DNA of 64,000 nt from Fistulifera solaris (lineage: Eukaryota): positions 310,001 through 374,000 of the forward strand of contig AP026173.1 in NCBI GenBank assembly GCA_030295235.1. The letters are read 5' to 3'. The notes under the pieces are model-generated. The model was not told the origin of the DNA. It searched no databases and was given only the letters and a program-made list of their open reading frames with translations. Numbering within the stretch: the first letter of the stretch is position 1; each line of letters begins with the position of its first letter. Below, piece after piece: positions 1 to 64,000 of this stretch. Made by a program: the position numbers and the translations under genes.

Positions 1-253
1 GTGGGAAGACCCTGTCGTCGAGAAGATTACGAAAGGAACGCGCGTGCAGTCCGAACGTGGAACACACGGTCGATTGCCCATTGTCGGGAAGCTTCCGGGA
101 ACGAAACAGCATTGGGTCTTGACCGGTTTGAGCAGTCGAGGTCTCTTGTATCATGCCTTGTACGGAAAAATGCTCGCGAAGGCCATTTTACAGGGATCGG
201 AGGACTGTTTGAACGAGTTGGATGATGGTATTTTGTGGTGGAAAAGAAGCTAG
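1..253 (+). CDS. 3' end of an FAD-dependent oxidoreductase (DAO/glycine-oxidase-like), truncated by the window edge
   Basis: HGRLPIVGKLPG..WVLTGLSSRGLLYHALYGKMLAKAIL resembles the C-terminal 'LPIVG...TGLGSRG' segment of this family. Confidence 0.65.
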   Translation, partial: WEDPVVEKITKGTRVQSERGTHGRLPIVGKLPGTKQHWVLTGLSSRGLLYHALYGKMLAKAILQGSEDCLNELDDGILWWKRS

Positions 254-533
254 AACAGTTGAGTCGATGAATGGAAAGAAGGATTTTCGTCCTGAGATGA
301 GCATTGGAGTGGTCGCGGGACTGGCGAACGCTAGGTCAAGTTTGGGAAGGGGATATCATTACTGTTGTAACGAAGATCACGATCAGCTATTTATTGTGTC
401 GCGGTCGCGGCAATTGAAACGAAATCCAGTACGAAAGTTCGCATCGTCTTTCTACGGTTCGCTTTGTGAGAACCCGCCTTTCTCGCGAATATTATGTTTC
501 CTCTTTCACAATTCCACGAAAATATTTGCAACC

Positions 534-887
534 ATGAACGACCAAGAAACTGATCCGAAAATGGGTGAAAACTCATTCCCAGCCTCGCCTTCATCGTCAT
601 CCTCGTCGTCTTCCTCCTCTTCTTCATCGTCGTCGTCGTCATCCTCTTCTTCATCGGCTTCGGCACAGAAAGAAGCCTCGACCGGTCCCCCGACGCTGGT
701 CGACGATCAGCAGTATGTCATTTACGAACAGAAGGAAGTAGCTCCGCTCGGCCAGCCGACGATTGTCAAGGGTCAGCAATATTTCACGTACGGACAGAAT
801 GATGCCAACAACCGTTACGTCTACATTGGAGACGATGAAAGTGGCGAGCCAGAGTTTGTGGATTATGGTCCTCGGATCGAGACTTAG
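534..887 (+). CDS. Small Ser-rich hypothetical protein, PEFVDYGP family member 1
   Basis: ATG at 534 in frame with ORF 222..887; poly-Ser tract; ends RYVYIGDDESGEPEFVDYGPRIET, shared with two downstream ORFs. Confidence 0.6.
   Translation: MNDQETDPKMGENSFPASPSSSSSSSSSSSSSSSSSSSSSSASAQKEASTGPPTLVDDQQYVIYEQKEVAPLGQPTIVKGQQYFTYGQNDANNRYVYIGDDESGEPEFVDYGPRIET
585..662 (+). repeat. Degenerate TCN trinucleotide repeat encoding poly-serine
   Basis: Run of TCA/TCG/TCC/TCT codons (about 25 Ser). Confidence 0.85.
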
Positions 888-1412
888 CTTGGACGATTGC
901 ACTGATAGCAAGAGGGGTGGAGTTCATGTCCTTCGCTTTGCTAATAAGAGATGGTGATAAGTCTGTAGAAATAATATTGTTTATAATGACTTGTGCTCGA
1001 CGTTTTAGATTTTCCAGTAACTGCCAATCAAGTTCTTTGACATTGATATTGGCGTGTTGTTGTTTCGAGGATAATTAGTAAAAACTAGAAACTAGACGTT
1101 CAAGTACATACATAGATTCTTGACAAACTTGAGAGAAGTCGTCGTCATTCGTCATCGTTCTTTGATGTCGCGATCTTTTGTGTATCTTTTTACAGTGCGC
1201 AGATATGTACAAAGTTTCCCTCGTACGATTCTACGTTGTGCAGTACTTAAACTGAAAACGGATCCTGCTCCGTTCCTCGCATCGCGCACTTTCTGCCGAG
1301 AAAAATTTCCCACCACTTTCGTCTCATAAATAATTTCGGCTTGGCGAACTTTTCTCAGTTCTTTCATTGAGCTCGCGTTCGTATTCTTTTTCATCATTGA
1401 CTTTCAAGCACC

Positions 1413-1619
1413 ATGAGCGGCAAAGGATCTTCCGGAAACAACTCTTCGTCCAACACGGGCGGCAACAGCGGTGGCAACTCGTATCCCCAGGTGGTGAGCG
1501 GTCACCAGTATCATCAGTACTCGCAGGGCAACTACGGGTCGGAACGCTATTCCTACATTGGCAAGGACGACAGTGGAACCCCCGAGTTTGTGGACTACGG
1601 TCCCAAGAGCAGTCGTTAG
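1413..1619 (+). CDS. 68-aa microprotein, PEFVDYGP family member 2
   Basis: Intact ATG-to-TAG ORF; YPQVVSGHQYHQY...ERYSYIGKDDSGTPEFVDYGPK. Confidence 0.65.
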   Translation: MSGKGSSGNNSSSNTGGNSGGNSYPQVVSGHQYHQYSQGNYGSERYSYIGKDDSGTPEFVDYGPKSSR

Positions 1620-2571
1620 AGTCTGTTTGAGGAACAAACGAAGGTGATCGATGCTGGATGATGGCGTGTGAGGTAGCATAGAACGACTATTGATGACGGG
1701 ACTGAGCAAACGATCGATGGATGTATGATACCATAAGCTTCTAGACTTTCGCATCGAATCCTAACATAATGCATGCTTTTATTCATTCGTCTTTCTTTAT
1801 ACAATTTACAATATCTTGTCGAAACCCACTCGTGGTTCGCTTTCCGAAATCTGTTGCCGCGCGGATGATATTAACTCGACCGTACCTGGTACACGTCAAT
1901 GTTTACATTTATCCTCGTTCTACGAATGCTACTTAAAGTTTTTTCTGTTAAAGCTTACTATATTGCATGTTTGTTACATCACGCTTCGACGAACCATAAG
2001 TTATCTTGGAAACCGGAGGAATGAATCGCTCATCACATTCCGGATACGACGTCAATTTCAAATGCGGTTTTCTCAAAAAATCAATTCGAAAATAAAAGGC
2101 CGCAACTATCAGCGCAAACACTGAAGAATGCGAATGATGTTAGCAACTTGAATATAGCCGCGCATCAATAGAGAGGTCCCGCGACGTTCCCTTCGTCTCA
2201 ATGCGTGGTGCGAAGCGTCGTGTCTAATAAACTGCCTGTCATAGAGGATCCGCTATCTAACCTTAGATCATTCCACAGGATGTGTGAATGATAGTTCTGC
2301 AATCTTTGATCTTCAAGAAATATTCGGAGAGGTGCGTAAGTTTATTGCTTGTTCTGCAGAACAAATTTGACCGTACCTGGTACGCCGTTTGACGTAGAAT
2401 TCTACACAAAACAACACGTCAGCATGAAAGCCACAGCAATTATTCCCGTCAACATCTCACAAAGAGCACTCCGCACATTTTGCAAAAGATCCGCTCATAT
2501 TTGCCGCTCATTGCATTCCTCGGGTACCTTTCGTTCCCTCCATCACTTTACTGACGTCATTCTTCATCATC

Positions 2572-2785
2572 ATGAGTGGCAAAGCATCGCCGGGAAACGC
2601 GACTTCGGCCAGAGTTGCTCGCACAATTCGCGAATACCCCAAGCTCGTGACGGGCTACCAGTATCACATGTGCTGCGTGGTAAAGGTGCGAGCGCTACGT
2701 TTATTTGGGAAAGGATGATTATAACCAGCCCGAGTTTGTCGATTACGGTCCCAAGTGCTGCCGTGATCAACCTCGCGAAGAATGA
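2572..2785 (+). CDS. About 70-aa microprotein, PEFVDYGP family member 3 (one frameshift; absent from the ORF track)
   Basis: Manual translation: MSGKASPGN...YPKLVTGYQYHM, frameshift near 2670-2690, then ERYVYLGKDDYNQPEFVDYGPKCCRDQPREE* (TGA 2783-2785). Confidence 0.55.
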
Positions 2786-3265
2786 GTCTGTGATCCTTGA
2801 TTCAAAAGAATGAGGGAAAGCTACCTCAAGGCTGCTTTCAATGACGGAGCGTCCGATTCAGTTCATCATAAATCTTTACAAAAGCACTTTATCTTGAGTA
2901 AACATCGTAGTCCTTTATTGCTTGTTTCCAGTACTCTGTCATTTGCTGCCATCTGTCTTCTTGCTATCGCAAAAGCCCTTATCGTGCAGTCCTACAATCC
3001 ACTGAAACGTTCGCCGATATCTTCCAAAGCAGCTAGTGTGACTCGGAATACTACATTCGAAGAGGTGGTGGTGAATCAAAGGAATCTTGTTCTTGTTTCT
3101 GGTGCTTCGGCAATAACTCGCACTTCAGCTTCAATCGAAATTCATTCATGTCGTTCCTCGCCTGTCCTTTCTACATTTCAGTACTAGTAAGGTGTTCACT
3201 GGCTTAAAAGAATATATAGTCGGGTCACTAGGCCGACCCAGACTCGTCTAGTTGCGTTGCTTGCT

Positions 3266-4909
3266 TCAAGCTGACTCGAACTCAATCCAATTCAAATTCC
3301 AGCCATGTTGTGTTGATTCGACTGTCAAGCGTTGACAGCCTTCCTGCAGTTCCACGACATGGGATATGGTTTGCCATGTCTGCCAAGCGCCCGTATTCGG
3401 GAAGGACTTGATAGACCGGTCAATGCGCTTGGTATCTTTGTCACTGTTGAGTTGTAGTCCTCCATCTCCCGTGATGCTTGCGATGCGGTAACTAATCTTA
3501 TAATTCCCAGACTTTTTGACTTGCACGTCGTAAGCAACCCAGTGCCCTGTTTCCAGCCATGCTACATTATATCCGCCCTCGTCTTTGGTTTGTTCTGTGC
3601 CAATGCCCTTAAATCGGCAGTAATCCACCGCAGTAATTCGCACAGGGGCTCCTTCACGCCAATGAGAACCCGTTGCAATTTTGTTATTTGTAACAAAGCC
3701 TGAACGACGCCTTCATTCCTAGTGCAGTTCTCGACTAATGCATTCTCGGCGAGTTGAGCCATGATTTTCTCCGGTGCAGGGGGGCGATTTCTTACCATGC
3801 GTCCAGTGATCGATTAGTTCTTGATATCCCTCCGGCTTGGCAATCGTGAAAGCATCCGGACGTGGATTCCAACTTTTGAACGTCCACCAGCACCACCCGA
3901 TGTCGTGTGATTCGGAGCAGTTGGACGGCTTGGGAATACCACTGGTTGTGATTTTCTCCCGATTCTCCAACCCACAAAGGAACATTGTATTTTGTTCGTA
4001 ACTGAAGATATAATTTGATCGATTCGGGTGGTAGGTTCCACCCAGTAGTAGTGAAACGAAGAACCAGATTTTGATCCGCAAATGGCCAAAGTCCTCGGTG
4101 ATTGTTGCTCCATCCGTTGCCTTCAATGACAATCATGTGATTTGGATCTACTTGACGAATCGCTCTAATGCAATCGACATAAAACTTCTGCAGTGGTTTG
4201 TTGTAACGATCGTTGCGCCCATTTTTGTTTCCAGTTTGCTCAAACATCCAATTGGGTTCATTCAAAAGATCATAGGCTGCAATGATTTCACGATCTTTGT
4301 ATCTCTTGGCAATCTCGGTCCAAAGGGCAATCGTTTTGCGGATATTTTCGTCGCTTTCCCACAGGGAAGGATTGGTTTTGTTGTAATCGTTAATTTTGGA
4401 GTCGTAGCCTTGTCCGCCGGGTGCTGCATGCAGATCTATAATCGCATACAAGTTGTGCTTTTCGCACCACCCTAGCACTGCATCCAGAATTCGAAATCCC
4501 TCAGGCTTCCACGTGTCCTTCCCTTTGATAGTTTCCTCTTGTATGGAAAGCGTAAACAAGTTGTAATGAAGCTGAACTCGAATCGAATTAAAACCAGCTT
4601 GTGCAATGAGTTTAATATCGCGTTCGTGCAAAAGTTATTGAGCCAAGCTTGTCGATATTCCTCAAAAAGTGCTTCCGATCCGAGCGTTGCTTTTACTTTT
4701 CAAAGATAGCATATTCGCGCAGGACAAATTGTTTTGTTGATCAACATGAGATAGGGTTCTTGTAACATCCACCCTCCGATATTCACGCCTCGCAATAACA
4801 GCGGATGACCTTTTCCATCGACGATGCGTTTCTCATCGGCATGGACGAACCCTGTCGGTGCTGCTTGTTTTGCGGGCGTTCCTTTCGATCCCCCGAAGAT
4901 TCTTCTCAT
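3266..4909 (-). CDS. Glycoside hydrolase family 5 with C-terminal CBM6, split by several frameshifts
   Basis: GFVHADEKRIVDGKG..LLRGVNIGGWMLQEPY, GFNSIR, IDLHAAPGGQ, YDLLNEP (acid/base), WVGESGEN (nucleophile), IGWCWW; CBM6-like DEGGYNVAWLETGHWVAY...GWNLNWIEF. Confidence 0.9.
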
Positions 4910-5502
4910 TTATTATTCTATAATCTTTTGCTAATAATTGTTTACTATTTCGCCAAAGGAGATAATGTCGAGGTTTTTTTTTTTTTACTCCGTATAAAAA
5001 AAAAAATAAGGCGACGAGAGTACAGACCTTCACGTATAGCTTTTAGAACCAGGCGCTGTACTTGTACGTACAAGGTACACCGGTGTGCAGTCATTCTCCG
5101 AGGTACTTGTGATAGGTTAGGAACAAACAGCTAAGGTTCTACACCCAAAAATTGGTCGTTGGTTTAGCGAACGGCGTGCACTACAATAAGAGACTAAAAA
5201 CGATGCCAAGCACTATCACTATTATTTTTTTAAAGTAATCAATACGATGCGAAAAACGATGTGGATGAAACTTCTTCTCGTGGATGAAAAGGAGGACACC
5301 GAGAGAGTGAACACGAACGTAAATTCAAATCACAAATCAATCATCGAGAACTACGAAAACGGGGAAACAGAAAGTCGATGTTGCCCAGCCGAACTGGACA
5401 TGGACGGGCGACAGGTGACAAGCAACAACGGCGACATGCCTCCGTACAAGAGAATGATACGGAAGCAACATCATTCTCATCATCATTCGGTCACGCAAGC
5501 AA

Positions 5503-7035
5503 TCAACCGAACAAGCTGTCCGTCGAATCTGACCGGATACACGTGGATGGACTGTAGAGATCCTCGTCAAGACCAGACAGGGACAAGTCGAGCTCATTGA
5601 TCGACACGTCGTCATCGATAGTCAGCGACACAAGCAACGAATTCGACGAGATACCGTCAATGCACGAGATGTTCATTCGTTCCTGGACGCGCCGACGACA
5701 TCGAAGGTCCACACTCGCAGTCATCATCAAACTTGAAGCCTCGCTCCAAAACTAGCACCTCCGATGACTCCAAACACGAGGACTCCAACGCAGCTTCGCC
5801 CTCGGCTTTATCGTGAACATCGGAAGCATCTTGTAGCACCTTGCATGGCATTCGCGACAGAGGTTTCCGACTCTTCGTGAGCAACAACATTAAACTCATC
5901 TGCGTCCATGACATCGAATACCTCTGCAATGAGCGAATGCCAGGTAGCTTCATCATCAACATCACTTGCAACATCAACATCCTTTGTGGCGTCTGATAGA
6001 CTGACTCCTGCATACTTTGCGTAAAAATCGTCAATCATTTCGTCCGCGGCGAGTCCAAGTAGGCTACTGATATCATCATCCTTGTCACAATTATCATCCT
6101 TGTCACTCTCTTCAGCGAGCTCTGGGACGCTAACGGCTTCGTCGTCGTCATCATCTTCGATCGTGATGATTTCAGGCAGTTTCTCCGTGGCAACTTCAAC
6201 TCCAAAAACAACTGGATCTTCAACAGCAACACCACCACTGCGGAGCTTAACAACACTCGCTCCCAGTTCTGCGATCCAAGCGACTATTTGCGACGGTTTC
6301 ATGCCGGTACTCTCGACAAGGCCGTCAATTGCAGTTAAGTCGGGAGAAGAATTGTAATCATTCTCCTTCATCCAGTCCATCAACTTGTCGATCTGCCATT
6401 TCTCTAGCCCCTTACTACTGGCTGTAACAAGACGCAGCTGATTGATAGAAGAGGGGCCGTGATTGCTGGCCGGCAAACAAGAAGCGACGGGATGATGAGT
6501 GACGTTGGTTGCGACGCTGCATTCTTCGGTCCTTTGCGGTTTTTCTTTGAACCATCATCATTCGTTTTCGACCGCGAATACGGACGTTTTGCGAGAAGCA
6601 GCAGAAACAGCCGTTTCACCTCCCATCACTGCAGCAACAGCAGCAGCAACAGGATCAAGTGACGCTGCGGCCGTACCCGTAACGACACTCACCGACGCAG
6701 TACTCTGCGTCTGGAAGGAAGCCATATCACTCAATTCCTTTCTCAAAATCTTGAAACTGTCGTCAAGGATCGCGTCAATGGTCGTGAATTCACCGCGACG
6801 AACGACGCTATGCTCTGTGTGCTGCAAAGCCTTGGATTTGTCTCCAAAGCTAATTGCAATATTCACCGTCTCTTCGACAGAGAATTTGCTAGCAGGAACC
6901 CATTGCTTCGATTTCCACTGAGACCCAGTGCTCTTGCGAATATCCTCCTTCTTTTCGAGTACTTTGTTAGCTAACGACACGAGGAGCGGCAACTCCCTCG
7001 TGCCAAACGATAGGATTAATCTTGTTATCTTTCAT
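5503..7035 (-). CDS. Divergent TALE-homeodomain-like protein with acidic tail, copy 1 (frameshifted)
   Basis: Joined from ORFs 6558..6992, 5808..6476 and 5503..5730; start MKDNKINP at 7035; LEKWQIDKLMDWMKENDYNSSPDLTAIDGLVESTGMKPSQIVAW fits the TALE pattern; upstream GT-AG intron near 7105-7224. Confidence 0.65.
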
Positions 7036-7439
7036 TTTGTTTGCTTTGCGATGCTGCGGACACTTGACTTTGTCAAATGTTCTATTTGTAAGCGATTTCA
7101 AATCTTTAAGACATCAAAAGCAAGCACAATGTGAGTAAAGACTTCATCTTTCATGAGAAAGTCATGAGAAAGAGACAAAAGAGTCCGAAAGTAGACGTTA
7201 ATAAAGATCTTCATGGTAACTTACCTTTCAACACGGCGATTCCTTCGAAAAGTGCGAACAAGCAGCGAAAATGTACAGCAGCGGTACGGCTTAGATACAG
7301 TATCGTCGTATTTGTAGCGTATGTTGTATAATAGTAACGTAGCCTTGGTAGTCCTCGCCACGTACGAGTAAGTAGCACTGAATTCACGTAGAAATTATAC
7401 ACCGCAGCAAGCTTTCAACCCAAAATCACAACAAAGTGT

Positions 7440-7990
7440 CTACTTTGCTCTGAAAGCAACGTGATATCCTCTGATATGCCTTTGCATCATCACTCATCGA
7501 CTCCTCATTGCTCTGGGTAATGCGTATCGGTGAGGACTGTCGCGTCTCGCACTCCTTAGATGTGAAAAACTCGACATTACCTCGCTTGCTCCCATGTCGC
7601 TTGCGCGCTCGAGTGGTGTTTATCGTTCATCACCGTTCAACGCCTAATCGTACTGCCTTTCTAGATCATTTTATTTCATCCCATGGTCGGTTGGACATGA
7701 AAACGTCGATGGAAGCTGCGTCTCAACCTCTTGAATCATTGTCCAGTGTCGCGCGTTGTGGCTCTGCCTCGATCGCCCGTCTTCCGAAACTCGCCCACGA
7801 AAAGCAACTTTTAAGCACAGGATGCAGCGTTCCGACGAATTTCATTGATGAGTTTTGCAATTGCGGCCGTACTATCGATACTGTAACGTTTCACCGCCGT
7901 AGAAAACGGTAAATTATCGTCTTATCGCTTCTGCAGAACCTTTCGCGATGGAGTTTCTGCGGGCACCCGGCTCATTGTTCCTTCAAATCA
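7440..7990 (-). repeat. Upstream segment of the homeodomain-gene repeat unit, possibly a decayed ORF
   Basis: Homologous, with decay, to about 23010-23190, 25970-26385, 55120-55650, 58510-58690 and 61700-62100 (e.g. CACTCGAGCGCGC...GATGATGCAAAGGCATATCAGAGGATAT). Confidence 0.7.
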
Positions 7991-8847
7991 AGCCACAAAC
8001 ATCATGTTTTCGATAACCTGTGTTCCTGTTCTGACCGCTGATGTAGCGGATATTGTGAATGACATTTACAGCAATTCGCTTAGCTGAGCAAGGACAAAGT
8101 TCTAGCTGTAGCGCTCCCACGTCGATGTACCTGCTGAACGAAACCTTTGCAGTATGTCGAGTTGATTTCCTTCACTCCGTTCTCGTTCCCTCTAACATTA
8201 ATGAATCTCTAGTTCGTCTAATGCTTGTTTCATAGTTTAGTATATTTGTTTTATTCGTCGTTATCTGTTCGTGCCCATACGTTTGAACAAGAAATAGCCA
8301 TATTCGTCGGTCGTCAGTGATAAGTTATTTTTTGAAGCTAACTTAGTGGTTTTGTAACTCTAGAGAGACTTTCTCTTTTTTTTAGATATGATTCATCTCT
8401 AAATAGACCTAAAACAAAGTAGGAAGGATCATCCCTCGCAAACAAGGTGGATTTCTCTGTTAAATGCTATAACAGCATTGTCGCACTTGATCAACATCAT
8501 CATCGCCAATTCACCATTTTGACAAAAATTATTGTTTCAAAGAAGAATGATCATAGACGGTAGACGATAGACAAGATTGGACTCAAATTCTGTCTGTCCA
8601 CCGCCGGAAATTTGAGCGAGATGATTATTTTAGTCCCCGAATTTCGGGACTGATGTGTTATTATTTTTGGACAACCGCACAAAACATCAGTCAAACAGCT
8701 CATCATCATCGCGTTCGACACAGACTAGAACGAAACGAAGATATCTTTAACGGAACCTAGTAATCTGTGAATTTTTCGAAAGCAGAAGTATTTAAAAGCA
8801 TCGGAGACGCATTTGGTGGATACCTAGTTGAAAAGAGAAGCAAACGC

Positions 8848-10376
<1,529 letters not shown>

Positions 10377-10575
10377 TGAGCGAATTTGTTGTAAGCAAAT
10401 CTTAGGAGTATTTGCAGAGCTTATTTGAGCATCATCGTGTTTAATTTTGGCTACCCCGTACTTAGGAGCGGCCAATGCATACTATCCAGTTAGGTCTAAT
10501 ACTGTTCAGATATTTTTTCTTTTCTTTTTCCTTTATCTGTTTTACGTTATGCGTGCACTTTGTGCGACAGCGATG

Positions 10576-12519
10576 CTATACGAGATCGTCGGCATTGGTC
10601 GGCGGAGTTGTCTCGTTCACTTCGATTTCGGCTTGAATTTCTACCTCAGCCTTTTGTGTTTCGTCTTGACTTCCATGGTTATCAGGCTGGACACGGGCAC
10701 CGCGAGCGAGGCAGTTAGGGCAGCAGTCTCGAATGAGATGATACAGGCAGTAGCAGACCGCAAAGAAAACGGCCCAGAAAGCAATGTCGGCCGAGCCGAA
10801 GTTCTTGAAGTCCAAGTTCATGTAGGACAATAATTTCGATCCGCCAGATTTGTTTTCCCCAGAGATTGTTGTTGATGGTATTTTGATGCTAGATTGAACA
10901 TGGTAGCATCCTCGAAACACCGTAGAAGCTTGAGAGGAACTGTCGGTTCGCCAGTTGTTATTCCAGGCTTCATGTTCGCGCTCATCTAAGCACTGACCTC
11001 CAACTCCGTCGTACACATCCATGACTAGGTTATCTTCGTTGCCAGCAACGAATCCCTCGTAAGAGAGACCGGCCAAAATGTCGGAGACATCGCCAGGAAC
11101 GGCAACAAACGAAATTCGCTTCTTGTTCACTCCATCTTTCGTGCACTGCCAGGCGGAATAACTTCGCATGTTGCAGAAATCAAAGTCAGCCAAATGCAAT
11201 GTTTCACTGCTTAGGCTAATGCGACCGTATTGGACGGACAGGTCAACTCGTACGCGATTCAAGTTCAAGTCGGAATCATCCATCAATGACGGGTAGCTGA
11301 AGTTGTAGCTCGGCATATTGTTAACAACCGTCACAATTGCTTCGTTGACGTTGTTCCATGTTGGGGCATGATTCACATGCTGGATATTCACCGTTTGCGT
11401 GGCAAGTCCGGACGCGGCGAGTGTACGCTGCTCCCACAATGCGACAACACGATACTGAAACGACTCGTTGGGCATTTCCAGGGACTCCCCGTAAGCGTTG
11501 GTCGATGGCATCGTGAAGAAATTATCCGACGGTCGTCGGTATTCAATCCACAGACCCGTCGAGTTCACAGGAATGGGAAGGCTATTCGCGCCTGACAACA
11601 GCTTGATTCCTTCGGTGTAAAGCTCTCCCATTGTCGGAATGCTTGCAATGTCAACGAACAGTGGCAACGTGGTAGTCGACGTGTTGGTTCCGCCCACCCA
11701 AATCAAGGTCGGCTCGCTGATCGGGGCATCTTGCTCGATCACGACAGCCTCCGAGGCTTGTGCTTCCAAATAAAGAGGAACAACCGCAGCTTCTCCAACT
11801 CCTTCTTCAAAGAGGTTCTGCACTTGCGTTGTTGTCAGAGTCTGATCAAAGAATGAGATTTGCCGAATGGATCCTTGAAACGGCACAGTGGTGGAGTCAC
11901 TCGCATCAATCTGAGGAAACAGTTGCATCGTCTGATTCATGGGCAGACGAGTCAAATCCGCCGAGTAGGGAATATTCTCCATGATCAGCTTTCCCTGCAT
12001 ATACAAGTTCGTCGAGGATCCCGATGTCGTGATGGTCAAGGACACGGGGACATTGTGTTGCGAGTCGTACTGTCCGATGCGAATCATGCGGCAGGACTGT
12101 GTCGCATCTTCAAAAGCAACGACCAGATTCGCTCCAAACTGCGCCACCATCAAAGAGAATCCATCGCAGCCTCCATCGGTCGGAAGCATGCGAGAGACTT
12201 GGCCCGATCCGAACGTCCAAATGGGCTGCAATGAGGGAATTTCATCCGCCGGAGGCACGGGCGCCGTGATCCAAGTCGACAAGGACCATTCATTGCTGTT
12301 GAGATGATCGCGGAAAGCATCCAAAGTCTGGGTGCTGCGGAGGCTGGTAGCCTGTTGATCACCGAGCTTGATTCCGGTGCTTTCATGGCACTCCAGGCCT
12401 TGAGGAGCGGCGGTAGGCTTCAAGAGTCCGAGTAACGATTCGCTGTTAGACGAGGCCGCCAAGCGCAGAGGATGGCAAGGCGTGAAGGTGAACTGTTCGA
12501 GAGGTTTGTATGATGACAT
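10576..12519 (-). CDS. LamG/concanavalin-A-like plus cadherin-like single-pass membrane protein, copy 1 (intact)
   Basis: Uninterrupted ORF from MSSYKPLE; WSLSTWI...FQGSIRQISFFDQTLTTTQVQNLF (LamG-like); VNIQHVNHAP (cadherin-like linker); TM IAFWAVFFAVCYCLYHLI. Confidence 0.7.
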   Translation of the reverse strand: MSSYKPLEQFTFTPCHPLRLAASSNSESLLGLLKPTAAPQGLECHESTGIKLGDQQATSLRSTQTLDAFRDHLNSNEWSLSTWITAPVPPADEIPSLQPIWTFGSGQVSRMLPTDGGCDGFSLMVAQFGANLVVAFEDATQSCRMIRIGQYDSQHNVPVSLTITTSGSSTNLYMQGKLIMENIPYSADLTRLPMNQTMQLFPQIDASDSTTVPFQGSIRQISFFDQTLTTTQVQNLFEEGVGEAAVVPLYLEAQASEAVVIEQDAPISEPTLIWVGGTNTSTTTLPLFVDIASIPTMGELYTEGIKLLSGANSLPIPVNSTGLWIEYRRPSDNFFTMPSTNAYGESLEMPNESFQYRVVALWEQRTLAASGLATQTVNIQHVNHAPTWNNVNEAIVTVVNNMPSYNFSYPSLMDDSDLNLNRVRVDLSVQYGRISLSSETLHLADFDFCNMRSYSAWQCTKDGVNKKRISFVAVPGDVSDILAGLSYEGFVAGNEDNLVMDVYDGVGGQCLDEREHEAWNNNWRTDSSSQASTVFRGCYHVQSSIKIPSTTISGENKSGGSKLLSYMNLDFKNFGSADIAFWAVFFAVCYCLYHLIRDCCPNCLARGARVQPDNHGSQDETQKAEVEIQAEIEVNETTPPTNADDLV

Positions 12520-13034
12520 GTTTTTTACGTTTGTCGAATTTTGTGAGAAGAAAATGCTTAGAGGTGCCCGTAAAACTTGGCGTTTCCAACTTTTTTCATG
12601 ATGGAAACGTTCATCTGACCGTTTCCATTCAGTCTTGGCGTTTCCGAACGTTTTCGATACCGCTTTTCGCATGCTCCTTAATTGCTTCGCTTTCCCTTGA
12701 TTCGAAGAGTGTAAACGTTTAGCATTGAATTAAATAAACAACCTTTTAGTTATCATCGATAAGAAGATAGAAGTTGTTCTTGAACGAATACAAGGAGCAA
12801 AATGCGTTATAGCATTCTTCTCATTGTTGTCTCTATAGTACATCAAACAGCCGTACAACAGAAATATAAGCGCGTCTTACCAGTACTCAATCATCTTATC
12901 TCCGGGTTCTTTGTTAGCAGCCGACAACGACGCGACGACTTTTACTAACAAGCATACCAGTATTGCAACTTATACTTCTGTCCTTTGAAGAAACATCTCT
13001 TATTCGTAATCATAAACAAACAGATTCAAAAGCC

Positions 13035-14046
13035 ATGGACTTGCTCAAAAGGAAATGGAACGCAAAAGAAGGTCTTGGAAAGTGCCAAGGCCAAGTCGGG
13101 ACGGTTCATTCGAGTCAAAGACCTTCGCGAGGTGGAGGAAGAGGAAACGCAACGTACGAAACGACCCGCCGAGCCATACATGACGGAGACTTCCAAGCGT
13201 TCGAAGACGGATGATGTTGCACAAAACGAACTATCTCCCCAGAGTCAGCCGCTGTTCCCCAAACAGCAATCAGCACGACACGGTGTTACGGACGACATGA
13301 GCTCCATCGACATTACGACGGAGCTGCGTTCGTACGGCTTACCCATTCGACTCTTTGGAGAAACTGATATCGAACGAAGAGAACGATTACAAGATGCACG
13401 AAAAATGCAGAAAGAAACATTGGCGACCTTATCGGAAAAGGAAGAGTTTCGACTGGGCAAGGGACACAGTATTCGGAATCCGTTTCTGGAGAAGAACAAC
13501 AATGAGGATGCGATTGCCGCACCGGCGAAACCGTCCGAAGAAAACAAGTGGACCATCGACGATGAAACGGATCCTCCGAAAAAGATTTATCGCTATTTGA
13601 AAGGTCTGCTTCGCGAATGGGAAGACGATTTGATGCAGCGCCCCGAAGAAGTCAAACGATCCGTCGCCGGGCGAAACGAAACCAAAACGCTCAAACAATG
13701 CAAAGACTATATTCGACCGCTTTTCAAATTGTGTAAGAATCGCACTTTAGCCGAAGACATGATGGGGCATATTCTCAAAATTGTCGAATACTGTCAGCAA
13801 GGAGAGTTTGTCAAAGCCAACGACACGTATATTGATGTAGCCATTGGACGGGCCGCGTGGCCGATCGGTGTGACCATGGTGGGAATTCATGAGCGTACCG
13901 GACGATCGAAAATTAATAGTCAGAATGTGGCTCATGTGATGAATAGTGAATTGCAACGCAAATACTTGACGAGCGTGAAGCGTCTTATTACCTTTGCACA
14001 ACGCAAGCGTCCCGATGTGGATCCGTCAAAGAAAGTAATGAATTAA
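13035..14046 (+). CDS. PRP18: Pre-mRNA splicing factor 18
   Basis: LRSYGLPIRLFGETD (PRP4-like motif), QCKDYIRPLF, AIGRAAWPIGVTMVGIHERTGRSKI, AHVMNSELQRKYL; N-terminal indel after ATG 13035. Confidence 0.93.
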
Positions 14047-14344
14047 GTTTTCTTTCGGAGATTATGCAGCTTTGTTTTTCAATACGGAGTATTTTCACTA
14101 GACCCTATGATGAGTGATGCTAAGTCTTTAGAGTGATGAGTGCGCCTCGTCGTTAATTGGATGAAACAATAGATCAAAGCCAGTACGACATCGGAGGAGA
14201 CAAAACTTATTTGAGAAGCGATAAACGCATGACACATGACGAAAGAGTTTTTTGTTTCGTTTTTCGATGTTCCCAGATCGCAGGAACATGAAAAGCATAA
14301 CCACTTGTATGGTTTTCATGAAAAGCGATCGTCATTTCATTCAA

Positions 14345-15240
14345 ATGATCACAAAAATCTTACAATTGATTATCGCCGCATCACTGCTTCGGCTGACGTT
14401 TAGTCTGAACGGCCTCCCAAGCACGACGGCGCGTCAAAATCACTTGTTTCGCCCCCCTTGGAGGCCAAGCGCTCTCATCGAAAATGATGGCTTTTTAAAA
14501 GAGTCTTTGTTTCGAAAGCAAGGAGAATGGGAAAAAGAACTCCGTCTTCCTACCATCTACGACACCCACCAACCTTGCGCTATCCGACAAGTGCCGGGTG
14601 ATGGGAACTGCTTATTTCATGCTCTGAGCCTCTGTCTCTACTACTCAACGCATAAAACTCACTATGATATGTCAAACGGTCCAGGTGAGCTGTACACGCA
14701 GTCCCGAAGTCTTCGAGCAAAGGCTGTAGCATGTCTGCGACAAAATGATAGAGTTCTCTTCATAGGGGGGACAGAGTCACTTTTGGCAATTGATTTAGTA
14801 AGTGACGGGGCGACAACCTACGGAATATCCCCGAAGAATATTGTGCGGAAATGGAAAAGGATCGTGTGTGGTAGGTACCAGGTAATTGCTGAACACAGCA
14901 ACCTTCATTCGTCCAGCCCGCTCGCCTCAATATTTTGTGTGCGTCTCAACGTAGTGCTACTCTTTCTACCTTCACTTTCTGCTTAGGGGCGGCGGGCCAG
15001 AGATTATTGCGCTGAGTAATGTCTTACAACAACAGATCCACGTATACCCGACTTATTGTAGATGATTCGTTCTGGATACGTACATTTATGTTGGAAAGGA
15101 TGGCGTGTTTTGGCTCACCACAATTTGATACGAAGCCAGCGCTACACATTTTGTCGGCTGACTCTCGCTTTCCAGATGTTGAACCAGGCCAGCATTTGAC
15201 GACTGGAAATCACTTTTAGCGCTCTTTCCGTACGGTAAAA
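14345..15240 (+). CDS. OTU-family cysteine protease with a putative signal peptide (one intron, indels; 3' end approximate)
   Basis: IRQVPGDGNCLFHAL; splicing GT14871..AG14986 restores WGGGPEIIALS..IHVY; C-terminal GNHF His motif. Confidence 0.8.
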
Positions 15241-15850
15241 GTAGCCGGAAGAAACAGAAAGGACGCCGAGTTACTATTCTTCTTTGGATTCTGTTTCACT
15301 TATTGCAGCGCGTAATTATATAATATAGCGCAAATTTTGTTCCGCATTCCCAAGCAGGAGTCTTTAAAGAGAAACTTCGGTTTATCAAATGATAACAAAG
15401 CATCACTGACTTATCTTTCATCATCTTGCGCCCCCAAACAATTCCGATTATGAAGATAGGGCAATGCTTATGCTTGAATCGACAGCATCTTTAGCGTGAA
15501 TCATCACGCAGCTTTGCGCAGCGCTGTACAATCGTCACTGCCCGTCTATCACCGAAATTCTATTATCTTTTGCTTTCTTAGTTAGCAAGTTGAGAAAAAC
15601 GTGGCTTTCGCGGCACGTCGTTACGAAAACCACGTTCGAAATGCAATTAGCCTTAGATGTTTCTCCTCTCATCAACGCGCAGGTCATCTGCCCCAGTTTT
15701 CAGTACACCTGCTCTCCGTCGGTCGCCCAAATTTTCTTGCATCCAATGATTCATTCAATGCCTGCAGCGCCCCTCATGATAATTCGGAATGCGCATCTCG
15801 CCGAAGGCAAATGCTACAAATCTCTTCGTTGCGAATCAATAGTGCGAAAC

Positions 15851-16289
15851 TCACAAGTCCGAGCTAGAATCCTGCAACATTGTAATGTCATAAATCAAAG
15901 AACACCCCGGGCAATCCACTGGTTCACGTTCCCCGACTTCAATGTCCAGTTCGTGGCCACAACGACACGTAAAATACCACACCTGGACGTCTTGTCCTTC
16001 TTCATCGACCACAAACTCGGGTCCGGTACAATCTTCTTTTCGTAGGCGCACCGCATTAGTCACTCGGTTCAACGATTGGACTTTTTGCAACAGCAACTGT
16101 TCATCGTACGCTTTCCGATCTTCGCGCAAACATTCCCACGCGAGCTGAATGTTCCGAAATGCGTCCTCCCCCTCCCGGCCGTTTGTCGGGATGCGATTGC
16201 AAGGCCGCTCGATGATACGCCGCTTTGATCGTCTCCATGTCAGCGCCCGGAGAGACTTGGAGTGTGTCATAGTGTGTTGTTAATGTCAT
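15851..16289 (-). CDS. DPH4: Diphthamide biosynthesis protein 4 (J-domain plus CSL zinc finger), frameshifted
   Basis: HYDTL...AYHRAALQSHPDK, FRNIQLAWECL, CRCG...CPGCSL. Confidence 0.85.
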
Positions 16290-16572
16290 GGTCGAAATGG
16301 ATTGTTATTCTTTATGTTTGTCTTTTATATGAAGCGATGTAATAAACAAACGCATTCATCACAAAAAAAGTTAGTCCCGCAAAAACGGACGCAGGACAGG
16401 CTGAATGAGTCACGTACGTGTCGTCACCACACAAACGCTTCCACGCCGCTCGTTCGTCGTCGTGAAAAATCTTCCCACCGCGCATCACGCAGCGAAAAGA
16501 GACGAGATTCCTTCACTTCTCTATTGTTGCTTCCCAACTCTTCATTTTCTCTCTTTCTAATATTATACAAAC

Positions 16573-17524
16573 ATGTCCAATCAATTCCGACAAGCCTTTC
16601 AGCGCATGGCCAGTCAAGTCAACGCGAGTGGCGGCGGCGGAGGAGCCGGAGGAGGAGGAGGACCGCAACGGGCCGCTCAAGCCGCCGCACGATCGATCGG
16701 GGCCCTCGCCAGTGCCGCCGTGCTCAGTTACGGCGCCTACAATTCGGTGTACACGGTTCAAGGAGGTCATCGTGCCGTTGTATTCAATCGTTTTGTCGGT
16801 ATGAAAGACACAGTCTACGGAGAAGGTTTGAATTTTAACATTCCGTGGTTTGAACATCCCGTCATCTTTGATATCCGCACCCGTCCGGTCAATTTACAAA
16901 CGTTGACGGGATCGATGGATTTGCAAATGGTTACCATTGCCATTCGTGTCTTGCATAAACCTGATCCCAACAAATTGGTTTGGATTTACCGCTTTTGGGT
17001 GAAAACTACGACGAGCGCGTCTTGCCGAGTATCATGAACGAGTGCGCCAAGGCCGTCGTGGCGCGGTACAATGCGAACGAGCTTTGACGAAACGAGATGA
17101 AGTCAGTCGTGAAATTTCGCTCGATTTACAGAAGCGGGCGGCCAATTTCAACATTATTTTGGAAGATGTGGCGATTACACATTTGGCGTTCTCGCCCGAG
17201 TACGCCAAGGCCGTCGAAGCGAAGCAGGTGGCGCAACAAGACGCGGAGCGTGGGAAATACATTGTCATGGGGGCGCAGCAAGAAAAGAAGACCATCATCA
17301 CGAAAGCGAGAGGAGAGGCCGAGTCCGCGGAACTCATTGGTCAGGCGGTGCGCAAGAATCCGGGTTTCATGAAGTTGCGACGCATCGATGCGGCGCGAGA
17401 TATTGCGGATATTGTGGCAAGTTCGGGCAATAAGATTTATTTGAACGCGGATACACTCTTATTGAATTTGTTGAAAGATAAAGACGAGAAATTAGAGAAG
17501 GGTGGATCCGGAGGATGGCGTTAG
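16573..17524 (+). CDS. PHB2: Prohibitin-2 (SPFH), frameshifted near 16995-17085
   Basis: [63 protein letters not shown]. Confidence 0.92.
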
Positions 17525-17794
17525 ACGGATGAGGAAGTCTGAAAATGCGTCGAAAAACTGTTCTTAAGAAAACATAATGATTAATCTAGGTCAAACGACA
17601 TGATTTTCTAGTTTCGTAAAGAATGTTATCATTGATGAGGCACTTAGAGCGTTGTGAAGACGCGTTGCGATGTCTGACACCGAATGAGCTTGATTTAACG
17701 AGGCTAACGTTGCAACACCAGATCCAAAACGGCCTGGGGTAGATGCACAGAAATGATTTATTTTGTCAACCATCTGGTGATGTTTCTTGCTTTG

Positions 17795-19577
17795 CTAGCC
17801 CTTAAACCCAAAGCAAAAGCTTGTCTTCTGCTCTTTTGTTTTCTGAAACTCGGATTGTAGATCACCAGCCTGCCTTTTTCTACAACTGTTCTCGTCGCTT
17901 TTCGCACTTTCGTTGTTTCCATCGTCATGGTACAGGAAAGCGGCAATAATATACCGTGTTCCTTGAGTCAGCACTTCCCCGCCGTGATATACAGAGTCTC
18001 CTTTGAAGCTCAACAAGTCTCCCGTCTTCAAATGTACTGTGGTGTCTTCGTCATAAAAGTACGTTCCACCGCCTTCATAATCGTCATTGAGTGCCAAAAC
18101 AAAAGAATGTGTCGATTCGTCTACGTGAATGGGCAGGTGATTTGAGAATGACCCGCCTTCATATTTCACACAAAAGGCATCGTGGATATAAAAATGGGGG
18201 ACAGGCCGAACTGACTCACCAAAATGGGTTGTATCGAAGTCTTGAAGAGGCGCTTGGACCAATCTAGGAGTTTGGGGACGGTATGAACGGGAACATCATG
18301 CGTCGGGACAGCGTAGTGGCGTTGCGTGGTCCATTCTCCACTTTCCGCCCAACGAATAACTTGTTGACACGTTTCGCGGCTAATGACCTCTTTTGTTACG
18401 AACGCCTGGTTTACAACGGCATGCCATGAATGCGATGTCTCTGTTGCAGGGACCTCTGACCGAGAAAAATACTCATAACTCGCAATTTTATCCAGCTGCA
18501 GTCGAATCTCCTTGTGATTACCGCATTCCTTCGGGTAATTTTCTGCTGCTTTTTCCAAATTCGTTGCGCTTGCACAAATTTTCGCTCCGCCAGATACACA
18601 GCACCTAACGCATGCCATAGATCCGGGTCGTTTGGGACTTGTTCTAGCGTCATTTCATACATCTTCTTGGCAAGTTCCAAGTTTACCGCCGAAAAGTAAA
18701 AGTGACCCAGCTGTTGGGCCTCGCGCAGGTTCGTCTGGGGAGGATGGCTGATCCAGTTGCAGGCTTCGTAGCGACATCGTAAGCAACCACACGAATGACC
18801 GGTTCGCCGCTGCAAAGCGTTCTCTCGTAGTTCGACAGAATCGTGCTCCTCGATCTGGCAAATCGTAATCTCACTTTCGTCACTGACATCGTAGAGAGCC
18901 ACAAGCGAAAGCTCGAGGGTATTCTCTGGATTGGTCGCCGACAATTCAAAAACACAGTTGGGTGCACAAGAATGCTGATAGTTGCCAATACATACGTTGG
19001 GATCGATAACGGCATACATTTGCTGCTGCAAATGATCCTGCAAGTACTTCATCACCGCCAAGGCCGAAGTGCGCTTCTTATATCCGGGTAGTTGACGGGT
19101 CAATACAAGCAACTCTGGCTCCTTCAATTTCGGAACAACTTCCGTCGCGTACCGCATCATGGGATGATCTACAGAAACAACAATCATCCTTTGCCGTACT
19201 ATGGAGATTACAGCTTCCCAGCGATGGTATTCGATTTTCTCTTGAACGAATCTCCAAGATGGCTTGGTCAGTGGGTGAGGTTCCGTCTGTTCTTTGCGAG
19301 CCTCGAATTCATCATGCTTTCCACTGTCGACCAACGAAAAAGCGACTTGTATTTCGTACACTTCATAGCGGCTGTAGTGATGCGATTTGTCGATTTTCTC
19401 CAAGAATGTGTGAATGGATTCCGAATACGATGGCGCCGACCGATACGGATCGTCACGTTCTGACGAGTACCGCGGAAAGCCTTTCCTCTTTTTCACATAA
19501 GTATCCTCTTCCGTAAGAGCAACTACATGCCATGGACATTTCTTGTTGATGACAACGTCTCCTTTTCGAAACTTCAT
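17795..19577 (-). CDS. SET/post-SET plus TPR plus 2OG-Fe(II) dioxygenase multidomain protein (two frameshifts)
   Basis: QHSCAPNC...ALYDV..EITI...CGCLRC; TPR DPDLWHALGAVYL; WTTQRHYAVPTHDVPV, DAFCVKY, HVDES, YEGGGTYF, YHGGE..GTRY. Confidence 0.8.
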
Positions 19578-19851
19578 TGATGGTTATAGGAAGGCAACGA
19601 TAATATTCGAAGAAAATGAGGCGGCCCCTCATTATTTTTGCGTTTTGCCCTCACATCAATCCGTGACCCGCGTGTGACGGACGAACGATTCTAATTCTGT
19701 CTGGCAGTCATCCGAAATGCGCGCGACGCCGCGCTCCCCCTTCCGTGTGAGCCACCCATTTCAGTCCTCTTTAACCACCTTCATTTATTGCGATCGATCT
19801 TTCGTTCGTCTCAGTTTCTCTTGAGCTGATCGCCATGGTGCATCCGCTATT

Positions 19852-20102
19852 TGAGGTAGGCGCTGCGGTGTTCGAGGAGCGCCCCGACTTCCGAGTCCGA
19901 GGGCACGCCAATTTATTGGCAGGCTTCTTGGGGAAATTCCCCGGACGTAACGACAGAGAGTGTCACCTCCGCAAGGAGGATCCCCACGCGAGGCTGCGGA
20001 ATGCGACGATGTCATTCTGATGAAGGAGCGTTATCTGACGGCCTCGCGTGGGCCGTCCAAGCAAAGTTATGCCATAACTCAACGGGGATTACGACTACCT
20101 TC
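19852..20102 (+). ncRNA. RNase MRP RNA
   Basis: GGGGAAATTCCCCGGAC (19930-19946) pairs with AACGGGGATTAC (20081-20092) as P4 with a bulged U; P8 GACA-GAGAG-TGTC (GARAR loop); P9 CCTCC-GCAA-GGAGG; P7 GGAC/GTCC; AGTTA motif; P1 GAGGTAG/CTACCTT; T6 run downstream. Ends approximate. Confidence 0.85.
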
Positions 20103-20125
20103 GAGAGAAACTCCCTTTTTTCTTA

Positions 20126-20212
20126 GCGAGCATGATCCTGACTGGTGTTGGGCGCGGACTTCAAATCCGTGGACGCCGAGAGGCGTAGTGGTCCGATTCC
20201 ACCTTGCTCGCG
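20126..20212 (+). tRNA. tRNA-Sec (anticodon TCA), copy 1
   Basis: 87 nt, 9/4 fold: acceptor GCGAGCATG/CTTGCTCGC, 6-bp D stem with TGGT loop, CGCGGA-CTTCAAA-TCCGTG, variable arm ACGCC-GAGA-GGCGT, T stem GTGG/CCAC, discriminator G. Confidence 0.95.
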
Positions 20213-20330
20213 TTTGTGTTGTGCTGCTTTGTATGCCTTTGTGAGTTTCATTCGAGGCTCTGATGATGCAGCACCGCATTCTAGCCGCTGCATTCTCTCG
20301 CTTCTGCGAAACTCTCTCCCTCTTTTCTTA

Positions 20331-20417
20331 GCGAGCATGATCCTGACTGGTGTTGGGCGCGGACTTCAAATCCGTGGACGCCGAGAGGCGTAGTGGTCCG
20401 ATTCCACCTTGCTCGCG
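20331..20417 (+). tRNA. tRNA-Sec (anticodon TCA), copy 2
   Basis: Identical to copy 1; followed by TTTT. Confidence 0.95.
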
Positions 20418-21128
20418 TTTTATGTTATGTTATGTTGTGACCTATTATACTGTCTCTATGAATTTTATTTGAGGCGAGGCAGCCGTTGCACTTGCACAGT
20501 ACTGACTTGTCCTAATAATGCTAGATATATGCGAGAAGAGTCTGTCGCTTTTTAAAGTCATGTCGAAACACAATGCAGCAAAATGTGGATGCTGTTGTTC
20601 TATGCTGCAGTTTCGTCAAAGCCATACCGTTGCGTCTACCCTTGCCTCGACACAGATTCATTGTATTTCCCAAACCCGTTTGCTTGATCATGTTCTATGA
20701 TTGTGGATTCGATGTTGGGCTTACATCCATCGTTGTCAACCGCTGGATTGGGCAAGCAAGTCGTGAAGGAGACCGGGAAGCCCTGCATTAAGTGACGTTG
20801 GTCTTCATGTACAAGACGTGCGAAATAAGCTAAGAGTTTTAACAACGGTGCTTCTGATTGTTATAGACGAAAGAAAAACACTATCACTACTCCTTATTAT
20901 TCTTTTTTATAGTCTTTTTTATAGAAAGTACGACACAACGGGAAGGACAACGTGGATGAAAATTCTCGGGGATGGGATAAAGGTACGTCGAGAAAACGAG
21001 CACGAACACATTGATAAGACAGATCAATCATCGAAAAATGTTAAAAATGGAAGCTCAATATCACGCAGCCAGCCGAATTGGAAAAATGGAAGGACGAAGG
21101 AAGCAACATCATTATCGTCATGATTTGG

Positions 21129-22622
21129 TCAAGCAAGCAAGCAACCGAACAATTTGTCAGTCGAATCTGACCGGATACGCGTATCATCACCACACAGGGA
21201 CAAATCAAGCTCATTGATCGACGCGTCGTCATCGGTAGTCAGCGACCTGAGCAACGAATTCGACGAGATATCGTCAATGCGAGGGTCGTTCGTTCGTTCC
21301 TGGACGCACTTCGGCGACATCGAAGTTCCACACTCGCAGTCATCATTAATGTTAAAGCCCAGCTCCAAAACGAGCAGCTCCAACGACTCGTGTGATTCCA
21401 AAGACGACAACTCCAACGCAGCTTCGCCCTCAGACTCAGAAACCTTGTGAACTTCATCGTGAAGCTCAGAAACATCATGTGGCACATTGCACGGATTTGC
21501 GACGGAAGGCTCTGACTTTTCGTCATCAACACCGGCAACATCGACATCAACATCCTCCGTGGCGTCTGATAGACTGACTCCTGCATACTTTGGCGTAAAA
21601 ATCGTCAATCATTTCGTCCGCGGCGAGTCCAAGTAGGCTACTGATATCATCAATATTGTCGTTCTCTTCAGCGAGCTCCGGAACACTAACGTCTTCGTCG
21701 CCGTCGCCGTCGTCGTCGTCATCATCATCATCTTCGATTGTGATGATTTCTGGCTGTTTCTCCTCGGTTGCAACTTCAACTCTAAGTCCCACTCCAACTG
21801 AATCTTCAACAGCAACACCACCGCTGCGGAGCTTAACAAAACTTCAGCTCCCAGTTCTGCGATCCAAGCGACTATCTGCGATGGCTTCATGCCGGTACTC
21901 TCGACAAGGCCGTCAATTGCAGTCCAGTCGGGAGAAGAATTGTAATCATTCTCCTTCATCCAGTCTATCAACTTGTCGATCTGCCATTTCTCTAGTCCCT
22001 TACTACTGGCTGAAACAGGACGCAGCTGATTGGTAGAAGAGGGGCCGTGGTTGCTGGCCGGCAAACAAGAAGCGACGGGATGATGAACTGCGTTCGTTGC
22101 GACGCGTGCTTTCTTCGGTCCTTTCCGGCTTTTCTTCGCAACATCATCATTCCTTTTCCGACCGAGAATACGGACGTTTTAGAAGCAGCAGAAACAGCCG
22201 TTTCACCTCCCATCACTGCAGCAACAGCAGCTACAGGATCAAGTGACGATGCTGCGGCCGAACCCGTAACGACACTCACCGACGCAGTACCCTTCGTCTG
22301 GAAGGAAGCCATATCACTCAGTTCCTTTCTCAAGATCTTGAAACTGTCGTCAAGGATCGCATCAATGGTCGTGAATTCACCGCGACGAACGACGCTATGC
22401 TCTGTGTGCTGCAAAGCCTTGGATTTGTCTCCAAAGCTAATTGCAATATTCACCGTCTCTTCGACAGAGAATTTGCTAGCAGGAACCCATTGCTTCGATT
22501 TCCACTGAGACCCAGTGCTCTTGGCGAATATCCTCCTTCTTTTCGAGTACTTTGTTAGCTAACGACACGAGGAGAGGCAACTCCTCGTGCCAAACGATAG
22601 GATTAATCTTGTTATCTTTCAT
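21129..22622 (-). CDS. Divergent TALE-homeodomain-like protein, copy 2 (frameshifted)
   Basis: Same architecture as copy 1; ends DKLFGCLLA*. Confidence 0.65.
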
Positions 22623-23460
22623 TTTGTTTGCTTTGCGATGCTGCGGACACTTGACTTTGTCAATTGTACTATTTGTAAGCGATTTCAAACCTTCAAAACA
22701 TCAAAAGCAAGCACAAATGTGAGTAAAGACTTCATCTTTCATGAAAAGAGACAAAAGAGTCCGAAAGTAGACGTTAATAAAGATCTTCATGGTACGTAGT
22801 AACTTACCTTTCAACACGGCGATTCCTTCGAAAAGTGCGAACAAGCAGCGAAAATGTACAGCAGCGGTACGGCTTAGATACAGTATCGTCGTATTTGTAG
22901 CGTATGTTGTATAATAGTAACGTAGCCTTGGTAGTCCTCGCCACGTACGCATACGTGGTACTCAAATCACGTAGCAATAATACACCGCAGCAAGCTTTAA
23001 CCAAAAATCACACCATGGTGTCTTTTTCGCTCTGAAAGCGACGTAATATCCTCTGATATGCCTTTGCATCATCACTCATCAACTCTTTATCGTCCTGGGT
23101 ATCGAGTATCGGTGTGGACTGTCGCGCCTCGCATTCCTGAGGAGTGAAAGAACTCGCCGTTACCTCGCGCGCGCTCGAGTGGTGTTCCTGGTTCACCGCA
23201 TCAAAAACAACTTATTTATCGTCAAACAAATCGTTAAAAGATGAAATTTACCCCGCTACCAAATTACTCTATTTCTTTTGATTAAGGGAAACAAAGCAAT
23301 TAACGAGTATGCGAAAAGCGGTATCGGAAACGTTCGGAAACGCCAAGACTGAATGGAAACGGTCAGATGAACGTTTCCATCATGAAAATGTTGGAAACGC
23401 CAAGATTCAGGGGCACCTCTAAGCATTTTCTTCTCACAAAATTCGACAAACGTAAAAAGC

Positions 23461-25403
23461 ATGTCATCATACAAACCTCTCGAACAGTTCACCTTCACGC
23501 CTTGCCATCCTCTGCGCTTGGCGGCCTCGTCTAACAGCGAATCGTTACTCGGACTCTTGCAGCCTACCGCCGCTCCTCAAGGCCTGATGTGCCATGAAAG
23601 CACCGGAATCAAGCTCGGTAATCAACAAGCTACCAGCCTCCGCAGCACCCAGACTCTGGATGCGTTCCGCGATCATCTCAACAGCAATGAATGGTCCTTG
23701 TCGACTTGGATCACGGCGCCCGTTCCTCCGGCGGATGAAATTCCCTCATTGCAGCCCATTTGGACGTTCGGATCGGGCCAAGTCTCTCGCATGCTTCCGA
23801 CCGATGGAGGATGCGATGGATTCTCTTTGATGGTGGCGCAATTTGGAGCGAATCTCGTCGTTGCCTTTGAAGATGCGACACACTCCTGCCGCATGATTCG
23901 CATCGGACAGTACGAGTCGCAACACAATGTCTTCGTGTTTTTGACCATCACGACATCGGGATCCACGACGAACTTGTTTATGCAGGGAAAGCTGATCATG
24001 GAGAATATTCCCTACTCGGCGGATTTGACTCGTCTGCCCATGAATCAGACGATGCAACTGTTTCCTCAGATTGATGCGAGTGACTCCACCACTGTGCCGT
24101 TTCAAGGATCCATTCGGCAAATCTCATTCTTTGATCAGACTCTGACAACAACGCAAGTGCAGCAACTCTTTGAAGAAGGAGTTGGAGAAGCTGCGGTTGT
24201 TCCTTTTATTTGGAAGCACAAGCCTCGGAGGCTGTCGTGATCGAGCAAGATGCCCCGATCAGCGAGCCGACCTTGATTTGGGTGGGCGGAACCAACACGT
24301 CGACTACCACGTTGCCACTGTTCGTTGACATTGCAAGCATTCCGACAATGGGAGAGCTTTACACCGAAGGAATCAAGCTGTTGTCAGGCGCGAATAGCCT
24401 TCCCATTCCTGTGAACTCGACGGGTCTGTGGATTGAATACCGACGACCGTCGGATAATTTCTTCACGATGCCATCGACCAACGCTTACGGGGAGTCCCTG
24501 GAAATGCCCAACGAGTCGTTTCAGTATCGTGTTGTCGCATTGTGGGAGCAGCGTACACTCGCCGCGTCCGGACTTGTCACGCAAACGGTGAATATCCAGC
24601 ATGTGAATCATGCCCCAACATGGAACAACGTCAACGAAGCAATTGTGACGGTTGTTAACAGTATGCCGAGCTACAACTTCAGCTACCCGTCATTGATGGA
24701 TGATTCCGACTTGAACTTGCATCGCGTACGAGTTGACTTGACTGTCCAACACGGTCGCATCAGCCTAAACATTGAAACGCTCCACTTGGCTGACTTTGAC
24801 TTCTGCAACATGCGAAGTTACTCCGCCTGGCAGTGCACGAAAGATGGAGTTAACAAGAAGCTTAATTTCGTTTGTTGCCGTTCCTGGCGATGTCTCTGAC
24901 ATTTTGGCCGGTCTCTCTTACGAGGGATTCGTTGCTGGCAACGAAGATAAACTAGTCATGGATGTGTACGACGGAGTTGGAGGTCAGTGCTTAGATAAGC
25001 GAACATGAAGCCTGGAATAACAACTGGCGAACCGACAGCTCCTCTCAAGCTTCTACGGTGTTTCGAGGATGCTACCATGTTCAATCTAGCATCAAAATAC
25101 CATCAACAACAATCTCTGGGGAAAGCAAATCTGGCGGATCAAAATTACTGTCGTACATGAATCTGGACTTCAAGAACTTTGGCTCGGCCGACATTGTTTT
25201 CTGGGCCGTTTTCTTTCGCGGTCTGCTACTGCCTGTATCATCTCATTCGAGACTGCTGCCCTAACTGCCTCGCTCGCGGTGCCCGTGTCCAGCCTGATAA
25301 CCATGGAAGTCAAGACGAAACACAAAAGGCTGAGGTAGAAATTCAAGCCGAAATCGAAGTGAACGAGACAACTCCGCCGACCAATGCCGACGATCTCGTA
25401 TAG
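23461..25403 (+). CDS. LamG/cadherin-like membrane protein, copy 2 (frameshifted)
   Basis: Near-identical to 10576..12519 in inverted orientation. Confidence 0.75.
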
Positions 25404-25669
25404 CACTGCTGTCGCACAGAGTGCACGCATAACATAAAACAGATAAAGGAATAAAAGATTAGAAAAGAAAAAATATTGCAATGAAAAGTATTTTTAGTAG
25501 CACCGCTGTCGCACACGATGCACGCATCACATGCTGTGGTAACAACTCCCCAAAATGTTGATTTTTTTGCAATGACCGCTCCTAAAGAAGTCTTCAATCG
25601 GAGCGAACAAATAATGACATAAAGTCAACATGCTCATGATCAGTTAAGTTATGTAGTATCTTTGTGAAG

Positions 25670-25930
25670 TTTCAATCTTCGGGACAACGCTTCTATCAAT
25701 GAAATTTTGGCTAAGTGTACACACATTCGACCGACGGCTAGGACTAAGCAAATCTTGAGTTTTTCTTTCTATGGTATCCTTCCAGCGACACTTGCTTCAC
25801 TCTTTGGCAGATTTCTGAGGCTCATGCGGCGAGCTTGAAAGTCAAATGTATTACTGCAAGACAAATCTCATGGTATTGTTGCCCAGGGTGCCAAAGCTTC
25901 CACGTCATGAAATGGCGTGCGGCAAAATAG
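25670..25930 (-). pseudogene. Decayed 3' fragment of the seryl-tRNA synthetase gene
   Basis: Reverse complement matches about 10050-10330 (TTTTGCCGCACG...GACTTTCAAGCTCGCCG.ATGAGCCT...AAAGAAAAACT.AAG) with stops and deletions. Confidence 0.8.
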
Positions 25931-26770
25931 ATCAACGGGATATCCAAGTAAAATGTGAATCATCGTCGATAGTACTCGTCGGAACCTTGCATATCGTGCG
26001 CAAGTTGCAGATCTCGTAATGTACGCGACATTCAGAAGACGACGAGCGATCGAAGCAGCGCCAAACCGCGAGACACTGGACATGATTCATGCGTTTGCGA
26101 CGCATTCAGCTTTCTAAGACACAATACATATCCATGCGACCACGAGAAGGAATGAAACGATCCAGAAAGACAGTACGATAAGGGGCTGAACGGTGATGAA
26201 CAGTGAACACCACTCGAGCGCGCGCGAGGTAACGGCGAGTTCTTTCACTCCTCAGGAATGCGAGGCGCGACAGTCCACACCGATACTCGATACCCAGGAC
26301 GATAAAGAGTTGATGAGTGATGATGCAAAGGCATATCAGAGGATATTACGTCGCTTTCAGAGCGAAAAAGACACCATGGTGTGATTTTTGGTTAAAGCTT
26401 GCTGCGGTGTATTATTGCTACGTGATTTGAGTACCACGTATGCGTACGTGGCGAGGACTACCAAGGCTACGTTACTATTATACAACATACGCTACAAATA
26501 CGACGATACTGTATCTAAGCCGTACCGCTGCTGTACATTTTCGCTGCTTGTTCGCACTTTTCGAAGGAATCGCCGTGTTGAAAGGTAAGTTACTACGTAC
26601 CATGAAGATCTTTATTAACGTCTACTTTCGGACTCTTTTGTCTCTTTTTCATGAAAGATGAAGTCTTTACTCACATTTGTGCTTGCTTTTGATGTTTTGA
26701 AGGTTTGAAATCGCTTACAAATAGTACAATTGACAAAGTCAAGTGTCCGCAGCATCGCAAAGCAAACAAA

Positions 26771-28330
26771 ATGAAAGATAACAAGATTAATCCTATCGTT
26801 TGGCACGAGGAGTTGCCTCTCCTCGTGTCGTTAGCTAACAAAGTACTCGAAAAGAAGGAGGATATTCGCAAGAGCACTGGGTCTCAGTGGAAATCGAAGC
26901 AATGGGTTCCTGCTAGCAAATTCTCTGTCGAAGAGACGGTGAATATTGCAATTAGCTTTGGAGACAAATCCAAGGCTTTGCAGCACACAGAGCATAGCGT
27001 CGTTCGTCGCGGTGAATTCACGACCATTGATGCGATCCTTGACGACAGTTTCAAGATCTTGAGAAAGGAACTGAGTGATATGGCTTCCTTCCAGACGAAG
27101 GGTACTGCGTCGGTGAGTGTCGTTACGGGTTCGGCCGCAGCATCGTCACTTGATCCTGTAGCTGCTGTTGCTGCAGTGATGGGGAGGTGAAACGGCTGTT
27201 TCTGCTGCTTCTAAACGTCCGTATTCTCGGTCGAAAAGGAATGATGATGTTGCGAAGAAAAGCCGGAAAGGACCGAAGAAAGCACGCGTCGCAACGAACG
27301 CAGTTCATCATCCCGTCGCTTCTTGTTTGCCGGCCAGCAACCACGGCCCCTCTTCTACCAATCAGCTGCGTCCTGTTTCAGCCAGTAGTAAGGGACTAGA
27401 GAAATGGCAGATCGACAAGTTGATAGACTGGATGAAGGAGAATGATTACAATTCTTCTCCCGACTGGACTGCAATTGACGGCCTTGTCGAGAGTACCGGC
27501 ATGAAGCCATCGCGAGATAGTCGCTTGGATCGCAGAACTGGGAGCGAAGTTTTGTTAAGCTCCGCAGCGGTGGTGTTGCTGTTGAAGATTCAGTTGGAGT
27601 GGGACTTAGAGTTGAAGTTGCAACCGAGGGAGAAACAGCCAGAAATCATCACAATCGAAGATGATGATGATGACGACGACGACGGCGACGACGACGAAGA
27701 CGTTAGTGTTCGGAGCTCGCTGAAGAGAACGACAATATTGATGATATCAGTAGCCTACTTGGACTCGCCGCGGACGAAATGATTGACGATTTTTACGCAA
27801 AGTATGCAGGAGTCAGTCTATCAGACGCCCACGGAGGATGTTGATGTCGATGTTGCCGGTGTTGATGATGATGAAGCTACCTGGGATCCGTTCATTGCAG
27901 AGTTCTTCGGACGTGATGGACGCAGATGAGTTAGATGTTGTTCATGACGAAAAGTCAGAGCCCTCCGTCAGCAAAAGCCGTGCAAGGGGCAACAAGATGC
28001 TTGCGAAGCTCACAGTAATGCCCGCAATACATTTGAGTCCGAGGGTGAAGCGGCGTTGGAATCGTCGTGTTTGGAATCACTCGAGTCATTAGAGCTGCTC
28101 GTTTTGGAGCTTGGCTTCAATTTTGATGATGACTGCGAGTGTGGAACTTCGATTTTGTCTGCGTCGTCCAGGAAGGAACGAAGGACCCGTGCATTGACGG
28201 AAATTCATCAAATTTGTTGCTTGGACAGTTGACTTCCGATGAAGATGCGTTGATCAAAGAGCTTGCCTTGTCCCTGTCTGGTGTTGACGAGGATCTTTCC
28301 AGCCCATCCACTCGTGATTCGGTCATCTCC
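26771..28330 (+). CDS. Divergent TALE-homeodomain-like protein, copy 3 (frameshifted, altered 3' end; end approximate)
   Basis: MKDNKINP at 26771; homeodomain-like segment near 27395-27540; upstream intron GT26585..AG near 26702; homology breaks after PSTR near 28315. Confidence 0.6.
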
Positions 28331-28613
28331 ATGATTCGGTGTTCGACTTTCTTCCATAGTTTCGATTTACTTCCATCCGTATTCGTTTCGTATTATTTGT
28401 GTTCCTCCATTGAATCGTTGCTGTTTGCTATTCCGCTGAAGTTACCTCACTATCGCGAGAGAAGCTTTTTCTTTCAAGTGTTACTTTATAATTTTAAAAT
28501 TGAGTTTGCATCGTTTACTTATTGACTTACGTCTTAATTTGTATTGTAGTCCACGATAATTGCAGCGTCTCAGAGTTAATGATTCTCTATAAACATGACT
28601 CTGTATTTTTTGT

Positions 28614-29392
28614 CTACCCCCGACTGTTGCGCTGGTTCATATCTGACCAGATACCTGACTGCCCCAGTTCCACTGCCTCTGTAGCTGACAAGCGTTGTCG
28701 CCGCTTACGCCTACTTTGTAACAGTTCGACCGAACGCCTACTGGAAATACGAATCAGAAACAGAATAAAGCCAGTCACCCACCACCCACGACCTAATCCA
28801 GCGGCCAGACCGATCAAAATCCACGCCAACATCCATCCGAGGGCCAATAAAATCGCCAACTCAGTTCCATCACAACACCAAGTTACAAACGCGGCTTGAA
28901 TCTGGTGCCTCCTTGAATGAGATGGCATATTGAGTAATCGAGCCGCTCTCCGATGCCGCGCATTGGTTTGTAACGTAATGAACGCATGCCACAATAGCTC
29001 GAAAATATTCTCTTTTCGGAATTCCGCAGGTAAAGGAACATCTTTTCGAGCCTGAAAATTCATGTGATATCGTGCGATTTCCGCTTCATCTTCGTCATCG
29101 TCCCAGTCGCTGTCTAAAAACTGTCAATACTGGCACTGCCCGAAGATTTTGAATGAATTTGATGCAGCCCCACATGCGCCTCTTCCGCAGTCTCTCCTCC
29201 TTCCTTCCAGGGTCGATCACGAAATATGCCTTCCTTATCATCTGTGTAACTCTCGTTTTCAAGTTCCTCATTCTCGGCATTCACAGTGCTTGTATTGTTG
29301 TTGGCGTTCTCCTCGGGCGAAGGAGACGACTCCTCGTCGAGAACGAGCGGCTGATACGCTTCGATTCCGGGCATTTTTTCGATCCTATGCAA
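28614..29392 (-). CDS. Hypothetical membrane protein (acidic N-terminus, two TM helices), one frameshift
   Basis: ORFs 29114..29392 and 28614..29063 join across an indel; hydrophobic LAILLALGWMLAWILIGL and WWVTGFILFLI. Confidence 0.55.
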
Positions 29393-29749
29393 CTAGTCGG
29401 AAAGTTCGGCTTTTTACACAAGATCACGAAGAAAATAATAATAAGATAACAAATAATCAAATGGCTGCATTCGATCGACCGCTCTCGCGTCGTCGTTTAT
29501 TCGTTTTACTGGTAGCAATGATGATGCGACATGTCTACCACGAATTAAAATTCAGCATCAGTCACTAACTTTATCCTTATTAGGTTAGTATCACGCGCGA
29601 TCAAGCGCTTTTCTGTTTTCTTTTATTTTATTGCTTCCGAATGAATGCATTATTCCTCGCATTTGACATTAACAACACGACTTTCATGCGCACTCCCCGC
29701 AAACATTCGAGTCTTTCACTGCTCAAAGGAGACGGCTATACTGCAACAA

Positions 29750-30730
29750 ATGAAAACACAAAGCTGGTCGCAATTATTTCGGGCGCCGTTTCAAGCTGCT
29801 AGTGCCCCCAACAAGCCCCCGACACTCGATGACATTCCCGATCTGATCGATCAAATCATGCTGCATTCGAATAGTGAAACGCGAGCCGCCGCTGCAAAGC
29901 GAATTTACGAGTTATGCGATGTAGCGCACAAAGAAAATCGTGTTCCTATGGTTTGTAGCGCAAAGTACGATGTCTTGACGCCCTTGGCAAAGTGTTTGAC
30001 CCAGGATAGTGGAAAGGGACGTCACTTAGCTTGCTTGGCTTTAAACAACCTTTCGGTTCCACCAGAGAATCGACATGCCATGGCTCTCGGACCTGCTTCG
30101 AAAGACGTGATTGGGGCACTTTGTAGAGTAATCGCCGAAGACAAACACGAATCGTATATATGCTGCATTTGCCTTATGAATCTTTCTTTCCTCGAGGCAA
30201 GTATCACGTCCATCTTGCAGTATTCGCCTCCTCTCGATGACAAAGCTTTGAGTCCTCTGGATAATCCGAACTCTCTTCTTCGCGTCCTGGAAAAACTTCT
30301 TGCAAACGCGCCTGATGTGCCCAAGTCCGAATCCGGCAAATCAGAAACGGACAAATTACTAGCAGCTGCAGTCCCCAAGGCAAGTTCAAGCAAATCGGAA
30401 GCGGTGCGCTGGACTTGTGGTTCGTTGAAAAATTTAGCAAAAAGTGAGGAGAATGCAGCTTTGATTGGAAAGACGAACATTCCGAAGTACGTCGTGGAAA
30501 ATATCCGTGCCGCTACAGATCCTCCATCCCAATGGAAGTCCAATAGCCTGGAGGATTATGCTCTTTCCCTTATTCTCCATCTCGCTCAATGGCCAGTCTG
30601 TCATGAAACTCTCATTCGAGTTGGCGCTGAAGATGCTATCAAGCCTGTGGCGTCCATGAATGACCCAAGAGGTATTGAAGCCAAAACGGTTTGCGCTCTA
30701 CTGGAGGCGAAAAAGATGCGCTTGCGATGA
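29750..30730 (+). CDS. Armadillo-type helical repeat protein, short paralog of 34985..36821
   Basis: RIYELCDV.HK.NRVPMVCS, RHLACLALNNLS.P.EN, CCICLMNLSF, LKNLAKSEENAALIG; strongly similar to the downstream gene. Confidence 0.75.
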   Translation: MKTQSWSQLFRAPFQAASAPNKPPTLDDIPDLIDQIMLHSNSETRAAAAKRIYELCDVAHKENRVPMVCSAKYDVLTPLAKCLTQDSGKGRHLACLALNNLSVPPENRHAMALGPASKDVIGALCRVIAEDKHESYICCICLMNLSFLEASITSILQYSPPLDDKALSPLDNPNSLLRVLEKLLANAPDVPKSESGKSETDKLLAAAVPKASSSKSEAVRWTCGSLKNLAKSEENAALIGKTNIPKYVVENIRAATDPPSQWKSNSLEDYALSLILHLAQWPVCHETLIRVGAEDAIKPVASMNDPRGIEAKTVCALLEAKKMRLR

Positions 30731-30960
30731 TCTTTTGTTGAGACAACAACAAACGAAAAAGAATATCTGGAATTTTCATAAGTTATCTATTGCAACCCGA
30801 CGTATCGGATTACGTCGACCGGCTTACGCAATGTTGGCCGTAGCTGATAAATAATGTAAAATGTTAATGGCAGGATCGACTCAAGTTTAGAAAAAGAGTG
30901 TTTTCGCACATCAACAAAATAGCTCAAAATGAGATTTATTTCTTGAAGCAGAAGCAATAC

Positions 30961-32769
30961 CTAAAAGAATAGATGATCTTGCACCGGGACTTTGATTTTC
31001 TTCTCACATGATTCATACGCTTGTAATCGATCCGCAAGTCTTTGGTTTTGCCTCTTTAAGGTCTTTATTTTCTTTCGACACTCTTGACCGAAGACGATCA
31101 GTTCCGGCTGTGTCAAGGCATCCAACCGGGAATGCTTCGACGGGCCGGCCTCTTCTCTGGACTTTCGGTGACTCCTGTGCCTCGATTCTGCATTGATTGC
31201 TTTCTGACAAGCTTCACAATACGCGCCCTGTCGTTTGTAGATTTTCAAGATACGGTACGTAACACATCCTTCCGTGGAATTGACTCCTTTACAAGGGTAG
31301 ATGTAACTTAAGGCGTCTGCTTCATCCGACAGTGTAATCGGGACAAAGTCCACGTGAATGCGACGCAACAGTGCCATGGCATCACGAAATATGGGTTCGT
31401 CTTTTGCTTTGTCGATTCCGATAGCGATCACTTTGGCCTTAATTTCTTCTTTGCACCGTTCTGCGGACGGTAAGAATGGGGGAGGGGGAGGATCCTTGAC
31501 CTTGAGTTGCTTTGCTGGTACGGTCGCGGGCTTTGCTGCTGTTTGCACTTTCGGCGGCAGTCCCGGTACCGGTATCCTGAACACATTCGGCGACATTCCT
31601 GGCACTTTGGACTGCGCCGAAACCGGTTGCACTTTCGGTCGCCCGCCTGGCTTCAATTGCTGGTTCGTGAGCAACACTGTAGGCTGTTTCGGTGCTTGTT
31701 TCGGTACTATAGGCTGCTTCGGTGCTTGTTTCGGTACTACCGTTGCTAAACCTTTCATCAAGTTCGCTTGCCTCGCTGTTTCGGCGCTACTCGCTTCCAC
31801 GGCACTGGCGGCATTCAGTAAGCGCGAAACGGTCTCCGCATTGACTGCTGCCCGAATTTCGTTCAGCACATCCGTCACTTCCGTTTGCGTGGTCACCGGA
31901 GCGCAAATGAAATAATTTTCGGTAGTTTCGAGACATTTCAACTCGTGAATCATGTAATCGTCCAGTAATGGACCCGGCGGAACAATTTGCTTGATCAAAG
32001 CAGCCATTCGTCGTACGCGATTACAGTCGTCCATCAGTCTGTCACTAATGTCATTCTTCTTACAAGATTCCATTTCCGCATCGTTGAGCAGCGATGTGAT
32101 TCTCTTGCTTCCCAGAAATTGGTAGACGGCAATGGGAAAATGATGCCGCGCGAGGACGATTTCTTTCTTGTGATCGGTTTTCCCATTGCCGCGAAATTTT
32201 TCTTCAATACCGGGCGCATGCTTGCACATGGCGGCAAGAAATATCATATTCTTGAAGAAGGTTTGTGGTGAACTGGATGTCATGATCTTTCTCATCGACC
32301 ATCGATGGCATCGCCCTTTCCAGACGTGACCGGCGGGGGCCAAAGCTTCGATTTGATCCGAAAGTTCACGGCATTCTTTCCCCACGAACAGTGGCATTGC
32401 TCTCCTTCCTGTTTCGGTTTTGTCATCTTCTAACTACGTTGCAAAGTGATAAGGCGGAGATCTCAAATTGTTTTTTATGCCTTTTGTGTGCGTTATAGGG
32501 TCTACAAAAGCGCCGGTTGCTCGCATTTCGGCAAAAATATTTGCGCACGCACAGCAAATAATCGGTACATCTTCTACGTGATTTTGTGTAGCTTCGGGGG
32601 GCCTCGGCGTTTTGGGCGGCAAAAGCAGTGTAAGCCTTACTGTAGGCGAGATAACAGATAAATTTAATTTCGATACGCGAATGCGTCGTAGTGGTTCAAC
32701 GAAGACTTCCACAATAAACGACCACATTGGCGACGAGATGCGATGATGCGAATCCTCGCTCCAGCTCAC
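30961..32769 (-). CDS. Hypothetical protein with Pro/Lys-rich linker and Cys-containing coiled-coil C-terminus (5' end uncertain)
   Basis: 478-aa ORF, probably extended upstream across an indel near 32435; 30-bp tandem duplication encoding VPKQAPKQP twice near 31682-31740. Confidence 0.55.
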
Positions 32770-32884
32770 TTTTTCAAACCATATTCGTCAAGGAGCAACG
32801 GTTGCAACTGATCGGTCTTACATTGGCTCTCCAGGAGGTGCTTGACCCACAGACGACATTAAGTGTATTGCACAACGGAGAACA

Positions 32885-33928
32885 ATGAAAAGCATCCGCG
32901 TCACGCGCATCGTTTGGATGCCGATTCTTTTTCTATTTTATTCCGCAAAACAAACGGCTAACGCACTCGTCACTGCCGATGGGAAACATCTTTTTCAATC
33001 CAATTTCATAGAACAAGTCGTTTGGGTCTTGCAACAAAGATATCACAAACGTCCGAGAAAACGGAGAGTGACGCCGGAACTGAGCTCACAGGTGAAATCC
33101 AGAAACAACCTGCGTTGCGATCGCCAGCGAGCGTTCGAGATATGATGGCTGCCATGGGAACATCTCCTCGTCGTATCTTTCTATCGGTTGCGTCATCGGC
33201 CGGAATTGCGTTGGTGGGAAATTTGTTTGGTGTCACCAGTTCCGCTCTCAACCAAATCGACGAGGATTTCGTCGAATCGACGGGGTTGGATTTGTACTAT
33301 CCGAGAGGTGACTATAAAAGGTATCGAACGGTGGATTATACCTTTGTGATTCCGAAAGAATGGGTGGCCGATACCGCAGTCGAACTCGCGAAAGCCCAGA
33401 GACGGACACAGCCTCTTGATTATCGAATGCGACAAACGAGTGGAGGTACCCTTCCCGACTCTGGTACGTTTCATTCAATTTTGAAATCACCTATTTGTGT
33501 TTAATCTTACGTCGCTCCCTTGATCAGCGTTTGGACCTCCGGGAAGGCTCGATAACCGTGGCGTTTCCCAGGGAGACACGAATGTGTCGGTAATACAATC
33601 TCCATTTTCCCCGGGCTTTTCACTCCGCGATACGATGAAAACGCCTACCGAAGGTGCTCTATTTCTGCTCAACAATTCGATTGCCCGTTTAGAAAGTGGT
33701 CGCAAAGCTGCACTCCTCGATGCATCCGAACGAAACGGTGTCTATCAATTTGAATACAGAGTCGACCCCGGTGGCGGAAGACCACCACTGCGATCCATTT
33801 CCGTCCTAGCACAGGCCAAGCAGTTTTTGTATACGATGACAGTAGTTGCGCCTGAGAAAGACTGGACTTCCAGTAAAGCATACGAGGCAAAACTACGAAA
33901 GATTGCTGAAAGTTTTCATCTTCGATAG
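32885..33928 (+). CDS. PsbP-domain thylakoid lumen protein (one intron, one N-terminal indel)
   Basis: Signal-like N-terminus; SPRRIFLSVAS twin-Arg segment; YTFVIPKEWVAD; intron 33464..33527 gives DSAFGPPG; NVSVI, YQFEY, LYTMTV, IAESFHL. Confidence 0.8.
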
Positions 33929-34052
33929 CGATTTGCTAAACGTTGATTGCACATTCATAGTCAAATAAACGAGTTATCAATTAGAAGGGTGTTGATTGTA
34001 TTCAAAACAACTGAGGAATAGCACGCTGCTTTACAAGACGGCAGAAAATTCA

Positions 34053-34301
34053 TTATTTCTTCTCGGAGGCTCGGTTGAGTTCCTCCCGCAAGTTCTTCGT
34101 GAAATCGTCATCCATATCGTCATCCCAGTTATCCATCCACTGCTGCGTTTCTTCCTCTATTTCATTCTTGCCCCAATGTTCAGATTCAAATTCCTCAAAT
34201 TGGTCATCCTCCTCCATAGCCTCCATCAACGTCTTCGGTTCGGTCTTCTTGGAGGCATCCGCACTGGATTGGCTCTTTTTCGCCTCTGTTGTATCTCCCA
34301 T
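34053..34301 (-). CDS. SEM1: DSS1/SEM1 proteasome subunit
   Basis: MEEDDQFEEF...WMDNWDDDMDDDFTKNLREEL. Confidence 0.92.
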   Translation of the reverse strand: MGDTTEAKKSQSSADASKKTEPKTLMEAMEEDDQFEEFESEHWGKNEIEEETQQWMDNWDDDMDDDFTKNLREELNRASEKK

Positions 34302-34984
34302 TCTGTCCTTGCTGCTTTCTAATGACACTATAAGAAAAGTAGGATGCAATGCCTTTTTTAATTATTTTTCCGTCGCCCAAGAAGCAACAAGCAATAAGCA
34401 ATAAACACTCTTTGTTTTGTCTTTGTCAACAAGGCAACAAGATCCTCGTCCTTCGTTGCCCTTCATCCTTCGTCGTCCCTTGCTTTTATGGGTGCAAAAA
34501 CGGACGACAAAAGCGCGCTAAATAATGCTACCCCTACGACACGGCTGCGCCTAATTGCGCATAGCGCGCATCATCATCCGCGCACGCCGTGCGCATTCTC
34601 CCGCATGGCGCAAAGTTCCAACGGTCATAAAACGTCCTAGCTCCTAAGTGATGCATGCCAACAGCTTCCACCCAGAAATTTTGCAATTAAGTCCAAAACG
34701 TGCTCAAACGCGCTTCGTCTTAGAAGGATCATTGGATATTCCGTCGGTCCAGGCGCGCAAGGCTTATTACATATTACTCCATAGTAAGTCGTCGCCAAAG
34801 GACAGCCCATTTAGCGACCACGGGAGTGAACGGTTATCTCAACGAGCTTTGGCTTTCCCGCGCAAACGATTGACGAAAAGAACCATCATCGCTCCTTTGC
34901 TCTGCTTGCACAGCAATAGGAACTCGCAGTCCTATCAACCTTATCATTTACTTACAATAATCTCAACAACATCAACCAGACAAC

Positions 34985-36821
34985 ATGTAAGTATAATCAA
35001 AGCCTTACACGTTGTTTCTTGAATGGAATATCCGGTTTATTGGGCAGGCGCAGTTATTTCTTCTCGACTTTTCTGACGAGTCTTGTTCACAACATTTCTT
35101 CTTCACAGGGTCTCGTTCCGTCGCAAAAGAAGGAAGAATCCACTGACAAGAAGGCTGACACAAAAATGACTTCCAAGAAAGAAGACAAGGTACGTTTACG
35201 GACTCGTGATGATTTAGCGACGGATGAGTAAAGCAATTTCTCACTTTCTTTCATCATCAGCCCGTCACCAAAGCTGCTGCCCCCAGCAAGCCCCCGACGC
35301 TCGATGACATTCCTGATTTGATTGATCAAATGCTTAATTCGAATGGCGAAAAGAGCGCAGCCGCTACCAAGCGTATTTACGAACTGTGCGACGTCGGTCA
35401 CAAACAGAACCGTGTGCCTATGGTTTGCAGCGGAAAGTACGATGTCTTGACGCCCTTGGCAAAGTGCTTGACGCAGGAAAGTGGAGATGGACGTCACTTA
35501 GCTTGCTTGGCATTGAACAACCTTTCGATTCCCACGGAAAACAAACGTGTGATGGCTCTTGGACCGGCTTCGAAGGATGTAATTGGAGGACTCTGCAAAG
35601 TTATTGCCGAAGACAAGCAGGAATCTTATTTGTGCTGCATTTGCCTCATGAACCTTTCTTTCCTCGAGGCAAGCATTACGTCTATCTTACAGTACTCTCC
35701 TTCTCTTGATGGCAAAGTTCTGAGTCCTTTGGATAATCCGGATTCTCTTCTGCGCGTCTTGGAGAAGCTTCTCGCGAACTCACCGGCTGTCCCCAAGTCA
35801 GGATCGGGCAAATCGGAAGGTGTGCGCTGGGCTTGCGGTTTGATCAAGAACCTGGCGAAAAGCGAAGAAAATGCGGCTTTGATCGGAAAGACTGACATTC
35901 CGAAGTGCGTCGTAGAGAACATCCGAGCAACTACGGCTCCTCCCTCTCGCTGGACGTCCAACAGCTTGGAGGACTTTTCTCTATTTGTTATTCTGAACCT
36001 CGCTCAGTGGCCTGTCTCGCGAGATACCCTTATTCGATCGGGAGCTGTTGATGTTATCAAGCCTATCATGTCGGAGGGTGACCTCCAGGGACTCAAGGCG
36101 ACCATGGCCTGCGCGTTCCTTGGCGCCAAATGGGATGCTTTCCCAGATGGCGGCAATCCAGCCGCCAAGGCTGTGTCGGAACTCATGACGAACATTGTCG
36201 AAAAGAAGGGAAAAGACGGGCAGTACGCTTACGGAGTGTTCAAGCTGTACACTGCCACGAAAGCTTACCGTGATCTTGCCGTCTCTGCGGCCCGCGACGA
36301 CTCGGAAGGAACTGAATCCAACACGAAGGTGCTCGCTTTCCCCTCAGCAGTGGCCCTCTGCTTGCAAATTGTGTCCGATCTTGTGATCTCTGCTATGGAG
36401 GATTCCGAGGGTGGATCCAAGTATGTCCCCGATGCCATGTCTGCAGAATACGCTGTAGGTGCCTTCGAGGCTATGCTCCCAGCTATTCTTCAACCGGCGG
36501 AGCCATCACGTCAATCGGTACAAAGCGAGAAAGCCGCGAGTGAAATCAGTCAAATGTTCCTTACGTATGTTGACGTGTCAGGAACGACCGACGAAGCCAA
36601 GAAAAGTGCCAGAAGCGTCGCGTCTAAGCTCAAAGAGGCGACGGGCTCTGCTAGACCCATTCTCGAAATCTCGCACGACTTGTGGAATCAATACCGAAAG
36701 CGAGAGGGACAACCGTTGGATCAATTCATTTCCAGCGAGAAGGGCATTGAAGCGGATATGAATGGCCCGCTTGATTTCCCTTCCGTGTGCCAACTCGGAG
36801 GGCGGTTGCACCATCCTTTAG
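34985..36821 (+). CDS. Armadillo-type repeat protein with two 5' introns and a probable C-terminal CaaX motif (CTIL)
   Basis: Core ORF from 35318; introns about 34987-35108 and 35190-35260; removing one C near 36779 gives DFLPCANSEGGCTIL*. Confidence 0.75.
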
Positions 36822-37561
36822 ATGCAGTTCAAATAATGGTTAATAGTTGTTGTAGACGTGTGCTCCACGAAACAAAGATTTGTGCTCTTACGTAAAGATA
36901 AAAGGTAATTCACATTCATATTACTTTTGAAAGCGCATGTTGATTATGGGTTCTATGGCTAGTTACTTTTGAACAGAACTCAATTCCTCTAGTATCTTTC
37001 ACTTATCATGGGCTCAGGGGCAAAGCATAGCTTACTCGCTTTTGAGGGCCACCTATGCTATTTACAAAGTGAAGAGCTCGAAAGACCGGCTAAAAGATTA
37101 GTCGTATGATTTAAAGCACATGCTTTCTTTTCCTTGCGTCAATGAAATGAGCTCAAAATCCCTTTTTCAAGACAGCAGGTTTCATTCTTCTTTAGGTGAC
37201 CTTAGCAAATGTCGTCAGCGGCCAAGGGCATAAATAAGTCAGTGGGAAGAATTCTGCAACCACTCGCAATTAGATTGTGCAATAAACTGTAGAAAATACA
37301 GACGTGCATCTCGATCGTGCATCCGTAATTAGGACAAACCGGGACAAACGGTTTTTGTACTCAGCTGGTTAAGTAGGAAACGACATGTTGAAAAATTCGA
37401 CAGCATGATGAGTGCATTGTTGTGTACATTTCCTCATTTGAATCCAGTTGTTGTTGTTGTTGGTCGATCGCCTTGGTTTTTTACTCCTCGCGTTTCGTTG
37501 CCCTTCATCTTTCATTCAACAAATAACTAATTATATCCTTGAAGACAACGTCAATGCAAAT

Positions 37562-38617
37562 ATGAATTCTGTCTCTTTCTCCGGTCTTCTTCTCATTCTG
37601 TGCGGCACAGTCGTAGCGCAGTGCCCTCTCTGTTACGACGGATCCGACCCTCCGGATCCGGATTTCGTCCCCGGTGGCCGATTGGACAACCTTACCTGCG
37701 ATTCGTTAGCTTTCGGTGCGAGCGTCCCCGACCCGGAAGGTGATGGCCCTACTTGCGAAGACTGGCTTCTAATCGGACTGCAATGCGGATGTCCCATTCC
37801 TCCGGGCGGTTGTCCTTTGTGCTACGACGGCAGTCGTCCTCCTTCCTTCCAAAAAGAAGTCCTCAATTCGACGTGCGCGATATTCATCAGTGCGGCAGGT
37901 ACCCCGAATTCGGATCCGCAAACCCCGACGTGCGATCAGTGGCTGCAAATTGGTGTCCTTTGTGAATGCCCCGTTCCCGACGATGCGTGTGATCTCTGTG
38001 AAGACGGTTCGTCCATTCCGGACCCTGAATTGATGATTGGTGTCGATAAGTGTTCCGATCTGATAGCCAGAGCCGCATTCTCGGAAGGAGAAGAATGTTC
38101 GTCGTTGCAGGCTACGGCCGGTGTCTACTGTGGCTGCACGAATCCGATTGCGTCCGAAGGTTATTGCCGCATCTGCGGAAACGGAACGTTGTTGCCCAAT
38201 CCGGGCTTTGTTCCGGAAACAGATGACAACACCGAGCGGAGTTGCGGTCAATTAGAGATCAACCGCGAAGGACTCGCGTGCGAGGAACTTCAGAACCTGT
38301 ACGCGGAAGCTTGTTGTAATGCAGCGCCGGTGGCGGCTCCATCCGGCAATGCTGCTCCGACGGTCGACGAAACTCCGGTGGAAGCTCCTACCCCGACGAC
38401 CGATGAAGAACCTGCTCCGGTCAGCGGTGAAGCGCCGACTGTATCTCCAGAGGCTCCCGTGCCGGCGACTCCCGTAAATCCGAGCCCCGTGGACTCTGGA
38501 AATTCGACAACAACTCCCACAGCGCCAACGGGCACATCGACTGGATCATCCTCCGCGGCAGGAAGGGGTTACGAGTACCTGATGGCAATCTTTATCGCGG
38601 TCGTAATGATTTGGTAA
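37562..38617 (+). CDS. Secreted Cys-rich repeat protein with Pro/Thr stalk and probable GPI signal
   Basis: Signal MNSVSFSGLLLILCGTVVA; four C-x-(L/I)-C-x-(D/N)-G repeats; Pro/Thr-rich tail; terminal hydrophobic YLMAIFIAVVMIW. Confidence 0.75.
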   Translation: MNSVSFSGLLLILCGTVVAQCPLCYDGSDPPDPDFVPGGRLDNLTCDSLAFGASVPDPEGDGPTCEDWLLIGLQCGCPIPPGGCPLCYDGSRPPSFQKEVLNSTCAIFISAAGTPNSDPQTPTCDQWLQIGVLCECPVPDDACDLCEDGSSIPDPELMIGVDKCSDLIARAAFSEGEECSSLQATAGVYCGCTNPIASEGYCRICGNGTLLPNPGFVPETDDNTERSCGQLEINREGLACEELQNLYAEACCNAAPVAAPSGNAAPTVDETPVEAPTPTTDEEPAPVSGEAPTVSPEAPVPATPVNPSPVDSGNSTTTPTAPTGTSTGSSSAAGRGYEYLMAIFIAVVMIW

Positions 38618-38941
38618 GGATTATAAACAATCCTATATGTCACTTTAAAAGAAAACACTTTTTTTGTAAAACGTTCTTCGTCTAAAAGCTTCTTAGTAGC
38701 TCTTGTTACTCTTGAAGTCAGTTATGGGTGAGAAACAAAGCTTCTTCATGACTCTGAGTACCAACTGAGGCATTCACTTTTTTGTTGCAACGCCAACCTG
38801 TCTCTTCAAATCTTCATCAGTGTGCATCTGTTTGATCTGTATTTAGTTGAGCCTTTAGTTTCTTTGATACATCTGGCAAAGAGACGGAGTTTCTAGTCAC
38901 CCAACCGAAAGCGTCGCCGCTACGTTACGAAAAACTCCGCT

Positions 38942-40003
38942 CTAGAGTACTAGTATACAAAACCAAGCAAAAGAGATACCCAAGTATGCCATCATTTTTG
39001 AATCTTCCCGCTTTGCACCTGAAGTCGGAACGACTGATTCGCCGGTTGGTTCGGTCACTGGAGCTATCGGCTGTGTAACTGGACTTGCTGGTTCTGTCGG
39101 CTGCGCCACCGTACCTGTAGGTTGTGCCACTGGAGCAGAAACTGGTATTTGTACCGGCGAACCGGACGCCGTACTTGGAGGGGGAGGCGCGACAGAGACT
39201 GCGGGTGCATGAGGTGCGTTTCGATGAAAAGCCAAGACACAAACTCCAGACTTACCTTCAATACAACCAAAAAATTGCTCCGGTGTGCCTGGCAAGGAAG
39301 GGTCGCCGCTTTGTGGGTAGGGTAAATTGCAATCCGATACCGTCGGACTGTACCATTCGGAGGGGAGTACTTTGACTTGAGAATTCCCTCCACTAAAGTA
39401 GGCATCGTAATTGGGCGGCTTGCAGCTGTTGGAAGTGATGTATTTCCATTGTATCAGTACTTCCTCTCCATATAAACCTTGCGGCAGTTGATAATCATGG
39501 ACGTATTCTGTATAACCTTCGCTCCATCCGGCTAAATAGCCGCGATCCGGATGAATGGGGTCCGCTGGAATATCGTACAACAAGTCTTTGACGAACAACA
39601 GCGAACGAGACGGGTCTGTAAAACAGTCCCAGGTGGAAGAGCGTCCATTCGGACACGCTCGTATTTCAATGTGACCTCCGTGATGGACAGGAATGGTAAA
39701 ATTCATCCGAATCACGTCGCCGCTGTTGTAGGCACCCTGCGACTCCCAGGGAATGACATTCCCCAACGAGTCGACCCACTCATCGTAATCATTCGTATCC
39801 GTGTAACCACAAACACCGTTATTTCGATTCAAGCAATGCGGACAGTACTCCTTCTTGGCTTTTCCTGCTTCTTGTCCGTCGGTTCCATTTTCGTGTGCTA
39901 CCCAGTTTCGTGCGCGAGGGCTGCTGACATAGCCGTGGCTGTGCACCAGCGAGAAGAGGCTCAGCAGACTGCCGAGGGAGGCAATCATTTGTTTGTGTTG
40001 CAT
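38942..40003 (-). CDS. Lytic polysaccharide monooxygenase (AA15-like) with Pro/Thr stalk and C-terminal anchor; in-frame 57-nt intron 39199-39255
   Basis: Signal peptide followed by His1 (HGYVSSPRARNW), second His in HHGGHIE, IQWKYITSNSC, PEQF..C.E. Confidence 0.85.
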   Translation of the reverse strand: MQHKQMIASLGSLLSLFSLVHSHGYVSSPRARNWVAHENGTDGQEAGKAKKEYCPHCLNRNNGVCGYTDTNDYDEWVDSLGNVIPWESQGAYNSGDVIRMNFTIPVHHGGHIEIRACPNGRSSTWDCFTDPSRSLLFVKDLLYDIPADPIHPDRGYLAGWSEGYTEYVHDYQLPQGLYGEEVLIQWKYITSNSCKPPNYDAYFSGGNSQVKVLPSEWYSPTVSDCNLPYPQSGDPSLPGTPEQFFGCIEGKSGVCVLAFHRNAPHAPAVSVAPPPPSTASGSPVQIPVSAPVAQPTGTVAQPTEPASPVTQPIAPVTEPTGESVVPTSGAKREDSKMMAYLGISFAWFCILVL

Positions 40004-40505
40004 CGTTTTAAGTTCTAATACAGTATCCAGACCTTTTACTTTGATGTTGCTTGCTCTGAGTCGACATCACTCTTCGAAATAAATGAAAAAAGTGTGCCAA
40101 GAGAGTTGGAGTGTGCAAAAGACGCGACGCGAGGTCGCCGAAGAACTTGCGGCTGTCGAAGTACTTTACAAAAGATACTCAAATTCACAAGATTCAAATA
40201 GTGTACTATCCGGGACTCTTCGTTCCATCTTTTCATTCCCTTTTTCTATATAATTAGTACATCAGAGCTTATAAAGATGTAGCTACGCAACAGAAACCCT
40301 AGCTCGGGCTCTCTAGCTGGCTGGAGCTTCCAAGATGAACGATTCATCTAATCTATCTCCAAGGCAGGATCTTAATGATGTCGAACAAACAAGGAAAAAT
40401 CTCATTTGAGGATTATGCGCGGTATAGATGATATCGCGTTTTTCGTCACTTGTCTTCTCGGCGATTATAAAAAGAGAAGACGTCATGAAGGAGAAACGAA
40501 GCGCT

Positions 40506-41547
40506 TTATACGGACGATGCATCCACTTCTAAAATGAGGTGCCGATCTTCCTTTCCTAGCCTCATTGGTTGATCTAATGCACGACTCATGGCCTTTCGTG
40601 CCATTTCCAGCGCCACTGGACCTTTCTCAAGCGCCCAAGGACCTGGTTGGGGAAGATTCGTAAGTAAGATTGATATCACTTGAACTTCATCAATATCTTG
40701 TCTGCTAAGTGCACTCCGGAATGCACTAGGACCCGGAGGACTGTACAATGCGGTCCCCATTTGAATATGAATAATACGAGATTTGTGCTTCACAAATGGA
40801 CCCAAGCCTTTCCATCCGTGTATATCGCCAATGCCACCATCGATCAGAACGTAGTCGTCCTGACTATCATCGCATTTCCAACCGACTGGTTGGAATAGAA
40901 TGGGAAACGTGGCCGAAGCACGAGCGGCTCGCGCCATGCTACCACGTTGCAGAATCCTTCCCTGGAGCGTTTGCAAATCGAAAGCTGAAACGGCCACGGG
41001 TATTACAGCATCTTCTATCAGTAAGGACTGATGCGGACGTGCTTCTCGTAGAAATTGATGGATGGTTTTTTGGAAGGCATTGCCTCGAAAGAGGGCAAGC
41101 AACGCGGGAAAGTCGGCGAATTTCGATAATGTAACATTGTTCGAACAAAATACGGCAGCTTCGTTCGGTGATACGCCTGCAGATAACAAAATTGCCGCCA
41201 TGGCTCCCGCCGATGCCCCGGCCACCGACTTCACGCGTGACTTTTCGAAAATAGCCGAGTCGACTTGATCTTCCCATGCCGCCAAGGCCCCAAAATAGCC
41301 ATAAAATCCAAAGAATGCGGGCGCCAACGCCAAATGGAAGCCATCCGGATGCAGTAATATGTCTCGTAATGTCATTTTTGGTTCCACGGGGCGATACCGT
41401 GGCGGCTGGTACTCCACATGAAAGCAATTTCCAACCTTGGAGAGAAGAACCGCTAAAATGACAATGCCGACGATATGGGCGTGTGCTTGCCATCCATTTC
41501 CGACGGAAACTTTCCCTGTACTCTCTCTTATTCTATTAGGACGGCAC
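40506..41547 (-). CDS. Patatin-like phospholipase (start uncertain)
   Basis: PAFFGFY, GASAG nucleophile motif, ASATFPILFQPV, DGG motif. Confidence 0.85.
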
Positions 41548-42007
41548 ATTGCTTGCTTCAAAATAATTGCAAGTGAATGCCGATTATAAAGGCCAAAATG
41601 AAGGAGTAAAATCATAAAAAAGAAAAAAATGATGACGCGAGGCGCAATCAATAATGACGTACACAGTACGTACCATAAGCCTTAACCTTGCCGTGTCTTT
41701 AAAAACAAGCGATTGGCTCGGGGCTAGGAGGGAAGATCGAAAAGAAACGCTTTGTCCATTGGAGTTAGTACATCAAAACCAAGAAAAGGCTAGTGATCTC
41801 ATCAATCAACCTATCTGTTTTGTTGAGGAGTTGAAAGGTTTGTTCGGTACACTATCTGGCAACATCGGATATTGAAAAACTTTAGTCTCGGTCAAGTGAT
41901 CTAATGGTTTTTAACATGTTCTTTATCTCTATAACATAACAAAATCTGCAGTTGGCGATTTGTTAATCGAGCTTCTGGGTTTGAGTCTTTTAAATCGTTG
42001 AAAAATA

Positions 42008-42727
42008 TTATATCGATTTGCGGCTTGAGCAAACCGCATCAATGATACAAAGGAATGTCATGATTACCGGTGCAGCGATCAGGTCTGTCATACGAAGCAC
42101 TGAGTAATGGATCAGGATGGAGAAAGAAGCGACGAAATCGAGCGCTTTCCTCATCTTAGTAGATTCCCGTAGTTGAAGGCGCCGTTTGATTGTGTTCCTC
42201 ACGACAATAGGAATTCGATTCGTGACGTGTTGCAAAACGAGCTTCCAATTTTGCAGCCAGAATAACTTTCCATAAAGTGACCGCGAAGGAATACCATCCT
42301 TTTTTCGTAACTTCTCGCTGGCGAGATTGGCAACCCCTAACACGTACAGGGCGCTGGCGCGTTTTCCTTCCATGTGATGATTCATGTGTTTCGTCTCCAA
42401 AAACCAGCTCCACACAAACAAATCATTTCCAGCGCCTTCGAGACGCTGGTATCTCCGTTCGAGGAATACTAGATAGTCATCGACATTGGCTTGTTGGATA
42501 AAAGACTGTTGATCCGACAAAAGATCGTTTTTGGTATGTTGGTGACTGCCCCTATCGAGCGTATCACGAGAATTCAAACCATAATTTGGAAGTCGCAGGC
42601 TCAGACGGAGACGATCGAACGAGTGTATAGATTGATAGGCGGATGCTTCGGATGACAATAAAGCGATGGCAACTGTCATCCAGAGCAGTATTTTTCGCCT
42701 TGATGATGTCATTCGTCTTTCTGTCAT
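42008..42727 (-). CDS. Hypothetical protein with a signal/plastid-type presequence
   Basis: ILLWMTVAIALLSSEASA-Y; ORF of about 240 aa; no recognised domain. Confidence 0.5.
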   Translation of the reverse strand: MTERRMTSSRRKILLWMTVAIALLSSEASAYQSIHSFDRLRLSLRLPNYGLNSRDTLDRGSHQHTKNDLLSDQQSFIQQANVDDYLVFLERRYQRLEGAGNDLFVWSWFLETKHMNHHMEGKRASALYVLGVANLASEKLRKKDGIPSRSLYGKLFWLQNWKLVLQHVTNRIPIVVRNTIKRRLQLRESTKMRKALDFVASFSILIHYSVLRMTDLIAAPVIMTFLCIIDAVCSSRKSI

Positions 42728-43448
42728 GTAAGTCGGATGATGATTCGTTTCCAGCAATGGTGATCCGCTTGGAATGAAGTTGCTGCGAAATGTTCGCCAT
42801 TTATCGTCCCATCATGACAACATTCGGAGTCGATGGATCGGAACACACAAAAAAGAAGCCGTTGCGGTTGCGCGGCAAGAAAAAGGTAAATCCAAATTTG
42901 GATCGGCGCTCGCCAAACAGAAAGATACCGATTACTCTAGACCGAAGAGTATGAAACGACACGGGACACGACTGCCATCTGTCAATACGGTATTGAAGTT
43001 CGAGACGCTGCAATCCAATCAAAATGCAAGCTACAGGCTACTGATGTTCATTATGTAGTGGCTACTGTTTCACCGTAGGTCAAGTGCCGCGCTTCGTTTT
43101 GGCATCGATTGATTGGTGCGTGCATTTTCGACCACGTGTCACCGAACCAATCACAGCCGCCGACAATCGAACGGAAGGAATAAAATAATAGGCTGCTTGA
43201 GCTATAGGCTACTGTACAGGCTATAGGTCGATGGTTATCATAGCTCAAAGGATCCGTCTAGAGAGTCAAAAGTGCTCCAAACTTCATTTACCTTTCTTAA
43301 GCCTCCTAAGTTTGATACGCGTCAAGAGTTCTAAGCTCTGTCGTCATCAGTCTAGTTGACTACCAAACACGAGCTATCTTTAAATTGTGCCTATGAATAA
43401 AACAAGAATTTCCGCGGATGAAACTTTCATTTCCTTCGCAACCCACGA

Positions 43449-44033
43449 CTAAGAGCTTCCTTCTTTACTTGTTGAAGACTCCTCATCTGGGGTCTCGTTG
43501 TTGTTAGGCCCGTCTTCTTCATTCCGCAGACCCTCCAGTTCTTCTTTGGTCAAAAACCGTCCCCCCGGTCCTCGGGGACGTTTCATGGCATGATTGTGTC
43601 GACTTTCGTGCATGTACGGTTTGTTTCGTTTACTCTGTTGTTCTCTCCGTTTCCGCGCAAAGTATTCTTCCATGATCCGTCGCGCATCGCGTCGTTTGAG
43701 AATGCGGGCGTATTGTTTGGGGTTGACGTACGTCGGGAGTGTCGATTCTTCATTCATGTTTTGATACAATGTGACGGCGGCCCCCGGTGCAACCGACGAC
43801 AGCAGCGCCATGTGTTGAAATAAGACACTGTTGGGGTCGAGTTGCTGCGTCTGTTGAAAGGCCGCTAAACTGTTCGCAAATATCGCCCCCATGGCGTTCG
43901 GATTCATCCATTGCTGTTGATTATTGTTTAATACTTGTTGTAGAATCTGTGCAGCATTGGGCTGCTGTGGAGTGGCGCCGTTCGTAGTGTTATTATTCGA
44001 AGGAAACGAATCTTTCGATTGCGGTGCACTCAT
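43449..44033 (-). CDS. NFYA: NF-YA / HAP2 CCAAT-binding factor subunit
   Basis: YVNPKQYARILKRR...KPYMHESRHNHAMKRPRGPGGRFL; Gln-rich N-terminus. Confidence 0.93.
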   Translation of the reverse strand: MSAPQSKDSFPSNNNTTNGATPQQPNAAQILQQVLNNNQQQWMNPNAMGAIFANSLAAFQQTQQLDPNSVLFQHMALLSSVAPGAAVTLYQNMNEESTLPTYVNPKQYARILKRRDARRIMEEYFARKRREQQSKRNKPYMHESRHNHAMKRPRGPGGRFLTKEELEGLRNEEDGPNNNETPDEESSTSKEGSS

Positions 44034-44480
44034 GGTATGTCAAGCGAGAAGGAGAAGCGCACAAAAGCTTGCTCGCGGTCGCTCCCGGGTATTATCGTGC
44101 CGTGCAACTACAGTAAGATTCTTTGGTGAAACAAAACAACGACGAAGCGGAAGACTATCTACTTTTTAGAAATGATGATGATTCTTTCCTATTGCCCTTG
44201 CTATTGTTGCGGTTTGCTCCCGAACTTCCTCTCATTTTGTGCGAAGGATGTCAGCAAAGGTCGAGAGTGCGACGTTAAGTACATGGCTCGACTACATAGT
44301 GAGGGGGTATTCGGTCCCGTAGCGACAATGAGTCAGTCGGGCGATTTTTTCTCGGTCCGTTCATTTTCCTTATTTTCCGCCATTCTCATTCAAAACCATT
44401 ACAACTCCATTATTCATTCCGCTATTCATTGCTCCGTCTCTCTTTTGTATAGTCTCTCTTTTGTATATAGTTAACACAAC

Positions 44481-46271
44481 ATGTCATCCTGGTTGCGTGT
44501 CCTGACAGGGGCACGAAAAGTCGCGCAAGCGGCATGTCAGCAAACCGATTGGAATGCCACAGCCATTCGTACGGCCCAACATGGTCGCCAAATCATGGAT
44601 TCTCTGCAGAAACAATACGAGACCATGTCGATCAATTCGAATGCGACGGGAATGTCGGACGATAGGTTACAGACCGAAACAATAAAGCCAATTAATGCGA
44701 ATAAACCTTCCTCGACACCATCGCCTTCTTCAACATCGACAGCGAGCAAAGCATCAACAGAAGTACTGCAGCCAGAAATAGCCAGTACCTCCAGCACTGC
44801 TTCCAATGAACTGACACAACCTCCGCTCGAATCATCGAAGCGAATTAGCGCCTCACCCGGTACAGCAGCCACGACACAACTACCCGACAAGCCACTTAAA
44901 GACTTTTCCCAAGGATCCGCGGTGCCGTCGTCACGTTTCGGTCGGGCCTTTGGTTTTGCCCGTCTCGGTGCGGGTCTCGTGTGGGGGACTGCCACGGAAG
45001 GATTGAATCGGTTGGTGTCCGGTCAGTCCAAAGGATCGTCGGTGGTGGTGAATGACGCGAATGCCCATCGATTGGCGGCCACACTGTGTCGAATGCGCGG
45101 GGCGGCCCTCAAATTGGGACAAATGCTCAGCATTCAAGATCAATCGTTATTGCCGGAAGCACTCAGTCGGGCTTTGGAGCAAGTACGACAAGGTGCGGAA
45201 GCGATGCCGCAGTATCAATTAGAGCAGCAGATGCAACAACAATTGGGTGCCGATTGGCGACAGCGATTTCGAACCTTTGACGACCATCCTATGGCTGCGG
45301 CGAGTATTGGACAAGTCCATAAAGCCACATTGCCAGATGGACGAACCGTAGTCGTTAAAGTTCAATATCCAGGCGTTGCGGAATCGATTGAATCGGACTT
45401 GCGAAATTTGACGATGTTGATCAATCTGTCCGGACTGGCGCCCAAGGGATTGTTCATTGACAAAGTCTTGAGTGTCGGACAAGCTGAACTGAGCCTGGAA
45501 TGCGACTACGTTCGTGAAGCGGAACATCAAGTACGCGTTCAACAATTAGTGAATGAGGATCCTGTCTTGTCCACCCTACATCGATTCCAAGTTCCCGCTG
45601 TAATACCGGAATTGTCGACGGAACGCGTTTTGACGACCGAATTTTGTCCCGGTAGTACGATTGATGTCGTGGCCCACTTGAGTCAAGAAGAACGCAACCG
45701 GATTGCCAAAACCATTCTTTATTTGACTTTTAAAGAAATTCTTGTCTGGCGACTCATGCAAACCGACCCCAATTGGGGGAACTTTCTGTACGATGTGGGG
45801 ACACAAACAACATCGTTGATTGATTTTGGTGCTACACGGGAGTACTCGAAGGAATTTATGGACGGTTATTTGCGCATGGTGTGGGCCTCCGCAAACCGGG
45901 ATGCTCCGACCTTGTTGGAGCAATCAAGACGTATGAAATTTTTGACGGGAGACGAAAATGAGACAATGATCGATGCGCATATTATGAGTGGATACACGGT
46001 AGGAGAACCGTTTTGGTCCGATGAACCCTTCGATTTCCGTGGTTCCAACATTAGTTCTCGTTTGAGTGGTCACATGGCCGTCTTTATGAAACACCGATTG
46101 ACCGCCCCGCCGGAAGAAGTGTACACTTTGCATCGAAAAATTGCGGGAGCCTTTATGCTGTGTATCAAATTGAATGCCAAAATTCAGTGCCGCGATATCT
46201 TATACGATATTGTCAAAGATTATGCGTTTGAAGATGGACTCGACCGGCCTGTGTTAGAGCCTAGCGCATGA
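44481..46271 (+). CDS. COQ8: ABC1/COQ8 (ADCK3-like) atypical kinase
   Basis: MRGAALKLGQ, AAASIGQVH, VKVQYPGVA.SI.SD, MQTDPNWGNF, IDFGA, HRLTAPPEEVYTLHRK. Confidence 0.93.
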   Translation: MSSWLRVLTGARKVAQAACQQTDWNATAIRTAQHGRQIMDSLQKQYETMSINSNATGMSDDRLQTETIKPINANKPSSTPSPSSTSTASKASTEVLQPEIASTSSTASNELTQPPLESSKRISASPGTAATTQLPDKPLKDFSQGSAVPSSRFGRAFGFARLGAGLVWGTATEGLNRLVSGQSKGSSVVVNDANAHRLAATLCRMRGAALKLGQMLSIQDQSLLPEALSRALEQVRQGAEAMPQYQLEQQMQQQLGADWRQRFRTFDDHPMAAASIGQVHKATLPDGRTVVVKVQYPGVAESIESDLRNLTMLINLSGLAPKGLFIDKVLSVGQAELSLECDYVREAEHQVRVQQLVNEDPVLSTLHRFQVPAVIPELSTERVLTTEFCPGSTIDVVAHLSQEERNRIAKTILYLTFKEILVWRLMQTDPNWGNFLYDVGTQTTSLIDFGATREYSKEFMDGYLRMVWASANRDAPTLLEQSRRMKFLTGDENETMIDAHIMSGYTVGEPFWSDEPFDFRGSNISSRLSGHMAVFMKHRLTAPPEEVYTLHRKIAGAFMLCIKLNAKIQCRDILYDIVKDYAFEDGLDRPVLEPSA

Positions 46272-46348
46272 TGAAAAGCTAATACGGATATAAGCTTTCA
46301 TAACAATGTTTATAAAATGAGTCTTAATTCACGGCTACGTTCCGTAGT

Positions 46349-46942
46349 CTATTTCGCCATTCTTTCAAATACGAGTCGGAGGCGTCGCTCTCTTTGGAAG
46401 GATTGCTGGAATCCTTTTCGACTTTTTTTGAGAGACGAGAGCTTCCCTTGTAAGCTTTCCTCACTAATACCAAGCGCTGTCGTAGCTTTGGACTTGGCTT
46501 GCACTTTGAGTGTCTTGAGCTTTTGTTTCCGAGCTTCTTCGGGATTCTCAACCTGGCGTAGTTTCTTTTTGGTTTCCGACATGGCTGACATGACAGCCTG
46601 TAAGCTCGGGTCTTTGTAATTCGATTGCTTCTTTTGGGCGTGTATTATTGCTTCCCATTCCAATTCTTCGGCCGTCAATTGTCTGCGTGTGTCATTGGAT
46701 GGACTGCTGCTGTCGTTATTGTTGTCGTTATTGCGAAGCAATCTTCGGGATGCACAGTATAGAATGGCGGTTCCCGCAAACAGGTACATTTCGAAAGGGA
46801 TATTTTCCAGTGCCTTCCTTACATACTTCTCTAGTTGTTCTATTCGCTGATCCGATTTCTTATCAGTAGGAAAGATTCGACCCACTGCTTCGTCCGCCAA
46901 CTTGCGCACCGATGTCAAGGATGACTCCAGCCATTGGGACAT
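46349..46942 (-). CDS. Hypothetical single-TM coiled-coil protein
   Basis: 197-aa ATG ORF; hydrophobic MYLFAGTAILYCA; charged C-terminus. Confidence 0.5.
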   Translation of the reverse strand: MSQWLESSLTSVRKLADEAVGRIFPTDKKSDQRIEQLEKYVRKALENIPFEMYLFAGTAILYCASRRLLRNNDNNNDSSSPSNDTRRQLTAEELEWEAIIHAQKKQSNYKDPSLQAVMSAMSETKKKLRQVENPEEARKQKLKTLKVQAKSKATTALGISEESLQGKLSSLKKSRKGFQQSFQRERRLRLVFERMAK

Positions 46943-47555
46943 GCTTTTTTCGCCGCTCCGTAAATCGCTACGCCCTGTTGTCTCAACTACACTTGCCCTA
47001 CTCAGGATATGAATTGCAGCATCAATGAAAGGAACGGGCTGCTTCTGTTTGTGCCTATAGGAACAGTTGCAATCAATAGGGCGCGAATGAATTTCCAGTT
47101 TACGTGTAACAACGAAAATGACTTTAGCTCAACACGTTAGGGTTTAGGGTTACGTGTCCATTCGTTTTCGGATGTTGCGTGACGTCAGTCGTCGAGCCAA
47201 TCAAAAATTGCTGTGACAGTCGCATGTACTTGCGGTACTCAATACATAGAGCATCCAGTCCCGTTTGCCACGTAGTCGTTTTCCTACGGTTAGAACTGCC
47301 ATCTATGATGTAGCCGGTCGGCTCTCCAGTTATTAATGACGAGAAAGACATCATCGCGAGATACCTGGTAGGAGCAACAACAACAAAACATAACAGCCCT
47401 GCTGTGAGCTGTGAGAAGAATTATTATTATTTTACCATCCGTCTCTTTCTTGCCTTCCATTATACTAGTGAGTTTCGTCATTATTGATTGACGCCGTGTT
47501 CATTTCTTTCCTTCTTCCCAACAAAATAAATTTCGCAATTGTTTCCGAAGACGAT

Positions 47556-48802
47556 ATGCCTCCCCGGGAAGCCGTCGATGAACGACTCGAGGTTGTAGTT
47601 TCCGAATCCCCCATTGCTGTACGAAGACGACGATTGACGCCAACACCCTACACGGAATACAATCCACCTTTTTCAGATTCGAAACGACTCCGACGATCCC
47701 TGACGGGTGATATGACGACGACAGCGGAATGGGTCCAGCGCTGTTGGCAACTGCATTTTGGTGTGTCTCTTTCCGTTTTGATGTTTGGTTACTTCGCCAA
47801 TCAACCTGCCAGGTAGGTAAAAGGACTTTTGTCTGATAGACCGTGTATAGCAATTGTCTCTAACTTTTCATCTCGCAATTTGTTAGTAAATACATTCCCA
47901 TCGATCCGACTTTACTCGTAGGACAGGAATGTGAACGGGCCTTTCTGAATGTTCTATCCTCGTCTCTCGAGGATCCTTTCGCTACTGTGTGCTGTAATGC
48001 AGTCAATATACACGGTATTTGCAACAAGGTATGCTGTTTGATGTGTTGTTCTTCTCTTGTAATCCTAAAACTCATACCTTCACTCAATTCGATGTTTCAG
48101 ACAACACTACCCCTCGGAAGCCGACTCTCGCGTTTCCCGGAGGCGTGGTTAATTCCTTTATTTCCGTTAATACTACGTTGGTGTGTGAATCGGTGGAATA
48201 ATACTATACAAAACAACCACACCATGGTACGCCGACTGGTCCTTTACATAACAATGATGCTAATTCGTGGTGTCATACTGTATCGAGGAATGAATCAAAT
48301 GGAAAACTATTTTCATAGCACCGATGCTTCGTGTTGGTACCAAGAGTACTTACGGGAGGATCAAGCGACTTGTTATGGACGATCCTTTGACTTTTCGGAT
48401 CATGTGGTGTTGTATATGGCGCAAATACTCCCGATTTGTTTGGCCGAAACACTCGAATGCTTACAACAACCTCCTACACTGCCACCACGTCGTATCTTGT
48501 CGACACAAACCATGACATTGTTAACGAGTATGAATGGTGGCATCAATCCAGACGAGGAGACACCTCCGAAAAAGAAATGTCCGAGCGTGCGACCTCTCTC
48601 TGTCGTGATTGTATTCGGGACTCTTTACTTGTATTTGATCACGTTGTGGGGTTCATACCGTACCACGGCTTACTTTCATACGGGCCCTGAAGTCTTTATG
48701 GGATTTGCCGTGAGTCTTTTGCTGCAGTGGCCATTGTATCGTTTGCAATGTTCGGAGCAACCGTTTTTGCGTTATGTACAAGATTGGTTCTTTGGAAAGT
48801 AG
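47556..48802 (+). CDS. FIT/Scs3-like ER membrane protein (two introns, about 47813-47920 and 48029-48100)
   Basis: Several TM segments; FDFSDHVVL and TTAYFHT resemble the two His motifs of FIT-family proteins. Confidence 0.6.
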
Positions 48803-48873
48803 CAGCAAGCAACAGTGCTAGTAAAGAAATTAGAAGTTTTAATTATGCTCTGTGATCAAGCTTGAACTCTTAT

Positions 48874-49705
48874 TTATGCATTCATGGCCGGAAACAATTC
48901 ATGACGACTCGCTTGTCCGAAATAAAGACCCGCCACAACCAAGAGTAGATTTTTAGCGGCTTTGTTATCGCTACACACCGCACGTTGTTGTGCGACCTTT
49001 ACAACAAGTCTACGTAGCGTGGCAGCATCTTGTCGATGCAGGGGCGTTTCCAGCCGCGCCAAGAGTGCATAGCACCACTCATAATATTGTAAAATTCCGA
49101 GTTGCGTGGAAGTAGCCAAATGTTGTAAGACACGACGAATCATGACTTGATCCAGTTGACACACCAGTTGCACCGTCGGCCTATGATACCCTTCCGGTGG
49201 CAGTGCGTCTTTCCAGGCGGCGCTAGTAGCCGCGTCGTCGTCGTCAATAGTTTCTTCAACCTGTCCGGTGCAAAACTGGATCCATCCAGCTCGATCTTTC
49301 ATGGTCGGAACGGCCCCCAGAAATCGATGTTCTTTTCCACCGACTCCTTGTTGATGACACACGCTTAAATACTCGCGTAATTGTACAAATTTCTCTAAAG
49401 TTTGCGCAATCCACGCGGTTTCATGGGGAATTCGTTCTTTCGGCAGGGGGAATTTGCGTGGACAATAGATACTGCAGGGAAGCCGCCGACCCGTCCAAAA
49501 CTTCATATCCAGCCTTGTAAGAAGAACGTTTTGCGTGTGAAGAAGCTACTAGGGATGTATCGGGAATACCGCGAGCTTGCTGGGCAACGAGTTGCAAATA
49601 CTCGGAAGCTTCCATAGTATCGACACTGTCAAACGAGATTTTGTTACTGTTATCGTCGTCGTCAAGGCGTCGCCGTTTCGTCGGTAAGCAGGGCTGTTGA
49701 GACAT
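48874..49705 (-). CDS. GEMIN2: Gemin2 / SIP1 (SMN complex), frameshifted
   Basis: EASEYLQLVAQQARGIPD, PTVQLVCQLDQ, WCYALLARLETPL...LRRL, VAGLYFGQ. Confidence 0.8.
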
Positions 49706-50053
49706 GATTGTCGACCAGTAGAAGGAAAGACGTGCACCGTAGCACTTCTAAAGTAGAAATGAACGAAAGTGAAATGAAAGAAGAAAATGGCGCTGCGTCG
49801 TGCATCGTCGCGTTTCGTCGTCGCGACGATGGAGGAGTCGTCGCGATAATTAAGGTTACGCGTTAACTTATGAGCCATCAAGACGATGATTGATTAGGGT
49901 TCATGCTTATGGTGACGTCACCCACATTTTGACATCAACGAAAACGACGAATGTGAATGAGAATCTGTCTTTAGAATGAATAAACGCAACAGAAAACATC
50001 TAAATTCGGCTTATCGTGGTTACAAGAATGCTTCCACCTTCTAAACAATACAA

Positions 50054-50905
50054 ATGAGACTGACTCTTAGTCGACAAAGGGCTTTCCTAGCAATGGCTCT
50101 ACCGACGGCATCTTCACTTCGTGGTGCATCACCACTTTTTGTTCGACGCTCCCACAGAATGAGCGGAACAGCAGGCAGTCAGGACTATTCCGAAGCGACG
50201 GCCAAGTATTACAAATTCAACGGCTGTTCGGACGACGAAAATAAGAGCTCTGTGACTGTCAACTTTAACACGGGTCACGTTTTGACAACCGATTTGCCCC
50301 TTCGTATGGGAGGAAAGGATCAGGCCTCGCAACCGGTCGAATGCTTGTTAGCGGCTTGGGCGGGATGTACGCAAGCCACGGCCTTATTTGTGAGTCGGCA
50401 AATGATGCGAGAGAATAAGAGTTGTCCTTTACTTGAACGACTGGAATTCGTGAATATTACGGCAACCCGAGATGAACGAGGAGCCTTGGCTTTGCCGATC
50501 CACGAAGATCCGCCAGTACCGAGTCGACTTCATACCCTCACAGGAAACGTTGTTGTGTGGCCCTCGTTCGACGAAGAATCGTTGCAATTGTTGCAAGAGC
50601 AAACCGAATTGCGATGTCCGGTAGCCAATATGCTGATCGCGAGTGGTTGTCGTATGAACGTGAAGTGGATCAATGGAGATGAAAAGAAAATAGAAGAAGT
50701 CTTTCCTAACAGGAACAAGATCAATGATCCATGCTATAGACGTCAACGAGTCGTCGTCTTCTTCGTAGTCATGCTACTCTCTAGAGATCCAGCAACACTT
50801 TTGCATAGTCGCTTCCGGAAAAGAACACAAGCAAGATTAAGGCTAAGGGTCAATTCAATCCCGCTCTCTCCCTTATTCCTTTCCACGTGGAAATTGTTCC
50901 CGTGA
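50054..50905 (+). CDS. OsmC/Ohr family protein (true stop may lie near 50690)
   Basis: TDLPLRMGGKD..SQPVECLLAAWAGC and RCPVANML; the tail after KWINGDEKK looks like non-coding read-through. Confidence 0.8.
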   Translation: MRLTLSRQRAFLAMALPTASSLRGASPLFVRRSHRMSGTAGSQDYSEATAKYYKFNGCSDDENKSSVTVNFNTGHVLTTDLPLRMGGKDQASQPVECLLAAWAGCTQATALFVSRQMMRENKSCPLLERLEFVNITATRDERGALALPIHEDPPVPSRLHTLTGNVVVWPSFDEESLQLLQEQTELRCPVANMLIASGCRMNVKWINGDEKKIEEVFPNRNKINDPCYRRQRVVVFFVVMLLSRDPATLLHSRFRKRTQARLRLRVNSIPLSPLFLSTWKLFP

Positions 50906-51188
50906 CTGAACTCTGCGTAAAAAAAGTACAACAGCCCAAAACAGAGACATTTATTTTCTCGGCGAACGAAATAAAATTTGTTGTGATTGATGATTCATAA
51001 TTCATTCATCAAAATACTGATCGTAAAGCTGTCATTTCTTTTTCCTTTTTCATTCCAAGAACTCATCCTTCCGCTTTTCCTGCAAGTGAAAGAGGCGGAA
51101 TTACGGTACGGAGGGAAAGAAAGGCAATTGACAGAAAGAGCCGCACCTCCGCAATTGAGCAAACAACGACTTTGTCACACAAAACATC

Positions 51189-54100
51189 ATGACTTTATTG
51201 AATTCGTTCACACGCCGTTGCGTTCTTCTTCTTTTTTTTGCTGGGTGCCTTTTCTGCGGCAGCACCCGACTTTATGGGTATTCCCACGACGGCCGGACCA
51301 CTCGATGACGCCAAATGCAATGTCGAAGATTTAGAACAAGCCAATGATTTGCAACTGTTTGTCATTTTACAAGAATTGCGCAATACGACCTTTTTTCGCA
51401 ATTTCTTAGTCGACCTTGATCGTCCATGTCCCTTGCAGTCGTGGAGGAAAAAAGACAGCGAGCAGGAAGAAGAGGAGGAGGAATTTGAATGCGGCGGTAA
51501 TGAAGAAGCGGACGAAGATGCTGAACCCGCTTGTCATGTTGATCTTAGTTCGAATAGCAATCCCTTTTCGTCGAATGCCTTATTTTCCATGGCTACTACA
51601 GGATTCGAATCGAAGGCACAAAAGGATACGTTTAAGTGGCAGAAACAAACCGATATTGTGGTCAAAGACGAAGAGCCTTGCGAAGAACCGCTTCTGCCCG
51701 ATTCCTTTTGGATTGATATTTGCAGTCCTCCCGGAAAAACGGCGGAAGAAAAGCTTGTTAACTTGGCCATGAATCCCGAAAAGAATACAGGATACAACGG
51801 GACGCATATTTGGAAAGCCATTTATGAGGAAAACTGTTTAATGGTTGATGATACGAACAGCAAAGAACTGATGTGTCTCGAAGAACGTGTCTTGTACCGG
51901 CTGTTGTCGGGGCTGCACACGTCCACGACATTATCGATTGCGATGAACTACTATCCGCCATCCAAGCGAAAGGGACGAACCGATTACGAAGCCAATCCGG
52001 ACTATTTTATGGAGAAATTCCATGATAATCCGGAACACATTCGGAATTTGCATTTCTCGTACGTCGTCTTGTTACGCGCCTTGCAAAAAGCGGCACCGGT
52101 GCTGCACGATTTTGATATACGCACGGGGGATATTGTGGAAGATGAAACGGCCAAAGTGCTATTGCGTCGATTGCTGGATTCGGCCATTTTGCAGTCTTGT
52201 TCGAACGTTTTCTCGGCGTTTGATGAATCGCTCATGTTTCAGCAGGATACTCGTTTTGATGTTGTTACTTTGCAGAAGAATTTCAAAGGCGTCTTTCACA
52301 ATGTATCGTCGATTTTGGATTGCGTGCAATGTCAGCAGTGTAAATTGCACGGAAAGATGGCCATGTTGGGGTATGGGACGGCACTTAAAGTACTTTTCAT
52401 GAGAGAAGAGCCACCTGTTATGACTCGAAACGAAATTGTGGCGTTTATCAACACTATTGCGAAGTTCTCTGAAAGCATTCGTCAAGTCCGTGAACTTACG
52501 CATCTTTATTTAGAGAAACAAGAACAAAAAGTGGCCAAAATGAAACAGACAGCCGCCCTTCCGCAACATACCACAATTGCAAGTGGGGATGGAATTACAG
52601 TAGACGCTTTGGATGGTGCCGTGGGTCTCATTGCCAAGTTAGGTCAGGAAAATCTTATCGAATGGAAAAGAGAAGCTGAACTTGTGCAGTTGGCTCTGCA
52701 ACGAAATCCAGAGTTGTTGATTTTGGCAAAACATTACGGTAACGACGTGTCGAAATTTCTCGAACTGGCAAGTTCGATCGGATTAGTCGATACAGAAGCG
52801 CCACTTCCAGATGCCATCATCGTAGGAAGTGGTTTGGCAGGCCTATCGGCCGCTCTCAACATTCTTGATCGAGGCGGAAGTGTCGTGATAATCGAAAAGG
52901 AACACCTACTTGGTGGAAATTCGAACAAGGCTAGCTCTGGTATCAATGCGTACGTCTCACCTGAAGAAGCTGGAGCTGACTCCTTGGATTCATTTCGAAA
53001 TGACACTACCCGTTCAGCTGGGTCGTCCGCCCGTCAAGATTTGATTGATGTGTTGGTTACTAACAGTGGGTCGGCTGTCACATGGCTACGCGAGCGAGTT
53101 GGTGTAGACCTTTCGCTGAAGGCACAGCTGGGTGGCCATTCCTCGAAACGTACACATCGGCCAAGCAACGGTATGGCGGGTGCAGAAATCATTTATGGTA
53201 TGCAGAAGGCTGTCAGAGAGTATGAGCAGACTGGTCGTGTGAAAATATTACTTGATAATCGAGTGAGCTCGCTAGTAACGGATGATAACGGTGCTGTAAT
53301 TGGAGTTGAATGTATCAATGCTGGAACAGACGAGGCATACAAGCTACATGCACCTAATGTAATTTTAGCTACAGGTGGATTCGCTGCTGATCGTTCCTCT
53401 GGATCTTATCTGGAACAGTATCGACCTGAATTGTTGAAGTTCCCCACGACTGCGGGCCCATTCTCTACCGGTGATGGAATCTCCCTTGCAAGAACTTTAG
53501 GTGCGGGAACTGTTGACATGAGTAAAGTGCAAGTGCACCCAACTGGTTGGGTCGATCCTAAAGATCCCGACAATACAAGTAAAGTCTTGGCGGCTGAGCT
53601 TATGCGGGGCGTTGGGGGCATTCTTATCAACAAAGAGGGGGACAGATTTGTCAACGAACTCGGAACAAGAGCACACATCACGGAACGAATGCTCTCTCAT
53701 GACCCCATTTACGAGAAAACAGGTGCATGGGATAAGAGTCGGCCGGTACCAACTTTCTCGCTCGTCCTTTCGTCGTCTGCTGCGGAAGAGGCTAAGAAGC
53801 ATGTGGATTTGTACAGTCACAAAGGTTTACTTACTCGAATAGAGGGTGTGTCTCTTCTTGCACAGTGGATGAATGTACCGAAAGCGAAACTAGTTAAGAC
53901 TTTTCAAGATTACCTAAATGCTTCCAAGGCTGGAAGTGATGCATTCGGAAGAGTTACTTTCCGCAATTTACCGGCCGAGTCGTTGGAAAATGAAGTTTTC
54001 TATGCAGGGACAGTGACACCTGTATTGCATTATTGTATGGGAGGGATTACAATTGACACCGAAGGGTATGTGTTGAATGTGAACGGTGAACGAATACCTG

Positions 54101-54511
54101 GTCTGCATGCAGCGGGGGGAAGTGACCGGGGGTGTTCACGGCGTAAATCGACTGGCTGGGAATTCGCTACTAGAATGCACTGTCTTCGGATCATTAATTG
54201 GACGCAGAATTCCGATCGCAAACCCAGTTAATAGCGGGCCCAAACAAGGTCAGGGAATAAAATCCAACAAAGACACCTTGCTACGCAACGTGTCATCAAC
54301 TGAGCTTCAGCAGCACAATACTGAAGATGATTGTTGGGTTGCAATTCATGGCGTCGTGTACGACCTCACAGAATTTGCAAGTGAGCACCCAGCAGGTCCT
54401 GAGTCTATTTGGAGTCTGGCTGGAGGCGACGGAACCGAAGCTTTCGATGCTGTGCACAATAAAGGACTACTTGAAGACTTTGCCGAAGATCGAATTGGTC
54501 TGCTCTCATAA
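51189..54511 (+). CDS. Ero1 - soluble fumarate reductase (Osm1/flavocytochrome-c type) - cytochrome b5 fusion
   Basis: Ero1: NPEKNTGY, IYEENC, CLEERVLYRLLSGLHTS, DCVQCQQCKLHGK. FRD: GSGLAG, GGNSNKASSGINA, GGHS..RTH, QVHPTG, ELMRG, HYCMGG, GVHGVNRLAGNSLLEC. b5: CWVAIHGVVYDLT..EHPAG..FDAVH. Indels at the T-run near 51235 and the G-run near 54117. Confidence 0.92.
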
Positions 54512-56032
54512 CTATTGTTGACAAGCCCCGACGATTAAGATGAAACATTTGGGTTTCCCGTTTGTCGCTGCAACGTATACTTGGCCGTTAAAAAGTAGGC
54601 CTCCTCGCCCTCTCTTGAGACTGAGAAACTTTGAAGATGAGCTACTCTAGCAAGTTTAGGAACAAATAATGTTGTTTTACATACGAAGAACTTCATAATT
54701 ATCAACTCAACCTAGCGTACTCTACATCTTTCGGAGCATAAAGTAGACAAGAGAACAACAGCAAAAAACGAGGAATTAAACACAAAAGAAAAAGCAAGAC
54801 TCTGATTGGAACAAAGACTCAAGGAATGGAAGAACTTCATGAGTACGTACCCAGCGGATGGTAAAACGAGAATTATACGAAAAGGAAAGTAATCTGTGCC
54901 CATAGATGCCAGTTGCGTACTATCGGGACTAATATCCATTGACAAAAAATATCGTCCTTATGGCTTGGCAAAGCTGTAATGCGCTCCATCTTCGGATAGT
55001 TTTACACGGTGGCGGCACTGCTTGTATCTCCGTGACCGGAATAACATTCGTGATGACGACCCCCAATTTAATGATGAAATAAATTGATTTCCGATTGCAT
55101 ACTACCCCTATGTGGATTGATGATTCATTAAAGGAAAGACGGAGCTGGGTACCCGTAGTAGTCCGTCGTGGAAGGTCCGCAGCAAAGAAAGGGCAATTAT
55201 AAACCGTAGTGGAAGATCGACTATACTTGCAAATATTTTCATTAATAGATATTGTCGGAACGCTGCAACTTGTCCTCAAAAATTGCTTTTCGTAGGCGAG
55301 TCTCGAGAGACAAGCGATCGAAGAAGGCCCAAACCACGCGACAGTGGACAATATTCACGTGTTTGAGACGCAGAAATCAGCTTCAAACGATACGAATCAT
55401 TTCCATGAGACCACGAGAAGCAATGAAACACTCAAGAAAGGCAGTATGATGGGGCGTTGAGCGGTGATGAACGATGAGCACCCCTCGAGCGCACGCGACG
55501 TAATGGCGAGTTTTTCCGCATCTAGGAGTGCGAGGCGCGACAGTCCGCACCGATGCACGATACTCAGGACGATAACGAGTCGATGAGTGATGATGCAAAG
55601 GCATATCAGAGGATATTACGTTGCTTTCAGAGCAAATTTGACATTATGGTGTGATTTTTGTTAAAGCTTGCTGCGGTGTATTATTGCTACGTGATTTGAG
55701 TACCACGTATGCGTACGTGGCGAGGACTACCAAGGCTACGTTACTATTATACAACATACGCTACAAATACGACGATACTGTATCAAAGCCGTACCGCTGC
55801 CGTACATTTTCGCTGCTTGTTCGCACTTTTCGAAGGAATCGCCGTGTTGAAAGGTAAGTTACCATGAAGATCTTTATTAACGTCTATTTTCGGACTCTTT
55901 TGTCTCTTTCTCATGAAAGATGAAGTCTTTACTCACATTTGTGCTTGCTTTTGATGTTTTGAAGGTTTGAAATCGCTTACAAAAAGTACAATTGACAAAG
56001 TCAAGTGTCCGCAGCATCGCAAAGCAAACAAA

Positions 56033-57617
56033 ATGAAAGATAACAAGATTAATCCTATCGTTTGGCACGAAGAGTTGCCGCTTCTCGTGTCGTTAGCTAA
56101 CAAAGTACTCGAAAAGAAGGAGTATATTCGCAAGAGCACTGGGTCTCAGTGGAAATCGAAGCAATGGGTTCCTGCTAGCGGTTTCTCTGTCGAAGAGACG
56201 GTGAATATTGCAATTAGCTTTGGAGACAAATCCAAGGCTTTGCAGCACACAGAGCATAGCGTCGTTCGTCGCGGTGAATTAACCACGCTTGACGCGATCC
56301 TTGACGACAGTTTCAGGATTTTGAGAAAGGAACTGAGTGATATGGCTGCCTTCCAGACGAAGAGTACTGCGTCAGTGAGTGTCGTTACGGGTTCGGCCGC
56401 AGCAGCGTCACTTGATCCTGTAGCTGCTGTTGCTGCAGTGACGGGAGGTGAAAACGGCTGTTTCTGCTGTTTCTAAACGTCCGTATTCGCGGTCGAAAAA
56501 GAATGATGATGGTTCAAAGAAAAACCGCAAAGGACCGAAGAAAGCACGCGTCGCAACCAACGTCGCTCAACAGCCCGTCGCGTCCCGCTTGCCGGCCAAC
56601 AATTCGCGGTCCCTCTCTTACTCCCGATCGACCAGCTGCTTCCTGTTACAGCAAGTAGTAAGGGGCTAGAGAAATGGCAGATCGACAAGTTGATGGACTG
56701 GATGAAAGAGAATGATTACAATTGTTCTCCCGACTGGGCTGCAATTGACGGCCTTGTCGAGAGTAACGGCATGAAGCCATCGCAGATAGTCGCTTGGATC
56801 GCAGAACTGGGAGCGAGTGTTGTTAAGCTCCGCAGTGGTGGTGTTGCTGGTGAAGATTCAATTGGAGTTGCAGTTGAAGTTGCAACCGAGGGAGAAACAG
56901 CCAGAAATCATCACAATCGAAGATGATGATGACGACGACGAAGACGAAGACGTTAGTGTTCGGAGCTCGCTGAAGAGAACGACAAGGATGATGATATCAG
57001 TAGCTTACTTGGACTCTCCGCGGACGAAATGATTGACGACTTTTACGCAAAGTATGCAGGAGTCAGTCTACCAGACGCCCACGGAGGATGTTGATGTCGA
57101 TGTTGCAGGTGATGATAATGATGAAGCTACCGGTACCTGGGATCCGCTCATTGCAGAGTTCTTCGTTATGATGAACGTAGACGAGTTAGATGTTGCTCAT
57201 GACGAAAAGTCAGAGCCCTCTGTCGCAAAGCCGTGCAAGGTGCAACAAGATGCTTGCGACGCTCACAGTAAAGCCCGCAATGCATTTGAGTCCGAGGGTG
57301 AAGCGGCGTTGGAGTCGTCGTGTTTGGAATCACTCGAGTCGTTGGAAGAGCTAGTCTTGGAGCTTGGCTTCAATTTTGATGATGACTGCGAGTGTGGAAC
57401 GTCGAGTTCGTCTGCGTGCGTCCAGGAAGGAACGAAGGACCCGTGCATTGACGGAAAGTCATCAAATTTGTTGCTTGGACCGTTGACTTCCGATGAAGAT
57501 GCGTTGATCAAGGAGCTTGCCTTGTCCCTGTCTGGTGTTGACGAGGATCTTTACAGTCCATCCACTCGTATCCGGTCAGATTCGACGGACAGTATTTTCG
57601 GTTGCTTGCTCCCTTGA
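56033..57617 (+). CDS. Divergent TALE-homeodomain-like protein, copy 4 (frameshifted)
   Basis: MKDNKINP at 56033; LMDWMKENDYNCSPDWAAIDGLVESNGMKPSQIVAW; ends FGCLLP*. Confidence 0.65.
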
Positions 57618-57974
57618 CGGGAGTAATATATGTCGATGGATCGGCATTCGACTTTCTTCCAGTTTGTCTGCATAGCCTTATTGTGATTACCTTCCACTCC
57701 CACTTCGTACTCGTTTCGTACATGTTCCTCCATTGAAATTGCCTTCTCGTTAGTGTTCGTCTCTGCTTTTTCCAATTTACCCCATTCCACCCCACCGCTG
57801 AGAAACTCTTCCATTGTGTTCTGTCTTAATGTTACTTTAGTTAAAATGAAAATTTAGTGATCGAGTTTGCATCGTTATCTTTAGTCCGTATTTGATATCT
57901 AATTCACCTTTTAGTTGCAGTAGACGATCGCTGAGAGAATCCCTGTTTGTGATTTTGGAGACAATGAAATTCAG

Positions 57975-58255
57975 TCTATCCCCGACTTTTTCGCTCACTT
58001 ATATCTACTTGTAGCCAGCTATCTGACAGACCCAGCTCCTCGAATGCGATGGCATATAAAGTAGTCAAATAACTCCCCGATGCCACGCATCGGTCTGTAA
58101 AGGAAAAGACGCATGCCACAATAACCCTGAAGCTATTTTCTTTTCTGAATTCGGCAGGTAAACGAACATCTCTTCGAGCGTAGAAATCAATTTGAGATCG
58201 AGCACGTTCGACTGGACAGTTTCGGCGACGATTTGCTGTCTAAAAAGCTGTCTAT
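57975..58255 (-). pseudogene. Decayed remnant of the membrane-protein gene at 28614..29392
   Basis: GAATGCGATGGCATAT...ACGCATGCCACAATA...GCAGGTAAACGAACATC matches about 28910-29050, in the same position downstream of a homeodomain-like copy. Confidence 0.7.
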
Positions 58256-59162
58256 GCTTCACCTTGATGCAGCGATCGGCAGTTTTCTCGTCACTGGCGA
58301 GCTTGATTCGCAATTCAGGCTCTTGACAGCCGCAGAAAAGGAGGACCACCACCTGCTTCTTCACCGCTCCGCAGAATAGAATCCCAAAGACACGGCTTAA
58401 GCGCAGATTGCAGCGCTCCTCGGCACTATTTCATGTTCATGCGACGACGAGAAGGCAAATCAAACGAACGAAATAGTCGGAAGGAACTTTTGAGACGTCA
58501 ATAAACCACGACGACGCGCACTCGAGCGCATGCTACGCAATCGAGTTTTCATCCTCTTACGTGTGCGAGGCACGACGGACTGCGCCGGTACTCGATACCC
58601 AGGCGGATAATGCGTAGTTGCTTGATGATACAATGGCGTGTCAGAGGATTTAACGTTGCTTTGAGAGCAAAGACAACACCATAATATTATATACTCTATA
58701 AGGTTACTCACTTTTTTGTTTCCAACTTTCGCAAGGAACCCGGAGATGGAAGTGAAACATGATCTAAGTAGTTGTGCGACACGATCTACATATCGACAAT
58801 TGTCCACCTATTTTCGTTCTATAGCTGTTTGTACTTTCGAAACAACAATGAGAAATAGAATGCTCGCACGCGCAATAATCTCGCATCATCGAAAAGACCT
58901 CCTTTTACTTGTATCGTCAATCATTACTACGAGTATGAGAGTTGTTTATTCACTTCAGTGCTGAACGTTTACACTTTTCAAGTCAAGGAAAAACGGAGCA
59001 ATACATGAGCATGCGAAAAGCGGTATCGGAAACGTTCGGAAACGCCACGACTGAATGGAAACGGTGAGATGAACGTTTCCATCATGAAAATGTTGGAAAC
59101 GCCAAGATTCAGGAGCACCTCTAAGCATTTTCTTCTCACAAAGTTCGACAAACGTAAAAAAC

Positions 59163-61109
59163 ATGTCATCCTACAAACCTCTCGAACAGTTTACCTTCAC
59201 GCCTTGCCATCCTCTGCGCTTGGCGGCCTCTTCTGACAGCGAATCGTTGCTCGGACTCTTGCAGCCTACCGCCGATCCTCAAAGCCTGGAGTGCCACGAA
59301 AGCACCGGAATCAAGCTCGCAGATCATCAAGTTGCCAGCCTTCGCAGCACCCAGACTCTCGATGCTCTCCGCGAACATTTAAACAGCAATGAATGGTCCG
59401 TGTCGACTTGGATCGCGGCGCCCGTTCCTCCGGCGGATGAAATTCCCTCATTGCAGCCCATTTGGACGATCGGATCGGGCCAAGTCTCTCGCATGCTTCC
59501 GACTGATGGCGGCTGCGGTGGATACTCTTTGATGGTGGCGCAGTTTGGAGCGAATCTCGTCGTTGCCTTTGAAGATGCGACACAGTCCTGCCGCATGATT
59601 CGCATCGGGCAGTACGAGTTGCAGCACAATGTCCCCGTGTCCTTGACCATCACGACATCGGGATCTGCGACGAACTTGTATATGCAAGGAAAGCCGATCA
59701 TGGAGAATATTCCTTACGCTGGCGGATTTGACGCGTCTTCCCATGCATCAGACATTGCAATTGTTTCCTCAGATTGATGCGAGTGACTCCACCACTGTGC
59801 CGTTTCAAGGCTCCATTCGGCAAGTTTCTTTCTTTGATCAAACTCTAGCAACAACGCAAGTGCAAAACGTCTTTGAAGAAGGGGTTGGGGAAGCTGCGGT
59901 TGTTCCTCTTTATTTGGAAGCAAAGGCTTCGGAGGCTGTCCTGATCGAGCAAGATGCCCCGATCAGTGAGCCGACCTTGATTTGGGTGGGCGGAACCAAC
60001 ACGTCGACTACCACGTTGCCACTGTTCGTTGACATTGCAAGCATTCCGACAATGGGAGAGCTTTACACCGAAGGAATCAAACTGTTGTCAGGCGCGAATA
60101 GCCTTCCCATTCCTGTGAACTCGACGGGTCTATGGATTGAATACAGACGACCGTCGGACAACTACTTCACGATGCCATCGACCAACGCTTACGGGGAGTC
60201 CCTGGAAATGCCCAACGAATCGTTTCAGTATCGTGTTGTCGCCCTGTGGGAGCAGCGTACACTCGCATCGTCCGAACTTGTCACGCAAAAGGTGACTATC
60301 CAGCATGTGAATCATGCACCGACATGGAACAACGCCAATGAAGCAATTGTTACGATCGTCAACAATTTGCCGAGCTACAACTTCAGCTACCCGTCATTGA
60401 TGGATGATTCCGACTTGAACTTGAATCGCGTACGAGTTGACTTGACTGTCCAACACGGTCGCATCAGCCTAAGCAGTGAAACGCTCCACTTGGCTGACTT
60501 TGACTTCTGCAACATGCGAAGTTATTCCGCCTGGCAATGCACGAAAGATGGAGTTAACAAGAAGCTTAATTTCATTTGTTGCCGTTCCTGACGACGTTTC
60601 TAACATTTTGGCCGGTCTCTCTTACGAGGGATTCGTTGCTGGCAACGAAGATAACCTACTCATGGATGTTTACGATGGAGCTGGAGGTCAATGCTTAGAT
60701 GAGCGCGAACATGAAGCTTGGAATAGCAACTGGCGAACCGATAGCTCCTCTCAAGCTTCTCACGGTGTTTCGAGGATGCTACCATGTTCAATCTAGCATC
60801 AAATTACCATCAACAACAATCTCTGGGGAAAACAAATCTGGCGGATCGAAATTATTGTCCTACATGAACTTGGACTTCAAGAACTTCGGCTCGGCCGACA
60901 TTGCTTTCTGGGCCGTTTTCTTTGCGGTCTGCTACTGCCTGTATCATCTCATTCGAGACTGCTGCCCTAACTGCCTCGCTCGCGGTGCCCGTGTCCAGCC
61001 TGATAACTATGGAAGTCAAGACGAAACACAAAAGGCTGGGGTAGAAATTCAAGCCGAAATCGAAGTGAACGAGACAACGTCGCCGACCAATGCCGATGAT
61101 CTCGTGTAG
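59163..61109 (+). CDS. LamG/cadherin-like membrane protein, copy 3 (frameshifted, most diverged)
   Basis: Colinear with copies 1 and 2 from MSSYKPLE to NADDLV*. Confidence 0.75.
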
Positions 61110-61379
61110 CACTGCTGTCGCACAAAGTGCACGCATTAGTCTACATAGAACAGATAAAGGAATAAAAGAATAGAAAAGAAAAAAAGGATATTGAGTTGAA
61201 AAGTACTATTAGTAGCACCGCTGTCGCACAAAGTGCACGGTGCACGCATCACAACATAAGACATAGGAAAGAAAAAGGGATGGTAACAGCGCCGTAAGTT
61301 GTTGCTGCTTTGCAAAGGCATTCCTGTATAGTATTCTATCGGAACGAACAAATAATGACATTAGTCAACACGTTTTTTA

Positions 61380-61600
61380 TCAGTTCCATTTACGGCCTCA
61401 ATCGGGGACAACAACGCTTCAAACAAAGTTGGCTCTTTCCCAGTAAAGTTTAATCGATATGAGCGTTCGACCACAACGAGGACAAAGCATCTCTTGAGTT
61501 GTTCTTTCTTGGGTTTCTTTCCGTCGACATCTGCTTCACTTTTGGGTCGGTTTCTTAGGCTCATGCGCGGGCTTGATAGTCAAACGTATCACTGCAATAG
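61380..61600 (-). pseudogene. Second decayed 3' fragment of the seryl-tRNA synthetase gene
   Basis: [24 protein letters not shown] versus intact [24 protein letters not shown]. Confidence 0.85.
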
Positions 61601-62490
61601 CAATGGCGTGCAACAAAAAAGAAACAGTCGGAGCTTCCAATAAAGGAAATCGACGAGAGATCGACAACGACTGTAAATCTTCAGTCATTGTCAAAAGAAC
61701 GCACCGGAACGCTACACCTTGTGCTCAAAAGTAGCTTCTCGAGGAGAATTTCGGAAGACAAGCCACCGAGGCAGCGCCAAAACGCACGATGATTTACGCG
61801 TTCGCGACGTAAACTTCAGCTTCCAACGATACACATCATAACCATGAGACCGTGAGAAGGAATAAATAATCCAGGTCTGCAAGTACTTCACGAAAAGATA
61901 GTACGATTAGGCGTTGAACGATGAGCACCCCTCGAGCGCGCGCGAGGTAACGGCGAGTTTTTCCGCATCAAGGAGTGCGAGGCGCGACAGTCCGCACCGG
62001 TACATGTTACCCAGGACGATAAAGAGTCGATGAGTGATGATTCAAAGACATATCAGAGGATATTACGTTGCTTTCAGAGCAAATTTGACATTATGGTGTG
62101 ATTTTTTGTTAAAGCTTGCTGCGGTGTATTATTGCTACGTGATTTGAGTACCACGTATGCGTACGTGGCGAGGACTACCAAGGCTACGTTACTATTATAC
62201 AACATACGCTACAAATACGACGATACTGTATCTAAGCCGTACCGCTGCTGTACGCTGTACATTTTCGCTGCTTGTTCGCACTTTTCAAAGGAATCGCCGT
62301 GTTGAAAGGTAAGTTACCATGAAGATCTTTATTAACGTCTACTTTCCGACTCTTTTGTCTCTTTCTCATGAAAGATGAAGTCTTTACTCACATTTGTGCT
62401 TGCTTTTGATGTTTTGAAGGTTTGAAATCGCTTACAAAAAGTACAATTGACAAAGTCAAGTGTCCGCAGCATCGCAAAAAAGCAAGCAAA

Positions 62491-64000
62491 ATGAAAAATA
62501 AAAAGATTAATCCTATCGTTTGGCACGAGGGAGTTGCCTCTCTTCGTGTCGTTAGCTAACAAAGTACTCGAAAAGAAGGAGGATATTCGCAAGAGCACTG
62601 GGTCTCAGTGGAAATCGAAGCAGTGGGTTCCTGCTAGCGGTTTCTCTGTCGAAGAGACGGTGAATATTGCAATTAGCTTTGGAGACCAATTCAAGGCTTT
62701 GCAGCACACAGAGCATAGCGTCGTTCGTCGCGGTGAATTAACCACGCTTGACGCTGTCCTCGGCGACAGTTTCAAGATTTTGAGAAAGGAATTGAGTGAT
62801 ATGGCTGCCTTTCAGACGAAGAGTACTGCGTCAGCGAGTGCCGTTACGGGTACGGCCGCAGCAGCGTCACTTGATCCTGTTGCTGGTGGTGGTGAAAAAG
62901 CTGTTTCTGCTGCTTCGCAAACGTCCGTATTCGCGGTCGGAAAAAGAGTGATGTTGCGAAGAAAAGCCGGAAAGGTACGAAGGGTTCTCGTCGCAACGAA
63001 TGCAACGAACGTAGTTCATCATCCCGTTGCATCCCGTCTCCCGACCCGCAATCACGGCCTCTCTTCTACCAATCATCTACGTCCTGTTTCCAGCCAGTAG
63101 TACGGGGCTAGAGAAATGGCAGATCGGCGACAAGTTGATGGACTGGATGAAGGAGAATGATTACAATTCTTCTCCCGACTGGACTGCAATTAACGGCCTT
63201 GTCGAGAGTACCGGCATGAAGCCATCGCAAATAGTCGCTTGGACCGCAGAACTGGGAGCGAGTGTAGTTAAGCTCCGCGAGTGGTGGTGTTGCTGGTGAA
63301 GAATCAATTGGACTTCGAGTTGAAGTTGCAATGGAAAAACAGCCAGAAATCATCACAATCGAAGATGATGACGATGACGAAGACGAAGACGTTAGCCTCC
63401 GGAGCTCGCTGAAGAGAACGACAAGGATGATGATATCAGTAGCCTACTTGGACTCTCCGCGGACGAAATGATTGACGACTTTTACGCAAAGTATGCAGGA
63501 GTCAGTTTACCAGAAACCACGGAGGATGTTGATGTCGATGTTGCAGGTGGTGATGATGATGAAGCTAACTGGGATTCGCTCATTGCAGAGTATTTCGATG
63601 TCATGGACGCAGATGAGTTAGATGTTGTTGATGACGAAACGACAGTATGCTCTGTCGCAAAGCCGTGCAAGGTGCAACAAGATGCTTGCGAAGCTCACAG
63701 TAAAGCCCGCGAGTGAATTTGAGTCCGCGGGTGAAGCTGCGTTGGAGTCGTCGTGTTTGGAATCACTCGAGTCGTTGGAAGAGCTAGTCCTGGAGCTTGG
63801 CTTCAATTTTGATGATGACTGCGAGTGTGGAACTTCGAGTTTTTCATGCGTCGTCCAGGAAGGAACGAAGGACCCGTGCATTGACGGAATGTCATCAAAT
63901 TTGTTGCTTGGACAGTTGACTTCCGATGAAGATGCGTTGATCAAAGAGCTTGCCTTGTCCCTGCCTGGTGCTGACGGGGATCTTCACAGTCCATCCATGC
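62491..64000 (+). CDS. Divergent TALE-homeodomain-like protein, copy 5 (frameshifted, truncated by window end)
   Basis: MKNKKINP at 62491; ORF 62534..63100 reads through the linker that is broken in other copies; homeodomain-like segment near 63105-63255. Confidence 0.65.

Follow-up and report, generated by a model that had tools for sequence, protein, structure and literature searches.

An RNase MRP RNA Gene and Two tRNA-Sec Genes on One Strand

The DNA analyzed here is a stretch of 64,000 nt from Fistulifera solaris, in the following termed the window. A search of the whole 64-kb window with Rfam cmscan at gathering thresholds yielded exactly three matches, one to RNase_MRP and two to tRNA-Sec, all on the plus strand. 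The RNase_MRP core (RF00030) occupies positions 19852-20101 (+) and scores 61.1 bits against a threshold of 50 (E 1.3e-14, model positions 1-266 of 266), so that the MRP RNA gene proposed in an earlier, sequence-only reading is now backed by a covariance-model match above the Rfam threshold. Within the clan, none of the RNase P families in Rfam scored above MRP at 19852-20101, and the two marks that separate MRP from RNase P RNA, the P3 domain and the GARAR loop of P8, both aligned to the Rfam model. Relaxing the search to E values up to 1 over 19400-22400 returned no other Rfam family, save a faint match to the MRP model of Giardia.

The P4 pseudoknot, the GARAR loop of P8 and the P9 hairpin that had been named in the sequence-only reading were all found in the MRP RNA of the window. 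CR-I (GGGGAAATTCCCCGGAC, 19930-19946, +) contains the 5' strand of P4 and CR-V (GGGGATTA, 20084-20091, +) its 3' strand, with AAATTCCCC (19934-19942) pairing with GGGGATT (20084-20090). In the Rfam consensus alignment, the P8 hairpin with its GAGAG loop (GACAGAGAGTGTC) is located at 19952-19964 (+) and the P9 hairpin with a GCAA loop at 19966-19979 (+). A compensatory change in P4 had also been suggested, and this is borne out by the metagenome loci described below: the variable pair between CR-I and CR-V is T:A in the window, and it is G:C in 13, T:A in five and T:G in four of these loci. The pair can form in the window and in all 22 evaluable loci with no mismatches, 22 being those of the 24 loci in which both strands are present, as the other two are without CR-V.

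The first tRNA-Sec gene (copy 1) is located at 20126-20212 (+; Rfam match 20126-20211) with the anticodon TCA at 20161-20163 (+), and an identical second gene (copy 2) at 20331-20417 (+; Rfam match 20331-20416); each scores 79.9 bits against a threshold of 47. Rfam (RF01852) and ARAGORN agree on both copies and on the plus strand, which is the tandem arrangement on the strand of MRP that had been claimed, and ARAGORN identified the same two tRNA-SeC genes with the anticodon TCA and no further tRNA across the 64 kb. The fold is that of tRNA-Sec, with a 9/4 arrangement, a 6-bp D stem with a 4-nt loop and a long variable arm. A consensus fold of six tRNA-Sec copies from four lineages comprises 28 pairs, 10 of which show double compensatory changes. 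Both copies lie within a direct repeat of 105 nt (20111-20215 and 20316-20420, 99% identical).

With regard to the neighborhood, a SET/TPR-domain gene diverging from MRP occupies 18411-19577 (-), and an open reading frame of 288 aa with a Pfam Prp18 match is found at 13180-14046. Over all 288 aa, this Prp18 protein shows 100% identity to an NCBI entry assigned to Fistulifera solaris; the next-best proteins reach 88% and 79%, followed by those of other pennate diatoms with 55-66%, which places the window in a raphid pennate diatom. Two open reading frames with a Laminin_G_3 domain are located at 10576-12672 and 23461-24240. A large inverted repeat (21319-23195 and 26197-28153), with arms of about 1.9 kb that are mostly 99-100% identical and lie 3 kb apart, begins 0.9 kb downstream of the tRNA array.

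Extent of the MRP RNA and Distance to the First tRNA-Sec

The MRP RNA very probably extends beyond the Rfam match, from about 19813 to at least 20112, as suggested by a covarying closing helix that is retained in the minimum-energy fold of 19813-20121 (z -5.1). The 5' strand of this predicted helix (AGTTTCTCTTGA, 19813-19824, +) pairs with its 3' strand (TCGAGAGAAACT, 20101-20112, +) in 12 bp, one of them a G-T pair. In seven lineages, the equivalent helix begins directly 3' of a TCTC|AG-type junction; positions 2-6 pair in all seven, and positions 2, 4, 5 and 6 each occur with at least two standard pair types, position 2 being G-C in some and C-G in others. The predicted RNase MRP RNA gene accordingly covers 19813-20121 (+), from the A after TCTC through the end of a T6 tract. 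The Rfam RNase_MRP model is without this outer closing helix, which adds about 39 nt at the 5' side and at least 11 nt at the 3' side, and a 27-nt insert (19825-19851) lies between the outer and the inner helix on the 5' side in the window. A corrected diatom MRP RNA model with the longer closing helix would be usable in practice.

Just 3' of the closing helix, a C-rich motif occurs whether or not a tRNA is present; it reads ACTC(A)CCC and often continues with CAA. It was seen in the window (20111-20115) and in the metagenome loci L002, L005, L006, L015, L021 and L022, and it may represent a 3' tail or a processing signal.

The spacer between the closing helix and copy 1 (CCCTTTTTTCTTA, 13 nt, 20113-20125, +) contains the T6 tract at 20116-20121, which is followed by CTTA and then by the tRNA from G20126, as in the earlier claim of a 4-nt gap between the T6 and copy 1. 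The gap of 23 nt that had been given between MRP and the tRNA needs revision, since 24 nt lie between the end of the Rfam match and the tRNA, and, as the closing helix ends at 20112, the distance from the MRP RNA to the tRNA is only 13 nt. Downstream of copy 1 there is no T4 for 111 nt; the inter-copy spacer (20213-20330, +) contains a single T4 at 20323-20326, and its last 30 nt or so repeat the sequence upstream of copy 1. A T4 also occurs 3' of copy 2, at 20418-20421 (+2). We also considered the inter-copy spacer as a decayed MRP copy and rejected this, as 54 of 500 shuffles scored equally well once the last 32 nt were left out.

The MRP-tRNA-Sec Linkage in Metagenome Relatives

Relatives of the locus were collected in one scan of metagenome contigs with a pattern spanning CR-I to P8, which returned 24 loci, a small sample that is biased towards MRP genes with one exact pattern. 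All 24 carry an MRP RNA, of which 17 reach the Rfam threshold and seven score 30.8-49 bits. Pattern scans of a genome contig collection and of a viral contig collection gave no matches in either.

Three of the 24 loci (L006, L009 and L015) have tRNA-Sec directly 3' of MRP on the same strand. Three nearly identical copies follow MRP in L006 and one in L009, and in L015 a third copy with the anticodon TCG accompanies two intact ones. This third copy (L015:180-265, - strand) has a weakened D arm, scores 52.5 bits and is probably decaying. The tRNA-Sec genes of these relatives differ from that of the window at 19-27 of 86 positions. Between the closing helix and the tRNA lie 13 nt in the window, and the corresponding gaps of L006, L015 and L009 measure 12, 18 and 10 nt, respectively, whereas tRNA copies are separated from each other by 85-149 nt. 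The linkage thus recurs, with gaps of 10-18 nt, in three metagenome relatives, synteny having been named beforehand as a way to check it.

MRP identity to the window amounts to 73% for L009, 69% for L004 (the 5' half of an L009-like gene), 61% for L015, 58% for L006 and for L005/L017, 57% for L002 and 56% for L021; the remaining loci compared do not exceed 50%. L006, L009 and L015 are all among the eight loci closest to the window by this measure and are spread over the grouping that it yields, so that, judged by MRP sequence, the linkage spans the deepest split seen within the group of the window. Upstream of the L004 MRP, a homologue of the SET/TPR gene (L004:3-644, - strand) lies on the opposite strand, as it does in the window, and the two proteins share 28% identity over 220 aa (E 2e-18). 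The presence of this diverging homologue at such low protein identity marks the MRP locus, as read from these sequences, as orthologous and old.

L005 and L017, which are identical to each other and show 73-74% MRP identity to L006 and L015, have no tRNA-Sec within about 800 nt downstream of MRP. A 10-mer, TCTGATGATG, is common to the inter-tRNA spacers of the window (20259-20268) and L015, some 50-60 nt past copy 1, and the inter-copy spacers of L006 and L015 share the block ATGTTCGA.GT.A...TGAAT. As these spacer sequences are common to separate lineages, the tandem duplication may be older than the lineages themselves. GATGA-like motifs precede later tRNA copies at distances that vary from case to case. 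In L011 and L014, MRP is followed by a T5-T6 run and then, at a distance of about 225 nt from MRP, by a SNORD36-type C/D snoRNA (L011:1489-1586 and L014:587-684; 43 bits, threshold 30) that is encoded on the strand of MRP.

The linkage had been put forward as undescribed, and a full-text literature search, with subscription journals and supplements outside its scope, gave no description of it. The Secmarker paper, in which 11 tRNA-Sec genes are predicted for the diatom Fragilariopsis cylindrus (PMC5330540), contains none of the terms 'MRP', 'promoter' and 'tandem', and 'MRP' is likewise absent from a 2026 review on the tRNA genes of photosynthetic organisms (PMC13578239).

A tRNA-Shaped Element Downstream of MRP

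A non-tRNA cloverleaf, here termed element X, is found on the strand of MRP in L021 and L002, about 16 and 23 nt past the closing helix, respectively. In L002, the predicted cloverleaf has a 5-nt 'anticodon' loop and a z of -2.8. A hairpin resembling a T arm (GG-TGCAACT-CC) shows double changes in three of its six pairs, and four distant loci rich in G+C (L008, L016, L018 and L024) have it as well, about 140 nt past MRP. Element X is located at L021:1226-1304, L002:533-609, L018:508-566, L016:870-928 and L024:632-690 (- strand), and is also present in L008. No Rfam family corresponds to it, the best tRNA score being 12.3 bits (E 7.6). As far as the fold prediction goes, element X and tRNA-Sec appear to share the tRNA shape at the same position after MRP.

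Taken together, six of the seven distinct lineages of the group for which a 3' flank is present carry a tRNA or tRNA-like gene at a distance of 10 to about 23 nt from the helix, namely tRNA-Sec in the window, L006, L009 and L015, and element X in L002 and L021; the exception is L005/L017.

T-Runs and Promoter Sequences Around the Genes

A run of at least four T between MRP and the first tRNA-Sec is present in the window (the T6) and in none of L006, L015 and L009. In L015, the first T-run (T5) occurs 20 nt past copy 2, and in L009 172 nt past the tRNA. In L006, a T5 occurs 50 nt past copy 1, and T5 and T4 runs lie between copies 1, 2 and 3; because of these runs, copies 2 and 3 of L006 probably start transcription on their own. 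T5-T6 runs are found shortly 3' of MRP in L002, L003, L011, L012, L014, L019 and L022, and a T4 in L023.

An avoidance of T-runs was considered and rejected: depending on the segment, 10-95% of 2000 shuffles were free of TTTT (709 of 2000 for the trailer of copy 1 in the window), so that T4-free stretches are not unusual. T4 runs also occur inside the MRP genes of L006, L009, L021 and L002, and a T9 inside that of L013, and L005/L017 have no T4 for 585 nt past CR-V and no tRNA. For these reasons, T-runs are a poor guide to termination here, and the internal runs cast doubt on whether Pol III transcribes MRP in all of these lineages. Runs of T4-T5 inside MRP genes were also seen in L022, L003 and L018.

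The coding region of the SET/TPR gene ends at 19577, leaving about 235 nt for an MRP promoter. No TATA-like box was found at a fixed distance upstream of MRP in seven lineages, and a pyrimidine-rich run ending in TCTC|AG is all that the seven share there. Likewise, there is no TATA-like box around -30 of either tRNA-Sec gene in the window, where copy 1 reads ACCTTCGA and copy 2 GCTTCTGC; the upstream sequence common to both copies is limited to about 30 nt. A scan for bacterial-type promoters and terminators was set aside as irrelevant to a eukaryote.

Contigs From Sequencing Runs

Further evidence came from four sequencing runs in the form of assembled contigs. MRP pieces identical to the window were found in two metatranscriptome runs, X2 (19866-20085) and X4 (19941-20083), and are compatible with expression of the gene, falling short of proof. 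As neither contig extends to the 3' strand of the inner helix, their ends, at 20085 and 20083, reflect thinning coverage rather than RNA ends. Among the assembled RNA-library contigs, none spans 20092-20125 or the junction at 20101-20126, which does not imply that a precursor is absent.

Run X1 is DNA-like, with a flat depth of 12-24 that includes intergenic parts. The depth over the tRNA body is about 77 compared to about 12-17 in the flanks, and from this difference the genome holds about six tRNA-Sec copies. The genome also holds a second MRP copy, seen in X1 as a variant with eight differences and five gaps over 19949-20082. Fistulifera solaris is allodiploid, which would explain this second variant. 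Two extra contexts downstream of tRNA-Sec in X1 were considered as dispersed copies and dropped, as they may belong to the second subgenome.

In run X6, which stems from a relative, MRP is found on a 267-nt contig starting about 12 nt before the equivalent of 19840 and differing from the window by 19 letters and nine gaps over 248 nt of 19840-20087. The tRNA-Sec of X6 has two differences from that of the window and is located on a 2781-nt contig with unrelated sequence upstream. From the later tandem copies, L005/L017 and X6, it follows that tRNA-Sec genes can exist away from MRP.

A Possible Shared Transcript of MRP RNA and tRNA-Sec

The reading to which we tentatively lean, and which we regard as quite possible, is that of an inherited non-coding RNA module of pennate diatoms, in which tRNA-Sec lies in the 3' trailer of MRP and a shared transcript is cut by RNase P and RNase Z. 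Transcription from the upstream promoter of MRP would extend into the first tRNA-Sec, and some lineages would include the next copy as well; RNase P would cut at the 5' end of the tRNA and RNase Z at its 3' end. These cuts would release the tRNA and leave the MRP RNA with a short tail past the closing helix. In the window, the T6 could act as an attenuator at which most MRP transcripts stop and a fraction reads through. The joint transcript, its processing and the dependence of the tRNA on the MRP promoter are what we infer; we favor them because they offer the sole explanation for both the constrained spacing and the tRNA-shaped stand-in, and because tRNA-Sec elsewhere depends on outside promoters.

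The T6 between the genes speaks against a shared transcript, as do the T-runs of L006, the MRP genes of L005/L017 without a tRNA, the context of tRNA-Sec in X6 and the result of the shuffles. The T6 is not decisive, since T6 tracts are leaky in yeast and a CT past the T-run weakens termination, according to a passage of PMC5356446, and the T6 of the window is followed by CT. Co-transcription or a shared promoter, as put forward in the sequence-only reading, hence stands in part: it gains from the tighter geometry, from the linkage conserved in relatives that have no run of four or more T between the genes and from the lack of a TATA-like box at -30, and it loses by the T6 in the window and by tRNA-Sec genes that also occur away from MRP.

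The best surviving alternative, which we consider possible, is a compact array of independent genes, in which MRP would end at the T6, each tRNA-Sec would have its own Pol III transcription and the adjacency would represent old microsynteny. The T6 is indeed placed right past the closing helix, as for a Pol III terminator, and T-runs follow MRP in eight other loci. Transcription of copy 1 would start within the 4 nt that separate the T-run from the tRNA; a start at the usual yeast distance of 10-12 nt upstream would put the T6 inside the leader. TFIIIC would bind to the internal B box (GGTCCGATTCC) and TFIIIB would be positioned over the 3' end of MRP, whereas tRNA-Sec is known to escape the promoter control that internal A and B boxes normally exert (PMC5356446 and PMC2943599), and vertebrate tRNA-Sec in particular has no self-sufficient internal promoter and uses extragenic elements (PMC2943599). 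Independent genes would fit the later tandem copies of L006, which are intact behind T-runs, the MRP of L005/L017 without a tRNA, the tRNA-Sec of X6 in another context, the several additional copies implied by the depth in X1 and the 11 predictions given for F. cylindrus (PMC5330540). The linkage would then survive since rearrangements would seldom hit a gap as small as 10-18 nt, but the retention of this gap in four lineages next to far longer inter-copy gaps is left unexplained, as is the non-tRNA cloverleaf at the same place in relatives, and the lack of a T4 over the 111 nt downstream of copy 1 does not fit either.

A reverse dependence, in which the B box of the downstream tRNA or tRNA-like element would recruit TFIIIC for MRP by analogy to yeast SNR6 with its B box in the 3' trailer (so described in a passage of PMC5356446), appears highly improbable: a T arm resembling a B box is present downstream of MRP in the window, L006, L009 and L015 (within tRNA-Sec), and the GGTGCAACTCC hairpin in L002, L018, L021, L008, L016 and L024, but the stem of this hairpin covaries, pointing to an RNA rather than a DNA element, the B box would lie about 370 nt from the MRP start, and 10 of the 24 loci (L003, L005, L011-L014, L017, L019, L022 and L023) have neither tRNA-Sec nor the hairpin in the downstream sequence present on their contigs, with neither seen in L007 and L010, where variants may occur.

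If we return to the shared transcript, a broader version would hold that tRNA-Sec of pennate diatoms has no promoter of its own and stems from a polycistron in the MRP trailer with one to three copies, that the RNase P cut also makes the 3' end of MRP, and that element X replaces a lost tRNA in its role in processing. We regard this broader version as rather doubtful.

Implications and Comparison With Known Systems

Diatoms depend heavily on selenoproteins, and we know of no work on the transcription of tRNA-Sec in algae. Among the few eukaryotes studied, this transcription differs sharply, with an upstream Pol III promoter in vertebrates and a Pol II polycistron in trypanosomes. If the shared transcript holds true, tRNA-Sec placed on an MRP gene would be a third solution, and the maturation of MRP RNA would be tied to RNase P; if the genes are independent, the finding shrinks to conserved microsynteny. 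The module is directly testable in diatoms that can be transformed, and it provides compact candidate promoter and terminator parts for the expression of small RNAs in diatoms.

In vertebrates, RNase MRP RNA and tRNA-Sec are encoded at separate loci, each with its own upstream Pol III elements. The same two RNA families are concerned here, whereas the diatom genes abut and have no TATA-like box at a fixed distance from MRP or at -30 of the tRNA. Plants possess dicistronic tRNA-snoRNA genes, reportedly described by Kruszka and colleagues in 2003, and in yeast, dicistronic tRNA-tRNA pairs are released by the tRNA-processing enzymes. The diatom arrangement resembles these in the common strand, in a spacer ranging from a few nucleotides to some tens and in the release by RNase P and RNase Z that we propose. 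In the plant and yeast units, however, the tRNA comes first and brings the promoter, whereas in the diatom it lies downstream, with a T6 between the genes in the window.

The 3' end of MALAT1 is made by RNase P at a tRNA-shaped element, mascRNA. Similarly, a tRNA-shaped element past a structured non-coding RNA would set its 3' end in the diatoms, and element X of L021 and L002 fits this likeness. In contrast to mascRNA, the element of the window is a genuine tRNA-Sec with a UCA anticodon and compensatory changes, and the RNA upstream is that of a paralogue of RNase P.

In Giardia, dicistronic precursors and a 3' processing motif of 12 nt are known from non-coding RNA genes, among them that of RNase MRP RNA (PMC3510501). 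The motif and the organism are different and no tRNA is involved in the Giardia case as given there; the likeness lies in an MRP 3' end that would be formed from longer or dicistronic precursors, with the C-rich ACTC(A)CCC as the candidate motif at the loci of the diatom type. The tRNA-Sec gene of Trypanosoma brucei is embedded in a Pol II polycistron and requires an added promoter when placed elsewhere (Aeby et al., 2010; PMC2943599). The host unit in T. brucei is a protein-coding polycistron, and its transcription by Pol II has, according to that study, been established by experiment, whereas the diatom host would be a single non-coding RNA gene read from sequence. Both cases would nevertheless work in the same manner, in that a tRNA-Sec without a promoter of its own would be obtained from the transcript of a host unit.

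Follow-up and report, generated by a model that had tools for sequence, protein, structure and literature searches.

A single Fistulifera solaris gene encodes an Ero1-fumarate reductase-cytochrome b5 fusion, a candidate one-chain disulfide-to-fumarate relay

Which electron acceptor serves Ero1 under oxygen shortage is described as still open outside yeast, a statement made for plants (PMC9516139). In yeast, Ero1 binds the fumarate reductase Osm1 weakly (Kd 150-200 µM), and in vitro the pair makes disulfides at the expense of fumarate (Kim et al. 2018, PMC6242907). The two flavins lie more than 20 Å apart when docked, and the route across this gap is unresolved; the authors leave room for a missing mediator, and also report that direct contact is unnecessary and that free flavin is able to carry the electrons (PMC6242907). 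The window, which is the whole stretch of 64,000 nucleotides analysed here (contig AP026173.1, positions 310,001 to 374,000), contains one locus in which an Ero1 domain, a fumarate reductase and a cytochrome b5 are encoded together, raising the question of whether exactly the electron path with a precedent in yeast (PMC6242907) could be built into one polypeptide. The features of the locus are given below in window positions; conservation was counted over 134 diverse rows of aligned relatives, with identity down to ~35%.

51189..54511, + strand: whole gene, encoding leader, Ero1, helical linker, soluble fumarate reductase and cytochrome b5; ~1,106 amino acids with the two slips removed
51189..51264, + strand: signal-peptide-like leader, with a hydrophobic core and small residues before the likely cut (called on hydrophobicity only)
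51232..51239, + strand: T8 run with one extra base, assembly error
51316..52524, + strand: Ero1-fold domain (PF04137, 280.4 bits, cut-off 27, at 51355-52488, profile positions 2-354 of 354)
51490..51534, + strand: putative shuttle cysteine pair, C-x13-C, in an acidic loop
51772..51918, + strand: Ero1 FAD-binding motifs NPEKNTGY, W, S and H, by alignment to human and yeast Ero1
52321..52341, + strand: inner active site CVQCQQC (CxxCxxC)
52600..52790, + strand: four-helix linker, conserved and without a family (profile match in 126/134 rows)
52810..54214, + strand: soluble fumarate reductase flavoprotein of the Osm1/Fcc3 type (PF00890, 244 bits, at 52810-54117)
54114..54119, + strand: G6 run with one extra base, within the reductase, likewise an assembly error
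54284..54508, + strand: cytochrome b5 domain (PF00173, 74.1 bits, cut-off 23.7), predicted haem ligands His 54386 (HPAG) and His 54455

The observation of a single intron-free gene encoding the fusion was confirmed. The Ero1 and FAD_binding_2 matches share one stop-free frame, 51202-54228 (open reading frame list and Pfam); the sequence-only reading had claimed that these domains lie in one uninterrupted frame and that their union is not made by an indel, and this held, as PF04137 and PF00890 both fall inside that frame. The Cyt-b5 match is in a separate frame, 54083-54508 (Pfam on the window frames), which had been put down to one slip in a G run. That slip is real, but the window copy has two, each of one extra base, at 51232 (T) and 54114 (G). 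The extra T puts the leader out of register with the main frame; the extra G is not at the border of reductase and b5 but within the reductase, ahead of the EVTGG and NRLAG motifs and the last catalytic Arg. Base 51232 was omitted at full depth in the read contigs of runs X1 and X4, the two of four runs that cover it, and base 54114 in those of all four. Both are also missing from a second copy in the genome (G000:C29), which is one stop-free frame of 1,170 codons with its ATG at L006:4254 and encodes 1,103 amino acids. Because the read contigs lack the extra bases and the second copy is one open frame, both slips were considered assembly errors. The remaining coding-region indels between the copies are all of 3 or 6 bases, and 795 codons are identical, 131 synonymous and 34 non-synonymous. 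The closest database protein, P0004, has 1,105 amino acids and 92% identity.

An assembly or gene-calling artefact was rejected as the origin of the fusion on the evidence of the read contigs, the intact second copy and 203 relatives with the same order. A pseudogene or a programmed frameshift at the G run was also rejected, the extra base being missing in 4/4 runs; a neighbouring gene has the same type of slip, which was counted against these two readings. An intron at either slip was unnecessary, and the comparison with the read runs gave no joints. Three presumed-RNA runs (none on record as RNA) cover the gene alone, which is not proof of expression.

The Ero1 domain shares its fold, inner active site and FAD-binding residues with the canonical enzymes, represented by human Ero1-alpha, the plant EROs and a stand-alone pair on C19/C20 of the same genome, in which QSOX/Erv (QSOX-like) genes were also found. 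The model of P0004 matched human Ero1 (3ahq) with Z 31.5 (rmsd 3.2, 294 aligned) and yeast Ero1 (1rp4) with Z 29.7. The three cysteines of CxxCxxC are present in every row, as are E, T, W and H among the residues that presumably touch FAD; the Arg of NPER.TGY is Lys in the window copy and Arg in 101/134. Where the canonical proteins differ is in standing alone and in their outer pair, CxxxxC, which occurs in yeast Ero1, in the canonical rows and in the genome's own stand-alone Ero1. In the fusion, both cysteines of the putative shuttle pair are found in 134/134 rows with a spacing of 10-43, never 4, and where they lie and the C-[HS]-V motif that comes next suggest that this C-x10-43-C pair is equivalent to the canonical shuttle. 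The loop was modelled with pLDDT <50 in the full-length protein, and 59 of the 119 diatom-type proteins scored have at least seven cysteines in the region, mostly through a second C-x13-18-C loop. Since the CxxxxC outer pair is missing, the domain was assigned to the ERO1 superfamily but not to canonical Ero1. A branch with SH-aLRT 99 split the 17 canonical rows from all 81 fusion-type rows; by alignment and tree, the fusion Ero1 is a separate subfamily with a derived cysteine pattern of its own. The His of a CKLH motif was dropped as a marker of the fused type because the genome's canonical Ero1 carries it too.

The linker was predicted as four helices in the full model (pLDDT ~90); modelled alone it reached pLDDT 73, with a best structure match of Z 5.0 and none standing out. 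It had no NCBIfam match, none of the window's Pfam matches covers it, and the Atlas gave no usable match. The predicted catalytic residues of the reductase are His 53536, Glu 53596, Arg 53605, Arg 53668, His 54028 and Arg 54149, and six fumarate-site residues are kept in 134/134 rows. Its best solved match was yeast Osm1 (5glg, E 4.7e-81), on which the P0004 model superposed with Z 38.8 (rmsd 3.4, 451 aligned); P0004 scored 366.8 bits against TIGR01813 (cut-off 285.45). The catalytic Arg aligns to Osm1 R326, the residue of mutant 6ku6. Like Osm1, the fusion has all fumarate-site residues and is of the non-covalent flavoenzyme type: no His for covalent FAD was found, GNSNKASSG standing where the genome's succinate dehydrogenase flavoprotein has SHTVAAQGG. 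Identity as a succinate dehydrogenase or an L-aspartate oxidase was rejected, with scores far under the cut-offs and separate genes for both in the genome. Apart from the fused copies, no Osm1-like reductase was found there; this count is a lower bound.

Both haem-ligand His of the b5 domain are kept in 134/134 rows, and the domain is doubled in 11 of 203 relatives. The motifs that had been read from the letters (CVQCQQC, HPT, E..R, HY, NRL.G.SL and both b5 His) are all at the places named. The full-length model had a pTM of 0.57, from which no domain arrangement can be derived, and a complex prediction of Ero1 against reductase-b5, run without an alignment, scored 0.00, which speaks neither for nor against contact.

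The signal-like leader reported from 51189 was likewise found, with an ATG at that position. A hydrophobic N-terminal window is present in 138/184 Met-starting relatives, compared to 173/3,680 internal control windows. N-glycosylation sequons were found at two Ero1 sites (123/134 and 121/134) and one reductase site (61/134). These simple counts of leader and sequons would fit a location of the fusion in the ER lumen. In the window copy a membrane tail and a KDEL-type end were looked for and neither was found; KDEL-like ends, of the ER-retention kind, occur in 4/203 relatives and no retention-type end in 199/203, and by simple counts most relatives carry neither retention signal nor membrane anchor. 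KDEL is usually missing in yeast Ero1 as well. To our knowledge a supply of fumarate into the ER lumen has not been established, which counts against a relay.

In a survey of the architecture, the order Ero1, reductase, b5 was found in 203/203 full-length relatives, several of which are named, complete transcript open reading frames. The named carriers are diatoms, other stramenopiles, alveolates, Rhizaria, cryptophytes, green algae, diplonemids, an amoebozoan and a choanoflagellate; as judged from these sequences, the design is not confined to the F. solaris genome. Taken together, the redox cysteines, the fumarate-site residues and the two haem His show no variation across the 134 diverse rows. 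Contamination is an unlikely explanation of the wide spread for groups whose relatives form their own clade (diplonemids, cryptophytes, Amoebophrya, haptophytes and the Savillea group, n=4 rows). Single rows from Pyxidicula, Namystynia and a record labelled Batrachochytrium salamandrivorans may be contamination; the last groups with one non-diatom row. Database records with the same architecture in precomputed Pfam matches include Chrysochromulina tobinii (titled 'ero1-like protein precursor fumarate reductase, partial'), Hondaea GBG31049.1 and Chromera A0A0G4GP76. The names of such records are automatic and usually cover one domain. The two-protein relay of yeast is already known, and a literature search, mostly at the level of titles and abstract starts, found no description of the one-chain version with b5.

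Nine of the ten strongly supported splits of the Ero1 tree recur in the reductase tree, and 12 of 18 conversely, with one conflict. This agreement, together with conservation of the whole order across very distant eukaryotes, indicates that a functional link is likely. The parts can also exist separately, as Ero1-only and reductase-only forms are nested among the fused ones: 14 Ero1-only rows (AU p 2.1e-6 against a fused-only clade) and, in the reductase tree, 9 reductase(-b5) proteins without Ero1. In Pavlovales, a fusion-type Ero1 and the linker are followed by a stop. Going by these trees, some lineages may have re-split the gene, and some Ero1-only rows may be cut gene models. Single rows join reductase modules to an acyl-CoA oxidase, an FAD-linked oxidase or a flavodoxin, which may be merged gene calls; no Erv domain, as in an FRD-b5-Erv fusion, was found among 20 proteins scanned.

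The domains are co-inherited in a conserved order, with intact catalytic residues and a secretory-type leader, in a single gene. We consider it probable (roughly 60%) that the product is a single soluble, ER-luminal protein which makes disulfides and dumps the electrons on fumarate through a chain that includes b5. A PDI-type client would reduce the flexible cysteine pair, which, by analogy with Ero1 chemistry, would hand the electrons to the CxxC beside the Ero1 FAD. The reduced Ero1 flavin would then be re-oxidised within the chain, instead of or besides by O2 to give H2O2, the electrons most likely passing singly through the tethered b5 haem to the reductase FAD, where fumarate would be reduced to succinate. 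Such a chain may be of use in low oxygen or for avoiding peroxide. The reverse direction, succinate reducing disulfides, was set aside; redox potentials disfavour it. Two points count against this reading: some carriers are plankton from oxic water, and three fumarate reductases of Diplonema papillatum were reported not to react to oxygen, although the report does not say which of the genes is the fusion (PMC8611851).

By analogy, the fusion would act like yeast Ero1p and Osm1, which share with it the Ero1 fold, CxxCxxC and FAD motifs (PMC6242907; 5glg, 1rp4), a secretory leader and the same proposed net reaction; it differs in being one chain rather than a weak complex, and it adds a four-helix linker and a b5 haem that could bridge the flavin gap of more than 20 Å. 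Shewanella Fcc3 (1qjd) is also a soluble exported reductase fed by a haem domain, with the same catalytic set (H365, E378, R381, R402, H504 and R544), five of which are named in PDB titles; H504 and R544 are given in the usual Fcc3 numbering. Fcc3 has an N-terminal tetrahaem c domain, whereas the fusion has a C-terminal single b-type haem and an N-terminal Ero1; the alignment starts at Fcc3 residue 122-127, Ero1 and linker preceding the flavin domain of the fusion. The fungal and protist reductase-b5 proteins (Atlas 'fumarate reductase (NADH)' and 'Osmotic growth protein') have reductase then b5, but no Ero1, and in the reductase tree most of them fall into a group of their own with full support (27 rows).

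The same chemistry may be wired differently, by flavin-to-flavin contact or diffusing free FAD, with b5 an accessory inherited with the reductase, where it would buffer electrons or let other ER donors feed in. This is rather unlikely, though the potential of b5 haems, close to 0 mV, is uphill of a reductase flavin, and reductase-b5 proteins without Ero1 are common. Ero1 also occupies, N-terminal to the reductase, the place of the haem domain in Fcc3 and of Ero1 docking on Osm1, and yeast Osm1, which lacks a haem domain, cooperates with Ero1 by contact or by way of free FAD (PMC6242907). Against such wiring stand the invariant haem ligands, the occasional doubling of b5 and the loss of free-flavin pocket aromatics in most fused rows, which sets the fusion apart from strict-sense Osm1: W295, F297, L298, F362 and Y363 of Osm1 are S, V, L, L and Y in the window in a hand-read alignment. 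The F297 site is T, I or V in 126/134 fused rows and F in 19/27 reductases of the outer clade; the F362 site is F in 4/134 and 18/27, respectively. W295 is poorly kept outside the fused clade too (3/27 rows), and the pocket changes track clade rather than b5 presence, 6/27 outer-clade rows also carrying b5.

If the fusion merely delivered two enzymes to the ER, Ero1 would use O2 and reductase-b5 would be a general luminal sink for other donors. The repeated separation of the halves and the joining of reductase modules to other partners fit this, but the order and dedicated linker kept in very distant lineages, the derived cysteine pattern of the fusion Ero1 and the functional interaction of the yeast proteins as separate chains make co-targeting alone quite improbable. 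It is very improbable that the relay serves a non-PDI partner picked by the altered, often duplicated acidic loop, or a later part of the secretory path or the periplastid space. The shuttle spacing, the cysteine-rich diatom-type loops and the rarity of retention signals or anchors would suit such a client or place, as would a signal-bearing Paradiplonema reductase, perhaps not the fusion, whose location is given as 'unknown' in a proteome (PMC12697944); on the other side are carriers without complex plastids (diplonemids, choanoflagellate, amoebozoan), the few KDEL-like ends and the KDEL-less end usual for yeast Ero1. Fusion P0291 and proteome entry DIPPA_30357 are a candidate pairing in Paradiplonema. 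For the preferred disulfide-to-fumarate relay through b5, the sequence-only reading had proposed a hard-wired PDI-Ero1-(b5)-FRD-fumarate chain. The single polypeptide, its intact catalytic parts, the leader and the yeast precedent favour the chain, but 'hard-wired' is weakened because the same Ero1 type occurs without the reductase and reductase-b5 without Ero1, and because this genome has separate canonical Ero1 and QSOX-like genes.

The one-chain protein is a single molecule in which the electron route could be measured, and its carriers include algae and protists with genetic tools. If the relay is true, it would be a candidate oxygen-independent, peroxide-free source of disulfides for expression hosts. 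More tentatively, this may be an old second Ero1 subfamily of eukaryotes, shared by at least eight major lineages and possibly already present in the ancestor common to them all. On this reading it is a self-contained, haem-bridged thiol:fumarate oxidoreductase that would make ER disulfides free of O2 and peroxide and would couple the folding of secretory proteins to an exchange of fumarate and succinate over the ER membrane. Animals, land plants and most fungi would have lost it, yeast Ero1-Osm1 being a parallel or a remnant. The spread across distant eukaryotes bears on oxidative folding in early low-oxygen eukaryotes.

The window (bases 310001-374000 of contig C27, in a genome of 62 contigs and 51.7 Mb) contains 1,009 codons without a stop (51202-54228) that include both ERO1 (280 bits) and FAD_binding_2 (244 bits), which bears out the sequence-only reading that Ero1 and the fumarate reductase share one uninterrupted frame. 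As had also been proposed, a hydrophobic leader opens with an ATG at 51189, in the third frame. Cyt-b5 (74 bits) is in frame with the end of the reductase at 54083-54508. The three frames are parted by one surplus T (run 51232-51239) and one surplus G (run 54114-54119). The G-run slip had been recognized from the sequence, but there are two slips, and the G slip lies within the reductase, upstream of its last catalytic Arg. Among four public read runs from one study, the extra G was absent at full depth from the contigs of all four, and the extra T from those of both runs that covered it; the best-holding run may itself be the source of the assembly. The syntenic second copy on contig C29 is a single open frame of 1,103 aa counted from the ATG. 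Other indels between the two copies within the gene are of 3 and 6 bases only, and 131 codons differ synonymously versus 34 non-synonymously (n = 960). Taken together, the read contigs, the open second copy, the indel sizes and the codon changes show an intact gene that has no intron and is under selection. The fusion is real.

The Gemin2/SIP1 gene (PF04938, 48874-49747, - strand) runs through two frames because of an extra G at 49446, and is one frame of 327 codons in the C29 copy. This is the same type of homopolymer error, and therefore other frameshifts on contig C27 should be doubted. Immediately upstream of the fusion gene is an OsmC-like gene (PF02566, 50045-50905, + strand), which at 50686 has one A fewer than its C29 counterpart, and this alters the gene end; the proximity of this thiol peroxidase-family gene may be due to chance. 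A weak FIT match (PF10261, 16 bits, below cut-off) at 47864-48802 (+) is syntenic on C29. The window also holds repeated gene families, each with two or three reading frames that resemble one another:

10579-12729 (-), 23386-24896 (+) and 59088-60588 (+), repeated family
29645-30727 and 35228-36892, repeated family
5811-6554 and 56510-56926, repeated family

A search with the window protein gave 475 matches among 7,999 scored candidates, and the nearest named homologues were from diatoms. In the best 120 of the 475, ERO1 and FAD_binding_2 were found in 120 and b5 as well in 114. A diplonemid copy used as a second query gave 240 matches, with both domains in 114 of 120 among the matches listed, and this search and one of 50%-identity representatives extended down to 35-45% identity. 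Of 372 proteins collected, 203 were full-length with three domains, all in the order Ero1, reductase, b5, and 11 of these had two b5 domains. Carriers, named from 29 different proteins looked up, were diatoms, Hondaea, Incisomonas, Chromera, two Amoebophrya, Paulinella, Guillardia, Prasinococcus, Diplonema, Lacrimia, Namystynia, Pyxidicula and Savillea, and an Ostreococcus lucimarinus protein sits in a cluster of the fusion. Among the matches listed, no full-length fusion bore the name of an animal or a land plant. One fusion (P0168) is labelled as the chytrid fungus Batrachochytrium salamandrivorans; it groups with another row among protist sequences, and the label is doubtful, P0168 being possibly a contaminant of that assembly. 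Database entries of this architecture bear one-domain names, and one partial record, from Chrysochromulina tobinii, already has the name 'ero1-like protein precursor fumarate reductase'.

Conservation was assessed in 134 rows chosen from the 203 at <75% identity. All of them carry three inner-site cysteines, two loop cysteines and two further ones. Also invariant are four residues of the Ero1 FAD motifs (Glu, Thr, Trp, His), six residues of the fumarate site and the two His of b5. The reductase scores over the TIGR01813 cut-off and is without the His for covalent FAD. The structure model of P0004, the closest database protein (pLDDT 77.5, pTM 0.57), matched yeast Osm1 with Z 38.8 and human Ero1 with Z 31.5.

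Three features mark the family. The CxxxxC shuttle pair was found in no row, the spacing being 13 in the window gene and 10-43 over the 134 rows, in an acidic loop of low model confidence; 59 of 119 scored diatom-type proteins had at least seven Cys in this region, most via a second such loop. Canonical Ero1 proteins keep CxxxxC, including the stand-alone Fistulifera pair:

C19 858790-859815 (L007) and C20 769859-770883 (L008), canonical Ero1, one intron, CxxxxC shuttle, very divergent in the tree

In addition, 126 of the 134 rows have a domain of four helices and about 60 residues that links Ero1 to the reductase, for which family and fold comparisons gave no family and no clear fold match. 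Two aromatic residues of the Osm1 free-flavin pocket are mostly substituted, following clade rather than presence of b5.

In an unrooted Ero1 tree of 98 domains (quick search; the canonical Ero1 of this genome is in it as a partial sequence with a very long branch), a branch of support 99 parts 65 fused and 16 short fusion-type rows from 17 canonical rows. In the reductase tree (86 domains), 27 non-fused rows group at 100, and nine other non-fused rows are nested among 50 fused. For the same 50 fused proteins, the reductase tree contains nine of the ten splits with strong support in the Ero1 tree, and the Ero1 tree 12 of the 18 in the reductase tree, with one conflict. A fused-only clade excluding the stand-alone fusion-type rows was rejected (p-AU 2.1e-6; 55 rows picked after the tree was seen: 25 of 65 fused, 14 of 16 stand-alone, 16 of 17 canonical). 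Five of the stand-alone rows share an end just past the linker and are likely natural fissions, while others may be cut gene models:

P0385, P0390, P0383, P0384 and P0386, Pavlovales-type, fusion-type Ero1 plus linker without reductase

Abundant clusters (P0401, P0402, P0404, P0405, P0410, P0449) with fusion-type Ero1 stopping right after the domain are sister to the Ostreococcus-cluster fusion, and P0147, P0150, P0155, P0164, P0170 and P0171, with reductase and two or three b5 without Ero1, lie near the diatom fusion. The simplest reading is a single origin, co-inheritance and later splitting several times; the unrooted trees fit either a gene that the last eukaryotic common ancestor already had or early spread by transfer. 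Osm1-like reductases are also fused to acyl-CoA oxidase (P0228), FAD-linked oxidase of D-lactate dehydrogenase type (P0272) and flavodoxin (P0251), so that the module may have been recruited as a sink for further flavin oxidases; each of these is a single row and could be a merged gene call, of the kind of P0247. One protein of 1,252 aa (P0257) has 11 cytochrome b5 domains.

The fusion's function may be likened to that of yeast Ero1 plus Osm1, which bind with a Kd of 150-200 uM and make disulfides with fumarate under oxygen depletion (Kim et al., PMC6242907). That study docks Ero1 on Osm1 at the position of the Fcc3 haem domain, with flavins >20 Å apart and a missing mediator allowed for; contact helps and is not required. 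In the fusion, Ero1 is tethered at the same N-terminal side, with a haem in addition. We favor, at a probability of about 0.6, a relay in which thiol electrons would pass to fumarate within one chain in the ER, the b5 haem being the most likely bridge. That the same thiol-to-fumarate chemistry proceeds without b5 is unlikely. Mere co-targeting of Ero1 and reductase appears less probable still, and another client or compartment is the least probable explanation.

Of 184 relatives that start with Met, 138 have a hydrophobic N-terminus, versus 4.7% of internal windows, and many of 40 inspected (of the 46 without one) begin within Ero1. Two Ero1 sequons and one reductase sequon are conserved, and a KDEL-like C-terminal motif occurs in 4 of 203. 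A membrane anchor is not evident from the sequences of the 203 fusions, since hydrophobic 19-mers beyond residue 80 occur in only 14, chiefly as Rossmann strand-helix. A signal-bearing Paradiplonema reductase found by mass spectrometry, its location listed as 'unknown' in supplement 1 of PMC12697944, is a candidate for the fusion. The genome also has Erv-type genes, two of which are arranged tail to tail on each of C9 and C10:

C9 168002-169607, C10 181902-183488, C15/C16 and C17/C18 (L014-L019), Erv1-like pair and several thioredoxin-Erv (QSOX-like) genes

Literature searches found no paper describing an Ero1-reductase-b5 fusion, and the discussion of plants in PMC9516139 treats an Osm1-like acceptor as yet to be identified. 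The fusion differs from canonical Ero1 in its shuttle motif, and is neither Osm1 in the strict sense nor Fcc3. New here are the read evidence on the two slips, the recognition that a non-canonical shuttle loop marks the family, the tree congruence, the later splitting of the gene and the changes in the flavin pocket. Some carriers are plankton of oxic water, and the reductases of Diplonema are described as not regulated by oxygen (PMC8611851); the fusion may therefore serve to avoid peroxide constitutively no less than to cope with anoxia.
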